Shown: piece after piece, positions 1 through 64,000 of the stretch | How the letters are laid out: the number at the start of each line of letters is the position of its first letter | Position numbering within the stretch: the first letter of the stretch is position 1 | Origin: an uncultured bacterium | GTDB taxonomy: Bacteria > Fermentibacterota > Fermentibacteria > Fermentibacterales > JCC-6 | Assembly: GCA_964426545.1 (NCBI GenBank) | Contig: CAYRQP010000001.1 | Coordinates: 42,322-106,321 of the forward strand | Length of the DNA: 64,000 bases | Reading direction: 5' to 3' | Notes under the pieces: model-generated | The model's database searches: none | What the model was told of the DNA's origin: nothing | Seen by the model: only the letters and a program-made list of their open reading frames with translations | Translations under genes and position numbers: made by a program

Positions 1-347
1 GCTGAATGTAAGTGATGTAGGCTCATAGGTACCGAATAGAAGCGACTCTGGAATAATGCACCTTTTACTTCATGCCTTTTGTTGAATGAGCATGAGTAAG
101 TTTTGTGACTTTCGCCCATGACTTTCGATAGACTCTCTTTTGAGCCGGGTACAACAATGAGATGGACATGATTTGTCATCAGACACCAACTGATAATCTC
201 AAGATCATACTTCTCGGAAAATTCAGCAAGCAGTTTGATATAGTAATTCCTGTCTATGTCAGACTCAAAGATATCCGTCGAACGCACCCCGCGCTGAGTC
301 ACGTGATGTGGAATTCCCTGCAATACAATTCTTTCTTTTCTTCCCAT
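1..347 (-). mobile_element. REP-associated tyrosine transposase (RAYT; IS200/IS605 Y1 HUH superfamily), 3' end runs off the window
   Basis: Not in the ORF track. Manual translation from ATG 347 gives MGRKERIVLQGIPHHVTQRG...ISWCLMTNHVHLIVVP...GALFQSRFYSVP. HVTQRG, LMTNHVHL (HUH motif) and LFQxRF are typical RAYT motifs. Confidence 0.88.
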
Positions 348-353
348 ACTACT

Positions 354-382
354 GTTTTACTCGATAAATGCAGGTTTGTCAA
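354..382 (-). promoter_or_regulatory. sigma70-type promoter of the RAYT gene, probably leaderless
   Basis: The minus strand reads TTGACA-17 nt-TAAAAC, then 6 nt to the ATG, with no room for a Shine-Dalgarno. Confidence 0.6.
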
Positions 383-404
383 GTAGTAGAGAAAAGTGCG
401 CAAT

Positions 405-471
405 AAGTGCCTGGCACTTTTTTAAACGCATGCTACAGCGGGGTTCATGTGAAAATATAGTGCCTGGCACT
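405..471. repeat. Two copies of palindrome AGTGCCTGGCACT (REP-like family A) upstream of the RAYT
   Basis: aagtgcc-t-ggcactt at 405-419 and agtgcc-t-ggcact at 459-471, both followed by T runs. Confidence 0.75.
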
Positions 472-481
472 TTTTCATATG

Positions 482-512
482 AAAAAAAAGCGGCGGACCG
501 AAGTCCGCCGCT
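482..512 (-). terminator. Rho-independent terminator of pilA
   Basis: Minus strand AGCGGCGGAC-TTCG-GTCCGCCGCT followed by a T run; perfect 10-bp stem with a cUUCGg loop, about 20 nt after the pilA stop. Confidence 0.9.
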
Positions 513-533
513 AAGAACTAACATCAAACTAGA

Positions 534-929
534 TCAGTCTGCGTACGAACCGCCCCAGCTCTTGATACCTGTGAGGATCTCACCGTGCTGACGGGATTCC
601 GTCGGGCAACCAAGGTCATATGTCTCGTCGTTCTCGAGAGCATTGTCAGTTGTGAGTTCATATGCTGTGTCTACATCTTCCGGGCATCTCCAGCTTTCGC
701 AACCCTGAAGTATTCTGGAAGTGTTAAGACCAGTAAGTAATGCATACTGGTGACCAGGACGTGTGTAGTACATACCTTCGCCTGTGGCTATACTACCCAT
801 TTGGGCACGGCATGCTGATTCTTTTGCCTGCTCCTGCACACTAGAAAATCTAGGTATTGCGATTGCAGCAAGAATACCAATGATGACCACAACGATCATC
901 AGTTCGATGAGGGTGAAACCTTTTTTCAT
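534..929 (-). CDS. pilA: Type IVa major pilin
   Basis: Class III signal MKKG|FTLIELMIVVVIIGILAAIAIP with E5. Own sigma54-type promoter and strong terminator; next to pilRS. Start moved from 959 to ATG 929 on AAGGA spacing (935 or 938 also possible). Confidence 0.88.
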   Translation of the reverse strand: MKKGFTLIELMIVVVIIGILAAIAIPRFSSVQEQAKESACRAQMGSIATGEGMYYTRPGHQYALLTGLNTSRILQGCESWRCPEDVDTAYELTTDNALENDETYDLGCPTESRQHGEILTGIKSWGGSYAD

Positions 930-999
930 CTTCATCATCCTTTCGTTTAGGGTTAACATTAACCAGCACTAAAAAACTTTTTTAGCACAACGGTACAGT

Positions 1000-1015
1000 T
1001 GCAATATTCATGCCA
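1000..1015 (-). promoter_or_regulatory. sigma54 (-24/-12) promoter of pilA
   Basis: Minus strand TGGCAT-GAATA-TTGCA matches TGGCAC-N5-TTGCA; the adjacent gene encodes a sigma54 activator. Confidence 0.85.
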
Positions 1016-1156
1016 GATGCTAATTTATGTGTTTTAATGCCTGTGTTAGGGCATTATGCGCACATATGCAGCCTTAATACTGTGTATTCGAAGAATTGCG
1101 TTGATTGTGAGTTGCATATTGCAAGTACATGATAAAACACGGCCATTGTATCCAAC

Positions 1157-1207
1157 GACATGATTCCTTCGTGTCCCGTTTTGCTATTTTACCCTTCGTG
1201 TCCCGTT
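1157..1207. repeat. REP-like family C: GACATGATTCCTTCGTGTCCCGTT plus a 15-nt partial direct copy
   Basis: CCTTCGTGTCCCGTT at 1166-1180 and 1193-1207. 1157-1180 matches 47099-47122 at 22/24 nt. Confidence 0.7.
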
Positions 1208-1269
1208 AATAGCACCGCCATTTATTTCAGCAAAAGTACAGTACGTCACCACTTGCACCAAAAATGTTC

Positions 1270-2640
1270 TCATTCACTATACCGCTTCAACCTCCGATGC
1301 AACGTGCTCTCATCTATACCGAGTATCCTGGCTGCCTGGCGCTTGTTTCCTTTTGCCCGGTAGTCCAGTACATACATTGTATATGCCTTTTCCACTTCTT
1401 CCAGTGTCGGAGAGGTACCATTGATTGTAGGTGCTTCTTCTGTATCGGTTTCTGATACCTGCATTTCTCTTATGGATTCAGGGATATCTTCGACTTCTAT
1501 CGTATCCCCCGAGGTCATAATACAAAGCCTCTCTACGAGATTTTCAAGCTCCCTAATATTCCCGGGCCACTTATAATTGATAAGCAGTTCCATCGAAGCT
1601 TCGCTGAATAACCTTGGGGTCTCTCCTTCAGCGACATGGTCGAAAACGAAATACTCGACCAGAAGTGGGATATCTTCCGATCTTTCCCGCAGCGGTGGGA
1701 CATGAAGTGGTATTACATTCAACCTGTAGTACAGATCGGCTCTGAAACTCTTATCCCTGACCATTCCATGAATGTCAACATTTGTCGCAGCCACAATCCT
1801 GGCATCGAATGGAACATATTTAGTTCCGCCTACAGGAAGCACCTGTTTGTCCTGCAGTGCCCTCAGGACTTTTACCTGCAGTTCCCTATCCAGTTCACCT
1901 ACTTCATCAAGGAAAAAGGTCCCGCCTTCAGCTGCGACAAGCAGTCCTTTTTTGTCTTTATGTGCACCTGTGAAAGAACCTTTCATGTGACCGAAGAGTT
2001 CGCTTTCGAGGAGACTCTTCGTAAAACTGCCGCAGTTCACGCCAAGGAAAGGTCTGTCCGCTCTTGAACTGCTGTAGTGTATGGCTTTTGCAATAAGTTC
2101 CTTTCCCGTGCCTGTCTCTCCGGTAATAAGTACAGTGGCATCTTTATCTGCAATTACCCTGACCTTCTCGAGCAGTTCTATCAGGGACTCTGCCTTTCCT
2201 ATTATGCCCTCGACACTGAATTTCTTTCTCACGCTTAGTTTAAGGGTCTTATTCTCTTTCTTAAGGCTGAGGTTTTCCATTCCCCTTTCTATCGCTATAA
2301 GAAGCTGGTCGACTTCAAAGGGTTTGATCAGATAGTCCGAAGCACCTTTTCTAATGGCGTCTATAGCACTGTCAACACTCGAAAATGCAGTCATAACGAT
2401 TCCAATTACATCAGGTGACTTCTCCCTGAGTTTTTCAAGAAGTTCAAGACCGCTCATACCCGGCATCTTAATGTCGACTATCGCAATATCCGGCGTACTT
2501 TTCTTTGCTCCCTTTAGGGCTGCTTCTCCGTTTGGATATACTGAGACTGTATAGCCGTTCTGCTCAAGCAAAATGGAAAGCCACTCCAGCATCCCTTCTT
2601 CATCATCCACTATCATTACATGTACATCATCAGCCATCAA
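1270..2640 (-). CDS. pilR: sigma54-dependent response regulator (NtrC family, PilR-like)
   Basis: Receiver domain (IVDDE, DIKMP), AAA+ GETGTGKE, GSFTGA loop, DEVGE, C-terminal Fis-type HTH; lies between pilS and pilA. Confidence 0.85.
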   Translation of the reverse strand: MMADDVHVMIVDDEEGMLEWLSILLEQNGYTVSVYPNGEAALKGAKKSTPDIAIVDIKMPGMSGLELLEKLREKSPDVIGIVMTAFSSVDSAIDAIRKGASDYLIKPFEVDQLLIAIERGMENLSLKKENKTLKLSVRKKFSVEGIIGKAESLIELLEKVRVIADKDATVLITGETGTGKELIAKAIHYSSSRADRPFLGVNCGSFTKSLLESELFGHMKGSFTGAHKDKKGLLVAAEGGTFFLDEVGELDRELQVKVLRALQDKQVLPVGGTKYVPFDARIVAATNVDIHGMVRDKSFRADLYYRLNVIPLHVPPLRERSEDIPLLVEYFVFDHVAEGETPRLFSEASMELLINYKWPGNIRELENLVERLCIMTSGDTIEVEDIPESIREMQVSETDTEEAPTINGTSPTLEEVEKAYTMYVLDYRAKGNKRQAARILGIDESTLHRRLKRYSE

Positions 2641-4292
2641 TCGACATCTCCGGATTCATCAAGTGTAACTCCCCTAGGTACCTGTGTAAATCTTATCTTA
2701 ATTGAAGTGCCCCCCTCAGGAATACTCTCAATGCTCAGGGTTCCGTTATGGTCATCGACTATGCGTTTGACAACATAAAGCCCCAGTCCGGTCCCGGTTT
2801 CTTTAGTCGTAAAAAACGGCTCAAATAGATGCGTCAGAACATCATCGGATATCCCTGAACCATTATCACTGACAACTAACTCGATAGCATTGTGTTCGGG
2901 TATTGCTACTATGGTAACTTTAATCTTGCCAATATTCTCATTTTCGATAGATTCGGTTGAGTTCCGCAACAGATTTGTAAGAAGTTGAACAAGACGCGTC
3001 TGACTTCCGAATATTATATAATCCACTTCAACCTGTGTTATTATTTCCATCTGCCAGCCAAATCCCTGTTTCGCTACTTCAACAGACTCTGTGATTACTG
3101 ACTGAAGTGATACGGGATCTGTATAATCTGTTTTGCGTTCACGGGTCAATTCAAGATAGCCTTCGATTATCTCTGATATCCTCTTCACCTGCCTGCTGAT
3201 GAGTTTCGTCATCCTGTTTGACTTTTCCCAGTCGAGATTGCCAAGACTCAAAATGTGTGCTGCACCACTCATGGACGCTAGCGGATTCCGTATTTCGTGT
3301 GCCAGAGTACTTGATAGACGTCCTACTACAGCCAGTTTTTCCTGCTGCTGCAGCATATTCCGTAATCTTACTGTCTCAGTAATGTCAGTCATGGCAACGA
3401 TTATACCTGCTGCATTTCCCGCTACATCAAGAAACTGCCCGTACTTGCAGAGGAGAATCGTGTCATCGATATAGATATTCTGCAATTCCCCGGCTGTACC
3501 GACCACACCTTTGGTAGTCAGTTGTTTAAAGAGATCGTTTTCGATGATCTTGCGTTTCCAGTTCGAAGAAGATAATCCGAGTATTCTGAGTCCGGCACGA
3601 TTTACTGCAATGGGTTTCCCGTCGCTTCTTATTACAAGTACGCCATCTGAAAGGCTCTGAAGAATCTCTCTGGACATGGCACGGGCTTCAGAGAGTTCTC
3701 TTGATACAACTTCGGCTCTTCCCCTATGGAAGATAAGATGTTCGGACAGGTATCCGGAAATGAGACCGGTAATCAACAAGAGCCCGCCATTTATCAATAC
3801 TAAAAGGCCTGCATATTGACTTGATACATTTGCCGGGATCTTACTGAGTATCTTTGTCAATGCGCTGGCCGGCAGCGGTACGAAACCTGCGATTGTCAAA
3901 TATGCCAGAATACTTATCACAAGAGTATCAGAGAGTGCAATCACTGCCCCGCCCTTTACGCCGAGATAGACACCTGCTATAAATGTGTGAAGGAAGAAGA
4001 TAATCGCAAAGGGTCCGTCGAAACCTCCGGAGAACTGAATCAGTATCCCGGCAAGAACAGCATCAGTCCAGAAGAGTACCCAGGTCAGGAACTCCCTTTC
4101 GGGGTTGTATTTTCTGTAGACGACATCCAGAATAATGGTAATTATGACTACAATATCAATAAGCAGAAATATCTGGCCGTGCTTCCAGCCAAGGAAGATT
4201 ATTCCCAAAGCTGCGAATAACCCGAATACAATGAAACGCCCTATAAGGAACCATGCATGGCGATCTATGGTTGTATTGAAAATTCTGCTCAT
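2637..4292 (-). CDS. pilS: Membrane sensor histidine kinase (PilS-like)
   Basis: About 6 N-terminal TM helices, PAS-like region, LAHEIRNPL H-box, DNGSG, FEPFFTTK, GTGLGL; 4-nt overlap with pilR. Confidence 0.82.
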   Translation of the reverse strand: MSRIFNTTIDRHAWFLIGRFIVFGLFAALGIIFLGWKHGQIFLLIDIVVIITIILDVVYRKYNPEREFLTWVLFWTDAVLAGILIQFSGGFDGPFAIIFFLHTFIAGVYLGVKGGAVIALSDTLVISILAYLTIAGFVPLPASALTKILSKIPANVSSQYAGLLVLINGGLLLITGLISGYLSEHLIFHRGRAEVVSRELSEARAMSREILQSLSDGVLVIRSDGKPIAVNRAGLRILGLSSSNWKRKIIENDLFKQLTTKGVVGTAGELQNIYIDDTILLCKYGQFLDVAGNAAGIIVAMTDITETVRLRNMLQQQEKLAVVGRLSSTLAHEIRNPLASMSGAAHILSLGNLDWEKSNRMTKLISRQVKRISEIIEGYLELTRERKTDYTDPVSLQSVITESVEVAKQGFGWQMEIITQVEVDYIIFGSQTRLVQLLTNLLRNSTESIENENIGKIKVTIVAIPEHNAIELVVSDNGSGISDDVLTHLFEPFFTTKETGTGLGLYVVKRIVDDHNGTLSIESIPEGGTSIKIRFTQVPRGVTLDESGDVD

Positions 4293-4319
4293 ACTTTTTC
4301 TTCCGTTGATAATTACCGG

Positions 4320-5525
4320 TTAAATAGACTCTCCAATAAGTGAGAATATCGGCAGGTACATTGCAATAACAATCCCGCCGACGATCAGTCCAAGGATGAC
4401 AATCATTATCGGCTCGAGGGTGGCAGTCAGACCCCCTACAGCGGTATCGACTTCCTCTTCATAGAAGTCGGCAACTTTCATGAGCATGACATCGAGTCCG
4501 CCGGTTTCTTCTCCGACGGAGATCATCTGAGTAACCATACTCGGAAATATATTCGATTCTGCAAGCGGTTTGGCTATAGTTTCACCACTGGAAATTGCGA
4601 CCCTTGCATCGAGAATTGCATCTGAAACAACTCTGTTTCCGGAAGTTTTGGCAGTAATGGTCAATCCATCGAGAATAGCAACACCGCTAGAGATAAGCGT
4701 TCCGAGAGTTCGTGTAAATCGTGCAATTGACATCTTTCTCTGAAGAGGACCGAGAACAGGCATTTTCAACTTAACGGTGTCTATGATCCTCTCACCCACA
4801 TCTGTCTTGTAAGCGAAATTAAATCCTGCTATGAGGGCAACTACGCCAATGACAATAAGAAGGAAGTATGCCTGTACAAACTCTGATGCATCGACGACTA
4901 TCTGCGTAGGAAGGGGTAATGCACTCTCCAGCGATACGAACATCTGCTGAAATATGGGGATAACAAAGAGAAGCAGTGCCATCACGACAAGTACAACGAC
5001 TATCAGAACGACAGACGGGTACATCATTGCTGTCTTGATTTTTGCTTTCAGGGCAGATGACTTTTCGAGGTGAACCGCAAGCCTGTTCAGAATCGTGTCG
5101 AGAATACCCCCCTGTTCACCGGCACTGACCATATTGACATAAAGTTCTGAAAATATCTTATCATGTTTCCCGAGAGCCTCTGCAAGCGTCCCGCCCTTTT
5201 CAACATCGGAATTGACTTCCGCTATCGCTTCGGCAAATATCTTGTTCTCCTGCTGCCTGCTGAGTATCTGAAGACATTTAACCAGCGGGAGTCCCGCATT
5301 GATCATCGTTGAGAACTGTCTTGTAAAGGCAGCCAGATCCTTGTCCTTTATACCAGTACCGATAGTTCCGAGGGCATCGAGATTCAGTCCCGGGCTTTTT
5401 ACTTTGGTGACTTCCAGACCGCGCCGTCTCAGAAGTTCAGTTGCCTCGACCTTCGTGGCTGCCTGTATCTTCCCGGACAGTACTTCACCTGATCTACTTT
5501 TCCCCTGCCACAAAAATTCAGGCAT
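4320..5525 (-). CDS. pilC: Type IV pilus inner-membrane platform protein (GspF family)
   Basis: FTRQFSTMINAGLPL, GEQGGILD, AMMYP, GEETGGLD, LEPIMIV, AMYLPIF. Confidence 0.95.
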   Translation of the reverse strand: MPEFLWQGKSRSGEVLSGKIQAATKVEATELLRRRGLEVTKVKSPGLNLDALGTIGTGIKDKDLAAFTRQFSTMINAGLPLVKCLQILSRQQENKIFAEAIAEVNSDVEKGGTLAEALGKHDKIFSELYVNMVSAGEQGGILDTILNRLAVHLEKSSALKAKIKTAMMYPSVVLIVVVLVVMALLLFVIPIFQQMFVSLESALPLPTQIVVDASEFVQAYFLLIVIGVVALIAGFNFAYKTDVGERIIDTVKLKMPVLGPLQRKMSIARFTRTLGTLISSGVAILDGLTITAKTSGNRVVSDAILDARVAISSGETIAKPLAESNIFPSMVTQMISVGEETGGLDVMLMKVADFYEEEVDTAVGGLTATLEPIMIVILGLIVGGIVIAMYLPIFSLIGESI

Positions 5526-5535
5526 ATCTCCTCCG

Positions 5536-6606
5536 TCAGATTATTTCCTGCCCTGAAATGATCATCTGTTCGAGTTCAAGCGGTTTGGACGACCTTTCAA
5601 GAGCAACTTCTCTTGTGATTTCTTTTTTCGAGTACAAATAATAGAGTGACTGGTTCATCGTATACATACCGTGCTTCTGTCCCGCCTGCATCATACCGTA
5701 TATCTGATGAAGTTTATCGGTCCGAATTGTTGCCTTTACGGCATTTGTGCATACAAGAACTTCAGCAACCAACAATCGACCGGTGCCCCTTGCTCGCGGT
5801 ACGAGTTGCTGTGTAATTACACCCAGAAGTACAAATGACAACTGGCTTCGAACCTGCTCCTGACTCGTTGCCGGAAATGTGTCTATTATCCTGTTAATGG
5901 ACTCATAGGTCGAGTTTGTATGGAGTGTAGCGAGAGTCAGGTGACCTGTTTCTGCAATATTCAGTGCAACCTGCATTGTCTCGAGGTCTCTCATCTCACC
6001 TATCAGCACAACATCCGGGTCCTGTCTGAGAACATATTTGAGTGAATCACCGAATCCAGACGTGTCCTGTCCGATCTCCCTCTGGTTCACGATTCCCTTG
6101 TCATGGTGATGAACATATTCAATTGGATCCTCAATAGTGATGATATGACACCTGCGAGTGTGGTTCACTTTACGGATGATAGATGCGAGTGTTGTCGATT
6201 TACCGCACCCTGTGGGACCTGTGACAAGAATAAGCCCCTGCCGTTTTTCTGAAAGTACCTTTACTGCATCCGGAAGTCCGAGTTCATCGAAGTCGAGAAT
6301 CTCATGCGGTATCGCTCTGATGGCACATGCCACACAGTTTCGCTGCATGAATACATTACCCCTGAACCGGGAGAGTCCTTTTATTCCGAATGCAAAATCG
6401 AGTTCCTTCTCCAGTTCGAAACGCTTTTTCTGCTCATCTTTAAGAAGGCTGTAGACAAGGTCCTGAGTATCTTCCGCTTCAAGCGGGTCATATTCCATTC
6501 GGACGAGTTCTCCATCAATTCTGAGAACCGGCGGTGCACCTACTGTCAGGTGAATGTCTGTAGCCCGTCTTTCCATCATTTCCTTTAAAAGTGTTTTGAT
6601 AAACAT
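5536..6606 (-). CDS. pilT: Type IV pilus retraction ATPase
   Basis: GPTGCGKSTT, TIEDPIEY, LRQDPDVVLIGEMRD, AETGHLTLATLHT. The AIRNLIRE motif reads AVKATIRT. Confidence 0.93.
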   Translation of the reverse strand: MFIKTLLKEMMERRATDIHLTVGAPPVLRIDGELVRMEYDPLEAEDTQDLVYSLLKDEQKKRFELEKELDFAFGIKGLSRFRGNVFMQRNCVACAIRAIPHEILDFDELGLPDAVKVLSEKRQGLILVTGPTGCGKSTTLASIIRKVNHTRRCHIITIEDPIEYVHHHDKGIVNQREIGQDTSGFGDSLKYVLRQDPDVVLIGEMRDLETMQVALNIAETGHLTLATLHTNSTYESINRIIDTFPATSQEQVRSQLSFVLLGVITQQLVPRARGTGRLLVAEVLVCTNAVKATIRTDKLHQIYGMMQAGQKHGMYTMNQSLYYLYSKKEITREVALERSSKPLELEQMIISGQEII

Positions 6607-6608
6607 GA

Positions 6609-8417
6609 TTAAGCTGATTCTCCTTCTTTGTCCTGCTCTTCTCTCATTTGTGCTGCAAGCTCGGTAACTGCTTCGAGAATCTCCGGGTCATCTTCTGCCG
6701 TAACTCTCTTAACCTCTTCAAGAGTGGTGATACCGGATTTCATTTTCGCCACAGCGTCCATTCTCAGGGTTCTCATTCCGTCTCTGACACCCATAACACG
6801 CAACTGTCCGGCAGTGACTCTGTTAATTATTGACTGCCTTACATTCTTTGTAACAGACAATACTTCATAGAGTCCGATTCTGCCTCTATAGCCGTATCCT
6901 GTACAGTTCGAACATCCGCCACCCTTGTAGGTCGTGACTCCCCGCATTTCTTCGGGGTCGACACCTACTGCAAGGAATTCGTCATCTGTGTACTCGTGGG
7001 GGTCCTTGCATTTCTTACATATCTTTTTCACAAGTCTCTGTGCCATAATTGTCCGTACCGCAGAAGCAACAAGGAACGGTTTTATTCCAATATCCACAAG
7101 CCTGTTCACCGTGCTTGGGGCATCATTGGTGTGGATTGTCGAGAATACGAGATGTCCTGTAAGTGCAGCCTTGATTGCAATAGTCGCTGTTTCGAGGTCG
7201 CGAATCTCTCCCACCATGATGATATTGGGATCCTGCCTTAATATTGCCCGAAGTGCAAAGGCAAAGTCGTAACCCATCGAGAAGTCTATCTGAGTCTGGG
7301 TAAGACCGTCTATATTGTATTCGACCGGTTCTTCCGCTGTGTGGATGTTTGTCTTCGGAGTATTCAGTGAACTCAATGCAGAATAGAGTGTGGTTGTCTT
7401 CCCGCTTCCGGTAGGTCCTGTAACCAATACAATTCCATAAGGTGAGTTCACACCTTTCATGAAGACTCCAAGTGCATCTTCAGGAAAACCAAGTTCACGA
7501 AGGTCGAATTCGAGACTGCCTCTGTCCAGAATTCGAAGAACTATCTTTTCGCCATTAACCGTTGGAACACAACTCACACGGAAGTCAATCCATCTTCCAT
7601 CTATCTTTGCCTTGATTCTGCCGTCCTGAGTCTTGCGCTTCTCGGCAATGTTCATGCCTGCCATGATTTTCAGTCTGCTGATTATCTGCGGCTGAATCTG
7701 CTTCGGTAGTTTTCGAACCGTGAAACAGGAACCATCGCGCCTGTATCGTATCCGCAGATGTCTTTCATAAGGTTCCACATGAATATCGCTAATTTCACTT
7801 CGGACTGCTCTTGCTATCATCTCATTCACATATTTAATGACAGGTCCGGAAGTAGCCATGGTATATTCGTCTTCGAGGTCATCTATATCACTTTCATCAT
7901 CGCTGTAATCCTGCAGGGTACCCACAATTTCAAGGTCATCGAGTTCATCATCATAGTCGAGAATAGTGTCTTCGACAGATACCAGGTCATCTATCTTTCC
8001 GTACAGTTCATCCTGTGCCCTGCGAACCGCTGAAGGTGCCGCTGCCTTGGCTATCACTTCATATCCTACCGCAAACTTGACATCATCGATTGCATAAAGG
8101 TCACCGGGAGAACCCATGGCGACATAGAAGTACTCACCGTCGAAACTCAGTGGAACCAGTAGAAATTTTCGTGCGATATCTTCAGGGAGTTTCTGCGTCA
8201 TTTCAGTCGAAATCGTAATCTCATCAAGAAATGCAGGTTCTACTGAGTATATCTCAGCAAGAAATTCAGTAATGAGGTCTTCAGGGATAGTACCCGTTGC
8301 AATCAGATTATCCGAAAGCTCTATCTCACCGGGACCAAACTCCCGACCGATATCCTCGATGTCCTCTTGAGTCACCATTCCGGATTCAAGCAGCATCAAT
8401 GCAAGTTTACTAAGCAC
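6609..8417 (-). CDS. pilB: Type IV pilus extension ATPase, paralogue 2 (degenerate N-terminal MshEN region)
   Basis: SDIHVEP, GPTGSGKTTT, LRQDPNIIMVGEIRD, TGHLVFSTIHTND, CKKC...CSNC zinc motif, GYRGRIG. Confidence 0.88.
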   Translation of the reverse strand: MLSKLALMLLESGMVTQEDIEDIGREFGPGEIELSDNLIATGTIPEDLITEFLAEIYSVEPAFLDEITISTEMTQKLPEDIARKFLLVPLSFDGEYFYVAMGSPGDLYAIDDVKFAVGYEVIAKAAAPSAVRRAQDELYGKIDDLVSVEDTILDYDDELDDLEIVGTLQDYSDDESDIDDLEDEYTMATSGPVIKYVNEMIARAVRSEISDIHVEPYERHLRIRYRRDGSCFTVRKLPKQIQPQIISRLKIMAGMNIAEKRKTQDGRIKAKIDGRWIDFRVSCVPTVNGEKIVLRILDRGSLEFDLRELGFPEDALGVFMKGVNSPYGIVLVTGPTGSGKTTTLYSALSSLNTPKTNIHTAEEPVEYNIDGLTQTQIDFSMGYDFAFALRAILRQDPNIIMVGEIRDLETATIAIKAALTGHLVFSTIHTNDAPSTVNRLVDIGIKPFLVASAVRTIMAQRLVKKICKKCKDPHEYTDDEFLAVGVDPEEMRGVTTYKGGGCSNCTGYGYRGRIGLYEVLSVTKNVRQSIINRVTAGQLRVMGVRDGMRTLRMDAVAKMKSGITTLEEVKRVTAEDDPEILEAVTELAAQMREEQDKEGESA

Positions 8418-8428
8418 TGCTATCCCCC

Positions 8429-10225
8429 TTACGAAGAAGCGATTGTTTCCTTGATGACCTCTTCAAAAGTAGTTTCCCCACGTTCGAGTTTCAAAAGTGC
8501 GCCTTCTCGAAGATTAACCATCCCCTTGGCAAGTGCCGCCTTTTCAATCTGAAGAGTGTTCGCATCGCTTTCAATAAGTGTTCGAATCTCCTCATCGATA
8601 GTCATCACTTCAAACAGACCAATTCTGCCCCTGTAACCTGTATTGTTGCAGTTGGAACATCCTGTACCTTCATACAGCGGTATATCCTTGAAACGTTCGG
8701 GGTCGACCTGGGCTTCTACAAAAGCGCTGTCGGGTATATCGACTTCTGTTCTGCACTGCTCACAAACCCTTCTGATAAGCCGCTGCGATGCAATGCAATG
8801 AAGTGAAGTACTGAGCATATAAGGTTCTGTCCCAATATCGATGAGCCTGTTTATCGTACTGGGGGCATCGTTCGTATGTGTTGTGGAAAGCACCAGGTGC
8901 CCTGTCAACGCAGCTCTGATTGCAATTTCACTTGTTTCCTTGTCCCGAATCTCACCAACCATAATTATATCCGGGTCCTGGCGCAGATAGGCTCGAAGAG
9001 CATTGGCAAATGTGAGACCTATCTCCTCTTTCATCTGAACCTGGTTTATACCTTTCAGGTTGAACTCCACCGGGTTTTCAGCGGTCATTATGTTAATGGT
9101 GATATCGTTCAATTCCGTAAGAGCTGAATACAGGGTGGTTGTCTTTCCGCAACCTGTAGGACCGGTAACAAGAACAATCCCGAACGGCCTGGTAATGCCC
9201 TTACGGAATTCTGCGAGAGCAGGCGGTTCAAATCCAAGTTTTTCGAGGTCGAGGACAACGGTGGAGCGGTCCAGAAGCCTGATTTCGACTTTCTCACCAA
9301 ACAGTGTGGGAAGTGTTGCAAGACGCATGTCGACATATCTGTCTCCGACCTTCACCTTCTGCCTGCCGTCCTGCGGCAAATTGTGTTCGGCTATGTCCAT
9401 GCCGCCGAGAATTTTCAGACGGCTGACCATCGCCATCCTGTATTTTCTGCTCGGACGCATTATTTCATGGAGAATCCCGTCTATTCTGAACCTGACCCTC
9501 ACATAGCGCTCAAATGGTTCAAAGTGGATATCACTGGCACCCCTGCGGACTGCATCCGCAATAAGACTGTTTACCAATTTTACAACCGGAGAATCGAAAA
9601 CATCGAGAGCGAGGTCTTCTTCACTGACTTCAACTTCATCCTCATCGCTGACGATCATAGATTCGAACACTTCATTCCCGATGAGCATCTCGTTCACTAT
9701 CTCATCTGAATCTTCTTCTCCACCTTTCACATCGACAATCGAAGTATCTTCTGTACTGCCGACTCTCGAACCTTCTGCATCGACGGGGACTATGGCTTCA
9801 CTTTCCGAATAAAGGCGAGTGAGTGCCCGTTTTACCATACTGGACGCACATATGTGAGCTTCTACTTCCATTCCAAGTGAGAAACGCAGGTCATCAATCG
9901 CAAATAGGTTCTGCGGGTCGGTCATAGCCACAATAAGGGTTTTACCATCGAGTTCGATAGGAATAACTTCGTACCGCCTTGCAATGTCTGCAGGAACAAG
10001 TTCAATTACTTCCGGATCAACATCTATCGTATCAAGGTCTGTACTGGAAATTTTGAGTTGTCTTGCCAGATAATCATTGAGGTCCTTTTCTGAAACAGCT
10101 TCAAGTTGAACGAGATGAAAACCAAGTTTCCCACCGTCGGTCTTCTGAATTTCAAGAGCCTGTTCGAGTTGTTCGTTCGTTATGAGACCGGATTTCAGGA
10201 GTAATTCACCGAGTTTTTCGGCCAT
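8429..10225 (-). CDS. pilB: Type IV pilus extension ATPase, paralogue 1 (N-terminal MshEN-like motif)
   Basis: KLGELLLKSGLITNEQLEQALEIQ, ASDIHFEP, GPTGCGKTTT, LRQDPDIIMVGEIRD, CEQC...CSNC. Confidence 0.92.
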   Translation of the reverse strand: MAEKLGELLLKSGLITNEQLEQALEIQKTDGGKLGFHLVQLEAVSEKDLNDYLARQLKISSTDLDTIDVDPEVIELVPADIARRYEVIPIELDGKTLIVAMTDPQNLFAIDDLRFSLGMEVEAHICASSMVKRALTRLYSESEAIVPVDAEGSRVGSTEDTSIVDVKGGEEDSDEIVNEMLIGNEVFESMIVSDEDEVEVSEEDLALDVFDSPVVKLVNSLIADAVRRGASDIHFEPFERYVRVRFRIDGILHEIMRPSRKYRMAMVSRLKILGGMDIAEHNLPQDGRQKVKVGDRYVDMRLATLPTLFGEKVEIRLLDRSTVVLDLEKLGFEPPALAEFRKGITRPFGIVLVTGPTGCGKTTTLYSALTELNDITINIMTAENPVEFNLKGINQVQMKEEIGLTFANALRAYLRQDPDIIMVGEIRDKETSEIAIRAALTGHLVLSTTHTNDAPSTINRLIDIGTEPYMLSTSLHCIASQRLIRRVCEQCRTEVDIPDSAFVEAQVDPERFKDIPLYEGTGCSNCNNTGYRGRIGLFEVMTIDEEIRTLIESDANTLQIEKAALAKGMVNLREGALLKLERGETTFEEVIKETIASS

Positions 10226-10345
10226 GCAGCCTCCCTTTTAGTTTTTCCGAAAATTAATTCCAAAATAACAATCTTAATATTCGCATATTTTCAAGTATAC
10301 TAACAAGCATATTATAATTATACTATGACATAATAGTAAAGAACA

Positions 10346-13300
10346 CTAAAAGTAGATGGTTACCCAGATATCCATACCTGTATCACGCTGGTCATATTGT
10401 GAATCTACCCTGTCCGTTTTCCAACCGAAAATACCCGTTATTCCGGCTGTAACTGTGCCAAAATCATAGTTCATTGCAGGTTCGATCCTGTACTCTTCCC
10501 TGTCACTTTGAAGCTGGTCACCGTACTCTCCACCTGTGATTTCTGTTTTCTGTCTTGAGCGTGTGATATTCAGGCTCGTCGTAAGGTCACTTGAAAATCG
10601 AATCTGCCATCCGTCTCCAAAGGGAAGCGGAATCGAGAATCCACCCGGCACACTGAAAGAATACTGTATCGAAAATGACAGACTGTTGGTGCTGCTTTTA
10701 GTCTCTGCTTCAGTTCCGGTGAAGTTCTTAGTTACCGTACTGCTCAGGTTATCTGAAAGAGTAACTCTTATTCCATTCTTGAATGTCCCGTTCACACTTA
10801 GAAGAGGATACCAACTGTCAGTCTCTGTTCTGCTATATGGGGTATACACATCATTCTCGAATCTGCCGCTTTCAACAGTTTCGCATCTCATTCCGGAACT
10901 GAGAGTCCCGTTTTGAAGGAAATCGGAAAATCCGGGCAGTCGGTCCAATCCTGACCAGGACATCGTGAAATACGGCCAGGTTACCTGGAGATTCCTGTTC
11001 CAGAAACCGGAGTAGAGGTTCTTGGTCGCATTCGAACTGTATTCAAGCCTGAGTGAAAGCGTCGAAACCGGTCTGAAACCGCCTGAGATCTGATAACTCT
11101 CGGTTCTTGAACGACTATAAGCAACTGCATCTTCGAGTACTGTCTCCATTCCCGTTATATAATCCCACCCGGGCATGAAGTTCATATCCCTGTATTCAGA
11201 ACCTTCTGTCAGCGAATATATAAGTGTTGGATTGGTGATCATGTTTGCCGAGCGTTCGAGTTTAACAAGGAACCAGTGGGGTGTCCATGGAGATGCTTCC
11301 TCATCCAGCCGTTCATCCCGCATACGTGCAATACTACGCAGTGTGTGAATCAAACCAAGTGTTACAGTCAATCTCCCCGTACGTGCTACAGAAAACTGCG
11401 GCGCTCCCAGCGAATCCTTTCCGGATGCGGTATGTGGGGCAAGACGCGAGGACGAGTAGTTGACATCCCAGGATGCTCTGGGTTTCAGATAATCAAAAAG
11501 ATTGATCTCCTGCGACAGTGATATATTCTGACTGCGGCTTATCTCACTGCCGAGATTTACTCCCGTGCCGAATGTCCGGGAAAACAGCAGGTCACGATTC
11601 GAGTTAAGCGAGATGGATGTACTCTGCCCTTTCCAGAAATTAAAGGTCATAGAACCACCTGCAGAGAATGTATTTGCCGTAGTCGACCGCGTTCGTACAG
11701 TATCCCCTGCAGCGTAACTCCAGGATGAGTTCCAACTGTTGTTCCTGCCAAGTGTAAAGGTAAATCTCGTGGGGCGTATCCTGAAAAACTCCAGGACAGG
11801 CAGACTGAACAGCTTCATACTCCTGAAACTAAGATTGTAGGACAGTTGTCCGGAGCCCGAACTGGATGAATCACTTGAAATAGGGCTGTTTCCGATGCTT
11901 CTTGTATACGAATGTACGAATGTGAAAGGATCGAGAAGGTATTTAGCAGCCCAGTTTTCCGAACTGCTGTTTTTCCGCCACTGGAATCCTGTACTCCAGC
12001 TTCTGTTTTGAGTTCTTTCAAGCCATGCTTCTTCATCATCGAGGCGGTAATCCGAACCTGCCTGGAAACGTGGTTCCTTGATATTCAGCGACCAGGCAAA
12101 TGTCGCAGGCATACTGAGCGACCACAGCGGCGGGGTAAATCTATCGAGATTCAACGTAGCTCCGGTGGACACTGTTGTGGTTGCATGTCCCCTGCCTTCT
12201 GAACTTCCAAGCCCGTGAAAATTCGCACTCATGTACCTGTAGTCACCCGAAAGCAGGAGGAGATCCGCAATATCGAAATTCAGAGTTACCCTGTGAGCTG
12301 TTCCTACCTCATTATAGGGGTCGTGAAGCGTAATGTCATCGACCCAGACTTCGGTATTCAGGTATTCACCGGAATCATTGATAATCCCGAGCGTCATTTC
12401 CATTATGCCGGCAAGATTCGGAGAGCCGCGGACGGCAAGATTTCCGCTTTCGTAATAATCGAGCTCCAGTTCGTCCTTCATGAACTTCAGGTCAACCAGG
12501 TCGTCGAATTGAATATCCACAATTTCCCAACCGACGGTTATTTCTGTCCTAATCTCATAGTAATTCAGACTGTCTCTGCCTAATCTGTAAAATGCGCTGC
12601 CGCCGCAGTCGGATTCCCCGTGCACCAGGTACTGCATCGAAGCATAACCTGTATAATCTTCAGTTGTAAACAGATACTTTGTTGCGGAACCGTACTGTCC
12701 TGATCGAAGGTTGACTGTTTTGAGAGCGATGGACTGTTCCATCTTCGGCTCGCCGTATTCATCCTCACCCGGATCAACACCGGGCGGCGGGTCATTGTAA
12801 TAATCGGGATTATCCCTGTTATTCACTGTAGATACAAGAAATTCTTCATTCCCCGGTATGGGAACAACTGTCGAATCGATATTCCGAATGCCGTCAACCT
12901 CCCACTGGTTCCCGACAATAGAGAAGTCATAGACCTGAATGGTATCAGGCTGTACAAAGTTATCGACCCAGATGCGGGCATAGGATATTTTCTCCCAGGT
13001 TGGTTCAGTCGAAACAAAATCAGGAATTGAGACAAGAGCCGAATCAGTCAGGGGAATTTCAATCAGCACCCACCCGAGTTCATTTGGACCTGAAACAATA
13101 TAGTCAGAATCATTGAAAGGGATTTCAACTCTGAAGAAAGAGTTGGATGTGTCGAGAACACCATTCCCGTTCAGATCCTCCGTATTGAGTACCCTATTGA
13201 CTTCTGTGCCGTTTATCTTTTCATATCTTTCGCTGGGCGGAAGACTGCCGTCATAGAAGTAATCATCTAGATTCGGGTCAGGCTCAGGTGAACCGGGAAG

Positions 13301-15946
13301 TTCTTCAACACTGAAGAGATTATCCAATCCGGTGTCCTCGTCATCTGAGAGAACGCCGTTATGATTCAGGTCTTCCGTATCGAGTTCGCCGTTGCATCTT
13401 CTGTCAAGTTCTCCTGCAGTTCGTTCGAGCCAGTATGAATCCTCATTTATCCACTCACCAAGATCGATATACATCGAAGCATCCTGAGCACATCCCGCAG
13501 TTCTGACATACAACCGAATGTGTGTCTTTTTGGAGAAGTTAGATCCATACTTATCGAAGCACCGCATCACACCGCCCCAGGATGAATAGTTATTGTTGTC
13601 GGGTTCAAAATAAAACTCGAGGACTCCGTTCACCCATTCTTCTCCTGCATTTCCGGAAACTTCGGGGACTATGTCTTGAAGTCTCCAACGGTTTTCTGTG
13701 TTGTACCATCGTAAATCTCCAGGCGGGAACAGCTCCGGTGAAGCGTAATAGGGAATCCCCGACAGATGCCAGCTGCCCCTGCTCTGACCGAAAGGAAATG
13801 AACTTTCCGCACCCTCCATGTCATCGACATAGATAAATCCGTCTATATTCGTGTTGGGTACACTCAATGCAACTTCGCTCGAAAGTATTATTCTGCTTTC
13901 AGCTTCTGTACATATTCCGGGAATTACATTTGCAAAGTCAGTCAGAAACTCTGGATGCGTCTCGAGATGAATATCCAGATCAGCAACAAATGTCCTTGTG
14001 TTCTCATCTCCGAGAGTCGGTCTGTCACCCGGTGTCGAAGTGCTTTCAAACATTGCAGTAGCACCAATCCAAGAATCACTGCCGACATTGTACTTTATAC
14101 GGGTACCGAACAGCATTCGGTTCATCGAAGCAAACAGAGGTATATATTCGAAAGTCACTCTTAGGGTATTTGCCGGGTTCTGTGCTAGTTCTGCCGCTTC
14201 TCCGATAAGAGTCAGCGTTCCGATCTCATAGATAATCGTATAATCGACATTACGCACAAGTGTTTGTGCAACCCCCGCCACAGTCAGTATTACGGTTTCA
14301 GAATTCGGAATAATAGACATCCTGCCGAGTGAATATGTTGTAGATGCTGCTCTGTAACTTACCTTTATGAAGTACATGCTCTGTGCCGGAAGCGGGTCTC
14401 GCTCATCATATATTGCAGGATTTCGCTCCTCGAGAATAGGATCGTCGAACGGTCGGATCTCCGGAAAGATGAGAAACCCCTTCTCCCAGTCCACAGCAAC
14501 CGCTTCATCCTGTAGAGTACCGTCTCCGTTTGTATCGAGTCCGAGCAGTTCGATAAAGGGAACGCCACCCTGCGACTGAACAGGTTCTTCCCCTGCTCTT
14601 GTAAGATATATACCGCACTCGAAACTGCTCTGTACGATTTTATTGGACCCGAGAAAATACCTGTTGCGAAGTTCATAGCTCCAGGTTGCATATGATGGAA
14701 GCGGGTTGCTCTGCTTAATGAGTTTCAGTTCCCAGCTTCCCGATACATTGCCTGTCGTATCTCCGTCTGCATCCACCATCCAGATTGCGATCATGTAGTT
14801 ATCGCTGACCGGTGAATCAAACTGGATTACAGTGGAAGAGTCGGTCAGTATGAAATCCTTGTCCTGTCCGGCTATCTGCTCATCCCAGTTCCCGGTGCCC
14901 CACAATGTATCACCGGGAGACTCAGGGACGAACCAGGTTGCTTCAACAGCACCTGTCTCTTCATTGTTCGAACCGTCCAGATCATCGATGAACACCCTTA
15001 TAGAAACAATCTCTTCAGGCACAAGTGAGTCCGGGACAGTAAGAAAGAAGTAGTTGTCGGCCGGATTGATGTCGAGAATGGAGTCTTCCTCCATCGTTGC
15101 CTGACCTACGAAATCAGATGACTCAGTTGCTCCTGCCTCCTTGCTTGCGATCAGTGTTATATCAACAGGACCAATCTGCCCTAGAACTTTCGCACCGAAC
15201 AGCCCGTTATGCGGTATGCTGTAGGAGACAAATTCAGGTCCCTGAATCGAAAGGCTGACATCACCGAGGTCGACTACCTGGACGATCTCATCATCATCTC
15301 CGTCATATGTCAACCGTACTGTACTCTCCGGGGTCAATTCCCGCTCGCTGTCGTGGTCGACGCTTACATGAATCTTCTCACCTATAGTACCATCGAGGTT
15401 GACGCTGAGCACCTGTTCCATCTTCAGGTCGGGGAAAAGTGACTGGCTTCCGCCTTCATATTCGACCATGTTCGGGCGGTAATGCGTAATGCCTGACAGT
15501 GTCAGTTTCTGGTATCCGCTTATATCGAGCTGCCCGCCTTCTCCTATAGCGTCCGCAAGTACATCAGGCATATCCAGCGGAAGATAAATCGTTGGGATGA
15601 GATCACCTCCACCGATACTTGTCCGAAGGCAGAAGGATCTGTTGACATCCAGCCAGCTTTCGCGCAGTGACCAATTCATAATACGGACATTTATCGAATC
15701 ACTCGAAGATGAATAGGTTCTGCCTATCGGTATTCCATTCCGGAACATCCGCCAGGAAAACAGTCTTTCCCGTATCGAGGGAATCAGATGAAAAGTCACT
15801 TGAGATGAGTACAGGGTAAAAACAGGGGGTTCTTCACCGTAGGTGTAGTCAGAGAGAAGCCACGGAGAATGTACTCCCGCAGAGGCTGCAGTACCCGCAG
15901 GTAAATACAGCAGACAAACAAGGAGAAGAAGTGACTTTATTTTCAC
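10346..15946 (-). CDS. sprA: SprA/Sov-like large outer-membrane beta-barrel (T9SS translocon family)
   Basis: Signal peptide after GTG 15946 (ORF track starts at 16003). SprA-like blocks GTIGEKIHVSVDHD, LTYDGDDDEIVQ, GLFGAK, YVDDMEG, WGGVMR, LDTEDLN..NG..EDTGLD, VWVDDI. Alternating beta-strand C-terminal half ending in Phe (WVTIYF). Confidence 0.78.
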   Translation of the reverse strand: MKIKSLLLLVCLLYLPAGTAASAGVHSPWLLSDYTYGEEPPVFTLYSSQVTFHLIPSIRERLFSWRMFRNGIPIGRTYSSSSDSINVRIMNWSLRESWLDVNRSFCLRTSIGGGDLIPTIYLPLDMPDVLADAIGEGGQLDISGYQKLTLSGITHYRPNMVEYEGGSQSLFPDLKMEQVLSVNLDGTIGEKIHVSVDHDSERELTPESTVRLTYDGDDDEIVQVVDLGDVSLSIQGPEFVSYSIPHNGLFGAKVLGQIGPVDITLIASKEAGATESSDFVGQATMEEDSILDINPADNYFFLTVPDSLVPEEIVSIRVFIDDLDGSNNEETGAVEATWFVPESPGDTLWGTGNWDEQIAGQDKDFILTDSSTVIQFDSPVSDNYMIAIWMVDADGDTTGNVSGSWELKLIKQSNPLPSYATWSYELRNRYFLGSNKIVQSSFECGIYLTRAGEEPVQSQGGVPFIELLGLDTNGDGTLQDEAVAVDWEKGFLIFPEIRPFDDPILEERNPAIYDERDPLPAQSMYFIKVSYRAASTTYSLGRMSIIPNSETVILTVAGVAQTLVRNVDYTIIYEIGTLTLIGEAAELAQNPANTLRVTFEYIPLFASMNRMLFGTRIKYNVGSDSWIGATAMFESTSTPGDRPTLGDENTRTFVADLDIHLETHPEFLTDFANVIPGICTEAESRIILSSEVALSVPNTNIDGFIYVDDMEGAESSFPFGQSRGSWHLSGIPYYASPELFPPGDLRWYNTENRWRLQDIVPEVSGNAGEEWVNGVLEFYFEPDNNNYSSWGGVMRCFDKYGSNFSKKTHIRLYVRTAGCAQDASMYIDLGEWINEDSYWLERTAGELDRRCNGELDTEDLNHNGVLSDDEDTGLDNLFSVEELPGSPEPDPNLDDYFYDGSLPPSERYEKINGTEVNRVLNTEDLNGNGVLDTSNSFFRVEIPFNDSDYIVSGPNELGWVLIEIPLTDSALVSIPDFVSTEPTWEKISYARIWVDNFVQPDTIQVYDFSIVGNQWEVDGIRNIDSTVVPIPGNEEFLVSTVNNRDNPDYYNDPPPGVDPGEDEYGEPKMEQSIALKTVNLRSGQYGSATKYLFTTEDYTGYASMQYLVHGESDCGGSAFYRLGRDSLNYYEIRTEITVGWEIVDIQFDDLVDLKFMKDELELDYYESGNLAVRGSPNLAGIMEMTLGIINDSGEYLNTEVWVDDITLHDPYNEVGTAHRVTLNFDIADLLLLSGDYRYMSANFHGLGSSEGRGHATTTVSTGATLNLDRFTPPLWSLSMPATFAWSLNIKEPRFQAGSDYRLDDEEAWLERTQNRSWSTGFQWRKNSSSENWAAKYLLDPFTFVHSYTRSIGNSPISSDSSSSGSGQLSYNLSFRSMKLFSLPVLEFFRIRPTRFTFTLGRNNSWNSSWSYAAGDTVRTRSTTANTFSAGGSMTFNFWKGQSTSISLNSNRDLLFSRTFGTGVNLGSEISRSQNISLSQEINLFDYLKPRASWDVNYSSSRLAPHTASGKDSLGAPQFSVARTGRLTVTLGLIHTLRSIARMRDERLDEEASPWTPHWFLVKLERSANMITNPTLIYSLTEGSEYRDMNFMPGWDYITGMETVLEDAVAYSRSRTESYQISGGFRPVSTLSLRLEYSSNATKNLYSGFWNRNLQVTWPYFTMSWSGLDRLPGFSDFLQNGTLSSGMRCETVESGRFENDVYTPYSRTETDSWYPLLSVNGTFKNGIRVTLSDNLSSTVTKNFTGTEAETKSSTNSLSFSIQYSFSVPGGFSIPLPFGDGWQIRFSSDLTTSLNITRSRQKTEITGGEYGDQLQSDREEYRIEPAMNYDFGTVTAGITGIFGWKTDRVDSQYDQRDTGMDIWVTIYF

Positions 15947-16063
15947 ACTAATTAATACTCTCTGAAAGACAAACTGTTCCAGAATGTTAAAGGAACATAT
16001 CAATGCTAAGTATTATAATTATATTATCTGTGAAATTGTAATCAACATCTGCACAGGAATGAA

Positions 16064-17452
16064 ATGAAAAAACTTCAGTTTTATGTCATCCGTGAGTTCA
16101 TCCCCCCATTTCTGCTTTCAGTCGGGATATTCACATTCATAATGCTTCTGGACAAGATTCTCGACCTGCTGGACATGATCGTCAGCAAGGGAGTTCCGAT
16201 ACGTACAGTGGCGGAGGTTTTCTTCCTACTGCTTCCGTCCATAATGGCTGTTGTGATTCCCATGGCGGTACTTGCAGGAGTACTTATGGCAATAGGCAGA
16301 ATGAGCGGTGACCTCGAAGTAACTGCCATGAAGGCATCCGGAATCAGTATCTTTGCACTGATAAGACCGCTGATGATAACTGCCATGATTCTGTGCGGTT
16401 TGATGATCTATTTCAATAACGAAGTACTTCCTGACGCAAATCACTTCGCCAAGAATCTCATGCTCGATATCGGTCAGATGAAACCATCTGCCAAGATAAT
16501 CCCCGGTGTGTTTGTCGAAGATATAGACAACTACAGAATACTCGTTGAAGGGAAAGATGATATTACCGGAGAACTTACAGACATTCTTATTCATGAGAAC
16601 ATTCCGGGAAATACGCCGAGAACCATCACCGCCGAAACCGGGATACTCGAACCTGTTTCAGCCAATCGTTTCAAACTTACTCTCCATGATGGTGAGATGC
16701 ATGAAATGACTGATGAAAGTGAATACAGACTAATTAAATTCGAGGTATATTCCATGCAGTTAACGCGTTCGGGTGAACTTACAAGACAGGAACGAGACAA
16801 TCGGGGAGACAGGGAACTCTCTGCTGCACAGATGAAATCCAGGGTAGATTCTCTTCAAACAGAGGTGAACTCACTTGAGGATTCCCTCAGAGTGCTCTCG
16901 GTTGAGTTCATCATTCGCGAGGACTCCGGCATTACATCTACCGATGGGGAAACTTCTGCTGACCCGACAGATCCCCGTATAGGATACAACCGATCCCGCA
17001 ATACGCTTTCAACCCGGGCCTCGAACATGAGAATGCTTCTGGACAGGAAACTGTCATATGAAAGGAGTATCTACAGATTCAGAGTGGAGATCGAGAAGAA
17101 ATACTCCATTCCCTTCGCCTGTCTCGTCTTCGTACTTCTCGCAATTCCGCTTGCTCTTTCTACAAGAAGAGGAAGTGCCGCAATTGCACTCGGTGTCAGT
17201 CTCATGGTGATTGTACTGTACTACTTTTTCCTTACCTGGGGCGAATACTATGCAGACAGGGGAATGGTCTCACCGTTCATCGCGATGTGGCTTCCAAATA
17301 TGGTCTTCGGTGCTTTGGGAATAATCCTAACAGTCCGCAGCCTTCATGAAGGCAACCCAATTCCCCTGCAGAGTGTTACAGAACGCTTTCAAATATTCAG
17401 AAGACTTTTGTCGCGCTCAAAACATGCACACAAACCGGAGTCAGACAAGTGA
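16064..17452 (+). CDS. lptF: LPS export ABC permease LptF
   Basis: YjgP/YjgQ family: GRMSGDLEVTAMKASGIS, periplasmic jelly-roll region, EKKYSIPFACLVF, AMWLPN. Confidence 0.85.
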   Translation: MKKLQFYVIREFIPPFLLSVGIFTFIMLLDKILDLLDMIVSKGVPIRTVAEVFFLLLPSIMAVVIPMAVLAGVLMAIGRMSGDLEVTAMKASGISIFALIRPLMITAMILCGLMIYFNNEVLPDANHFAKNLMLDIGQMKPSAKIIPGVFVEDIDNYRILVEGKDDITGELTDILIHENIPGNTPRTITAETGILEPVSANRFKLTLHDGEMHEMTDESEYRLIKFEVYSMQLTRSGELTRQERDNRGDRELSAAQMKSRVDSLQTEVNSLEDSLRVLSVEFIIREDSGITSTDGETSADPTDPRIGYNRSRNTLSTRASNMRMLLDRKLSYERSIYRFRVEIEKKYSIPFACLVFVLLAIPLALSTRRGSAAIALGVSLMVIVLYYFFLTWGEYYADRGMVSPFIAMWLPNMVFGALGIILTVRSLHEGNPIPLQSVTERFQIFRRLLSRSKHAHKPESDK

Positions 17453-18543
17453 TAGGCAGAAAAATCGACCGATACATTGCCGGGAGATTCTGCAGAATTA
17501 TCCTCCTTGCTATCGTGTCCTTCGTAGTAATATTCGTATGCGTTGATGCCTTCGATAATTTCCGACGGTGGGCAGGTAACGATGTATCTACTTTGACTTT
17601 CCTAAAGTACTATGCGTATGGGCTCCCCTATATCATCGTTCTCATCCTCCCGATTGCTGTTCTTCTGGGGTCGCTGTTCCTTGTTTCTTCTCTTTCGAGA
17701 AATAGTGAGTTATTGGCAATGAGAACCGCCGGTATCAGTATACCGAGGATTTTCCTTCCACTTCTTCTCGTAGGCGTTCTTGCGTCTGTTTTCGAACTTG
17801 GAATCGGTGATTTTGTAGTAGCGGACGCACAGCACAGACAATCGGTTGTAAGACGGGTCGAAATCGAAGGGCATGAAGACATCGATTACTCGAACCGGAG
17901 TAATTTTGCATACAGGTCTCCCGGTGGTGCCGTCCTGGATATAAGTTTTTTCAATGAAGAAGCAAAGACAATGACAAGTGTCACTACAGAGTGGTTCGAT
18001 GACAGCTCCTGTGTCATAAAACGGGTCGACGCGGAACGACTTGAGTGGCAGGATTCCTGCTGGGTAGCTTTCAATGTAACCCGGAGGATCTTCGAATCCG
18101 ATGGCAGGATTTCTTTCTTGCAGCTTGATTCGCTACCCCTTGACGTTACAGTTCCTCCCGAACTCATTGCAAGACGCCAAAAGCCTTCTGAAGAGATGAA
18201 TATCTTCGAACTCCATTCTTATATCGAATATGAACGCTCTGCGGGAGGTGATGTGAGGAGCGGACTCGTGGAACTCTATCTCAAGTTCCTGTTCCCGCTT
18301 TCGAACATCATCATGGTTCTTGTCGGAGCTCCGCTTGCGCTTCGCAGGTCTAAGAGCGGAAAGGCATCGAGTTTCGGCATTGCAATAGCACTTGCTTTTG
18401 TTTTCTTCTTCCTGCTCAGGCTTGGACAAAGCCTCGGCTACAAGGGTATCCTCCCGCCTTTCATCGCGGCGTCCCTCGCTGAAGCCATCTTCCTGGTCTT
18501 CGGCCTTTTCCTGCTCTTCCGAGCCTCCCGCCACAGCACCTAA
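17449..18543 (+). CDS. lptG: LPS export ABC permease LptG
   Basis: IDRYI, SRNSELLAMRTAGIS, PSEEMN, KFLFPL; 4-nt overlap with lptF. Confidence 0.85.
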   Translation: MIGRKIDRYIAGRFCRIILLAIVSFVVIFVCVDAFDNFRRWAGNDVSTLTFLKYYAYGLPYIIVLILPIAVLLGSLFLVSSLSRNSELLAMRTAGISIPRIFLPLLLVGVLASVFELGIGDFVVADAQHRQSVVRRVEIEGHEDIDYSNRSNFAYRSPGGAVLDISFFNEEAKTMTSVTTEWFDDSSCVIKRVDAERLEWQDSCWVAFNVTRRIFESDGRISFLQLDSLPLDVTVPPELIARRQKPSEEMNIFELHSYIEYERSAGGDVRSGLVELYLKFLFPLSNIIMVLVGAPLALRRSKSGKASSFGIAIALAFVFFFLLRLGQSLGYKGILPPFIAASLAEAIFLVFGLFLLFRASRHST

Positions 18544-18546
18544 CCC

Positions 18547-18682
18547 GGTACCGTACGTCACTTCGTCCACTTAGTTGGCAGGAATAACAAATTATATTCG
18601 TATAAATTGTAGGTGTAGTATTTTACATATACTATTTTTCATTATAGTGGTCAACTAAGTGGACGAAGTGACGTACGGTACC
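18547..18682. repeat. Perfect 31-bp inverted repeat around a 74-nt AT-rich spacer (REPIN/MITE-like, family D)
   Basis: GGTACCGTACGTCACTTCGTCCACTTAGTTG (18547-18577) and its exact reverse complement (18652-18682). Confidence 0.9.
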
Positions 18683-18764
18683 CCTTGCAAATCAATAATA
18701 CCGATTGTATTTTTGTGAGTACAAATCAGTATCGAAAGTTCACATTTAACCAAAGGAGATTAGA

Positions 18765-19838
18765 ATGTCTAATCGTGTCTACAATTTTTACGCCGGACCT
18801 GCAACCCTTCCGTTCGAAGTTGTGAAAGAAGCCACTGAAGGTTCTCTTGAATTCAGTGGACTCGGAATGTCCGTCATGGAGATTTCACACCGCTCGGCAG
18901 CATTCGATGCCATGTTCCGCGAAACCCAGACAAACATGCTGGACATCATGGGACTTTCCGGAAATGAATACGCAGTGCTTTTCCTCGGTGGCGGTGCCAG
19001 TACTCAATTTCTTACAATCCCGTTTAACTTTCTGACTGAAGACAAAACAGCAGACTATGTAAATACGGGCACCTGGTCGAAAAAGGCTATCAAAGAGGCA
19101 AAGAGATTTGGCATCGTCAATGTAGCAGCTTCAAGTGCGGATGCGAATTTCACATTTATCCCCGATACATACAACCTGACACTGGATGCCGCTTATGTTC
19201 ATACAACGAGCAACAACACAGTTGCCGGTACCCAGATATTCGACTTCCCTGAAACCGGTGATGTCCCGCTCGTAAGTGACATGTCATCTGATTTCCTCTC
19301 CCGAAGACTTGATTTCAGCAAGTTCAATCTTATCTATGCGGGTGCGCAGAAGAACATCGGCTCGTCCGGTGTAACGGCTGTAGTTGTCAAGAGAGCATGG
19401 GTAGAAGAAGCGAATGATGATATACCCACCCTCCTGTCGTACAAGACTCAGGTCAGTAAGAATTCAATGTTCAATACCCCGCCTTCCTTCCCTGTGTATG
19501 TTGTTGGACTTGTCATGAAGTGGATACTCAACAACGGCGGGCTTGATGCCATCGAGAAGATCAATGATGCAAAAGCTGAACTTCTCTATGATGCTATAGA
19601 CAACAGTGGTGGTTTCTACACAGGAATCGTTGCGAAGAACAGCCGCTCCAAGATGAATGTCACCTTCAAACTTCCGACTGAAGAACTCGAGAAGAAATTC
19701 GTGGCTGACGGAATTTCAAAGGGACTTGTCGGCTTAAAGGGTCACCGTTCAGTCGGCGGGTGCAGGGCTTCCATCTACAATGCGATGCCGTTTGAAGGTC
19801 TCGAAGCGCTTGTGAAGTTCATGAAGGAGTTCAAGTAA
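18765..19838 (+). CDS. serC: Phosphoserine aminotransferase
   Basis: VYNFYAGPA, MEISHRS, GGGASTQF, DMSSD, YAGAQKN (PLP Lys), NTPP, KGHRSVGGCRASIYN; AAGGAG RBS. Confidence 0.97.
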   Translation: MSNRVYNFYAGPATLPFEVVKEATEGSLEFSGLGMSVMEISHRSAAFDAMFRETQTNMLDIMGLSGNEYAVLFLGGGASTQFLTIPFNFLTEDKTADYVNTGTWSKKAIKEAKRFGIVNVAASSADANFTFIPDTYNLTLDAAYVHTTSNNTVAGTQIFDFPETGDVPLVSDMSSDFLSRRLDFSKFNLIYAGAQKNIGSSGVTAVVVKRAWVEEANDDIPTLLSYKTQVSKNSMFNTPPSFPVYVVGLVMKWILNNGGLDAIEKINDAKAELLYDAIDNSGGFYTGIVAKNSRSKMNVTFKLPTEELEKKFVADGISKGLVGLKGHRSVGGCRASIYNAMPFEGLEALVKFMKEFK

Positions 19839-19852
19839 GTTCTATAAAGGTC

Positions 19853-19914
19853 GGTGCTGATAGGGGACACACCTCCTCGAAACAGGAACTCTTTCTTCGG
19901 AGGAATGTCCCCAT

Positions 19915-19915
<1 letters not shown>
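19853..19915. repeat. REP-like family B hairpin (GGGGACA...TGTCCCC) between convergent serC and ligA
   Basis: Differs from 47148-47211 by 3 substitutions and 1 indel. Nested inverted repeats GGGGACA/TGTCCCC and CCTCC/GGAGG. Confidence 0.85.
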
Positions 19916-23931
<4,016 letters not shown>

Positions 23932-23932
<1 letters not shown>

Positions 23933-26094
23933 CAGATATCTTCAAGCAGTACTTTTCTGTATACAATGTCTGCCGGAAGAATTCTGTCCGGGTTTATGTC
24001 GATGGAGATTATTTCGATTCCGGGAGTAACAGTCCCGACATATATGTTCCTGCGGCTGCCTTCCCTGAGATGAATTTGGTCGGATCCTTCCCTTGTATAT
24101 ATCATAATCTCGTCGATTACTGACCCATACGGAAAAGCATGACCGGGTTGAAGCTGTTCAATTTTCAGCGTCAGTGTCTGACCGTCAGGATTCGCCCAAG
24201 TGACTCTGATGCATGGAATTCCGGGTTGGAACAGCCAACTCCTGAACAGCGTTCTTCGTCGAGAACTACTACTCAGATTAAGTGCTGATGCCAGTCTCGT
24301 CCACGAATCTCCCCGATGCCGCTGACGCCCCAGCATTGTTCTCAATCCGTTATTCACAAAGCCGTTTATCTCATTGGAGAGAAACTCAAGTACAAGCGGA
24401 CCCTTTCCCATTATAACAGGTTCTGCGATTTCCGATGAAGGAAGAAGCGGGTCTGCAAGTGCATATTCCACTCCCCCTCTGATTTCAGTTTCGTAAAGGT
24501 AGTATTTTAGAAATGCGTCCAGCATTATATCACCGTTTTCAGCATTCCTGTTGGACGCGTATCTATAGACAGTCCATCCCGTCAGCATCTGCCTGAAGGT
24601 TTCATCAAGGTATTTACTGCGTGAGAGGAAAACTGCAGCAGCCCCTGCCGGTATAAGAGTTTCTCTCACTGCGACACCTTTTGAAAGAGAATCACTCCAC
24701 CATGAACAATCAGCAATTCGACAAAGCACATCTTTCGATGCAAACACACATCCGGGACCAAGCATATAAATCGATGTGTCAAGACTCTCAATGATAACAA
24801 AGTCGAGTTTTGCTCCCTCGTACTGTAGAGCATCCCAGAGATTATCTGCAAGACCTTCCGTTATGCTTTTCAAGTCATCATCAGGGTCAATAGTGTCCGA
24901 TAAATAGAGTCCGCTCCTTCCTGATGATATCCCGACACTGTCGAAGTCGGAGACAGCCCATGCTATAGGTCCCTTTAACCCGCCGACGGGTGATGCATAC
25001 CGAACCGTGTTTCTGCCTGAGCCAGTACTCCCTCCATAACTAAGTTCATCCATCGGAACATATGCAGTGTATGCAGTATCCGGGATTGTTATTTCAACTA
25101 TGTAATCCGCAGGATATCTGCATCCCGGATAAAACCACATCCCGCACTGGAAGGACGAAGAAGACCTCACCTGATATCCGCTTAAGACAAAATCTTCACC
25201 GGTGTGAAGTTCTGTGCCTTCAAACACCTGCTCAAAGATTCCGCGAAATACCCCTGTAGAGTCGCTGATGCAGACAAGTGAATCGTCATCAATTTCAGAA
25301 TTGCCGCAGATATCTGAAATCTCCGCATCCATGTAATCTTCTGAGAGGTAAAAACTCAACTTGAAATCCGACTCTGTCGGTGAAAAATCGACAGTCAATG
25401 TGTCAATAATTGTGACGGACTGTTCCCCGGGATTCACATTTATGACCATGCTGTGCAGAATAGAAGGTACAGTTGTCCCGGACTGCTGAATATCTTCTGA
25501 TATCCGGTCATAAAGCCTGTCAGCTGGATAGACATTTCTCGGAGTAATCAATTCTGCCCGGTTGCTGTATTCAGGTTCAAATACAGGCTGAGCACTGTTA
25601 AAAAGTAACCGCACATCGTCGAGTAGAACAGTCGGTGAATTTCCATACTTCTTCGCCTGCAGTACGATTAGTTCTCTGCTCCCATGTGCCCAGATCCGTT
25701 CGACGACACACGAATCTCCGCTTTGATAGGTAATGGCAGTAAACGCTCGGTTCGTGCCTGTATCGACCTTTGCAGAGATATCCCTTTGAAGAAGATACTC
25801 ACACATATCCGATTCTGTAGAACCACATCCCGGTACGAGCATAGCACGCAGTATAACCATATCTTCTGATTCAATCTCAAGTATTACAGATGATATTTTC
25901 CCGCTGCTATGCTGTATGCTGTCACTATAGACTTCCGGATAAGATACTCTCACATATACATCTTTCTCTGCATATAATTCTATTTCCTGCATATCTCCTG
26001 TTGAACGCAGATATGGGTCATCACTGCCGCAGGCACCTGACAAAAGAGCAATAATCAGAAACGAAGACAAACTTATAATGTAAAGTATTTTCAA
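23932..26094 (-). CDS. Predicted lipoprotein with M1-aminopeptidase-like C-terminal region lacking HEXXH
   Basis: GGAGG then TTG 26094; lipobox LLSGA|C. MGKGPLVLEFL and LFRSWLFQPGIP resemble M1 family motifs; no HEXXH in the translation. Confidence 0.55.
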
Positions 26095-26165
26095 ATTTCC
26101 TCCATAATACAGACATCCCGAATTCATAATTTTCATTCACTTACATATGATATAATATATGCAAG

Positions 26166-26193
26166 TTGACAAATGTACAAAGTTTGTTACAAT
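26166..26193 (+). promoter_or_regulatory. sigma70-type promoter with extended -10
   Basis: TTGACA-16 nt-TACAAT with TGn before the -10, followed by GGAGG and ATG 26212. Confidence 0.6.
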
Positions 26194-26211
26194 TCATGCA
26201 TTGGAGGAAGA

Positions 26212-26904
26212 ATGAATTTACTTTTTATAATGCTGAACACTGCTGATAGTATAACAAAATCCGATATGGCAATGTCCGCCTTTTTCTGTGCAGCTTCGTT
26301 CATGTTCTTTATTCTGCTTCATATACTTGGAGCAAAACTCTTTATAGTGATCAGGAATTCCGGACGCATGGGCCCGCGGCGCTTTGCAGTTATTCTCTTT
26401 CTCATAGGTATTGCAGGTGCTGTTTTAAGTTCAACTCTGCTTTTCAATGAGTCTGCTCTAGTTCTCGGTGTTACCTCGGGAATACTCATATGGACCGCTG
26501 CCGGTGATATCCCCGAACAGATGAAATGGATTTCGCCGCTGACACGGAAGAGTATCATCATCTATCTTCCGCTGCTTCTTATATGGGGGGTAGGCTGCTA
26601 TTATTATTCAAACCTTCCCAATGCCCTCATCGGCGCAATCGGCTATCCCATCGCAATCTGGGGGCTGAATCTCGCCAGAGTCAGAGTACTGGACAAATGG
26701 GGGCCGTCTTCTCTGCCCTCGACTGTTCTTGTTATTCTAACTGCAATGCTGGCCGGCGCAGCGGCTGCTATCGGGATTGTACACGGCACCATCTATTCCG
26801 GAATCATCGGAGGTGTTCTATTTTCGATAGCAATCTGGTCGGCATTCGAAGTGATATGGGAACGCGGAATGGCACGCGGCCCCTGGCAGATGAAGAACAG
26901 ATAG
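26212..26904 (+). CDS. Hypothetical polytopic membrane protein (about 7 TM)
   Basis: Successive hydrophobic segments; GGAGG RBS before ATG 26212; no family recognised. Confidence 0.75.
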   Translation: MNLLFIMLNTADSITKSDMAMSAFFCAASFMFFILLHILGAKLFIVIRNSGRMGPRRFAVILFLIGIAGAVLSSTLLFNESALVLGVTSGILIWTAAGDIPEQMKWISPLTRKSIIIYLPLLLIWGVGCYYYSNLPNALIGAIGYPIAIWGLNLARVRVLDKWGPSSLPSTVLVILTAMLAGAAAAIGIVHGTIYSGIIGGVLFSIAIWSAFEVIWERGMARGPWQMKNR

Positions 26905-26913
26905 CAGGGCAAA

Positions 26914-28233
26914 TCAGAATATCATATAGATCAAACCGGCGTGAACACTGAATCCGTTGTATCTATACTTTGTGTAGTATAGTTCATCATCCCCCACAGC
27001 ACGGATTCTGCCGCTTTCCGTATTCTCAACATCTCCCCACGAGTCACCTAAGATCCCATACATCCCTTCACCGCCAAGGAAAATTCCGAGATTCGATGAG
27101 AACATGTACTCAAGGTCGATATCGACAAGTCCTGTCATGGCAAAAGCGCTCGTAGAGGTCAAACTGTCATTGAGGGTTTCCTGCAGCAGAAATGTCATTT
27201 CTCCCCCGCAAGAAAGACGCAGTGCCAATTCCGGACTTGCAAGAGGGATTCTCGACCCGACCAGAAAGTCTATTCCAAGAGAAGATATGTGTTCCATTCC
27301 GCCAAAGGCAAAGGCTCCTGTAAATGAGAGACCCCATTTCGCCGTCGATACACTTACTCTGAGTTTCTGCAGATATTCAGGTAATTCAAAGTCAGCGGGT
27401 ACGCTGTCACCCAATAACACATCGGGTTTCATCAGCAGATATGAAACTGATATATCAGCAGGGGAGCCGTGTTCTATAGCCACGACATTCCCGCCTTCAG
27501 CAAGGTCACCAGCCAGAAGATGCCCCTCTGATTCATTGGAACCGATGGAAGTTATCTGAAGAAGCGCCCTGCTGCGCAGATACTCATAATCATCTTCGGT
27601 ATCTGGCATTTCTGAAGTTGTTGCGATAACATACATTACCATTCCCTTGAAGAGCCCCTGCTCCGTACCTGCCGGTATCTGCACAGGTGAAGTTCCCACT
27701 GCAACGAAATTCACTTCAATCGGAAATAATTCGAATAACGCTCTTTCTGTTATGTCTTCGGCACAATCCAGAGTCAGGTGTCTCCTGTCTGCTGGTACAG
27801 GCGGGACTTCCCGTTCAGACCGTGCTTCGCTCAGCGAACCAAACAGCGCACCATTCGAAGAGTAGAATCTTCCCAGTAACTCTATGGTGATGTTTCGCTC
27901 AACTATGAGAGAGTCATTTCGATAATATGTCCTGTCTTCAACCTGCTCGGGAAGAATTTCTATTGCAAAGAACACATCGATCTGTTCATCTGCAGCGAGA
28001 GTTCGCATGACTATAATCAGAGAGTCAGATGGAACACCAAGAAGCTCAGTTCCGGTTATATCTGCGACTTCGAAACGACCGGATATATCGAACTCTCCTC
28101 GAACCACATTGAGTATATCTTCTCCCGGGCAATTAGCATCTTCATTGAGAAGTACAACACCAATTTTCGACAAAGACGCATATGCAGGGATAAGTAACGC
28201 ACTTATCAGGATGACTAACAGAGTATTCCGCAT
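26914..28233 (-). CDS. Exported protein with probable C-terminal outer-membrane beta-barrel
   Basis: Signal peptide MRNTLLVILISALLIPAYA; alternating hydrophobic strands in the last 180 aa or so; ends GLIYMIF. Confidence 0.6.
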   Translation of the reverse strand: MRNTLLVILISALLIPAYASLSKIGVVLLNEDANCPGEDILNVVRGEFDISGRFEVADITGTELLGVPSDSLIIVMRTLAADEQIDVFFAIEILPEQVEDRTYYRNDSLIVERNITIELLGRFYSSNGALFGSLSEARSEREVPPVPADRRHLTLDCAEDITERALFELFPIEVNFVAVGTSPVQIPAGTEQGLFKGMVMYVIATTSEMPDTEDDYEYLRSRALLQITSIGSNESEGHLLAGDLAEGGNVVAIEHGSPADISVSYLLMKPDVLLGDSVPADFELPEYLQKLRVSVSTAKWGLSFTGAFAFGGMEHISSLGIDFLVGSRIPLASPELALRLSCGGEMTFLLQETLNDSLTSTSAFAMTGLVDIDLEYMFSSNLGIFLGGEGMYGILGDSWGDVENTESGRIRAVGDDELYYTKYRYNGFSVHAGLIYMIF

Positions 28234-28273
28234 GACCTTCTCCTTTATTCAATATCATCAAAATTTGTGAATA

Positions 28274-29365
28274 TTACTGCTGGACTGCATTCAGTCGCAG
28301 AATATTCTCAAGTTCATCCGGCATTTCTGCAAGAACAGAATCCACTAGCATAAGGGGAATATAATCACGCCATCCGGAAAAGAGTGAATCCAGGACGATC
28401 GTTGAAAGACTGTCGGGTATACCGTTTTGCAGAAGTGTTATTCTATAGTGTGGAATGGTATCAACCGATTCCGCCTGCTCTAGATTCTGCGATTCACTTT
28501 CTTCGGTACTACCCACCATTCCTGCCGACAGGGAAATCTCCGTAGCTTCCCTTAATAATATCGATTCGCACACTTCGGCATCCCCGGAAGGTTGTTGCAA
28601 TGCACTGTCATTCTGCTCTGCAGTTAGCTGTGTACCACTGTTGCCGGGGGGGCATCCACCTGCGCTCGATGAAGCTCCATAAGTGATAACGACCTCATCT
28701 GACTCAACAATGCTCTCAGGAAGACTCTCTTCGTCTGCAACTGTGCCACCGGTTATTATGTCCCTTTTAAGATCACCTGTACCTTCGCATTCCAAACCCG
28801 AATCCGAACCTGAACTTCCGTCTGCGGCAATAACATTTGATGCTGTACCTGAATCTTCAGACTCCGCAGTGTTTATCGGTGTTTCTTCCTCTGAGGTCAG
28901 AACTTCTTCAGTTTCCCCATCGAAGAATCGGGATGCTGTATCGCCTGCTTGACCAGCAGGTTGTACGGGTTCAGCAGTGTCGTCTGATGAATCAGGTTTT
29001 CCCATAGGCTCTTGAACGGCGAGATGGTCGTCTTGCAGTGCTTCCGATACTACGGTATCCCTGTTTATCAATATGAATGTAGTTCCCAGCAGTGCTATGA
29101 GAACGGCTGCTACAGCCGGAATAAACTTCTGCAGTTTCCTCTTTGGAAAGACTTCCTTCATTAATTTTTCTTTAAGCAGACTGAATTGAGCATCAGTTGG
29201 TTCCCTGTAATCTTCCCGCCAGGCCTGCTCTGTCTTCCTGAGATAGTCGATAGTCCGTCGGCAATCCGTGCATGCATCGAGATGAGAGAGAATTGCTTTT
29301 GTTTCACCTTCGGTGAGTTCCCCGTCATGCAGACGCATGAGTTCGGTGAATTCAGGACATTTCAT
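28274..29365 (-). CDS. Zinc-binding anti-sigma factor (zf-HC2) with one TM and an acidic periplasmic tail
   Basis: N-terminal C...DGEL...HLDACTDC (HxxxCxxC), one TM helix; overlaps the ECF sigma stop. Confidence 0.85.
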   Translation of the reverse strand: MKCPEFTELMRLHDGELTEGETKAILSHLDACTDCRRTIDYLRKTEQAWREDYREPTDAQFSLLKEKLMKEVFPKRKLQKFIPAVAAVLIALLGTTFILINRDTVVSEALQDDHLAVQEPMGKPDSSDDTAEPVQPAGQAGDTASRFFDGETEEVLTSEEETPINTAESEDSGTASNVIAADGSSGSDSGLECEGTGDLKRDIITGGTVADEESLPESIVESDEVVITYGASSSAGGCPPGNSGTQLTAEQNDSALQQPSGDAEVCESILLREATEISLSAGMVGSTEESESQNLEQAESVDTIPHYRITLLQNGIPDSLSTIVLDSLFSGWRDYIPLMLVDSVLAEMPDELENILRLNAVQQ

Positions 29366-29966
29366 CGATATTCTCCATGTTCAGATTTACCTTCAGGTAG
29401 TCTCTAACGCTTTTTCTTGCGCGATTCAGCCTAGACATGACTGTACCCATTGGAATTTCAAGAACTTCTGCAATTTCTGCATACGACAGATTTTGGTCGA
29501 CGCACAGGATAAAAACTGCTTTCAGCCTGGGAGTAAGGTTCTCGACTGCTTTCGCAATTGAATCCTTCAGTTCACCGGCAATTACCTTCTCCATCATGTC
29601 GACATCCACTACCAACTCGCCATCCATGCCGTATTCTTCATCGAATTCAATCTCATTGCGTCTCCTTCTCGACCGGATATGATTCAACGCTGTGTTGGTG
29701 ACTATACGGTACATCCATGTAAAAAATCTGTAATCCGTGTTGAATCTGTCCATTGCTTTCATTGCCTTGATAAAAGCCTCCTGTGTAACATCCCAAGCTT
29801 CATCATCACTCCTGCACATGCGCCTTGCCACCCTGAATATTCGTTTCGAGTACTTCTCGAAGAGCATACCGAATGCATCCCTGTTACCATCCTTTGCACG
29901 CTTCAGAATTTCGTGGTCGGGATCTTCTGAAACAAGTGTCATAAATAATACACTCAGGAAGAACAT
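29352..29966 (-). CDS. ECF RNA polymerase sigma factor
   Basis: Region 2 DVTQEAFIKA...FFTWMYRIVTN; region 4 LSYAEIAEVLEIPMGTVMSRLNRAR. Confidence 0.93.
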   Translation of the reverse strand: MFFLSVLFMTLVSEDPDHEILKRAKDGNRDAFGMLFEKYSKRIFRVARRMCRSDDEAWDVTQEAFIKAMKAMDRFNTDYRFFTWMYRIVTNTALNHIRSRRRRNEIEFDEEYGMDGELVVDVDMMEKVIAGELKDSIAKAVENLTPRLKAVFILCVDQNLSYAEIAEVLEIPMGTVMSRLNRARKSVRDYLKVNLNMENIDEMS

Positions 29967-29985
29967 TTATTCCCCTTAGGCAGAA

Positions 29986-30516
29986 TCAGAAGTGAATGTA
30001 AATAGCGGCACCAATCTGCGTCTCAGATTCAAAATCACTGTTTTCCGCTTCGAATGAAAAAAGATAAGCATCGACATATGCATCAAGCATTCCTATCAGC
30101 CAAGCTCCGGATGTGTACCATATAAGGGAGAGTCTTGTTTCATAATGCAGGTCATAGGATTGTGTGTCTCCGGTTTCATCTGCATCCTTCATTGCAGCAT
30201 TCTCAGCAATCAGCCATGCCAGCAGTCCGATTTCCACCACCCCGTACAAAACTCCCTTGAGTGGCTCATCGTTGTAAAACTGTCCCCATCCGGGCAGGAC
30301 AGCTGAACGAAGCATAGCACCTGTAGGGTTCCGGTATTCGATCTCAGTATCCATGACAATTACAGTAGAATCCGATTCAGCCAGTCCTCTTTCAGGGGGT
30401 GTATCATCATTCTGCATTGTTTCAGATGTTTCAGGTATTTCAGATGTTTCAGAAAAGACCATTGATATAAAGGTAAGCATCATTACAAAAAAATAACAGC
30501 GGACACAGTTCTTCAA
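29986..30516 (-). CDS. DUF5683-like membrane/exported protein
   Basis: NPTGAMLRSAVLPGWGQFYN and LDAYVDAYL motifs. Confidence 0.7.
   Translation of the reverse strand: MKNCVRCYFFVMMLTFISMVFSETSEIPETSETMQNDDTPPERGLAESDSTVIVMDTEIEYRNPTGAMLRSAVLPGWGQFYNDEPLKGVLYGVVEIGLLAWLIAENAAMKDADETGDTQSYDLHYETRLSLIWYTSGAWLIGMLDAYVDAYLFSFEAENSDFESETQIGAAIYIHF
30419..30454. repeat. In-frame 9-bp tandem repeat, 4 imperfect copies (encodes SETSEIPETSET)
   Basis: gtttcagat gtttcaggt atttcagat gtttcagaa. Confidence 0.7.
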
Positions 30517-31271
30517 CTCACGACTCCTCTTTTACTTGAGAGGATGAATTCAGCGATTTCGAGCCCATCCTCATTACCGGAATTTCTTATTATCTCTGTG
30601 GCTTTTTCAGTCAGAAGTCCTTTGTGTCGAAAAAGATATCGAAAAATTTCGTAGAGCTCTTTTATTCTCTCAGATGAAAATTCGTTGCGCTTTAGTTTAA
30701 TCTTATTCAAGGACCGTACCCTAAGCGGGTATCCACCTACGATAACAAAGGGAGGTATATCCTTGTTGACCCTGTAACCGCCACCAACCATTGCACACTG
30801 TCCTATCCTTACGAACTGGTGTATAGGAACTACCCCTCCAATGGTAACATGACTGTTTACCTCTACATGTCCGGCGAGATTCACCGCGTTGGCGAGAATG
30901 ACTTCATCGCCGATAATGCAGTCATGTGCAATATGAACATAGGCCATGATCAGACAGTTCTCACCGACAACTGTCCTACCGCCTTCACCGGTACCTCTGT
31001 TGATATTTGCAAACTCTCTGATTACAGTATCTTTTCCTATAATCAATTCACTTCTTTCTCCGCCGTATTTCAGATCCTGCGGGTCGGTACCGATAACAGC
31101 TGAAGGTCCGATACTGACTCCATCGGACAGAGTACACGGTCCATGCACTACTGCATGCGATGCTATCCTGACATTATTCCCAATAGAAACATCTTCACCA
31201 ATAACAGCATAAGCACCAATGTCTGCGTCCCCGGGTATCCTGCTCTCTGAAATGACCGTCGCGTGGATCAT
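30513..31271 (-). CDS. lpxA: UDP-N-acetylglucosamine O-acyltransferase
   Basis: Hexapeptide repeats, PQDLKY, IREFANINRGT, HIAHDC, LAGHV, IHQFVRIG. Confidence 0.95.
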   Translation of the reverse strand: MIHATVISESRIPGDADIGAYAVIGEDVSIGNNVRIASHAVVHGPCTLSDGVSIGPSAVIGTDPQDLKYGGERSELIIGKDTVIREFANINRGTGEGGRTVVGENCLIMAYVHIAHDCIIGDEVILANAVNLAGHVEVNSHVTIGGVVPIHQFVRIGQCAMVGGGYRVNKDIPPFVIVGGYPLRVRSLNKIKLKRNEFSSERIKELYEIFRYLFRHKGLLTEKATEIIRNSGNEDGLEIAEFILSSKRGVVS

Positions 31272-32584
31272 GTCTTCTTCACCAGCATTGCCTTGAGTTC
31301 AGCTTCGACCATCACCTTATCGTCGACTTTTGCTATGCCTTTCATTCTGCACATCGGCCCCCTCTGCTGCAGCATTGTAAGTTCGAGTATCACCTGGTCA
31401 CCCGCCCGCACAGGATTCCTGAATCGGACTTTGTCGAGTCCGGTGAAGTAAACAAGCCAATCTTTCGGGTCCTCCAGTGCTTCGAACAGCATCAGTCCGC
31501 CTGCCTGCCCCAGAGCCTCCACCATCAGAACACCGGGTACAATCGGGCTTCCCGGGAAATGCCCCTGAAAGAACGGTTCATTGATGGAAACATTCTTCAT
31601 CCCGACAATTCTCTTACCCGGGTCGACTTCAAGCACTCTGTCAACCAGCAGAAATGGATATCTGTGCGGAAGCAGGTTCATGATATCATCGATGTCCCAA
31701 ACTTTCTCGGTAAGTGAAACATCGAGAAGTGCATTCCTGTATTTCTGCTTTATCCTCTTGACGAAACTGACATTGGAGGCGTGGCCTGACTTGGCTGAGA
31801 TAATATGTCCCCGCACCCTTGCACCGAGTAGTGAAAGATCCCCCAGCAGATCAAGCACTTTATGGCGAACAAATTCGTTGGGAAAGCGAAGCGGTTCTTC
31901 ATTGAGTATCCCGTCATCCCCGACTACAATTGCATTTTCAAGCGTACCTCCCTTGATCATGTTCCTCTCCTGCAGAAGTTTCACATCTTCATACATGCAG
32001 AATGTGCGGCAGGATGCAATCTCCTCCTTGTAACTCTCCGGGGTAATCTCAAGGGAGATGTACTGGGTTCCAATAACCGGATTATCGAAATCGATTGTAA
32101 AACTTACCTTCAATCCGTCGAAGGGAACAACGGACAATGTAGCTCCGAATGCTTCTATATTGACCTGCTCTTCGATCTTGAGGATTTTTCTCGGTTTGTT
32201 TTCAATTTCCGAAACTCCGGCACTTTCCAGCAGTTTGATATAACTTCTGACAGAGCCGTCACCCGGCTCGGGCGGTTCATCCGAATCAAGTTCTATAAAT
32301 GCATTGTCGATTCCCATACCGTACAATGCTGACAGAACATGCTCGACAGTGTGAACTTCATAGTAGTCCTTACCCAGGGTTGTTCTTCTAGACTGTTCTT
32401 CCACCTGCCTGACATTCTCGACACATGCTTTTATTTCCGGATTCCCTTCGACATCGGTTCTGACAAAGACTATTCCGTTATCTGCGGGTGCGGGTTTGAA
32501 CCTTACCGTTGTTTCTCTGCCAATGTGAATACCAATCCCCTTGAATTCCACAGTTGACCCGAGTGTTGTCTGTAAACTCCCCAT
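31268..32584 (-). CDS. lpxC-fabZ: Bifunctional LpxC deacetylase / FabZ dehydratase
   Basis: GIGIHIG, TVEHVLSAL, RHKVLDLLGDL, SGH, followed by LPHRYPFLLVDRV and FFQGHFP. Confidence 0.95.
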   Translation of the reverse strand: MGSLQTTLGSTVEFKGIGIHIGRETTVRFKPAPADNGIVFVRTDVEGNPEIKACVENVRQVEEQSRRTTLGKDYYEVHTVEHVLSALYGMGIDNAFIELDSDEPPEPGDGSVRSYIKLLESAGVSEIENKPRKILKIEEQVNIEAFGATLSVVPFDGLKVSFTIDFDNPVIGTQYISLEITPESYKEEIASCRTFCMYEDVKLLQERNMIKGGTLENAIVVGDDGILNEEPLRFPNEFVRHKVLDLLGDLSLLGARVRGHIISAKSGHASNVSFVKRIKQKYRNALLDVSLTEKVWDIDDIMNLLPHRYPFLLVDRVLEVDPGKRIVGMKNVSINEPFFQGHFPGSPIVPGVLMVEALGQAGGLMLFEALEDPKDWLVYFTGLDKVRFRNPVRAGDQVILELTMLQQRGPMCRMKGIAKVDDKVMVEAELKAMLVKKT

Positions 32585-33595
32585 TTAATCCCCTTCTCCA
32601 TCTCTCTGTTTCTTTACCTCTGCATAAATACCGGAAATTTTCGAGAGTGTAGCCTGTATTCTCAAAGACTCAGAATGCGGTCTTGCGGGATAACCGGAAA
32701 CTGTTGTCCCTGCGGGAACATCTTTGGTTACTCCTGCCTGTGCTGCTATAACTGCACCATCCCCTATTTCAATATGTCCGTTGATACCTGCCTGACCGCC
32801 GAATACGACTCCTGAACCGACTTTCGTACTTCCGGCAATCCCTGTCTGGGCTGCTATAAAACACCCGTCACCTATTATAACATTATGAGCGATTTGTATT
32901 AGATTGTCCAGTTTTGTGTGTTTTCCAATGACAGTGCTGCCTACTACAGCCCTGTCTATCGTGCAGCAAGCCCCAATCTCTACATCATCCTCAATGACGA
33001 CATTGCCGCACTGGGGGATCTTCTTATGGCCATTTGCATCAGGTACGAATCCAAAACCATCAGAGCCAATCACTGTACCTGAGTGAATAACTACCCTGTC
33101 TCCTATTTCAGAATTGCTTCCGATTGAAGTGTTTGCGTGTATCACACAGCTTTTACCGATGATGGAGCCAGGACCTATGACTGAATTGGCTCCGACAGAA
33201 GCATTTTTTCCTATTGTGACATTTCTGTCGATTACTGCACCGGGTCCAATCTCTGCGCCCGGTGCTATTTCAACAGAAGGGTGAATTACAGCCGTTTCCT
33301 GAATTCCTCTAAAACCGCTTTCTTCCGGTTCGAAGAACTGCTCAAGTGCAATCCGGAAGGCATCGTGAGCATTGGTTACCAGAATCTGATTCGAAGCACT
33401 CGTCTCAATCTGTTTTGCAGTAATAACCGCCAGTGCTTTCGTTGACTTCAAATACTTCGTGTAACGTGCATTTCCGTAATAGCAGACTTCTGATTCCCCT
33501 GCATCCTGAAGCGTCGAAACTCCCTTTACTTCGATACTCCCGCCGCAACCCTGAAGTGTACCGCGAAGTGCTTCAGCAAGTTCTGAAAGCAGCAT
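32585..33595 (-). CDS. lpxD: UDP-3-O-acyl-glucosamine N-acyltransferase
   Basis: [50 protein letters not shown]. Confidence 0.96.
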
Positions 33596-34102
33596 TTATT
33601 CTCTGCCCCCCCTGGAGAGAAAGTCTATGACCTCCTGAGTAATGTCCAGCGCATCATCTGCGTACACAACGGTTCCGTTTGCAATGTCGATAACGATGTC
33701 TATCCCTTCTTCTACACAGATTTCCCGTACTGCATCGTTTATGCCAGAGACTATAGGGGATACAAGTTGTTCATTCCTGGTCTCAACAAGTCCACCGGGT
33801 CCGAATGTCGATGCAACATAGTTCTGAAGTTCCATCTGCTTCACTTCGAGTTCGTCCTCCAGTTCGGTCCTGCGCTCGGGGCTCATAACCATTGTAAAGT
33901 CAAGGTCTATTTCGATTTCATCTATCTCATCCTGAAGAGAGTCTGCATGCGCCTCCCACTCCTCAATCTCGTTTTCCAGAAGTTCTCTTGCATCTGTCAC
34001 ATCCCCAAGGGAATTGAATATTACATCGGAGTCTATCACCGCTATCGTTTGTGCAGTAGAGAATGCAGTCAGCAGGAATAATAAAAGAGATATCATTTTC
34101 AT
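33596..34102 (-). CDS. skp: OmpH/Skp periplasmic chaperone
   Basis: Signal peptide, IAVID, coiled-coil body, VVYAD..LDITQEVI; lies between bamA and lpxD. Confidence 0.88.
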   Translation of the reverse strand: MKMISLLLFLLTAFSTAQTIAVIDSDVIFNSLGDVTDARELLENEIEEWEAHADSLQDEIDEIEIDLDFTMVMSPERRTELEDELEVKQMELQNYVASTFGPGGLVETRNEQLVSPIVSGINDAVREICVEEGIDIVIDIANGTVVYADDALDITQEVIDFLSRGGRE

Positions 34103-34147
34103 TTCTCAGTCTCCTTAAGAGTTATATAAGCCAACAGAACCATGCAC

Positions 34148-36385
34148 TCAAAACGAAGTACCGAACTGGAAGTGGGGTTCCCATCCGGGTTCGGGTCGGT
34201 CGAATCCATATGTGTAATCCAGTCCTATAACGCCCAGCATGGGGATTTCGATTCTTATTCCCAGTCCAACCCCCCTGTAGAGATCACTAATGTCAGTTGC
34301 TGACAATGAACTCCATGTATTCCCTGCATCTCCATGCAGCGACATCTGAATCTGGTCAATTATCCTGTAGCGAAATTCAGCGGAGAGAATCATCATTGTT
34401 TTCCCGCCCACCGTCTCATAGCCTTCCACTGCGGCAATCGACCTTGAAGGGTATCCCCTGACGCCAAAGAAACCTGTGCCGCCCAGTTCGAAAAGTTCAT
34501 ATGCTGGCGGTTCCTCACCAGCTAGCGAGCCGACTACTCCGCCCCTGAATCGAAGGAAATAGATGAATTTCCAGGATGCGGGAATGTACCAGCTTGAATC
34601 AAGCAGATATTCCTGATATCCGATATTCCCGCCAAAACCGCCGCCTGCGAATTCCATTGTAAGGCTGTTAAGGGAACCGTGTGAAGCGAACATCCGCCTA
34701 TCCCTGTTGTCACGGGCAATGCTCAGACGCATGGAACTCGTCCACCGGGGCCAGTCGGTATCGTTGAGAGAATAGTAAAAACTGGTTGTATCTGAAGTTA
34801 TGTCGAAAACATCGACTTTCTCCAGCATATAACGTACAGATGCTCTTGTATAATCGAACCATGGAAGTGGTCTGCCTACGGTGACTGATCCACCGGTTCT
34901 TCTTCTGTCGTATTCATCGCGGTTTGTAATTGTATGGAACAGTTCACCCCCGAGAGAGAGCGGAGTATCCATGACCCAGGGCTCGGTGAAACCAAGCTGA
35001 ATATCCTGTTTGGTCGAAGAGAACTGATAATTCAGATTTACCACCTGTCCGCGCCCGAACAGATTCGTCTCGGCAAGTTCGATAAACCCTGCGAAACCGT
35101 CCTCCCCGCCGTAGCTGGCTCCGAGTCCTGCTGTACCGGTAGTTTTCTCGAAGACATTGAAGATAAGGTCGATATCGGAAGAACCATCGATGTAGCCAAA
35201 ATCAACCATCAGGTCCTGAAAATAATTGAGATAGTAAATATTCCTGTAACTTCGCATCAGTGCTGACCGTCTGAACATATCCCCCGGGAAAACTGTTATC
35301 TCTCTTCTTATCACATTGTCGAGGGTGCGGGTGTTTCCGCCTATGATCACCTTGCGTACATGTGCCCTGTCCCCTTCACTGATGAGGAATCCAATATCAA
35401 GGGCAGTCGAATCCGGAGATATTTCAATGACAGGCTGTATCGAAGCATAGAAATAGCCGCGCTCCTGGAATATCTCGTAAAGTAATGTCATCGAATTACC
35501 CAGTTTTTCTTCGCTGTAACTGTCGGTCGGACTGAAATCCATTGCAAGTGCAAGAAGCGAATCAGGATATTCTTCATTTCCATCGAATGTCACTGTTCCG
35601 AATTCGAAGTACTTGCCTTCCGAGACTGTAATCTCGATAAGAAGGTGCCTGCCGTCTTCGAGCATGGACCTCGATACATCAGTCACCACTGCTTCGGGAT
35701 ATCCGTTGTTGCGGTAGAAAGCCCCGATTTGAACGATATCTACCTGAAATTTACTCTCCTCGAACTGCCCAGACCGCCAGAATGAATCTTCCCTGGTGTC
35801 AATCTCTCCCCTGAGTTTTTCATCATCGAATGCTGTATTCCCGTAAAAGACTATTTCGCCCACCCGCACATCAGGTCCTTCGGTACATTCGAACACGAGG
35901 GTGCTTCTATGATCACTGTCAGGTTCCCGCCAGAATGAAACAACCTCAGCAGCATGGTGATTCTTTTCTGCATACAGGCCGAGAATCATCTGCCTGGCTC
36001 TTTCGACATCATACGGGGTTACAGTCTGCCCGGGGTAAATAGATAGTGTATCAGTGATAGCGCTCTCACTGAGACAACCGGGGTTTATGACTTCAATGCT
36101 GCTCAACAGTCTGTTTTCAGTCACTCTGATTAGTATATCGGCATACCCGTCTGCTGCAGCCGTATCTGCAAGTATCTCTATATCGGAAAAATAACCAAGG
36201 TCGAAAAGTGCATCTGTTCCCTTTGCAATCGAAAAAGCAGTCAATTCATCACCGCTGCTCATTCCGAAGACTGATAATATCAGCTCGTTATTTACAAATG
36301 TATTGCCCTCGACAGAAATCGAATTAACCGAAGCGGGATATGCGGTCGAGATGATCAGAATAGATATCAGGACACAGATTTTCAT
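34148..36385 (-). CDS. bamA: Outer-membrane protein assembly factor
   Basis: POTRA repeats (ISVEGN, IVFYGN, VTFDGN, IIGGNTRTLDNVIRRE), ETNLFGRGQ, FTEPW, VRGY, terminal FQFGTSF. Confidence 0.95.
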   Translation of the reverse strand: MKICVLISILIISTAYPASVNSISVEGNTFVNNELILSVFGMSSGDELTAFSIAKGTDALFDLGYFSDIEILADTAAADGYADILIRVTENRLLSSIEVINPGCLSESAITDTLSIYPGQTVTPYDVERARQMILGLYAEKNHHAAEVVSFWREPDSDHRSTLVFECTEGPDVRVGEIVFYGNTAFDDEKLRGEIDTREDSFWRSGQFEESKFQVDIVQIGAFYRNNGYPEAVVTDVSRSMLEDGRHLLIEITVSEGKYFEFGTVTFDGNEEYPDSLLALAMDFSPTDSYSEEKLGNSMTLLYEIFQERGYFYASIQPVIEISPDSTALDIGFLISEGDRAHVRKVIIGGNTRTLDNVIRREITVFPGDMFRRSALMRSYRNIYYLNYFQDLMVDFGYIDGSSDIDLIFNVFEKTTGTAGLGASYGGEDGFAGFIELAETNLFGRGQVVNLNYQFSSTKQDIQLGFTEPWVMDTPLSLGGELFHTITNRDEYDRRRTGGSVTVGRPLPWFDYTRASVRYMLEKVDVFDITSDTTSFYYSLNDTDWPRWTSSMRLSIARDNRDRRMFASHGSLNSLTMEFAGGGFGGNIGYQEYLLDSSWYIPASWKFIYFLRFRGGVVGSLAGEEPPAYELFELGGTGFFGVRGYPSRSIAAVEGYETVGGKTMMILSAEFRYRIIDQIQMSLHGDAGNTWSSLSATDISDLYRGVGLGIRIEIPMLGVIGLDYTYGFDRPEPGWEPHFQFGTSF

Positions 36386-38862
36386 TTGTTTACTTCCTCA
36401 GGAGCAGGAACGGTTTCCATTTCAGTTTCGGTCTTTGTGAACAGAAGCCTCTCATCATCCCTTTCTATTCTAATGGAATCGCCGCTGAGAAATTCCCCGC
36501 GTAATATGGCATCCGTGAGCGGATCTTCGACAAGTTTTCCAATAGCTCTTCGTAAATGACGGGCTCCCGCCTTCGGCTCGAAGCCCTGCTCAGTAAGAAA
36601 TTCCCGTGCCGCTTCTGTAAGTATAGCCGTTATACCGAGCTCTCGCAGTCTCTCCTGTACTTCAAGTATCTGTATATCCACTATTTTCAGAATGTGTTCG
36701 AACTCGAGGGGATTGAACACCACAATTTCATCCAACCTGTTGATGAACTCGGGGTTGAAGTTCTCCCTGACTCCCTCCTGCATCAATGCGTCACTGCGTT
36801 TCTTTTCAGCGTCTGAATCCGATGATGCAGAAAATCCCAGAGCACTACCTTCATGAATATCCCGTGCGGCAATATTGCTTGTCATAATTATGATGGTGTT
36901 CCTGAAGTCTATCTCTCGGCCGTAATTGTCCGTCATCCTGCCGTAGTCCATTACCTGCAGGAGCATGTTATACATATCTGCATGGGCTTTTTCTATTTCA
37001 TCGAGCAGAACAACCGAATAAGGTCTGCGTCTGACCTTCTCGGTCAATTGTCCCCCTTCATTGTAGCCGACATACCCGGGGGGGGCTCCCACCAGGCGCG
37101 AACCGCTGAATCCCTCCTGAAATTCCGACATGTCGATTCTGATAAGTGCCGAAGCCTGCCCAAACACAAGTTCTGCAAGAACTCTGGCAGTCTCTGTTTT
37201 CCCGACTCCTGACGGCCCGAGAAAGAGAAACACGCCGGCAGGTCTATCCCTGTCCCTGAGTCCTACCCGGCTTCTTCGGATAGCACTGCTGATAACTGCC
37301 AATGCGTGACCCTGTCCGACTATTCTCTCTTCAAGTCTCTTCTCGAGGTCGAGTAGTTTTGCAGTCTCGCTTCTCCCAACCCGGCTTACAGGTATTCCAG
37401 TCATGTCTGCGACTACTTCAGCGACAAGTTTGACAGTGACCGGTTCATATTCCAGTTCTTCCAGCCATTTCGACCTGACTGTCTCGAGCAGTTCTTTGTT
37501 TTGTTTTATCAAGTTCTTTGTCTTGAGAATGTTAGACATGTCCCTGTCTCTGACATATTCCCGTTTCTGTGCTTCGAGGTCAGTTAGGAGTTCCATCATC
37601 ACCCTTACATCTTCGGGTATCTCTGAATGCTGCACCCTGTTCTTTGCTCCGGCTTCATCCATTACATCAATTGCCTTGTCAGGCATGAACCGGCCGCTGA
37701 TGTATCTTGCAGCCTGCACGACACAGGCTTTGACAGCTTCGTCTGTATAAACTGCTGCATGATGTTTCTCATATCTGCCCCGTAGACCTTCCAGTATTTT
37801 GATGGTATCCTCTATGTTCGGTGGGTCGATCGGAACCGGCTGAAATCTTCTTTCGAGTGCACCGTCCTTCTCAATCTTCTTTCGGTACTCATCGAGTGTC
37901 GTAGCGCCTATGCACTGAAGTTCTCCCCTCGCGAGGATGGGTTTCAGCAGATTTGCAGCATCCATCGAACCCTCAGCAGCACCTGCACCAACGAGCAGAT
38001 GAACCTCGTCGATGAAAAGAATCTTGTCTCCGGAGTTCTTGATCTCATCGAGCAGTTTCTTCAGGCGTTTTTCGAACTGCCCCCTGTATTTAGTACCTGC
38101 TACAACAGCTGCCATGTCAAGGGCAAGTATCTGTTTTCCCGAGAGAATATCGGGCGTATCTCCCGATGCAATGATAGAAGCAAGACCTTCGACAATTGCG
38201 GTTTTTCCTACACCGGGCTCACCTATCAAAATCGGATTACATTTTTTCCGTCTGCATAACACCTGCATTACGCGGTCTATCTGATGCTCCCTCCCGATGA
38301 CAGGATCGAGGTCTCCCTCCGATGCGAGTACAGTTAGATTCCTGCAAAAATATTCGATTCCGGCTTCTGTAGCTCCTTCTCCTTTTTTGCCTGTACTGTC
38401 AAAATCGTCCTCGAGTGATTCTGTATCAGGCGCAAGGACAGATATCAGTTTCTCTACCTCTATTGCGGTTACACCTGCCTGGTTGAGAATAGTGGCAGCC
38501 TGGCATCCGGCTACTGCGAGAATTCCGATAAGTATATGATGTGTACCTACAGTTTGTGAACCCGCTGCTGCCGACCGTCTTATAGCCTGCTGACGAACCA
38601 GCCGTGACTGTGTGGTCCAGCCCATGTCAGCCTGCTGTATGTCGTGCACAGAAGCCCTGCGTATATGTGTCTCCAACTTTTTTTGCAATGTACTGATTGA
38701 AACATGCAGCTGCTCCAGTATCTCTGTTGCAGCAGACTCACGAATCGATATTATGCCGTACAGGATGAGTTCAGTGTTAACCTTCCTCTGTCCCGTACGC
38801 TTTGCCTCCCTCAGTGCAACCTCAAATGCGGCACGGGCTTTACTGCTCAGATTTTCAGCCAA
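36382..38862 (-). CDS. clpC: ATP-dependent Clp protease ATPase subunit
   Basis: Clp-N repeats, LDPVIGR, GEPGVGKT, ALERRFQ, short middle coiled-coil, GPSGVGKT, GAPPGYVGY, LGF loop; TTG start. Confidence 0.9.
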   Translation of the reverse strand: MAENLSSKARAAFEVALREAKRTGQRKVNTELILYGIISIRESAATEILEQLHVSISTLQKKLETHIRRASVHDIQQADMGWTTQSRLVRQQAIRRSAAAGSQTVGTHHILIGILAVAGCQAATILNQAGVTAIEVEKLISVLAPDTESLEDDFDSTGKKGEGATEAGIEYFCRNLTVLASEGDLDPVIGREHQIDRVMQVLCRRKKCNPILIGEPGVGKTAIVEGLASIIASGDTPDILSGKQILALDMAAVVAGTKYRGQFEKRLKKLLDEIKNSGDKILFIDEVHLLVGAGAAEGSMDAANLLKPILARGELQCIGATTLDEYRKKIEKDGALERRFQPVPIDPPNIEDTIKILEGLRGRYEKHHAAVYTDEAVKACVVQAARYISGRFMPDKAIDVMDEAGAKNRVQHSEIPEDVRVMMELLTDLEAQKREYVRDRDMSNILKTKNLIKQNKELLETVRSKWLEELEYEPVTVKLVAEVVADMTGIPVSRVGRSETAKLLDLEKRLEERIVGQGHALAVISSAIRRSRVGLRDRDRPAGVFLFLGPSGVGKTETARVLAELVFGQASALIRIDMSEFQEGFSGSRLVGAPPGYVGYNEGGQLTEKVRRRPYSVVLLDEIEKAHADMYNMLLQVMDYGRMTDNYGREIDFRNTIIIMTSNIAARDIHEGSALGFSASSDSDAEKKRSDALMQEGVRENFNPEFINRLDEIVVFNPLEFEHILKIVDIQILEVQERLRELGITAILTEAAREFLTEQGFEPKAGARHLRRAIGKLVEDPLTDAILRGEFLSGDSIRIERDDERLLFTKTETEMETVPAPEEVNK

Positions 38863-38974
38863 AATACTCCTTCTATTTCTCCTACTATGTATTCGAAATT
38901 TATATTTTTGTTCCTAATTGTGTTAGATAATTATAACAGTATAAAATAATGTCTAAATAAGCTTTCTGCAATAA

Positions 38975-39658
38975 TCAGGTGCAGTGAAGTACACCGCCCT
39001 CCAGACGGAAGCATCTGTCACCTTTCTCAGCAAGTTCCCTGCTGTGCGTGACAATGACAAAAGCCTGTTTTCGTTCAGATGAAAGCCTAAACAGCATCGA
39101 TTCGATGAGTGCACTGTTCTTTGCATCCAGGCTCCCTGTCGGTTCATCGGCAAGCACTACTGCCGGGTTTCCGACCAGTGCCCTCGCAACTGCTGCCCTC
39201 TGTCGTTCGCCACCTGATACCTGTGAGGGAAAATGACTGCTTCGCTCCGCTATGCCTGTTGCTTCCATAAGCTCCATTGCGCCGGATGTGCTGTCGCTAC
39301 GGGAATATCCGGCAAGAAGAAGCGGCATCGCTATGTTTTCGAGAAGCGTAAACTCCTCGAGCAGATGATGGAATTGAAACACAAACCCGAGCTTCCTGTT
39401 CCTGAGCAAAGCCCTTTCGTTTTCTTTCACATTCCATGCATCGACTCCGTCAATAGTGACCGTTCCTGTATCAGGCGGGTCCAATATTCCTGCGATATGC
39501 AGAAGCGTACTTTTACCCGACCCGCTCGGTCCCATTATGGAAACGACCTCTCCCCTTCTGATACGAAGGGTGATTTTTTCGAGAATTGGAAGATAAGTCG
39601 TCCCGCTGCCATAGGATTTACTCACCTCGTCAAGAGAAAGGACTATTACATCATTCAT
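38975..39658 (-). CDS. lolD: Lipoprotein-releasing ABC ATPase
   Basis: GPSGSGKST, GFVFQFHHLL, SGGERQR, LADEPTG; follows lolC/E. Confidence 0.88.
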   Translation of the reverse strand: MNDVIVLSLDEVSKSYGSGTTYLPILEKITLRIRRGEVVSIMGPSGSGKSTLLHIAGILDPPDTGTVTIDGVDAWNVKENERALLRNRKLGFVFQFHHLLEEFTLLENIAMPLLLAGYSRSDSTSGAMELMEATGIAERSSHFPSQVSGGERQRAAVARALVGNPAVVLADEPTGSLDAKNSALIESMLFRLSSERKQAFVIVTHSRELAEKGDRCFRLEGGVLHCT

Positions 39659-40904
39659 ATCTTACCGCCTTCGAAGGTGAAAGTGAAAGAGCTGCTACAG
39701 CAGGTATAAACGCTGCAATGAGACACGCCGCCACCGTTGCTCCGCTTACAGTGAGTATGAACATGGGGTCGAGTTTTCCCTGCATGGTCTCGATCCAATA
39801 AACGCTGCTTTCCAGGTTTATCGGGAAATACCTGTTTATGATAAGTGTTCCGCCGACCGAGGTGAACGTCCCGGTCGCTGCTCCTGCAAAACCTATCAAA
39901 CCACCCTGAATGAGACCTGTTCTAATAATCAGCCCCGGTGAAGCACCCATGGCACGCAATATCCCAGTATCCTTCCTGTGCTCGAGTGCTATCATGTTCA
40001 GGGCACTCAGCAGATTGAGAAGCGCCACAACAGTAATGAGTGCAAGAACAATAGTCATTCCCAGCTTCTCAAGACCAAGTGCTGCAAATAGGTTGGCATG
40101 TCTCCTGATGAACGGTTCACAGACCAGGTAATCATCGAATCTTCCGCTGAAGTAGCCCTCTTCCAATTGTGCGGAGAATGCATCTGCTGTTTCGATGACA
40201 TCATAACCATCTCTTAATCCTGCACTGCACTTCGATGCTGAAATTTCCGACCCGAAAAGAGCTGCAGCCGTTCCAATATCTGTAATAACAAGCCCTGAAT
40301 TAAACTCGTCCAGTCCAAAATCGACTACATCCGCTACCTGTATTGTTATGATTGTATCCACAAGCAGTCTCCCTGCAGCAGAAAATGAAGTCTCATCCGT
40401 GGAGGCGAGCCGAACAAAATCTCCCACCGATACACCGAGTCGTGCTGCCAGTGTTTTTCCGATCAGGATAGAATTCTCACAACCGGTGAATCCATCGAGT
40501 ATTCCATCCGATAGAATTTCCGATTCCACGGAAATGTCCACTCCGCGCATGTGAAATCCTGCAACTTCGCCATTGCTGCCGGCTATGATCGCAGTCTTCT
40601 CCATCTGGGGTGACACAGCCGATATTCCGGGTAGAGAATCCGCAAGCATACTGAGTTGAACCAGGTCATTATCCGTAATCGGAGTACCCCCCATTGCCCG
40701 CACTTCAAGGGGTGCATTCATTGATTCGAGATTGTTCAGGATACTGTCTACAAAACCGTCCATGAAGGAATTCAGTATGAGTAGTGCAGACACTCCAATC
40801 GCAATACCTGCAACGGAAAGGATGGAAACAGTTCTCACAAAAGTGGAATGCGACCGGCTGACAACCTGCCTTAGTGCTATCTTCAAAGAGATTGGATATT
40901 TCAC
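39651..40904 (-). CDS. Lipoprotein-releasing permease (LolC/E family)
   Basis: LSVAGIAIGVSAL, NLFAALGLEK, GILRAMGA, IPA...LSPSKAVRYE. Confidence 0.85.
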   Translation of the reverse strand: MKYPISLKIALRQVVSRSHSTFVRTVSILSVAGIAIGVSALLILNSFMDGFVDSILNNLESMNAPLEVRAMGGTPITDNDLVQLSMLADSLPGISAVSPQMEKTAIIAGSNGEVAGFHMRGVDISVESEILSDGILDGFTGCENSILIGKTLAARLGVSVGDFVRLASTDETSFSAAGRLLVDTIITIQVADVVDFGLDEFNSGLVITDIGTAAALFGSEISASKCSAGLRDGYDVIETADAFSAQLEEGYFSGRFDDYLVCEPFIRRHANLFAALGLEKLGMTIVLALITVVALLNLLSALNMIALEHRKDTGILRAMGASPGLIIRTGLIQGGLIGFAGAATGTFTSVGGTLIINRYFPINLESSVYWIETMQGKLDPMFILTVSGATVAACLIAAFIPAVAALSLSPSKAVRYE

Positions 40905-42364
40905 TCGCTCAGTTTCCTCAAATGCGGAAAAAGTATTGTATCCCGGATTGATCCCGCATTAGTCAGGATCATCACAAGACGGTCTATTCCAATCCCCATT
41001 CCGCCTGCGGGCGGCATTCCGGACTCAAGAGCAAAGAGGAAATCTTCATCCACTTCACCATCCCTGTGAGTACTCGATACTGCCTGTTTTTCAAACACTC
41101 TGCGCTGAAACAGAGGGTCGTTCTGTTCACTGAACGCATTGGCAAGTTCGAGCCCCATGATGAAAACCTCAAATCTCTCTGTGATTCCTTCACATCCGTC
41201 CTTCACTTTTGTCAGGGGGGAAAGTTCTTCGGGATAGTCGATGACAAATGTCGGCTGCTCGATATTCGCAACGACAAAGTGGTCGAACAGTTTGTCTATC
41301 AGGGTCAGTCTGTCTTTTACTCCCGGGGCTATCTCAAGACGGGATGCAAGTTCTACAAGCGCAATATCGTCCCATGAGAAAAGGTCTTCTCCGCTCTCCT
41401 TATTCAGTGCATCCACGAAACTGATTCTCTCGAACGGAGCCGAGATATCAAGAACTTTTCCCATATACTCAAACAAGGTTCCTATCCCGATGGCTTCTGC
41501 GGAAATAACTGCCATCTCTTCGAACCGTTTCATCATTCCGTTGTAATCCGTCCAGGCTTCATACATCTCCAGTTGAGTGAATTCCGGACTGTGAGTCCTG
41601 TCGACACCCTCATTCCTGAAGTCTTTTCCAACTTCATATACCCGGTCGATTCCCCCTGTAAGCACCCGCTTCAGATAGAGTTCCTTCGCTATGCGCAAAT
41701 AGTACCTTTCATCCATACTCGTATACTGCGTAACAAACGGGTCAGCCGCCGCTCCGCCGTAAACAGGCTGAAGTACCGGAGTATCGACTTCGAGATACCC
41801 GTTGCTGTCCAGATAACTCCGTAGGGCAGAGATGATTCTGCTTCTGTCAAAGAACCTCTTCTTTGAAGCAGGATTCAGCAGGAGGTCGATGCAGCGGTGC
41901 CTGTAGAGTAATTCCCTGTCACTTACCTTGTCGTGGCACTGCCCGTCTGCATCTACCTTGACAACAGGAAGCGGCCTTATGGTCTTCGTAAGAAGTGTAA
42001 GCTCGAGACACCTCAGAGTAAGTTCACCCATTCTTGTTGTAAATACAGGTCCTTTAATCTGTATGATGTCTCCGAGGTCGAGAGATTCCAGTATTTCCCA
42101 GTTCTTTTCCGAAAGCACCTTCTTCCCGAGATATATCTGAATTTCTCCCGTTGCATCCCTTACATCCACAAAAACAGTTTTACCATGGTCACGCCGAGCT
42201 ATAATTCTGCCGCATACCATTACATCTTCTTCTGTCTCACCGGTTTTCCTTACAAGATCGACTGGGATGGGAGTACCGCAGCGGGTGGGGAAAGGATTCA
42301 CACCCAGTTTCTTTAATTTCTCGAGTTTCTCGATTCTCTGCTGTTCCTGTTCACTGATATTCAT
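40901..42364 (-). CDS. lysS: Lysine--tRNA ligase (class II)
   Basis: OB-fold, YGGAAADPF, YLRIAKELYLKR, FRNEGVDRTHSPEFT, ELANAFSE, GMPPAGGMGIGIDRL. Confidence 0.97.
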   Translation of the reverse strand: MNISEQEQQRIEKLEKLKKLGVNPFPTRCGTPIPVDLVRKTGETEEDVMVCGRIIARRDHGKTVFVDVRDATGEIQIYLGKKVLSEKNWEILESLDLGDIIQIKGPVFTTRMGELTLRCLELTLLTKTIRPLPVVKVDADGQCHDKVSDRELLYRHRCIDLLLNPASKKRFFDRSRIISALRSYLDSNGYLEVDTPVLQPVYGGAAADPFVTQYTSMDERYYLRIAKELYLKRVLTGGIDRVYEVGKDFRNEGVDRTHSPEFTQLEMYEAWTDYNGMMKRFEEMAVISAEAIGIGTLFEYMGKVLDISAPFERISFVDALNKESGEDLFSWDDIALVELASRLEIAPGVKDRLTLIDKLFDHFVVANIEQPTFVIDYPEELSPLTKVKDGCEGITERFEVFIMGLELANAFSEQNDPLFQRRVFEKQAVSSTHRDGEVDEDFLFALESGMPPAGGMGIGIDRLVMILTNAGSIRDTILFPHLRKLSE

Positions 42365-42370
42365 TTCTTC

Positions 42371-43469
42371 CTAACCATTCTGTCTGAGATACTCTTCAAT
42401 AAATTCCTGTATGTCGCCATTCAGGAAGTTATCGATATTACCTGTTTCAATATCCGTTCTGTGGTCCTTCACCATTCTGTATGGATGCAGCACATAGGAA
42501 CGAATCTGATTCCCCCATGAAACATCCTTCTTATCGCTTTCCAGTTTTTCTCTAGCTTCCCGACGTTTTTTCTCTTCAAGTTCATAGAGTCTTGCTCTGA
42601 GTATTTTTCTCGCTACTTCTCTGTTCCTGTGTTGAGACCGCTGATTCTGACACACAACAGTTATTCCGGATGGAATATGCGTCAGACGGATTGCAGAATC
42701 AGTTTTGTTGACATGTTGCCCGCCGGCACCGCTGGCACGGAATGTATCGACTCTGATCAAATCATCGTTTAGTTCGACTTCAATGGTGTCATCGATATCA
42801 GGAATTGGGAATATTGAGGCAAAACTGGTATGCCTTCGATGGTTCTGGTCGAATGGAGATTTTCTGACAAGCCTGTGTATACCGGATTCTGCACGAAGAT
42901 AACCGTACGCCCATGTACCGCGAATGGATAGAACAGCCTCCCGTATTCCAACATCATCTCCACCACTTACACTCATGACCTCGACATCGTATTCCTGTTT
43001 TTCAGCCCATCTGATATACATCTTCATGAGCATTTCCGCCCAGTCCATACTGTCCTGACCGCCGGCACCTGAGCGGATTGTCAGAAGTGCATCATCCCTG
43101 TCGTGCTTTCCGGACAGCATCTGCATGAACTCGAGGCGGTCTATTCTTTTAAGCATTGAGATAAGTGACTCTTCTGTTTCCTTCAGCAGTTCTTCATCCG
43201 GTTCGATTGAAAGCAGTTCGAGTGAGTCATTCATCTCATCTAATGCTGAATGAAGTGCCTGAATCGGCTCGATCCATACCTGAATTTTTTTCTGTCTGCC
43301 TATGACTGCGAGGGCCGATTCCCTATTGTTCCAGAAGCCTTCTTTTGACATTTCCTCGTTGAGTTGTTTCTCTTTCTCTAACAGCCCCTGAAGGTCAAAG
43401 ACCCTCCTTTAATCGTGTAAGTTTGTCATTAACTTCTATATACATATTTCTCTGCTCTTCGATTGTCAT
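42371..43469 (-). CDS. prfB: Peptide chain release factor 2, translated via programmed +1 frameshift
   Basis: GGAGG + ATG 43469 gives 24 codons (MTIEEQ...KEGL) ending CTT TGA C. The +1 frame continues DLQGLLEKEKQLNEEMSK into the ORF-track ORF with SPF and GGQ motifs. Confidence 0.96.
43394..43409 (-). other. prfB +1 frameshift site
   Basis: Minus strand AAGGAGGGT-CTT-TGA-C: internal SD-like sequence just before the canonical CUU-UGA-C. Confidence 0.95.
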
Positions 43470-43570
43470 TGATTCCTCCAGGTATTATCGTTTTATCAAG
43501 ATGGTTATTTTATGCTTAATTCTATATAATTTGGCAAGAGTCTAAATTCAGAGTAAAACCGGAGGAATTA

Positions 43571-44794
43571 TTGAACCAGTTTACCAATTTGGTTTTGCAG
43601 TGGCATCATGAACTCAGCAATCACATTGTCTTTGCAGTGGGAATCCTCCTTCTTGGTGGATATTTTCTGGGTTCCCTCGCTGAGAGGTTAAAATTACCCT
43701 CGATTACCGGTTTTATCATTGCAGGTCTGCTTCTGGGGCCATCCTGTCTCGGATTTGTCCACCACGATCTTGATAAACAACTCGCCTCCATCACTGAAAT
43801 AGCCCTGTCTGTCATTGCACTTGTAATCGGAAGTGAATTCAAACTTTCGAAACTCCGCAAACTCGGATCGAGAATTATCGTAATTACACTGTTCCAGCTG
43901 TTTGCTACTTCCATTCTTGTCACCTTTGCTCTGGTACTTGCAGGTATGTCATTTCCGGTTGCAGCACTTCTCGGTGCGATAGCCTCTGCAACTGCACCTG
44001 CGGCAACAGTTGCCATCATCCGCAGTTTGAAAGCCCGCGGTAAATTCGTCGACTATCTCTACGGAGTTGTAGCACTGGACGATGCGGGATGCATCATACT
44101 GTTTGGGATTGTAGCAGCATTCGCGGGAGCACATTTAGGCGGGGAATCACATTTTTCTGCTGCCATCCTTCACAGCATACTCGAAATAATTAAGGTAATC
44201 ATGGCAGGAATTGTCACGGGACTTGCAATCCATCTCTTTGTCAACCGCCTTAAACGAAAGAATGCGATCATGCTTGTCTCTCTCGGGCTGGTCATGCTTC
44301 TATGCGGAACAGCGATCGTATTCGAATTCAGCATGCTTCTTTCCTGCATGACAGCAGGTGCATTGATGGTCAATTTGTCTTCCAAAAATCTAAAAGTAAT
44401 CAACTCGCTCAATTCACTCTCCCCTCCTCTTTATGCTGCTTTTTTTGCAATCGCAGGCACTGAGTTGAACCTTGGAGTCCTTACTTCCGAGAGAGTCCTC
44501 TTGCTGGGTACCATTTTCGTTTTTGCCAGAGCCGTGGGAAAATATGGCGGGGTATATTTCGGTGCAGCCGTTTCCCACTCGGAGCCGTTGATAAAAAACT
44601 ACCTTGGTCTCTGCATGCTCCCGCAGGCAGGTGTCGCCATAGGGCTTGTTTTATATATACAGAATTCCGGGATCATACCGGATATTAACATGTCCAACAT
44701 GATAATGAATATCGTGCTTTTCTCCGTGTTGTTCAATGAATTAACAGGACCGCCGCTATCCAAATTTGCGGTTATCCGCGGTGCAAAACTCTGA
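43571..44794 (+). CDS. Cation:proton antiporter (CPA / Na_H_Exchanger family)
   Basis: About 12 TM; LKLPSITGFIIAGLLLGP, ASATAPAAT, VALDDA, RAVGKY, LPQAGVAIGL. Confidence 0.9.
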   Translation: MNQFTNLVLQWHHELSNHIVFAVGILLLGGYFLGSLAERLKLPSITGFIIAGLLLGPSCLGFVHHDLDKQLASITEIALSVIALVIGSEFKLSKLRKLGSRIIVITLFQLFATSILVTFALVLAGMSFPVAALLGAIASATAPAATVAIIRSLKARGKFVDYLYGVVALDDAGCIILFGIVAAFAGAHLGGESHFSAAILHSILEIIKVIMAGIVTGLAIHLFVNRLKRKNAIMLVSLGLVMLLCGTAIVFEFSMLLSCMTAGALMVNLSSKNLKVINSLNSLSPPLYAAFFAIAGTELNLGVLTSERVLLLGTIFVFARAVGKYGGVYFGAAVSHSEPLIKNYLGLCMLPQAGVAIGLVLYIQNSGIIPDINMSNMIMNIVLFSVLFNELTGPPLSKFAVIRGAKL

Positions 44795-44807
44795 CTGGAG
44801 TGAGATT

Positions 44808-45635
44808 ATGGACCTTAAACAAATACTGTCAGTTTCAGCATGCAGTACTGATATCAAGACAAGAACCAAGGAAGATGCCCTTGCTGAGTTGGGAAACCTT
44901 CTTGCTACATCTCCGGGTGCTGCCGGGATATCAGGTGAAACTATTAAGGAAGCCCTTCTCGAAAGAGAGATCCTCGGTTCCACCGGCTTCGGCAACGGCA
45001 TAGCCATCCCGCACTGTAAGATAGAAGGAATACCGGACTTCATGATGGCGCTTGCTATTTCCCCCAGAGGTACTCAATTCGATGCAATGGACAATCACAG
45101 TGTTCACATATTCTGCGCAATTATCGGACCTCCTGACGAACCGGAAAAACATCTTCGCCTTCTTGCAGTCGCCAGCCGGATACTCGGTTCAGGAAGATCC
45201 CGCTATGAACTTCTCAACAGCGCTACCCCCTATGCACTGAGAGAGGGATTTCTCTTTCATGCGGCACCTGCCACAGCTCTAATGAAGAAGAAGGGCAAAA
45301 CAAAACTCCTGATGACAATTGTCCAGGATGAAGACACCTACGAAGAAATAATGGAACTCTTCCTTGAAATGGACATACTCGGTGCAGTAACACACGAAGG
45401 CAGTCTCATGGGGCAGGTGCTGTCCGGAGCACCTATTTTTGCGGACTTTCTCGAAGTGCTTGGTAGATCAGACCCTGAACCAAAGACAATCATTACCACT
45501 GTACCCGAAGAATCTCTCGATGAAATAGTTTCTGCCATAGAAGAGATTACGGGCGACCTCGACAATCACCTTGGTGCATGCATCATAGTTTTGACTCCCG
45601 ACCTTATTCGGGGCTCACTTGAGACAATCAGATAG
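44808..45635 (+). CDS. PTS EIIA (Ntr/Fru type) domain fused to a C-terminal PII-like domain
   Basis: LLERE..GSTGFGNGIAIPHC (phospho-His), FDAMD, HLRLL. The last 110 aa or so (KLLMTIV...G..MGQ...PIFA...KTIITTV...IEEITGDL...GACIIVL) follow a PII-like pattern. Start ATG 44808 after GGAG. Confidence 0.78.
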   Translation: MDLKQILSVSACSTDIKTRTKEDALAELGNLLATSPGAAGISGETIKEALLEREILGSTGFGNGIAIPHCKIEGIPDFMMALAISPRGTQFDAMDNHSVHIFCAIIGPPDEPEKHLRLLAVASRILGSGRSRYELLNSATPYALREGFLFHAAPATALMKKKGKTKLLMTIVQDEDTYEEIMELFLEMDILGAVTHEGSLMGQVLSGAPIFADFLEVLGRSDPEPKTIITTVPEESLDEIVSAIEEITGDLDNHLGACIIVLTPDLIRGSLETIR

Positions 45636-45649
45636 AAGATAGGAGAATA

Positions 45650-47032
45650 ATGTCAGACCTTTCCGCTAAAATGAAAGAACTATTCGAGAGGATAGATGTC
45701 AACAATACCTGGCGCCAGAAACAGTGCATCAATCTCATCCCTTCAGAAAACACCCCAAGTCCCCTCGTTAAGATATGTGAACTGGCTGACCCGGCAGGCC
45801 GTTATGCTGAACACAAGAAGATGAAGGGTAAAGAAGTTTATTTCTATCATGGCACTGACTTCATTAGACGTGTAGAAGAAGAGGCAAGAGAAGCTGTTAC
45901 TGAGTATTTCGCCTGCAGTGAAGCCGAACTCCGTACAATAAGCGGGCAAATGGCAAATGAAGTCGTGTTCAAAGCAGTCACGAAGTTTATCAACAGGTCA
46001 ACTCCGGATGGGACTTTCCGGAAACTGCACTCGGTGATGAACAACAATCTTGGCAAGGGCGGACATCTCTCGAGTCAGCCTTTTGGTGCCCTCTTCAATT
46101 TTGTTGACATCAATCCCGAAACCGATAAGGAGAATTGCATTAATTTCCCCGTTCTGCCGGATAACCCTTATAAGATGGATACGAGGAAAATGCTGGAACT
46201 CGCTGAAACGGTCAGGCCTGAACTCGTCATCTTCGGCAAGAGCATGTTCCTCTATCCCGAACCTGTCAGGGAATTTGCCGAACTTGTAAAGGACTGGGAA
46301 GACAGACCAATAATAATGTATGACATGGCGCATGTACTTGGTATCTACGGGGCGTTTCAGGCTCCGCTTGCCGACGGGGCGGATATTGTGACAGGTTCGA
46401 CTCACAAGACATTCTTCGGCCCACAACGCGGAGTCGTGGTAAGCAACATGGCAAAGAAAACTCCGCTTCGTAAACTATGGCTCGATGTAAAAGGCAGGGC
46501 ATTCCCCGGAAGCACAAGCAATCATCACCTTGCGACTCTTCTCGGTCTGCTCGTTGCGACATTGGAAATGAACGCCTTTAAAGACGAGTACCAGAAACAG
46601 GTTCTTTCCAATGCAAGGGCGTTCGCACAGCATCTTGCCGATAACGGGCTTCATGTCGAAGGTGATCCCGCTGACGGCTACACTCACACACATCAGGTGG
46701 TAATTCGAACTGCCGACTACGGCAATGGCATGGAAGTCGCGGACCGGCTTCAGGAAAGCAATATCATTGTCAACTATCAGGGACTGCCTGATGATGAGAC
46801 TTTTCTTTTTGCCAGCGGTGTCCGAACCGGTGTTTCCGAAATGACAAGGTTTGGCATGAATGAAGATGATTTCGGCTCTCTTGCTGAATTGATGGCAAGG
46901 GTCATAATCAAGGGCGAGAACTGTTCCGGCGAAGTCACCGAACTCCGAAGCAGATTCCTGAAAATGCGTTACACACTTCCTGAAACGGAAATGGACGAAC
47001 TGTTTGCCGGAGCTCTGAAGACAGCGTTCTAA
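45650..47032 (+). CDS. glyA: Serine hydroxymethyltransferase-family PLP enzyme, atypical (archaeal-like motif)
   Basis: INLIPSEN, SGQMAN, GGHLS, YDMAHVLG, GSTHKTFFGPQRG (PLP Lys), AFPG, SGVRTG, TRFGM. Confidence 0.8.
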   Translation: MSDLSAKMKELFERIDVNNTWRQKQCINLIPSENTPSPLVKICELADPAGRYAEHKKMKGKEVYFYHGTDFIRRVEEEAREAVTEYFACSEAELRTISGQMANEVVFKAVTKFINRSTPDGTFRKLHSVMNNNLGKGGHLSSQPFGALFNFVDINPETDKENCINFPVLPDNPYKMDTRKMLELAETVRPELVIFGKSMFLYPEPVREFAELVKDWEDRPIIMYDMAHVLGIYGAFQAPLADGADIVTGSTHKTFFGPQRGVVVSNMAKKTPLRKLWLDVKGRAFPGSTSNHHLATLLGLLVATLEMNAFKDEYQKQVLSNARAFAQHLADNGLHVEGDPADGYTHTHQVVIRTADYGNGMEVADRLQESNIIVNYQGLPDDETFLFASGVRTGVSEMTRFGMNEDDFGSLAELMARVIIKGENCSGEVTELRSRFLKMRYTLPETEMDELFAGALKTAF

Positions 47033-47054
47033 CTACTGCTGCCCTGCTCTACTT

Positions 47055-47211
47055 GGAGACATTCCTGCGCAGAAAGAAGACACTCCTCCTTCTGTAGGGA
47101 CATGATTTCTTCGTGTCCTGTTAGATCTGGTACTTGAATAAACGGCAGGTGCTAATAGGGGACACACCTCCTTGAAAGCAGGAACTCTTTCTGCGGAGGA
47201 ATGTCCCCATT
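47055..47211. repeat. Composite cluster of REP-like elements (inverted partial B, C, full B) between convergent genes
   Basis: 47055-47077 matches the reverse complement of the B 3' arm at 21/23 nt; 47099-47122 is family C; 47148-47211 is a full B copy. Confidence 0.8.
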
Positions 47212-47216
47212 AGTTG

Positions 47217-48857
47217 CTAGTTGTGCTCGATTGTCAGCTGACCCGGGCTCCAGTCCTCTGCAGCTTCAGGCTCGGTAATCTTAGCATAGATCGACCAGGT
47301 TCCTTCGGTTGCTCCCGTGCAGTCCCAGTTATACGCTTCATCTCCGCTCGGGACATCATATGCAATCGGATAGAGCGTTGTACCACCGGTGGAGTCTGTC
47401 GAATAGGAGAAATCAATCAGCACGCTATCCGGTGCATCGCATGTCCATTCAAGACGGTATGTCGTATCAGCTGTAGCACCACCTGCCGGTGGTGTAGTAA
47501 GTGTCAACAGGTATCCTGTATGATCTATTGTGAGTATGCCGGAACTCCAGTCAGTCATTGTATCGAATTCGTCATCGAAAGCACCGTAGATATACCAGCC
47601 CCCGTTTAATGCTTCCGCACAGTCCCAGATGTAATAGCCGGTATTGGGGATTTTCGTATCTATCACGAATAACTCAGCACTTACCGTGTCCTCGGAGAAC
47701 CAGAGATTCAGGTCAAACTCTGATGGAACTTCGGTATCCCATTCAATCTGATACTCCTCATCCGCTTCGGCTCCCTCTTTAGGCGGTGCTGTAATTTCAA
47801 ATGTATATTCGAAATCATGATTTATTGTTATCATACCTGCGCTGTAATCTGAACCTGTGTCTCCTTCTTCCAGGATTGTCCCGTAAACGTAGTATGTACC
47901 TTCTGGTACACCGAAACAGTTCCATTCGTAATCCCAATCTGCATGATCGAGTCCGGATACTATAGACACCAGTCCGCTACCGGGAAGACTGTCAGTATCG
48001 TAATACAGGTCAACAACAGCAGCTCCGCCGCTTGTAATCGAAGTCCATTCTATAGTATAGGTCGAATCTGCAGTGGCTCCGCTCAATGGAGGCTGTGTAA
48101 TTGACACTTGCGGAAGACTTCCGCCATGGAAGACCAGCAGCTGTCCATCGCTGAAATCATCTGCTTCCTCTTCCTCCCTTGAAGGTGAAGTACTTATGAA
48201 GTCTGAAGTCGCCTTAGATCCACCCTGAGTTGCAATTATGTAAATGTAATAGTATCCGACATCTATGCGGCTGCAGTCCCATTCATATTTATAAACATCC
48301 GAAAGGTTGTTGACTATTGAAACAGTATCGAGGGAAGTTGTGCTTGTACAACGGTAAACATCGAACTTCGGCTTCGAGAATCCTGTTGTTGTCCACTCGA
48401 TTGTGTAAGTCGAATCCACTTCGGTAATGCCCTCCGGCGGTGCGGTAATCCTAACCGTATACTGCGGAGCGGCATGGTCGAATGCTATTGAGCCGGTACT
48501 GTAAACTGCTATTGGTTCAGCCCCTGTGCCTTCAACCATTGCACGAATGTAAACAATGTCTTCATAAACCTGTACACAGTTCCATTCGTGGGACCCCGTT
48601 GCAGGAAGTGAATCTGCAATGAACTCCAGTCCTGTGGACGGATATAAGTCCGTATCATAAGTAAGTGTTACTGAAGCATCTGAAACAGCACCGGTGGTTT
48701 CCCACATAATCACATAGGATGAGTCTACCCCCGTAACCGATGTATCTGGCCGTGTAATCTCAATCGACATTACAATCAGCTCTTCGGGGTTATTGCAGGA
48801 AATGATAAGCACTGATATTAGCAAAGTTAAGAAAAGGAATAGTCTACTGTAATTCAT
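47217..48857 (-). CDS. Lipoprotein with five tandem ~100-aa Ig-like beta repeats
   Basis: GAAGGAG + ATG 48857, lipobox LIIS|C. Five repeats of IT.PP....D..Y.I.W ... W[ND]C ... Y[IV]Y ... S.G...[IF].H. Confidence 0.85.
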   Translation of the reverse strand: MNYSRLFLFLTLLISVLIISCNNPEELIVMSIEITRPDTSVTGVDSSYVIMWETTGAVSDASVTLTYDTDLYPSTGLEFIADSLPATGSHEWNCVQVYEDIVYIRAMVEGTGAEPIAVYSTGSIAFDHAAPQYTVRITAPPEGITEVDSTYTIEWTTTGFSKPKFDVYRCTSTTSLDTVSIVNNLSDVYKYEWDCSRIDVGYYYIYIIATQGGSKATSDFISTSPSREEEEADDFSDGQLLVFHGGSLPQVSITQPPLSGATADSTYTIEWTSITSGGAAVVDLYYDTDSLPGSGLVSIVSGLDHADWDYEWNCFGVPEGTYYVYGTILEEGDTGSDYSAGMITINHDFEYTFEITAPPKEGAEADEEYQIEWDTEVPSEFDLNLWFSEDTVSAELFVIDTKIPNTGYYIWDCAEALNGGWYIYGAFDDEFDTMTDWSSGILTIDHTGYLLTLTTPPAGGATADTTYRLEWTCDAPDSVLIDFSYSTDSTGGTTLYPIAYDVPSGDEAYNWDCTGATEGTWSIYAKITEPEAAEDWSPGQLTIEHN

Positions 48858-49014
48858 TGTGCTCCTTCTGAGTATTTTCACATTGTATTCACTAAACATC
48901 CAGGCAGTTAATCACCTTAACCAAAACTGAATGTACTTATAATCATATTACTATAATAATATAAAAATTTTCGCCTGAAGTATAGTGCATATAATTTCAT
49001 TAATTCTTGCCTGT

Positions 49015-49650
49015 TTACAGCACCGAATAGACCAGATTGGGAGGAGAACTTATCCTCGATGCCCTGCCTTCACCTTCAGCACCTACCTCTATTGTAAACT
49101 GTATCTGCCTGATTCTGTCGAGATAACTGAACCCGTCGAGTTCGCTGCACATGATCTCATCTCCGTTGCTGTCGAAGTATGTGAATATCATTCTTCCCTG
49201 AACCGAACCGTGATACACAACATTGCCTGCCGCATCTGTAACAGTAAGCATGCCATCCCCGTCTCTGCTCAGCGTCAGCGTATCCTCCAGACCGGGATTT
49301 CCTCTCCCTGATATATCAGCGATGAATGTAACAGCAGTCGAATCAGCATGTAGAATAGGATGCCAGTCTTCACCGACACTATAGGCTCTCAAACCCGCAT
49401 TTTGAATAAACTCCTCTATCTCATCCAAAGCCAAACGCTGATTCGTTTCAATGCGATTATGCTCAATGCTGCTGTCCACAACATCTTTCTGGTTCAGAAA
49501 GAACAGATATACGGAAGCAACCAGGATGCTGAATATCGCTACTGTGATTGTCAGTTCGAGGAGGGTGAAGGCTATTCTATAAATCGGTCGTACAAGAAAT
49601 CCAACAGTTTCTTTTTTTAGCAATAACCCAGTGAACAAGGTGGGTTTCAT
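49015..49650 (-). CDS. Minor pilin, PilW-like (short paralogue of the giant pilin N-terminus)
   Basis: RIA|FTLLELTITVAIFSIL with E5; shares DWHPI, F.AD, FTY...G, IR.IQ and SP.NL with 52594-56526. Confidence 0.8.
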   Translation of the reverse strand: MKPTLFTGLLLKKETVGFLVRPIYRIAFTLLELTITVAIFSILVASVYLFFLNQKDVVDSSIEHNRIETNQRLALDEIEEFIQNAGLRAYSVGEDWHPILHADSTAVTFIADISGRGNPGLEDTLTLSRDGDGMLTVTDAAGNVVYHGSVQGRMIFTYFDSNGDEIMCSELDGFSYLDRIRQIQFTIEVGAEGEGRASRISSPPNLVYSVL

Positions 49651-49677
49651 ATCCGACCTTTCGGCATCATCACGAAA

Positions 49678-51090
49678 TCAGAACATATTCTCATCGATAT
49701 CGCGACCTTCATAATCAGGGTCTTCCTGCCAGGATGTCATCTTCCACCTGTTGAGAGATGGAAAATGCGGCGGATGCATTGATGTAAGCAGGACATTCCA
49801 GGCTATCGCAAGCTCATAACCTCTGTTTCCGCTGCCAAGATATCCCATCGACCTCTGAATCAAACCGCCGAAAATAGTCACCCGGACAGATGGGTCAGGC
49901 TTGGAGGGGTTTTCAGCTTTCAGGCATCCGCCGGGAATTGCAACTGATGCATGTATCTGGATGCTGCGGTCTGTCTCTATATGCCAGGGAGGACTCCAGT
50001 CGTCTCCCCCCGGGTCATTTGCGATGACAATATCACCCAGGGAAACTATTCCCATAGGCCCCGATGCTCCGGAAAGCGGTGCATCTATATCACCTGCTAT
50101 GTAAATGCTGCCGGTCGAAATTATCGTCACCGGATGATCCGGTCTGCCTGCAGTTTTCAGATAACAGGCATGAGCACCGCCCTGAATGAATACAACGGTT
50201 TTACCTTCAAGCGATATGATGTCCGGCGTTGACTGTTTGTCGCGCTTCGACAGCAATCTGTTCCCGTCGATAATAACCCTTTCAGGCATGAACAGGCAGG
50301 TTCCCTGCTGACTTGCTTCGAATGCAAGTGCAGTAAACCATGAGTCGAAAAGACTGAAGTCTATGCTGTCAGCCTGCACTTCCCAGTATGGTCTTCCCTG
50401 GATATGATGGCTATACGGTCTTACCCAGACATTCGAACCCGGCGGATGCGGGTTAGCGGAATAGCCGGCCCCTGTGAATAAGTAACTGCTCTGAGATGTC
50501 GAAACAGCTTTGACAAACGGGTCATCAGTCGAATCGGGTGTCATGCTTGAAAACTGGATCGTACCGTTGGAGTGCACGGGACCATCTATAACCCGCCTGT
50601 CAGTGAAGAACCCCGAAGCAATTCCGTAATCGACCAAAAGAGCATAACGGGAAGGATAATCTGGTGATGTCCTTATCACAACATCTCTCGTTACTCCGTT
50701 CGAAAGTCCCCTGCTGCGTATCTCGACCCCACCTATGACATTTGGGAGATAGTTGGAGTCATATGGGTCGATTACTACCCATGCTTTTCCGCATCCGCCC
50801 GGAAGTTCCATCCACTGAAGGCTGTCTCCCTGCATCGAATAGGGCTCCCTGAATTCCGGAGAAGCTCCTTCTTCCGCCAGTTGATAAATTGTCAAATTGG
50901 CACCTGCTTCAGCCGATGCAAGTGCCCTTATTCTGTTCTGTGTGTGTATGTGTGACCTGATATTGGTCTGAAATATGATATACAGGGCGCTTGACAGCAC
51001 GATGAGAACAAGCGTGAGCATAAGAGTGATTGCAAGGATAGCACCTTCGCGACCTTCTACTGAAACCCGATCGATAGACTCATCTCTCAT
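49678..51090 (-). CDS. PilX-like minor pilin (no E5), paralogue 2
   Basis: REG|AILAITLMLTLVL, ALASAEAGA, SRYALL, DGPVHSNG, IVIANDP, PPHFP. Confidence 0.78.
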   Translation of the reverse strand: MRDESIDRVSVEGREGAILAITLMLTLVLIVLSSALYIIFQTNIRSHIHTQNRIRALASAEAGANLTIYQLAEEGASPEFREPYSMQGDSLQWMELPGGCGKAWVVIDPYDSNYLPNVIGGVEIRSRGLSNGVTRDVVIRTSPDYPSRYALLVDYGIASGFFTDRRVIDGPVHSNGTIQFSSMTPDSTDDPFVKAVSTSQSSYLFTGAGYSANPHPPGSNVWVRPYSHHIQGRPYWEVQADSIDFSLFDSWFTALAFEASQQGTCLFMPERVIIDGNRLLSKRDKQSTPDIISLEGKTVVFIQGGAHACYLKTAGRPDHPVTIISTGSIYIAGDIDAPLSGASGPMGIVSLGDIVIANDPGGDDWSPPWHIETDRSIQIHASVAIPGGCLKAENPSKPDPSVRVTIFGGLIQRSMGYLGSGNRGYELAIAWNVLLTSMHPPHFPSLNRWKMTSWQEDPDYEGRDIDENMF

Positions 51091-51095
51091 ACGGA

Positions 51096-52586
51096 CTAGT
51101 ACTTATCAAGAAGAAGCATGCTTTCAGTCAGGTCCCTGTTTTCCTCCCAGTATATAATTTCCCACTCTCCTGTCTGTGGAAAATACGGCGGCTGCATGCT
51201 CATTAATCTCGTATCGTAGTAGATAGTCGAAATTAAACCTGCAGTACCACCGCCCCCGTATGAGACTGAAGTAATGCCTTCCGTATCGATCATGTAACCG
51301 CCCATGATACTCAGATCGACAGCCGGAGAAGGGTAATACGGATACTCTGCAATCAACTCACCGGTAAGAGCCATGAATACTCCATCGAAAGTAAAATCGG
51401 AATTAGTCATTATCTGCCATGGAGAATCCCAGTCTGCACCCTCCGGGTCATTTGCTATGACAATATCACCGTATGCGGTAAAGAGTCCCAGCATATCTGT
51501 ATTGTTCTCATCGAGCACATCGGGATTCTGATAGATATGTGGTCCTGCAATGTAAATGTGCCCGTTGCATCCTATCGTAAGTGGGATTCCTGCCCCGCCG
51601 CTACCGGGATACTCTTTTACATAAATCCTATCATTCGTGCCATTATCTATCCACACAACAGGTTTTGCATAAGTACTCATGTCATAAGTAGATACAATTC
51701 CACCATTGGTTTTCCGAACCAGCAGGGTGTCATTCGTAATTAGTATTCTCGTTCCGCTGGGAGCCTGTATTGATGACAATGTCAGTCCACCGCTACTCGC
51801 ATGGCTCGGTATGGACTCCCAGTTAACTTCATCGGGACCGAAGTCAATTTCCTCTGCACTCAGGTCGAAATAAGGCTCACCCAGCAGCATTTTCTGGATG
51901 GGCTGAATCTGAAGATAACCATACTCGGGAGTTGTTGCCTGAGTGCCGGGGTCGGTACCATAATAGTAATAGCCGCATGTGAGATTCAGACTGTAGAAAT
52001 ACGGGTCATTCGAAGTACCGGACGAAGAACTGTAAATACAAATTGGGCCATTCGCATGGAAAGGTCCATCGAACCGATATCCGTCCCCGTAATAATCATC
52101 AGTGTTAGGATTGTTCAGAAAACAGGCGAATCGGGCGAAGTTCAGTGGCATCATCATAACTTCCATGCCGTACATATAGTTCGTGTTGTTCAAGCGGTCC
52201 TTTGCCAGTACCCTGACACCATAGGCATTAGCCTCCGTGACATAGGCATTGTTATTGTGCGGGTCTATCACGACTTTCACTACTCCCAGATTTTCATACT
52301 CAAGGTTATACCATCCGGGTGTCGTACTGTCGGGCATAAACATCACTGGTGTGATTCCTCCCGGCACCTGAGTACCTTCGAGAATCATGTGTGAAGCAAG
52401 TGCCGCTCCAGCTTCAGCGGTATACATCGCGACCAGTTCATCTTTTTCCCACTCGTGTGCACCAATATTTGCCTGAAAAAGAACATATATAGCAGCGGAA
52501 AGAAGGACGAATACAACTGTGACTATTGCTGCCGCTACCAGTGCTGAACCATTTTCAAACCGGGCTTTTCTTGTCTTTGTCATCAT
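51096..52586 (-). CDS. PilX-like minor pilin (no E5), paralogue 1
   Basis: Start moved to ATG 52586 (or 52583); ENG|SALVAAAIVTVVF, AMYTAEAGA, FDGPFHANG, IVIANDP, PPYFP. Confidence 0.78.
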   Translation of the reverse strand: MMTKTRKARFENGSALVAAAIVTVVFVLLSAAIYVLFQANIGAHEWEKDELVAMYTAEAGAALASHMILEGTQVPGGITPVMFMPDSTTPGWYNLEYENLGVVKVVIDPHNNNAYVTEANAYGVRVLAKDRLNNTNYMYGMEVMMMPLNFARFACFLNNPNTDDYYGDGYRFDGPFHANGPICIYSSSSGTSNDPYFYSLNLTCGYYYYGTDPGTQATTPEYGYLQIQPIQKMLLGEPYFDLSAEEIDFGPDEVNWESIPSHASSGGLTLSSIQAPSGTRILITNDTLLVRKTNGGIVSTYDMSTYAKPVVWIDNGTNDRIYVKEYPGSGGAGIPLTIGCNGHIYIAGPHIYQNPDVLDENNTDMLGLFTAYGDIVIANDPEGADWDSPWQIMTNSDFTFDGVFMALTGELIAEYPYYPSPAVDLSIMGGYMIDTEGITSVSYGGGGTAGLISTIYYDTRLMSMQPPYFPQTGEWEIIYWEENRDLTESMLLLDKY

Positions 52587-52593
52587 CTGCCCC

Positions 52594-55500
52594 CTATTCC
52601 GCATCCCCGAAGACCTGTACATTGTCGAGATTCCATCCGCCACGCACTCCATCCGAACCGGAACTTTGGACATATCTGATGAAGAAATAATCGGCATTAT
52701 CATCATGCCCTGCTTCCATTGCAGTACTCATCTCAATCTCTTCCGTGTCCCAGTAGGAGTGATTTGTATTATAGGTTCTAATGAGTATCCAGTCTTCTTC
52801 ATCTGTCGGATAGTCTTCATCTTCGCTGAATCCAATGAAGACAAGAGCGTCATCTCCCCCTGAAAGCCGTACACACCTGTCGAATCGAAGTATAACAGAC
52901 GATTGTTCAGAGTCGGGCATCTCGTATGCAGGAGATATAAGATACGCCCATGCATCATTGTTGTAGTAACCATCATCTGAGAGGTCAGTACCCGCTATGG
53001 AACCGTCATTTTCAGGAACGAGCCAGGGATCTACGTCCGGAACAACGACTGGTGCACCAAACTCCCAGTCATCATTGGTGCCTGCGTGAGTCCAGGCTGT
53101 CGGAATTCCACCTGCCGCATCGGCAAAACTGTAGATTCCCTCAAAATCAGAATATACATACTCACTGTTCAGCGGAGATTCCGAAATGCTATTGGTCGAA
53201 CCGAGTCCGATATCACATGCTATTTCAGCTATTGATGTTCCAATCTTCATAAACGGGAGGTCATTGCTTCTTACAAGGACTGACGGGTCGTAATTGTCAT
53301 TAGAACTGCGCCTGCACATGTAGTCACTCGTCTGTATATGTTCCCAATACACGATGTCCTCCGAGGATGCGGAATCAGCTTTTTCAATCTTCACTGCAAG
53401 CTGCTGTCCTTCCGGAAGGTAGAATATCGAGTCGAGAGAAATCGACTGCCAGCCGCTCTCCTGAACCTGAAGAGAAACGCCGTCTGCTGCAAGTGTCATG
53501 CTGTATGTATTCCATTCTCCGGCTCCCGTGAATGCAGAGTCATCAGGGATGGAAGACATATAAATATCGACATTGTTGAATGTGCAGTCAGGGTAGTCAC
53601 TTGTGACATTGAAGGCTATAGACTGAATCGAATAGACATCGACTGTTGTTTGTATCAAAAGGTCATCTACCTTCCAGAATCCGTCTGTCACTGTGGCTGC
53701 TGCACCGAAGACAAATCGGATTATCACCAAATTGCCTGCAAATGATGAAAGGTCAGCTGAAGCAGTTTGCCAGACATATCTCGAACCTGCCCCATAGTAT
53801 ATGTGCGTATTCGCAGGTGCCGGATGTTCGGGACTGCAGATACCGGTATAGCCCAGCGGAAGAATGCTCCAGGTTACTCCGTTATCTGAACTGATCTGAA
53901 CATAACCGCCGGCGCTGTTCGACTGGGTGTTATACTGATGCTTGAAGGAAAAGAAAGTCTCTATTGCTGTCGATGGAATATACACCGACGGTGTCTGAAG
54001 ATAGCAGTAGGAACTGTCGCTGAAACCACCTTCGTCATTCTGAATTTCCCAGTAATCATTGGATGATTCACTGCCTATTCTCCAGTCATCGATACCTGTA
54101 TAACCCTTCTTATCCGAATAAAGAGTATTATGCTCCCAGCCGGGGACAGTGTTTTCATCAGTTAAGGAAGCAATCTCGATATCATCCCATCCTCTTCCGT
54201 AATTAGGCCAGCTTCCCTGATCATACTGACTCAGCATTATTTCAAATGAAGAACTGAATTCCTGGTCATTGGAACGGGCAGCAGCATCGAGGTCCAGAGC
54301 AAGAGTATTCCATTCCAATCCGGAAGTCTGCGGTTGGGCAATGCTAACATACACCGAATCATCATGTGTTACTGTGAGAATAATATTGTCGAGTGAAATT
54401 CCGTCTGAAGCATTGAAAAGGTCAGCCTGATAATTGCCGTACTGTCCGAAGATTATGTAGATGCTGCTGTCCGGCATTGAGGAAGGTGTAAAGGAGACTG
54501 AGCGGTCATGCCAGCTGTAATCTGAATAGTTGTTGGGATTTAAGTATTCGATTATTTCGAAGCTACCGTCAATATCTCCCGTTGAATTCCAACCGACAAA
54601 ATCAGATTGAGTCCCTGAATCATGATTGTCATCACTGTGGTCGTGGAAACGGTAGTGCACCGTGAAGACATCGCCGTTGCTGTATCCGACCGTTGAAGCC
54701 TCAATCATCACCCGGTTATATGCATACTGTCCCTGATATTGAGCATCCATCGTGATAAACTGCCCGTTGCCCTGCCAGGTCGACGGAGAGTGAACTCTCA
54801 CCCGCCCGCTTCCCGAATAGTGTATGTCTCCGGGCGTTCTGCCGCGAACCGGCTCGAAGTCGATTGTGAACAATGTATCTGTAGAAGTACTCTCCACATG
54901 CAGATATACTCCGTCGAGATCATGCAAGGTCTCCCATGTGCCGGCTTTTGAGTCCATCTTCAGTATAAGATTATCCGTATTCTCATTGAAATCTGAAAGG
55001 TCGACATTCCATACCGCCATATTCTGCACTGACGGTCCGGTTACGTCCCTGTCCAATCGCAGGAATGTCATCCCGCCCTCCGTGATAATACCGCACCTTC
55101 CGTTTATCGGACCCGGAGTATATTGCCACGAAGGATTGAACTTTGATTCAAAATCTTCGGAATATACAATTGTGGTGTCAGTTGCTATAGAGGGATCTAT
55201 TCCATCCTCCCATAATGTCACGAGCATCTCTTCTGTATATGCAACATCGAATGTCTCTTCTTCCGTCAGTGCTTCTCCAGGGTCTTCGTCCGGAGTATAG
55301 GATATCCATTCGATTGCATTCTTAAACAGCACCCATCCTCCATTCTCCGTGAACTGGGTTGCCTGCCAGGGAGAGAAGTGAACACGTCTTCGAGTCGGCA
55401 TGGCTTCATTGATTACAGAGACACCAGAGGAATCATCTACGGCATCAATTCTCGTGAGTAGTGTCGTTCCTGATCTGAAGTCATACATGCTCGAATGATA

Positions 55501-56526
55501 TCCCGAGTCTGCATATACTGAAAAAGTCGAAGGCAGATCTCTGTTCAACGGGTGTGCCGGTTCCTCGACAAGCATTGAATTCTCATCAATAGTACCGTAA
55601 CTGTCTCCCATTAGGAATGTCTCGGCTGCTTCTCTTCCGTTCATTGTAATTATAGGTACTTCGAGAGACCTGAAAAAATCGACGTGGAGGTGAGTTCCGC
55701 TCGAAACATGTCTGAGAATGAGAAGACTGATGTCATCATAATTGTATGATGTAAGCATGGCATCGGTCAGCTGTGTAGTTGTATACCCCCAGAAGCTCAA
55801 ACGGTCTATCATTGCCTGCTCTTCCGCACTTGCAGCAGGGACTGAATCTGCTCCTGCCACATTGAATACGATATATCCCTCCTGTGCAGGTGGTCCGTAA
55901 AATCCCGGATTGATATTGTGATTAATTCCAAGATTGCGGGGGGATACAGTTGTCTGCATTACTGTCTGATATATATCATCACCGCTTTGTGCTGTCAGAG
56001 TGATCTCAATCTGAATATGTCTGATCTGGTCGCGCATTGCTTCACCCTGGGGATCATTTATATCGAGAGTTGATCCGTCTTCATTGAGATATGTAAACTC
56101 CAAATGTGTGATATATCCGTCACCTGTAAGTTTGACATAGTCCTCCCTATCCCGAATTTCAACATAGCCGTCATCCAGCAACTCTATCATCCGGTAATCG
56201 GTCGAATCGAGACTCTTCATAGGTTCCCAGTCGGCGTAAAACTCCAGACTGTCTTCTCCGACTGCAACTATCGGATGCCAATCATCTTCATCCCAGCCCC
56301 CCTGAGGCATGTATCCGGCCCAGATTATCGAGTTTTTCATTTCCGATAAAGTCAGTCTCCCTGCGGTAGTCAGTTGATTCTGCATACTCGCAAAGTGAAA
56401 ACTCTCAGTTCCCCGCAGGAGAAACAGCATTACAGCACCAAGAACCACAAGAAGAACAACAACTACAATAAGCAGCTCAATTAGAGAAAATGCCGGTTTA
56501 CCTTTTATAAGTTTAAGACTCATCAT
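52594..56526 (-). CDS. Giant (1,310 aa) PilW-like pilin with multi-domain passenger, putative tip adhesin
   Basis: KPA|FSLIELLIVVVVLLVVLGAV with E5. A ~200-aa pilin part, then an alpha/beta domain and several acidic beta-sandwich modules ending GISLDNI, GWDDIEI, WKVDDL and GWNLDNV. Confidence 0.82.
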   Translation of the reverse strand: MMSLKLIKGKPAFSLIELLIVVVVLLVVLGAVMLFLLRGTESFHFASMQNQLTTAGRLTLSEMKNSIIWAGYMPQGGWDEDDWHPIVAVGEDSLEFYADWEPMKSLDSTDYRMIELLDDGYVEIRDREDYVKLTGDGYITHLEFTYLNEDGSTLDINDPQGEAMRDQIRHIQIEITLTAQSGDDIYQTVMQTTVSPRNLGINHNINPGFYGPPAQEGYIVFNVAGADSVPAASAEEQAMIDRLSFWGYTTTQLTDAMLTSYNYDDISLLILRHVSSGTHLHVDFFRSLEVPIITMNGREAAETFLMGDSYGTIDENSMLVEEPAHPLNRDLPSTFSVYADSGYHSSMYDFRSGTTLLTRIDAVDDSSGVSVINEAMPTRRRVHFSPWQATQFTENGGWVLFKNAIEWISYTPDEDPGEALTEEETFDVAYTEEMLVTLWEDGIDPSIATDTTIVYSEDFESKFNPSWQYTPGPINGRCGIITEGGMTFLRLDRDVTGPSVQNMAVWNVDLSDFNENTDNLILKMDSKAGTWETLHDLDGVYLHVESTSTDTLFTIDFEPVRGRTPGDIHYSGSGRVRVHSPSTWQGNGQFITMDAQYQGQYAYNRVMIEASTVGYSNGDVFTVHYRFHDHSDDNHDSGTQSDFVGWNSTGDIDGSFEIIEYLNPNNYSDYSWHDRSVSFTPSSMPDSSIYIIFGQYGNYQADLFNASDGISLDNIILTVTHDDSVYVSIAQPQTSGLEWNTLALDLDAAARSNDQEFSSSFEIMLSQYDQGSWPNYGRGWDDIEIASLTDENTVPGWEHNTLYSDKKGYTGIDDWRIGSESSNDYWEIQNDEGGFSDSSYCYLQTPSVYIPSTAIETFFSFKHQYNTQSNSAGGYVQISSDNGVTWSILPLGYTGICSPEHPAPANTHIYYGAGSRYVWQTASADLSSFAGNLVIIRFVFGAAATVTDGFWKVDDLLIQTTVDVYSIQSIAFNVTSDYPDCTFNNVDIYMSSIPDDSAFTGAGEWNTYSMTLAADGVSLQVQESGWQSISLDSIFYLPEGQQLAVKIEKADSASSEDIVYWEHIQTSDYMCRRSSNDNYDPSVLVRSNDLPFMKIGTSIAEIACDIGLGSTNSISESPLNSEYVYSDFEGIYSFADAAGGIPTAWTHAGTNDDWEFGAPVVVPDVDPWLVPENDGSIAGTDLSDDGYYNNDAWAYLISPAYEMPDSEQSSVILRFDRCVRLSGGDDALVFIGFSEDEDYPTDEEDWILIRTYNTNHSYWDTEEIEMSTAMEAGHDDNADYFFIRYVQSSGSDGVRGGWNLDNVQVFGDAE

Positions 56527-56537
56527 TCCATTTTCTC

Positions 56538-56915
56538 CTAAAATATCGTGCTTAGGGAAATACTGTCGGATCCGGCCGGTGTTCCGTATTTAACAGTACA
56601 TTTCACGAGTCTTGCATTTGGGCTTTCGGTAACTGAACTTATTGTCATATATCTATCGAAATCATCATCTATTATCTCCGGTCCTATAACGGTTCCCGGA
56701 TCTATCGAACCCACATCGACAGTTCTGTATAACTCAAGTCCCTGTCTTGATATCTCCAAAGCCCTCGTTGCCGAGTCAATTGTTTGTGACTGGTTAATCA
56801 TGTTCAGGAAGAAGAACGCTACTCCGATTATAAGAACAGCAAGTATCGCACTTGCTATCATCAGTTCTATCAGAGTGAATCCTCCTGAATGTCTCACCTT
56901 AACTGCTTTCAGCAT
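56538..56915 (-). CDS. Minor pilin, PilV-like
   Basis: Start ATG 56915; SGG|FTLIELMIASAILAVLIIG; 125 aa. Confidence 0.82.
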   Translation of the reverse strand: MLKAVKVRHSGGFTLIELMIASAILAVLIIGVAFFFLNMINQSQTIDSATRALEISRQGLELYRTVDVGSIDPGTVIGPEIIDDDFDRYMTISSVTESPNARLVKCTVKYGTPAGSDSISLSTIF

Positions 56916-56973
56916 TCTGTCCCCGCTTTCAATATAAATATAATGTAACTGTAATATATAATCATTATTTCCC

Positions 56974-57327
56974 TTAATTCGTTCCCGCATAAATCCGGCG
57001 GACAAGTTCGACACGCCCACCCGACTCCGAAGTTACCAGAACTCTGATTTCTCTTTCTGTGTTCGACAGAGTGGCAATTTCCGTTTCAACTGTAAAACTA
57101 TTCAACCCTCCCGGGCTTTCAATAAGGTAAGTCCCGTCTTCGGGTAACTCATCCATTGTCTCGTAATCCGTCATTGTTATCCTCGCAAGAGTGAGAATAT
57201 CTCTTCTGGTTTCAACCAATGTTCTTTTCTCTATGAAATATCCTGCTGAAATTGTCAGTGAGAGAGCAACAGTCAATACCACTGCAGCAGATATGACAGT
57301 TTCGGATAGAGAGAATCCCTTTCTCAT
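56974..57327 (-). CDS. Minor pilin, PilV/GspI-like
   Basis: MRKG|FSLSETVISAAVVLTV with E5; 117 aa. Confidence 0.78.
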   Translation of the reverse strand: MRKGFSLSETVISAAVVLTVALSLTISAGYFIEKRTLVETRRDILTLARITMTDYETMDELPEDGTYLIESPGGLNSFTVETEIATLSNTEREIRVLVTSESGGRVELVRRIYAGTN

Positions 57328-58745
57328 CTAATCGAACTCCCCCCCGATGCTACAATATTGGTTCTACCAGTGGTCGGGTATATGCAGAACTCATATTCAT
57401 CGATTAGCACCGGCTCGCAGCCGGGTATTCCCGTCCTTACTTCGATGAGAACTTTCCGGGCATCCCGTCCGCCGGGTTCTGCCTGAATATCGAGACGGTC
57501 ATCGTGCAGGACAGCAATATCCGCCCTGCCTGATAAATTGTAATCACCGATTATTCCTGTAAATTCAGATCTCTGATCATTCTCTGCATACATTACAGAA
57601 TCATCGGCTCCACTGCTAAAGTAAACATCGTTCCATCCAAATATCCTGCCTTCGTGACCACTCAGTAATTGTCCTGCTGCAGGAAGCGGTGCAAATCCGT
57701 TCCAAAAGAGTTTTCTCCATGAATACATGCCGTTACTGTTGCACCACAATCCGCCAAGACCGTATCGGCCTTCAATGTAACCCCATCCTGCAAGCTCCGA
57801 ACCACCTGCTCTATCGTGCTGCAGTACTTCCCTTCCTGCAAGATAACAGGTCATTCCATCTTCGTATATCCATGCAAGGTCATCTTCTCCGTTCAAGTCG
57901 AAATCTCCGGTGAAGTAATCGAGCAGTACAGTATCCGACGTACCTGCAGAAACTCGAACACCACTCGAAACATCACCGTATAGTTTACCGTTGGGCATAA
58001 TTACCGGACAGGTGCCTTCCGGAGATGTTAAGGTAAGAACTTTTCCCGATTCAGGGAATACTGCATATCCTGCCCCCGTAAATTCTGCTATCACGATTTC
58101 CTGTTCTTCGTCGATAATGCCTGAAGTAAGTACACAATTCTCTGACCATATCCCGGACGGGATACTGTTCCGAAGCAGTGTGCCGTTTCTGTCTATCAGG
58201 AATAACGAATCTCTCTCATCATACCGACAGATAAGCACAGCTTCATATTCTCCGCCAGTGTTTCCATATACTTCCCATGAATCAGGTGCTTCTGATATCT
58301 CTATTGAAAAAGTCTGTGATACTTCAGTTTCGCCGGACGCAAAGAAGCAGGAATAGAGAATATTATCCGCTATCCCGGCAACCATCATTCCGCCTGTTGT
58401 TCCCACTGCACTGACATCCGTTAACTCAGGAATCACATAACTCATCTTCACATCACTGATATATTCTTTTTCGAGTAGTCTAATCTCGGTAGAATATCCC
58501 CCCAGAATAAACCTCGGGGGTTCTTCTCCTGGACCCAGTTCATCATTCCGCTGCATATTCACATACTTCTCGAGAGCACTTTTCTGTGTAAGAGATGCCT
58601 GTGCCAGTTCTTCGCGAACTTCTTGACGCTCTGTAATGGATGAAATGTACCCGAAAAGTATGGCAGCCGAGAGCATTGCAGCTGCAGATGCAAAGACAGC
58701 CATGGTGAGAACAGCTCCGCTTCTACTACTTATTCTATATTTCAT
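57324..58745 (-). CDS. PilX/GspK-like pilin-signal protein with inserted FG-GAP-like region
   Basis: Start ATG 58745; RSG|AVLTMAVFASAAAML (no E5). GDFDLNGEDDLA and GDYNLSGRADIA resemble FG-GAP/VCBS Ca-binding loops. Confidence 0.6.
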   Translation of the reverse strand: MKYRISSRSGAVLTMAVFASAAAMLSAAILFGYISSITERQEVREELAQASLTQKSALEKYVNMQRNDELGPGEEPPRFILGGYSTEIRLLEKEYISDVKMSYVIPELTDVSAVGTTGGMMVAGIADNILYSCFFASGETEVSQTFSIEISEAPDSWEVYGNTGGEYEAVLICRYDERDSLFLIDRNGTLLRNSIPSGIWSENCVLTSGIIDEEQEIVIAEFTGAGYAVFPESGKVLTLTSPEGTCPVIMPNGKLYGDVSSGVRVSAGTSDTVLLDYFTGDFDLNGEDDLAWIYEDGMTCYLAGREVLQHDRAGGSELAGWGYIEGRYGLGGLWCNSNGMYSWRKLFWNGFAPLPAAGQLLSGHEGRIFGWNDVYFSSGADDSVMYAENDQRSEFTGIIGDYNLSGRADIAVLHDDRLDIQAEPGGRDARKVLIEVRTGIPGCEPVLIDEYEFCIYPTTGRTNIVASGGSSIR

Positions 58746-58778
58746 AATACCTCTCAACTAACTTCCACTGTAAATTGA

Positions 58779-58794
58779 AGCAAGATACATGCCT
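58779..58794 (-). promoter_or_regulatory. sigma54 (-24/-12) promoter of the minor-pilin cluster
   Basis: Minus strand AGGCAT-GTATC-TTGCT with correct GG-N10-GC spacing, 33 nt before ATG 58745; resembles the pilA promoter (GGCATG...TTGC). Confidence 0.72.
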
Positions 58795-58865
58795 GAATAT
58801 TGATAGTTATATGTGTTATTTATAAGAGATAAATGCTATATTCTCGCGGTTTTAAATTATCGATA

Positions 58866-58910
58866 TGCAAATCCCTGCAGTTGGTTTGCAGACCCATGCA
58901 CAATCTTGCC
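58866..58910. promoter_or_regulatory. Helically phased TGCA array, putative enhancer (UAS) for a sigma54 activator
   Basis: TGCA at 58866, 58876, 58887, 58897 and TGCC at 58907 (spacing 10, 11, 10, 10), about 75-115 nt upstream of the -24 GG. Confidence 0.55.
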
Positions 58911-58921
58911 CGCATAGATAC

Positions 58922-58950
58922 TTGACAGTTGTGTACTCAGTGCGTAAATT
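58922..58950 (+). promoter_or_regulatory. sigma70-type promoter of the DUF4160/DUF2442 pair
   Basis: TTGACA-17 nt-TAAATT. Confidence 0.6.
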
Positions 58951-59015
58951 AAAATAAAGTGTAACTCGGACAATCGGTATTGGATTCTACGAGCAATCAG
59001 GTGAAAGGTACAATA

Positions 59016-59275
59016 ATGCCGGAAATATCAAGATTTTTCGGAATAGTAATCAGAATGTTTTATGATGAACACAATCCTCCGCATTTTCATACTGAATACG
59101 GAAGAAAGAAAGCCGTCTTCGATTTTGCCGGAAATGTAATCAGGGGCGATCTTTGCTCAAGGCCAGCAACAAACTCGTTCGTGAATGGGTTGATATTCAT
59201 GTAGGGGATCTCGAGGAAGACTGGCTTCTGGCCAAAGATAATCATGACATTAAGAAAATAGACCCGCTGAAGTAG
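59016..59275 (+). pseudogene. DUF4160-family protein (putative toxin), frameshifted by one missing base
   Basis: MPEISRFFGIVIRMFYDEHNPPHFH...RPAT. Adding one A at 59171-59173 restores KLVREWVDIHVGDLEEDWLLAKDNHDIKKIDPLK-stop (86 aa). Confidence 0.82.
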
Positions 59276-59283
59276 AGTGAATA

Positions 59284-59571
59284 ATGTGGAATATGAATGA
59301 TGTAGTTAAGATTCACTATCGGCACGATTATGTATTTTATATTGAATTTGATGACGGTACGACAGGTGATGTCGATTTCTCAGTCTATCTCGATAAGGGA
59401 CCTGTCTTTCTGCCTTTGAAGAAGATAGAGTTTTTCAGGAGAGCAACTATCATGGGAGGAACAATATCATGGCCGAATGGTGCAGATATTGCTCCGGAAA
59501 CATTGTATGATATAGTTACTGGTGGATTAGACCGGGTGTGTGACCCGGGTAACTCCCCATATCCTGATTAA
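59284..59571 (+). CDS. DUF2442-family protein (putative antitoxin)
   Basis: [37 protein letters not shown]. Confidence 0.88.
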
Positions 59572-60581
59572 TTCAGTAGATCCGATTCCGTTGTCTCCAC
59601 CATACCGGCTTCGACGATTGTCTTCCTTGCATGAGCTAATCCAACATAGAACCTATCCGAATAAAGTTCATACTCATCCCGAAGTCTCGGCGGGGTCATG
59701 TTCACCGTAATGACATTTGCCCCGGCATTGAAACATGCCAGTTGACCGCCTTCCCGTAATCTTTCGAAGGTACTTGTGGCAGGAATGAGAGTGTTCTTGA
59801 GATAGAGTCTCATTGTAGCGATGAACCGCAACCCGAGGTCGACATTCCCTGTTTCCACGTCTTCAAGTGGTGTTCCCTTTGCAGGAAGGAATATAGACAC
59901 ACTGGACATATCTACATTCAGTTCCTTCATGAGAATAAGGTCATCGGCAAGAGATTCGATGGTCTGCCCGGGAAGTCCCAGAAGTGGCCCTGAACCGATT
60001 TCATACCTGTGTTTCTGAAGGACTTTGAGGAATTCGATTCTATCAGACAGGGTAAATCCGGGTTTCATCTTCTCGAAGAGTTCAGCATCAGATGTTTCGT
60101 GTTTCACTATAAACTTTCGTGCACCTACTTCATACCATAAGTCCAGGTCATGTTCACTGTGTACACCTACACAGAGCAGAACCATCATGCCCTTGACCGA
60201 GATTCTCCTTATTACATCTTCAAGCCACTGAGCACCGTATTCCTCGCTTTCTGCAGCCTGCAGGAAGAATGTCCGTATCCCGTTTTCATACGCCTTCTGT
60301 GCAACTGCTACAATCTCATCCGGCTCGAGTGCAAAGCGAACTGCATCTTCATTTTCCACACGCATACCGCAGTAAATGCAGCTGCATCTGCAGGAATTGG
60401 CGAATTCGATAACCGCACGTATAAATGCCTTATTCCCGAATTCTTCATCCCGGACTTTCCTTGCTGCTTCGAACAGCAATTCAGCTTCAACGTCAGATGA
60501 CAGCAGCATCTGTATCAGGTCACCTTTCGAAAAGTCTGAATCCAGCCGATTGCATATCCAGTCCCTGTTAACTTCACTCAT
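59568..60581 (-). CDS. HydE-like radical SAM enzyme (BioB/HydE/PylB group)
   Basis: [21 protein letters not shown] (CxxxCxxC), KHETSD, IGSG..LGLPGQT, GTPL, IPATS, AGANV, TP...R..YELY. Start ATG 60581 after GGAGG. Confidence 0.8.
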
Positions 60582-61374
60582 CCGGTCCTCCAAATTTATG
60601 CTTATCTCTCCAATTAATCACATCCGGTGCAATGCCTGTCCATATCCTGAATGACTCCGCTGCCTGAAACACAAGCATATCCATCCCCGTGCATACTCGG
60701 ATACCGTTCTTCTCCAATTCATTCCGCCAGTCCCATCTGCTGTTGTAGTTAAGGTCGAAGAACAGTCCATCCTGAAGTTCATCCGTATCTATCGGGAATA
60801 CATCATCATTCTGCCACCCAAGGGTGGTAGCGTTTATTACTGTTCCGCCGGCAAGGTCTATGTCGGTCAGTTCTGATACCGGGTTTGCATAAGAGGCACA
60901 CCAGTCCGGTGCTGTCCGGCAGAATACTTCGAAGTCGAGACTTTCCCTCTTCAATACAAATGCCACTGCACGGGCGGCACCCCCACTGCCAACTATGAAA
61001 AACGGCGGGTTTGCATCGACGGTCATCAATGCCCTGAGAAAACCGGTAGTATCAGTATTCGAGCCTTCTATTGTATTATCCCTGAAAAATACTGTATTCA
61101 CAACACCGAGTTCCTTTGCATCGCCCTTCAGCATCTCGCAGAATTCAACGACTCTTCTCTTATGTGGGTATGTCACATTGAAGCCATCGTATCCGGTTTC
61201 CCGCAGTTCACTGATTTTCTCCTTCAGATGTTCCGTAGTAACAGGAAGTACAGTATAACTTCCGTTCAGACCTGCTCTCTTCAGAAACATCTGATGTATG
61301 TGCGGGGATAGTGTCTGCTTCAGCGGGTAGCCGATTATTCCTATTTTGTAGAATCTCTGCGGTTTATCGTCCAT
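60574..61374 (-). CDS. aroE: Shikimate dehydrogenase family protein
   Basis: IGYPLKQTLSP.IH, NVTYPHK, VNT, NTD..GF, GSGGAARA, INAT, DLNY, GMDMLVFQA. Confidence 0.85.
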   Translation of the reverse strand: MDDKPQRFYKIGIIGYPLKQTLSPHIHQMFLKRAGLNGSYTVLPVTTEHLKEKISELRETGYDGFNVTYPHKRRVVEFCEMLKGDAKELGVVNTVFFRDNTIEGSNTDTTGFLRALMTVDANPPFFIVGSGGAARAVAFVLKRESLDFEVFCRTAPDWCASYANPVSELTDIDLAGGTVINATTLGWQNDDVFPIDTDELQDGLFFDLNYNSRWDWRNELEKNGIRVCTGMDMLVFQAAESFRIWTGIAPDVINWRDKHKFGGPDE

Positions 61375-62632
61375 GTCTCAGCCTTTTCACCTTCTGAAAT
61401 AACCTGAATAACACATCAGCAAGCCCCTTCGGTTTGCAGAAAACAGGTTCGAAGAAATCACAGTCTTCGGAAACAGCTTTCTCATTCAGCATTTGTCTCG
61501 ACATGGGCGAGCCGGGGTAAACCCTTATCGTGCCAATATTTACAAAGGTATCTTTCCATCCGAGAGTAATCCTCACTCTGAGCATAAAGAACAACTTCAT
61601 TAATAATGCGCAAAATCCCTCCCCCGGATTGCCGTTGAAGAAGTTGATACCAACATGCAAACCTGCTTTACGGGCAGCTTTCACAGCAGGAAGCAATTCC
61701 GAAGCATTAGACCTCTTACCAAGAAGTTCAAGGCCTGTATCTGTGATCGCATCAGGCGAGAAGTCCACTTTCACAGCACCCGCTTCCTTCATCATCTTAA
61801 GTTGCTCCGGCGTTATCTTCTCATCGAGCCAGGCACCCCATGCCAATCCCGCATCTGCCTGCCCGATTCCTTCGACCAAATGAGTAAAGAAATCCTCGTG
61901 GGCATTGAAGACAGAATCAACGAACATGAATGTAGTTGCACCCAGCCGCTTCAGTTCGAGAATATCCCCGATTACATGCTCCACCGGTCTTTCACGAAAC
62001 TCTTTTCCACTAAGGAATCCATAGGTGCAGTAAGTACAACGAAATGCACACCCGCGCCTGCTCTGGACACCTATACCGAAACTGTCCTTATAAGGAGTAA
62101 TGTCGAAGACATCATACTTCGGGGGGGCTATCGAACTCAAGTCAACTAATCCTCCTTGAAGAAGCCTCTTCCCCTCCAATCCCGAGTACTCTGTAGTTCC
62201 TTCGACGAGTTCGAGTAGTCTCGGGAGAACTGCTTCACCTTCACCCTGAATAGCGTAGTCTATACGTGAGAACTTCGCGAGAATTATTTCCGGATATATC
62301 GAGAGTCCTGTACCGCCGACAATCACGGTACCCTCCCATTCTTTAAGCACGCTCATAATATCAGCAAAGGCAGGAATGAAGGAATATGTGACCGGATAGG
62401 AACTATCATCGATATTCCGCAACGACACGGCAACAACTTCAGGCACAAAAGCAGCAATCTCTTCAGACAATGCATCAGACGGACTCTCTGCTGTACTGAG
62501 GTCGAGCCCCCTAACTTCATGTTTATCGAGCTGTCCCGCCAGATAAGCTATTCCCAGCGGATATATGGGTTCTTCGGGTCTTCCTGTCGGTGACTGCACA
62601 AGCAGTATTTTCAATATCTTCTTCTTTCTCAT
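61364..62632 (-). CDS. Cobalamin-binding radical SAM enzyme
   Basis: YPLGIAYLAG, VSLRNIDD, GEGE (B12-binding domain); QSRRGCAFRCTYC, FVDSVFN, IRVYPGS. Confidence 0.9.
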   Translation of the reverse strand: MRKKKILKILLVQSPTGRPEEPIYPLGIAYLAGQLDKHEVRGLDLSTAESPSDALSEEIAAFVPEVVAVSLRNIDDSSYPVTYSFIPAFADIMSVLKEWEGTVIVGGTGLSIYPEIILAKFSRIDYAIQGEGEAVLPRLLELVEGTTEYSGLEGKRLLQGGLVDLSSIAPPKYDVFDITPYKDSFGIGVQSRRGCAFRCTYCTYGFLSGKEFRERPVEHVIGDILELKRLGATTFMFVDSVFNAHEDFFTHLVEGIGQADAGLAWGAWLDEKITPEQLKMMKEAGAVKVDFSPDAITDTGLELLGKRSNASELLPAVKAARKAGLHVGINFFNGNPGEGFCALLMKLFFMLRVRITLGWKDTFVNIGTIRVYPGSPMSRQMLNEKAVSEDCDFFEPVFCKPKGLADVLFRLFQKVKRLRHGR

Positions 62633-62666
62633 CTCTATAAGTATAATATCAAGTATAATGAAATCT

Positions 62667-63707
62667 ATGAAATTGTGTTCTGTAACTGCAATAATCGTTG
62701 TTATGCTGGTGTTGGCTTCGATACAGCCCGTTGCTGCTGAAACAGAATACCCGGTCGAAGTACAGCAGTTGAGTTTTCTGGCTGAAAACCTTGTAAATCT
62801 CGGTTACATACCCGGTGGTGCTCTGCGAATACTGCTTTCTGCACACAGCGGATGGACAGGAATGTATCCGTCAATCAACATAATTGGCGACAGTCCGTCT
62901 GATATCAGTTATTTCATTTCTGAGAATCCGAATGAACATGTTTACTACGGTGTCAGCCAAAGTTGTTTTCCGAACGGGACGAAAATTCTCATCCTTGCTC
63001 ATTCCCCCTTCTGCATTCCCGAGGGGATAACTTCGACAGCCGACTTATCGGATACCCTCAATTTCACACTCATAGGATATGATGATCTTTCAGAACCGGC
63101 AGCTGCTCTACTTACACCTGAAATAGAGATTGTCGAGTTATCTCCTGATACACTCGGACGGTTTTTATTTGCTACTGAAACAAGAGGTATTTACTGGTTC
63201 GAAGTGATGCAGAACACTAAAAACGGTCCATCGGTTGCATTTCTGTTCCCAATCATCTGCGGCGGAGATATAAATGATGTTCTTAGTGGTGACTTTTTAT
63301 CTGATAGCAAAGTTTCATCGAAACAAGACATCCTTGACGAATTGAATACATTCAGGATTTCAAAAGACCTTCTACCTCTTATTGAAAGTTCCTTCCTTGA
63401 CAGTATTGCGCAAGTCCGTGCGACAGACCTTGCCCTAACAGGAAGTTCCGAACACTACAGCGATGACGGAAATGGTGTAAACACTCTTCTACCCGATTCC
63501 ATATCAGTATTTTTCGGAGAGAACATAGCAAGGGGCAGCGGATTTAATGTAACCTGGGAGATGATACTGATAAGCCCGTTCCATCTCCAGATGTGTCTCA
63601 ACCCGGATTTAACTGAATTCGGCTCTGCAGGTGCAGTCGATTCGCAGCCGTATGAATGGCAGTTAGTTTATGTGCAGGTGTTCACCGGGACGGAAATGGA
63701 ACAGTAA
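62667..63707 (+). CDS. Exported protein with C-terminal CAP (SCP/Tpx-1/Ag5) domain
   Basis: Signal peptide from ATG 62667 (or 62658); LNTFRISKDLLPL, GENIARG, SPFH...LNP. Confidence 0.72.
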   Translation: MKLCSVTAIIVVMLVLASIQPVAAETEYPVEVQQLSFLAENLVNLGYIPGGALRILLSAHSGWTGMYPSINIIGDSPSDISYFISENPNEHVYYGVSQSCFPNGTKILILAHSPFCIPEGITSTADLSDTLNFTLIGYDDLSEPAAALLTPEIEIVELSPDTLGRFLFATETRGIYWFEVMQNTKNGPSVAFLFPIICGGDINDVLSGDFLSDSKVSSKQDILDELNTFRISKDLLPLIESSFLDSIAQVRATDLALTGSSEHYSDDGNGVNTLLPDSISVFFGENIARGSGFNVTWEMILISPFHLQMCLNPDLTEFGSAGAVDSQPYEWQLVYVQVFTGTEMEQ

Positions 63708-64000
63708 TGGGCAATGCAAAACGCAGAATCGCCCTTTTCCCGGCTCATCCGGCACAGGTCTGGATACTGCACCGGCTGGAGATCCTTCTTGGAAACAGGT
63801 ATCACTTCATCTGGTTTCTCAGGGATAAGGATATCTCAATTCAACTCGCAGATGAACTGGAAATCGAATACACAGTAGTTTCGAAAGCAAGGCAGGGCAT
63901 CCTTGGAAATGCCCTTGAACTATTCATGAATATCTTCAGACTCATCAACTATACTCTCGAATTCGATATTGACCTGTGGATATCGAAGTACAGTGCAGCT
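63707..64000 (+). CDS. DUF354-like (glycosyltransferase-fold) protein, runs off the window
   Basis: Not in the ORF track. ATG overlaps the upstream TAA; MGNAKRRIALFPAHPAQVWIL...FLRDKDISIQLADELEIEY is open to the window end. Confidence 0.6.
   Translation, partial: MGNAKRRIALFPAHPAQVWILHRLEILLGNRYHFIWFLRDKDISIQLADELEIEYTVVSKARQGILGNALELFMNIFRLINYTLEFDIDLWISKYSAA

Follow-up and report, generated by a model that had tools for sequence, protein, structure and literature searches.

Duplicated PilW-type and ComZ-like solenoid pilin genes in a putative pilus-tip operon of a marine relative of Fermentibacteraceae

Background

The Thermus thermophilus operon pilA1-pilA2-pilA3-comZ encodes small pilins, a larger pilin and then the tip pilin ComZ (PDB 6qvi), in which a triangular, ice-binding-protein-like beta-solenoid is inserted before the last strand of the pilin fold (PMC6561018). 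In cyanobacteria, two deeply split beta-solenoid PilX subfamilies are maintained together lineage-wide with one machinery for both, the division of PilX is paralleled in the PilV family, and each set primes a filament of its own, as established by genetics; the solenoid PilX was proposed to replace PilY1 in capping (PMC13759059). Modular pilins have also been published (PMC8179133). Streptococcus sanguinis has the modular pilins PilB (vWA) and PilC (lectin), with PilA at the tip; their binding modules are grafted on an N-terminal pilin module, and the tip gene set includes two bulky modular pilins (PMC8179133; PMC9934059). Two further reference complexes are the GspH-GspI-GspJ-GspK pseudopilus tip and FimU-PilV-PilW-PilX(-PilY1) (Myxococcus: PMC7541494). 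We describe a putative pilus-tip operon with duplicated genes in a 64,000-nucleotide stretch of DNA (the window) from an uncultured marine bacterium, a relative of Fermentibacteraceae.

Results

Organization of the operon

Eight minus-strand genes (p477, p117, p160, W1, XA, XB, W2 and a lipoprotein gene) occupied positions 47217-58757 of the window (Table 1). The original prediction of seven consecutive co-oriented minor-pilin/tip genes was borne out by seven minus-strand ORFs at 49015-58757, followed by the lipoprotein gene as an eighth. Class III signals had been claimed for all seven; canonical signals with Glu5 were found in four (p117, p160, W1 and W2), and p477, XA and XB had a GspK/PilX_N-type N-terminus instead, in which a Gly leads into a hydrophobic helix and Glu5 is missing. 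Thermus ComZ likewise lacks a canonical, Glu5-containing class III motif, and Glu5 is also missing from the apical subunit of the GspH-I-J-K and FimU-PilVWX complexes, with which this operon agrees in gene order and size classes. Unlike those complexes, the operon has duplicated J- and K-position genes, the extra genes p477 and lipoprotein, and no GspK alpha-domain.

The order p477-p117-p160-W1-XA-XB-(W2)-(lipoprotein) was order-wide (12/12 fetched loci), and p117, p160, W1, XA and XB were conserved throughout the order. In the assembly, which lacks ~5% of the genome, a genome-wide motif scan confined pilin-like N-termini to the tip operon and two pilA genes. No RNA runs containing the operon locus were found.

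Table 1. Genes of the tip operon and of the pilus machinery in the window
Feature	Coordinates	Strand	Description	Basis
p477	57324..58757	-	operon's first gene; PilX_N/GspK-type N-terminal helix SG/AVLTMAVF..., no Glu5	
p117	56974..57327	-	small minor pilin, KGFSLSE, GspI/PilV class	
p160	56538..57020	-	small minor pilin, GGFTLIE; probable start Met36 at 56915	
W1	52594..56526	-	1310 aa; modular pilin in PilW/GspJ position	
XA	51096..52706	-	ComZ-like beta-solenoid minor pilin, PilX/GspK position	
XB	49678..51090	-	470 aa; ComZ-like beta-solenoid minor pilin	
W2	49015..49650	-	211 aa; second PilW-type pilin, pilin module only; ends just past conserved PPNL	
lipoprotein	47217..48899	-	560 aa; unit's last gene; Ig-like repeats; lipobox-like LIISC	
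pilus machinery cluster	534..10225	-	39 kb from tip operon	Pfam
pilA1	534-959	-		ORF
pilR	1270-2640	-		Pfam
pilS	2637-4292	-		Pfam
pilC	4320-5525	-		Pfam
pilT	5536-6606	-		Pfam
tandem pilB	6609-8417 and 8429-10225	-		Pfam

A tandem pair of predicted ComZ-like solenoid pilins

XA and XB were confirmed as full-length paralogues (536-aa and 470-aa proteins, 29% identity, E 2e-52) sharing the motifs IVIANDP...DW..PW.I and PPYFP/PPHFP. The probable start of XA is Met41 at 52586, 7 nt past the W1 stop, which gives 496 aa. The XB model (mcbcdac28d1fa; pLDDT 87.1, pTM 0.80) predicted a pilin interrupted by an ice-binding-protein-like beta-solenoid, with a helix at residues 11-74, a pilin sheet at ~93-143, the solenoid at 144-433 and a final strand at 449-456 rejoining the pilin fold, the arrangement described for ComZ (PMC6561018). 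The XB and W1 models were built on shallow alignments of 21 and 24 rows.

All three Foldseek matches of XB at E ≤ 1e-3 were ComZ 6qvi (best E 1e-8). ComZ was the best match among all PDB chains; in VIA it scored Z 14.0 (316 aa), followed by FfIBP (Z 13.6, rmsd 3.1, 192 aa), S. sanguinis PilA (Z 9.6, aligned with the pilin part) and EpsI (Z 7.2). Sequence similarity between the XA/XB family and ComZ was undetectable in the PDB profile search, and XB matched DUF4900 at 24.6 bits, under the family cut-off. A profile of the X alignment (A1) matched 3481 representatives at E ≤ 1e-3; among 80 distant matches, 61 carried DUF4900 and 16 PilX_N.

Adjacent XA and XB were present in 33/34 relatives of the order and in none of six genomes of other families. 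In a quick tree, XA, XB and X3 each formed one clan (SH-aLRT 93, 100 and 98, respectively), and the XA and XB subtrees mirrored each other. The W and X duplications are both real and, judged from sequence relationships, both are older than the order's radiation, i.e. ancient and maintained. Unlike Thermus with its ComZ, the operon carries two tandem solenoid pilins, ~29% identical; it resembles the cyanobacterial pair of PilX subfamilies in this lineage-wide pairing, in the proposed substitution for PilY1 and in having one machinery for both.

A PilY1 search (PF05567) gave zero matches in this genome, but it likewise matched in 0/14 control genomes. Solenoid pilins of the ComZ-like kind to which XA and XB belong have been proposed to substitute for PilY1 at the cap (PMC13759059), which makes a tip without PilY1 plausible here.

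W1, a giant modular pilin

W1 comprises a pilin module (~1-205, terminating at SPRNL), a class I glutamine-amidotransferase/ThuA-like alpha/beta domain with zero Cys (~217-413) and several jelly-roll beta-sandwiches of the MAM/CBM/reelin-B type (~430-1310). In its model (m01a40bc76ce5; pLDDT 82.6), Foldseek matched reelin repeats (E 8e-14) and the ThuA-like 4pxy, and VIA gave alignments with 1i7q_B (Z 17.2, rmsd 2.5, 175 aa), 4jqs (Z 15.9), meprin MAM 4gwm (Z 15.8) and CBM 8jiy (Z 13.9). Additionally, InhA-like_MAM was above cut-off in three W1 orthologues. The proposed adhesin on the giant PilW is thus supported by the predicted ThuA-like and MAM/CBM-like modules, an adhesin-like payload of ~1100 aa beyond the pilin module.

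W1 shares the grafting of binding modules on an N-terminal pilin module with the S. sanguinis pilins, of which PilA aligns with the pilin part of XB, and a tip gene set with two bulky modular pilins is common to both systems. The modules here are different and far larger, W1 at 1310 aa surpassing the upper extreme of 860 aa given in PMC8179133, and the host is a diderm. The Thermus comZ operon has the same succession of small pilins, a larger pilin and a solenoid pilin, but here the pilin before the solenoid genes bears the 1100-aa payload. W1 and W2 were assigned to the PilW/GspJ class from position and size only; NCBIfam gspJ matched neither, and the PDB profile search matched their N-terminal helix alone. 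One W1 homologue carries the source name 'type II secretory pathway pseudopilin PulG'.

W2, a short second PilW-type pilin

W2 (N_methyl, 21.9 bits in Pfam) was verified as a paralogue of the N-terminal part of W1 (residues 10-180, 27% identity, E 2e-8). The quoted motifs DWHPI, F.AD, FTY...G, IR.IQ and SP.NL were all visible in the alignment, and Ala occupies position -1 in each protein (AFTLLE, AFSLIE). An assembly artefact was ruled out as the origin of the short W2: the junction from the W2 stop to the lipoprotein start is spanned, with zero differences, by a contig of 245 bases that another, independent study produced (run X5).

In the tree, W1 and W2 were split with 100/100 support, and the short W2 was sister to a 990-aa W2 (95/90); it misses the C-terminal ~780 aa of the nearest long orthologue. 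Long W2 was commonest in relatives, 15 genomes having open frames between 972 and 1018 aa. Intact short frames of 195-260 aa occurred in 8 genomes of several genera, including a 208-aa orthologue with 64% identity and the same end. From the tree and this distribution, the pilin-only W2 is a derived state of a few lineages, which argues against one adhesin-bearing and one bare tip as the system design. The short form is nevertheless maintained, contrary to a degenerate set. W2 was frameshifted in one genome (G027). In genus g2, a long-W2 query matched the W1 N-terminus only (5/5 genomes), and a W2 query gave a single W1-type match in 21/26 genomes; XA and XB were both present in all 6 g2 genomes examined for the pair, despite W2 being mostly not found in g2.

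Small pilins, p477 and the lipoprotein

The original prediction of two PilV genes did not hold. p117 and p160 gave no BLASTP match to each other, and their profile-profile alignment covered a 53-column N-terminal helix only. The p117 family profile (A8) matched T2SS protein I in its globular part, with 5bw0_B (E 0.0015) and 5vtm_V (E 0.0053) as its sole pilin matches; p117 had no match in Pfam. This I-like pilin matches XcpV. The p160 profile did not touch GspI structures and matched the N-terminal helix alone in the PDB profile search; p160 (N_methyl, 32.5 bits in Pfam; orthologues at 12/12 loci) may be FimU/GspH-like by position. Since p117 and p160 belong to different classes, they make up a single small-pilin set, and the proposed 2+2+2 gene pattern falls.

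p477 has a ~430-aa domain after its helix, with conserved FG-GAP-like Asp-rich motifs (GDFDLNGEDD and GDYNLSGRAD), and orthologues at 11/12 relatives' loci (alignment A3). FG-GAP matches to the family were weak and below cut-off (2/8 orthologues), and PDB and Atlas searches gave no significant match. The lipoprotein contains a Kre9_KNH-like Ig domain (40.5 bits in Pfam). Its gene followed W2 in 7/7 long-W2 loci, often overlapping or within ~40 nt, and none was seen at 5 relatives' loci with W2 short or absent.

Pilus machinery

The genome holds two pilA paralogues (72% identity), one secretin adjoining pilM, a single prepilin peptidase, three ATPases of the PilT type and, on contig C11, a third, orphan PilB/GspE-like ATPase among unrelated genes. 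Two pilA paralogues and two tandem pilB genes fit a two-filament reading. However, the suggested link between the duplicated tip genes and the tandem PilB motors was not recovered: the pilB pair was present in 6/6 g2 genomes searched, without co-variation with W2. Three tandem pilB-like genes were seen in an unrelated genome. GspL and the GspK domain had no match in the genome, with the controls positive, which together with the single secretin adjoining pilM speaks against a separate gsp locus.

Discussion

Our leading reading, to which we give about even confidence, is that the eight genes make up a single operon encoding the priming/tip complex of the organism's only type IVa pilus system, with XA and XB acting together or interchangeably on p117-p160-W1. 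By analogy with GspI-J-K, PilVWX and ComZ-PilA2, the N-terminal helices would assemble the subunits on an inner-membrane platform, and the assembled subunits would initiate major-pilin polymerisation and then remain at the distal end. On the same precedents, the filament would be capped by solenoid pilin(s) instead of PilY1, and the W1 modules, to judge from their fold class, may bind polysaccharide or a particle surface.

A less probable but serious alternative is that one machine builds two mutually exclusive tips, XA+W1 and XB+W2 (XB+W1 where W2 was lost), with p117 and p160 in common and perhaps differential use of the paired pilA and pilB genes. The mirrored gene order W1-XA-XB-W2 is consistent with it, and the retention of both X copies since before the order's radiation suggests non-redundant roles. 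Two solenoids in one tip may clash because the ComZ-type solenoid was argued in PMC6561018 to fit the apex only, which favours two tips over one composite tip. Precedents are the two cyanobacterial PilX/PilV subfamilies priming two specialised filaments (PMC13759059) and, as described for Myxococcus, several minor-pilin/PilY1 sets (10.1101/2021.07.28.454143). Unlike in cyanobacteria, however, there is here one I-like pilin beside a single other small pilin, the PilW-type partner is duplicated, and everything sits within one operon. The genes of that operon are closely packed, which leaves no sign of separate regulation, and the tandem pilB genes did not co-vary with W2. Moreover, the predicted pairing was inconsistent across relatives: XB was kept where W2 was not found and thus need not form a strict cognate pair with it. 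We regard a composite complex, or interchangeable XA and XB on the p117-p160-W1 base, as slightly more likely than two fully separate cognate sets.

It is improbable that these genes, ordered as GspH-I-J-K, encode pseudopilins of a system resembling type II secretion and serve protein export instead of an adhesive pilus. The p117 match to protein I, the PulG name of a W1 homologue, the GspK-like pilin domain attributed to ComZ (PMC6561018) and the orphan ATPase point that way, but that ATPase has unrelated neighbours, GspL and the GspK domain were not found, the single secretin adjoins pilM, PilT retraction ATPases are present, no extra GspG-like major pseudopilin appeared in the motif scan, and a 1100-aa J-subunit payload is hard to square with a periplasmic piston. 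Least probable of all is a decaying XB + W2 set with W2 as a pseudogene remnant, for although W2 has lost its C-terminal part, is frameshifted in G027 and went undetected in most g2 genomes, nearly all order relatives conserve XB, which is intact, and the short W2 has a clean end where the pilin domain stops, like its 208-aa orthologue, with intact short frames across several genera.

Under the preferred reading of a single pilus tip, XA and XB would both be core parts of the tip, and W2 an accessory second payload carrier whose C-terminal modules, together with the downstream lipoprotein gene, would have been gained or lost from lineage to lineage; within the genus of this genome, W2 would be a conserved, intact pilin module left after reduction. 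The core design of a modular pilin and a ComZ-like cap is already published; what is unusual here is the duplication of the PilW-type and solenoid-cap genes.

Operon organization and conservation

Eight closely spaced or overlapping ORFs on the minus strand (47217-58757; table below) make up a proposed minor-pilin and tip set of a type IV pilus. Pfam and NCBIfam matches in p160, W1 and W2 covered the prepilin N-terminal motif only, and the lipoprotein matched a Kre9_KNH-like Ig domain (Pfam). In a promoter and terminator scan, sites were not more numerous than in shuffled sequence. The interval between the SHMT and lipoprotein genes contains a short dispersed repeat, and pieces of it, 21-129 bases long, occur at 48 further genomic sites, frequently at the ends of contigs. 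At this repeat, metagenome contigs accumulate and terminate, with a depth of ~10x that of the flanks; it resembles a REP/MITE-like element that apparently also interrupts assembly.

Coordinates of the operon, the associated pilus genes and the related features. Positions are those of the window unless a contig or locus is named (G000, this genome; C1 and C11, its contigs).
Feature	Position	Strand	Remarks
p477	57324-58757	-	ORF
p117	56974-57327	-	ORF
p160	56538-57020	-	ORF; probable start at 56915
W1	52594-56526	-	1310 aa
XA	51096-52706	-	Probable start at 52586, 7 nt past the W1 stop
XB	49678-51090	-	470 aa
W2	49015-49650	-	211 aa
Lipoprotein	47217-48899	-	560 aa; Ig-like repeats
Dispersed repeat	47080-47215		
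pilA, pilR/S, pilC, pilT, two tandem pilB	534-10225		Same window as the operon
pilA paralogue	534-959	-	
pilA paralogue	G000:C1:108935-109402	-	2.6 kb past the window end
SprA-like protein	10346-16003	-	1885 aa
Third PilB/GspE-like ATPase (L004)	G000:C11:31956-33146		
Split W2 of a relative (L022, genome G027)	~6377-6917		Split over two frames
X3 in relatives	L035:7324-8607; L036:7293-8558; L037:7054-8430		Ordinary signal peptide replaces the pilin helix; no pilin genes nearby

Of 34 genomes of the order, 33 had adjacent XA and XB genes, which occupy the PilX/GspK position, as against 0 of 6 genomes of other families; the one exception within the order had only a third, stand-alone paralogue (X3). 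The gene order p477-p117-p160-W1-XA-XB was constant in all 12 fetched loci, and the part after XB varied. A locus search with XB alone as query found no relative among genome contigs. In a quick tree, XA, XB and X3 each grouped as a single clan, with mirror-image subtrees for XA and XB. X3, which is absent from this genome, is a stand-alone solenoid protein with an ordinary signal peptide, indicating that the solenoid exists also as a free secreted protein. By sequence comparison, the W and X duplications are of old date and were inherited vertically, with XA and XB both belonging to the core.

N-terminal signals and the small pilins

Type IV pilins (PF07963 / TIGR02532) were recognized by a short leader, Gly at -1, Phe or Met at +1, Glu at +5 and a hydrophobic helix of ~20 residues. 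p160 (32.5 bits) and W2 (21.9 bits) exceeded the cut-off of 21.2, and W1 scored 19.9 bits in Pfam and 17.3 against TIGR02532 (cut-off 16.3). p117 had no HMM match, and its sequence reads KGFSLSE. Of the seven class III signals in the original prediction, those of p117, p160, W1 and W2 stood, each with Glu5, but p477, XA and XB lack Glu5; their N-termini consist of Gly followed by a hydrophobic helix, as in the GspK/PilX_N type.

In W1 (56490-56500) and W2 (49565-49575), position -1 is occupied by Ala and not Gly. The sister-genome orthologues of both share this Ala, and Gly is found in the remaining W1 and W2 orthologues examined. Prepilin peptidases tolerate Ala at this position poorly, so prepilin processing in the genus of this window may be slow or different.

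p117 and p160, described as two PilV-like genes, did not prove to be duplicates: BLASTP gave no match between them, and their profile-profile alignment comprised a 53-column N-terminal helix only. The p117 family profile matched the globular part of T2SS protein I (5bw0_B, E 0.0015; 5vtm_V, E 0.0053; profile positions 36-103), and this weak but specific sequence match makes p117 a putative GspI/PilV-class protein. With the p160 profile, nothing past the N-terminal helix was matched in the PDB profile search.

XA and XB as putative solenoid pilins

As predicted, XA and XB are paralogues, aligning end to end with 29% identity (E 2e-52), and the motifs quoted for the pair are present. The predicted model of XB (pLDDT 87.1, pTM 0.80) starts with an N-terminal helix of 64 residues, continues with a small pilin sheet and a beta-solenoid (144-433), and closes with a last strand (449-456) running back to the pilin sheet. 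Foldseek retrieved three PDB chains only at E<=1e-3, all of them Thermus ComZ. In VIA-align, XB matched ComZ with Z 14.0 over 316 residues, ice-binding proteins with Z ~13.5 (FfIBP: Z 13.6, rmsd 3.1 Å over 192 aa), S. sanguinis PilA with Z 9.6 and EpsI with Z 7.2, and the pilin match 7o5y covered residues 44..462. The modelled architecture is that of ComZ and of cyanobacterial PilX as described in the available portions of PMC6561018 and PMC13759059, respectively. By predicted fold, XB fits the ComZ-like, beta-solenoid PilX-class minor pilins, and XA can probably be placed in the same class through its homology to XB.

A sequence-profile search of the PDB with the XA/XB profile gave nothing significant. 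XB reached 24.6 bits against DUF4900 (PF16241), below the cut-off of 29.4, and XA had no match; sub-threshold DUF4900 signals occurred in 3/8 XB orthologues and PilX_N (PF14341) in 1/8 XA orthologues. The XA/XB profile retrieved 3481 cluster representatives at E<=1e-3, and among 80 distant matches DUF4900 was detected in 61 and PilX_N in 16 (E<=1e-3), indicating that the family is widespread and poorly annotated. The look-alike clusters in the Atlas likewise carried DUF4900 and PilX_N.

W1, a predicted modular pilin

The pilin module of W1 ends with SPRNL at ~205 and is followed by separate, confidently modelled domains (residues 200-1310, pLDDT 82.6). The first of these (~217-413) has a class I glutaminase/ThuA-like alpha/beta fold (Z 17.2; ThuA-like Z 15.9). 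A class I glutamine amidotransferase was rejected here because the fold matches but the Cys of the Cys-His-Glu triad is missing; residues 217-413 contain no Cys at all, and none is conserved there among orthologues. An alpha/beta domain without cysteine would not be catalytic, and the region is best described as a putative ThuA/GIFT-like non-catalytic module. Past this domain, the model shows a series of MAM-, CBM-, ephrin-receptor- and reelin-B-like jelly-roll sandwiches, and the InhA-like_MAM Pfam cut-off was reached in W1 orthologues. With an N-terminal pilin module joined to at least one independent non-pilin module, W1 is thus a predicted modular pilin, as that term is used in PMC8179133, and a very large one. 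NCBIfam gspJ matched neither W1 nor W2, and the PilW/GspJ class is a candidate assignment resting on position before a K-class gene and on module size.

In genus g2 of the same order (L024, L030 and L033), W1 is only 785-851 aa long; the ThuA-like and C-terminal parts are kept and the middle region (~430-980) is missing. It is mainly this middle region of W1 that the long W2 of other genera retains. The payload of W1 and W2 appears to be built from separable blocks.

W2 is a probable accessory gene

The proposed descent of W2 from the same stock as the W1 pilin module was upheld: it aligns with W1 residues 10-180 (27% identity, E 2e-8) and contains the motifs quoted. When the W2 pilin module was used as a profile against the PDB, generic pilins were matched at the N-terminal helix only. 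In a tree of pilin modules, W1 and W2 formed two groups (support 100/100), and the W2 of this window was sister to a 990-aa W2 (95/90).

In this window W2 is the pilin module alone, with no further module attached, and it ends straight after the conserved PPNL that closes this module, as does the short form of another lineage. A 208-aa orthologue with 64% identity and an identical end point is present in the sister genome, and one W2 orthologue is labelled FCB-group bacterium in one source. An assembly artefact was rejected, since the junction from the W2 stop to the lipoprotein start is spanned, without differences, by a contig of an independent study; the short W2 therefore exists in nature.

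Among the 12 fetched loci, seven had a W2 of 967-993 aa, whose C-terminal part is homologous to W1 ~456-963 and which is directly followed by the lipoprotein gene. One had a W2 of 194 aa, and another, in a single-contig genome, a short and frameshifted W2 that is either a pseudogene or an assembly indel error. W2 was absent from the remaining three, all of genus g2. Across 70 genomes of the phylum, the W2 query found open frames of 972-1018 aa in 15 and intact frames of 195-260 aa in eight, the latter in several genera; in g2 it gave a single W1-type match in 21/26 genomes, and a long-W2 query matched the W1 N-terminus alone in 5/5. MAM-like matches were obtained in W2 orthologues of ~990 aa. 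The original description of W2 as bare is accurate for this window but denotes a derived, though maintained, state of the genus, since W2 is often ~990 aa in relatives. From these comparisons, W2 appears to be accessory, with its cargo and companion lipoprotein gained and lost.

Pilus genes in the genome

The genome (2.18 Mb) has as its nearest named record a 'Candidatus Fermentibacteraceae' metagenome genome (lysyl-tRNA synthetase, 63% identity) of Fermentibacterota, formerly Hyd24-12, and two studies yielded marine and seawater metagenomes that contain its DNA. It encodes one secretin, adjoining pilM, one prepilin peptidase, three PilB-like and three PilT-like ATPases. In a genome motif scan, prepilin-like N-termini were confined to this operon and two pilA paralogues, which are 72% identical and whose mature N-termini are the same over ~38 residues. 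This inventory argues that the operon genes belong, as minor pilins, to the one type IVa pilus system of the genome and not to a separate secretion system. A T2SS identity was rejected for this genome, whose 94.8% completeness leaves room for a gap: PF05134 (GspL) and PF03934 (GspK alpha-domain) were unmatched although controls matched, and the single secretin lies by pilM. The third PilB-like ATPase was also dismissed as a T2SS mark, being an orphan flanked by genes for a 457-aa protein without family assignment and for a pyrimidine-nucleoside phosphorylase; most relatives have an orthologous copy.

PilY1 (PF05567) had no match in this genome, and the family matched 0/14 control genomes, which makes the result uninformative. 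p477 gave sub-threshold FG-GAP-like signals only; its profile matched nothing significant in the PDB (best E 0.1, an FG-GAP-like blade), and an Atlas search gave scores of 0.77 only, below lead level. Directly upstream of tandem pilB lies the gene for the SprA-like protein, of the type IX secretion translocon family.

Tandem pilB had been paired with a dual tip, one adhesin-bearing and one bare. This pairing failed: tandem pilB occurs in 32 of 34 relatives of the order, including all six of g2, and an unrelated genome has three tandem copies, so the arrangement is uninformative on W2 or on two tips. Together, two pilA genes and tandem pilB make a doubled set, which might suit two types of filament.

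Models of the pilus tip

The most economical model is a single priming/tip complex, in which p117, p160 and W1 would form the base and the solenoid pilins the cap. Adhesion would be the task of the ThuA-like and MAM/CBM-like modules of W1, with W2 as an optional additional carrier. A complex prediction of XB with W2 (score 0.07, mark 0.32) speaks neither for nor against their pairing.

By analogy with the cyanobacterial PilX subfamilies, XA and XB might instead cap two different filaments. We keep this alternative alive, as the two pilA genes, the long retention of both X genes and a steric argument in print, by which a ComZ-type solenoid has room only at the apex, would suit it, whereas the single operon, the one set of small pilins and the persistence of XB without W2 speak against it. 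On a wider reading, which we consider possible but rather doubtful, Fermentibacterales-type bacteria would make two functionally different tips, or one two-solenoid tip, from a single operon. Ancient XA and XB caps would share the small pilins, each able to recruit its own payload PilW-type pilin; two pilA and tandem pilB would serve two filament types; and the second payload would be swapped, trimmed or discarded with niche change. If true, the two-filament principle of cyanobacteria would here be realized within one operon, in a phylum without a cultured member.

Relation to known systems and significance

The available text of the cited sources already describes modular pilins (PMC8179133), ComZ-like caps (PMC6561018), the proposed use of solenoid caps in place of PilY1 and the two-filament principle in cyanobacteria (both PMC13759059); multiple minor-pilin sets, including those of Myxococcus, are likewise reported in the accessible literature. 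Because the principles of modular pilins, of a solenoid replacing PilY1 and of several minor-pilin sets are in print, the value of the operon is comparative, not conceptual. For the Fermentibacteraceae group, the available part of PMC5030696 goes no further than stating that PilFind detected type IV pilus genes, and no description of the operon was found in the accessible text on Fermentibacter pili. What is new is a W-X-X-W layout in mirror image, with a pair of solenoid caps, that is fixed throughout an entire uncultured order; also new are the payload composition and the clean and repeated trimming of the second payload.

The operon is a concrete candidate for particle or polymer attachment by these non-flagellated fermenters, through a 1310-aa pilin whose ThuA-like and MAM/CBM-like modules would be displayed at the tip of the pilus. 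W2 has repeatedly and cleanly lost its payload but kept its pilin module, which sets a minor pilin's structural function apart from the cargo it carries. Moreover, the order-wide paired solenoid caps offer a natural test of whether duplication of a PilX-class cap leads to two kinds of pilus, as in cyanobacteria, or to a more complex single tip.
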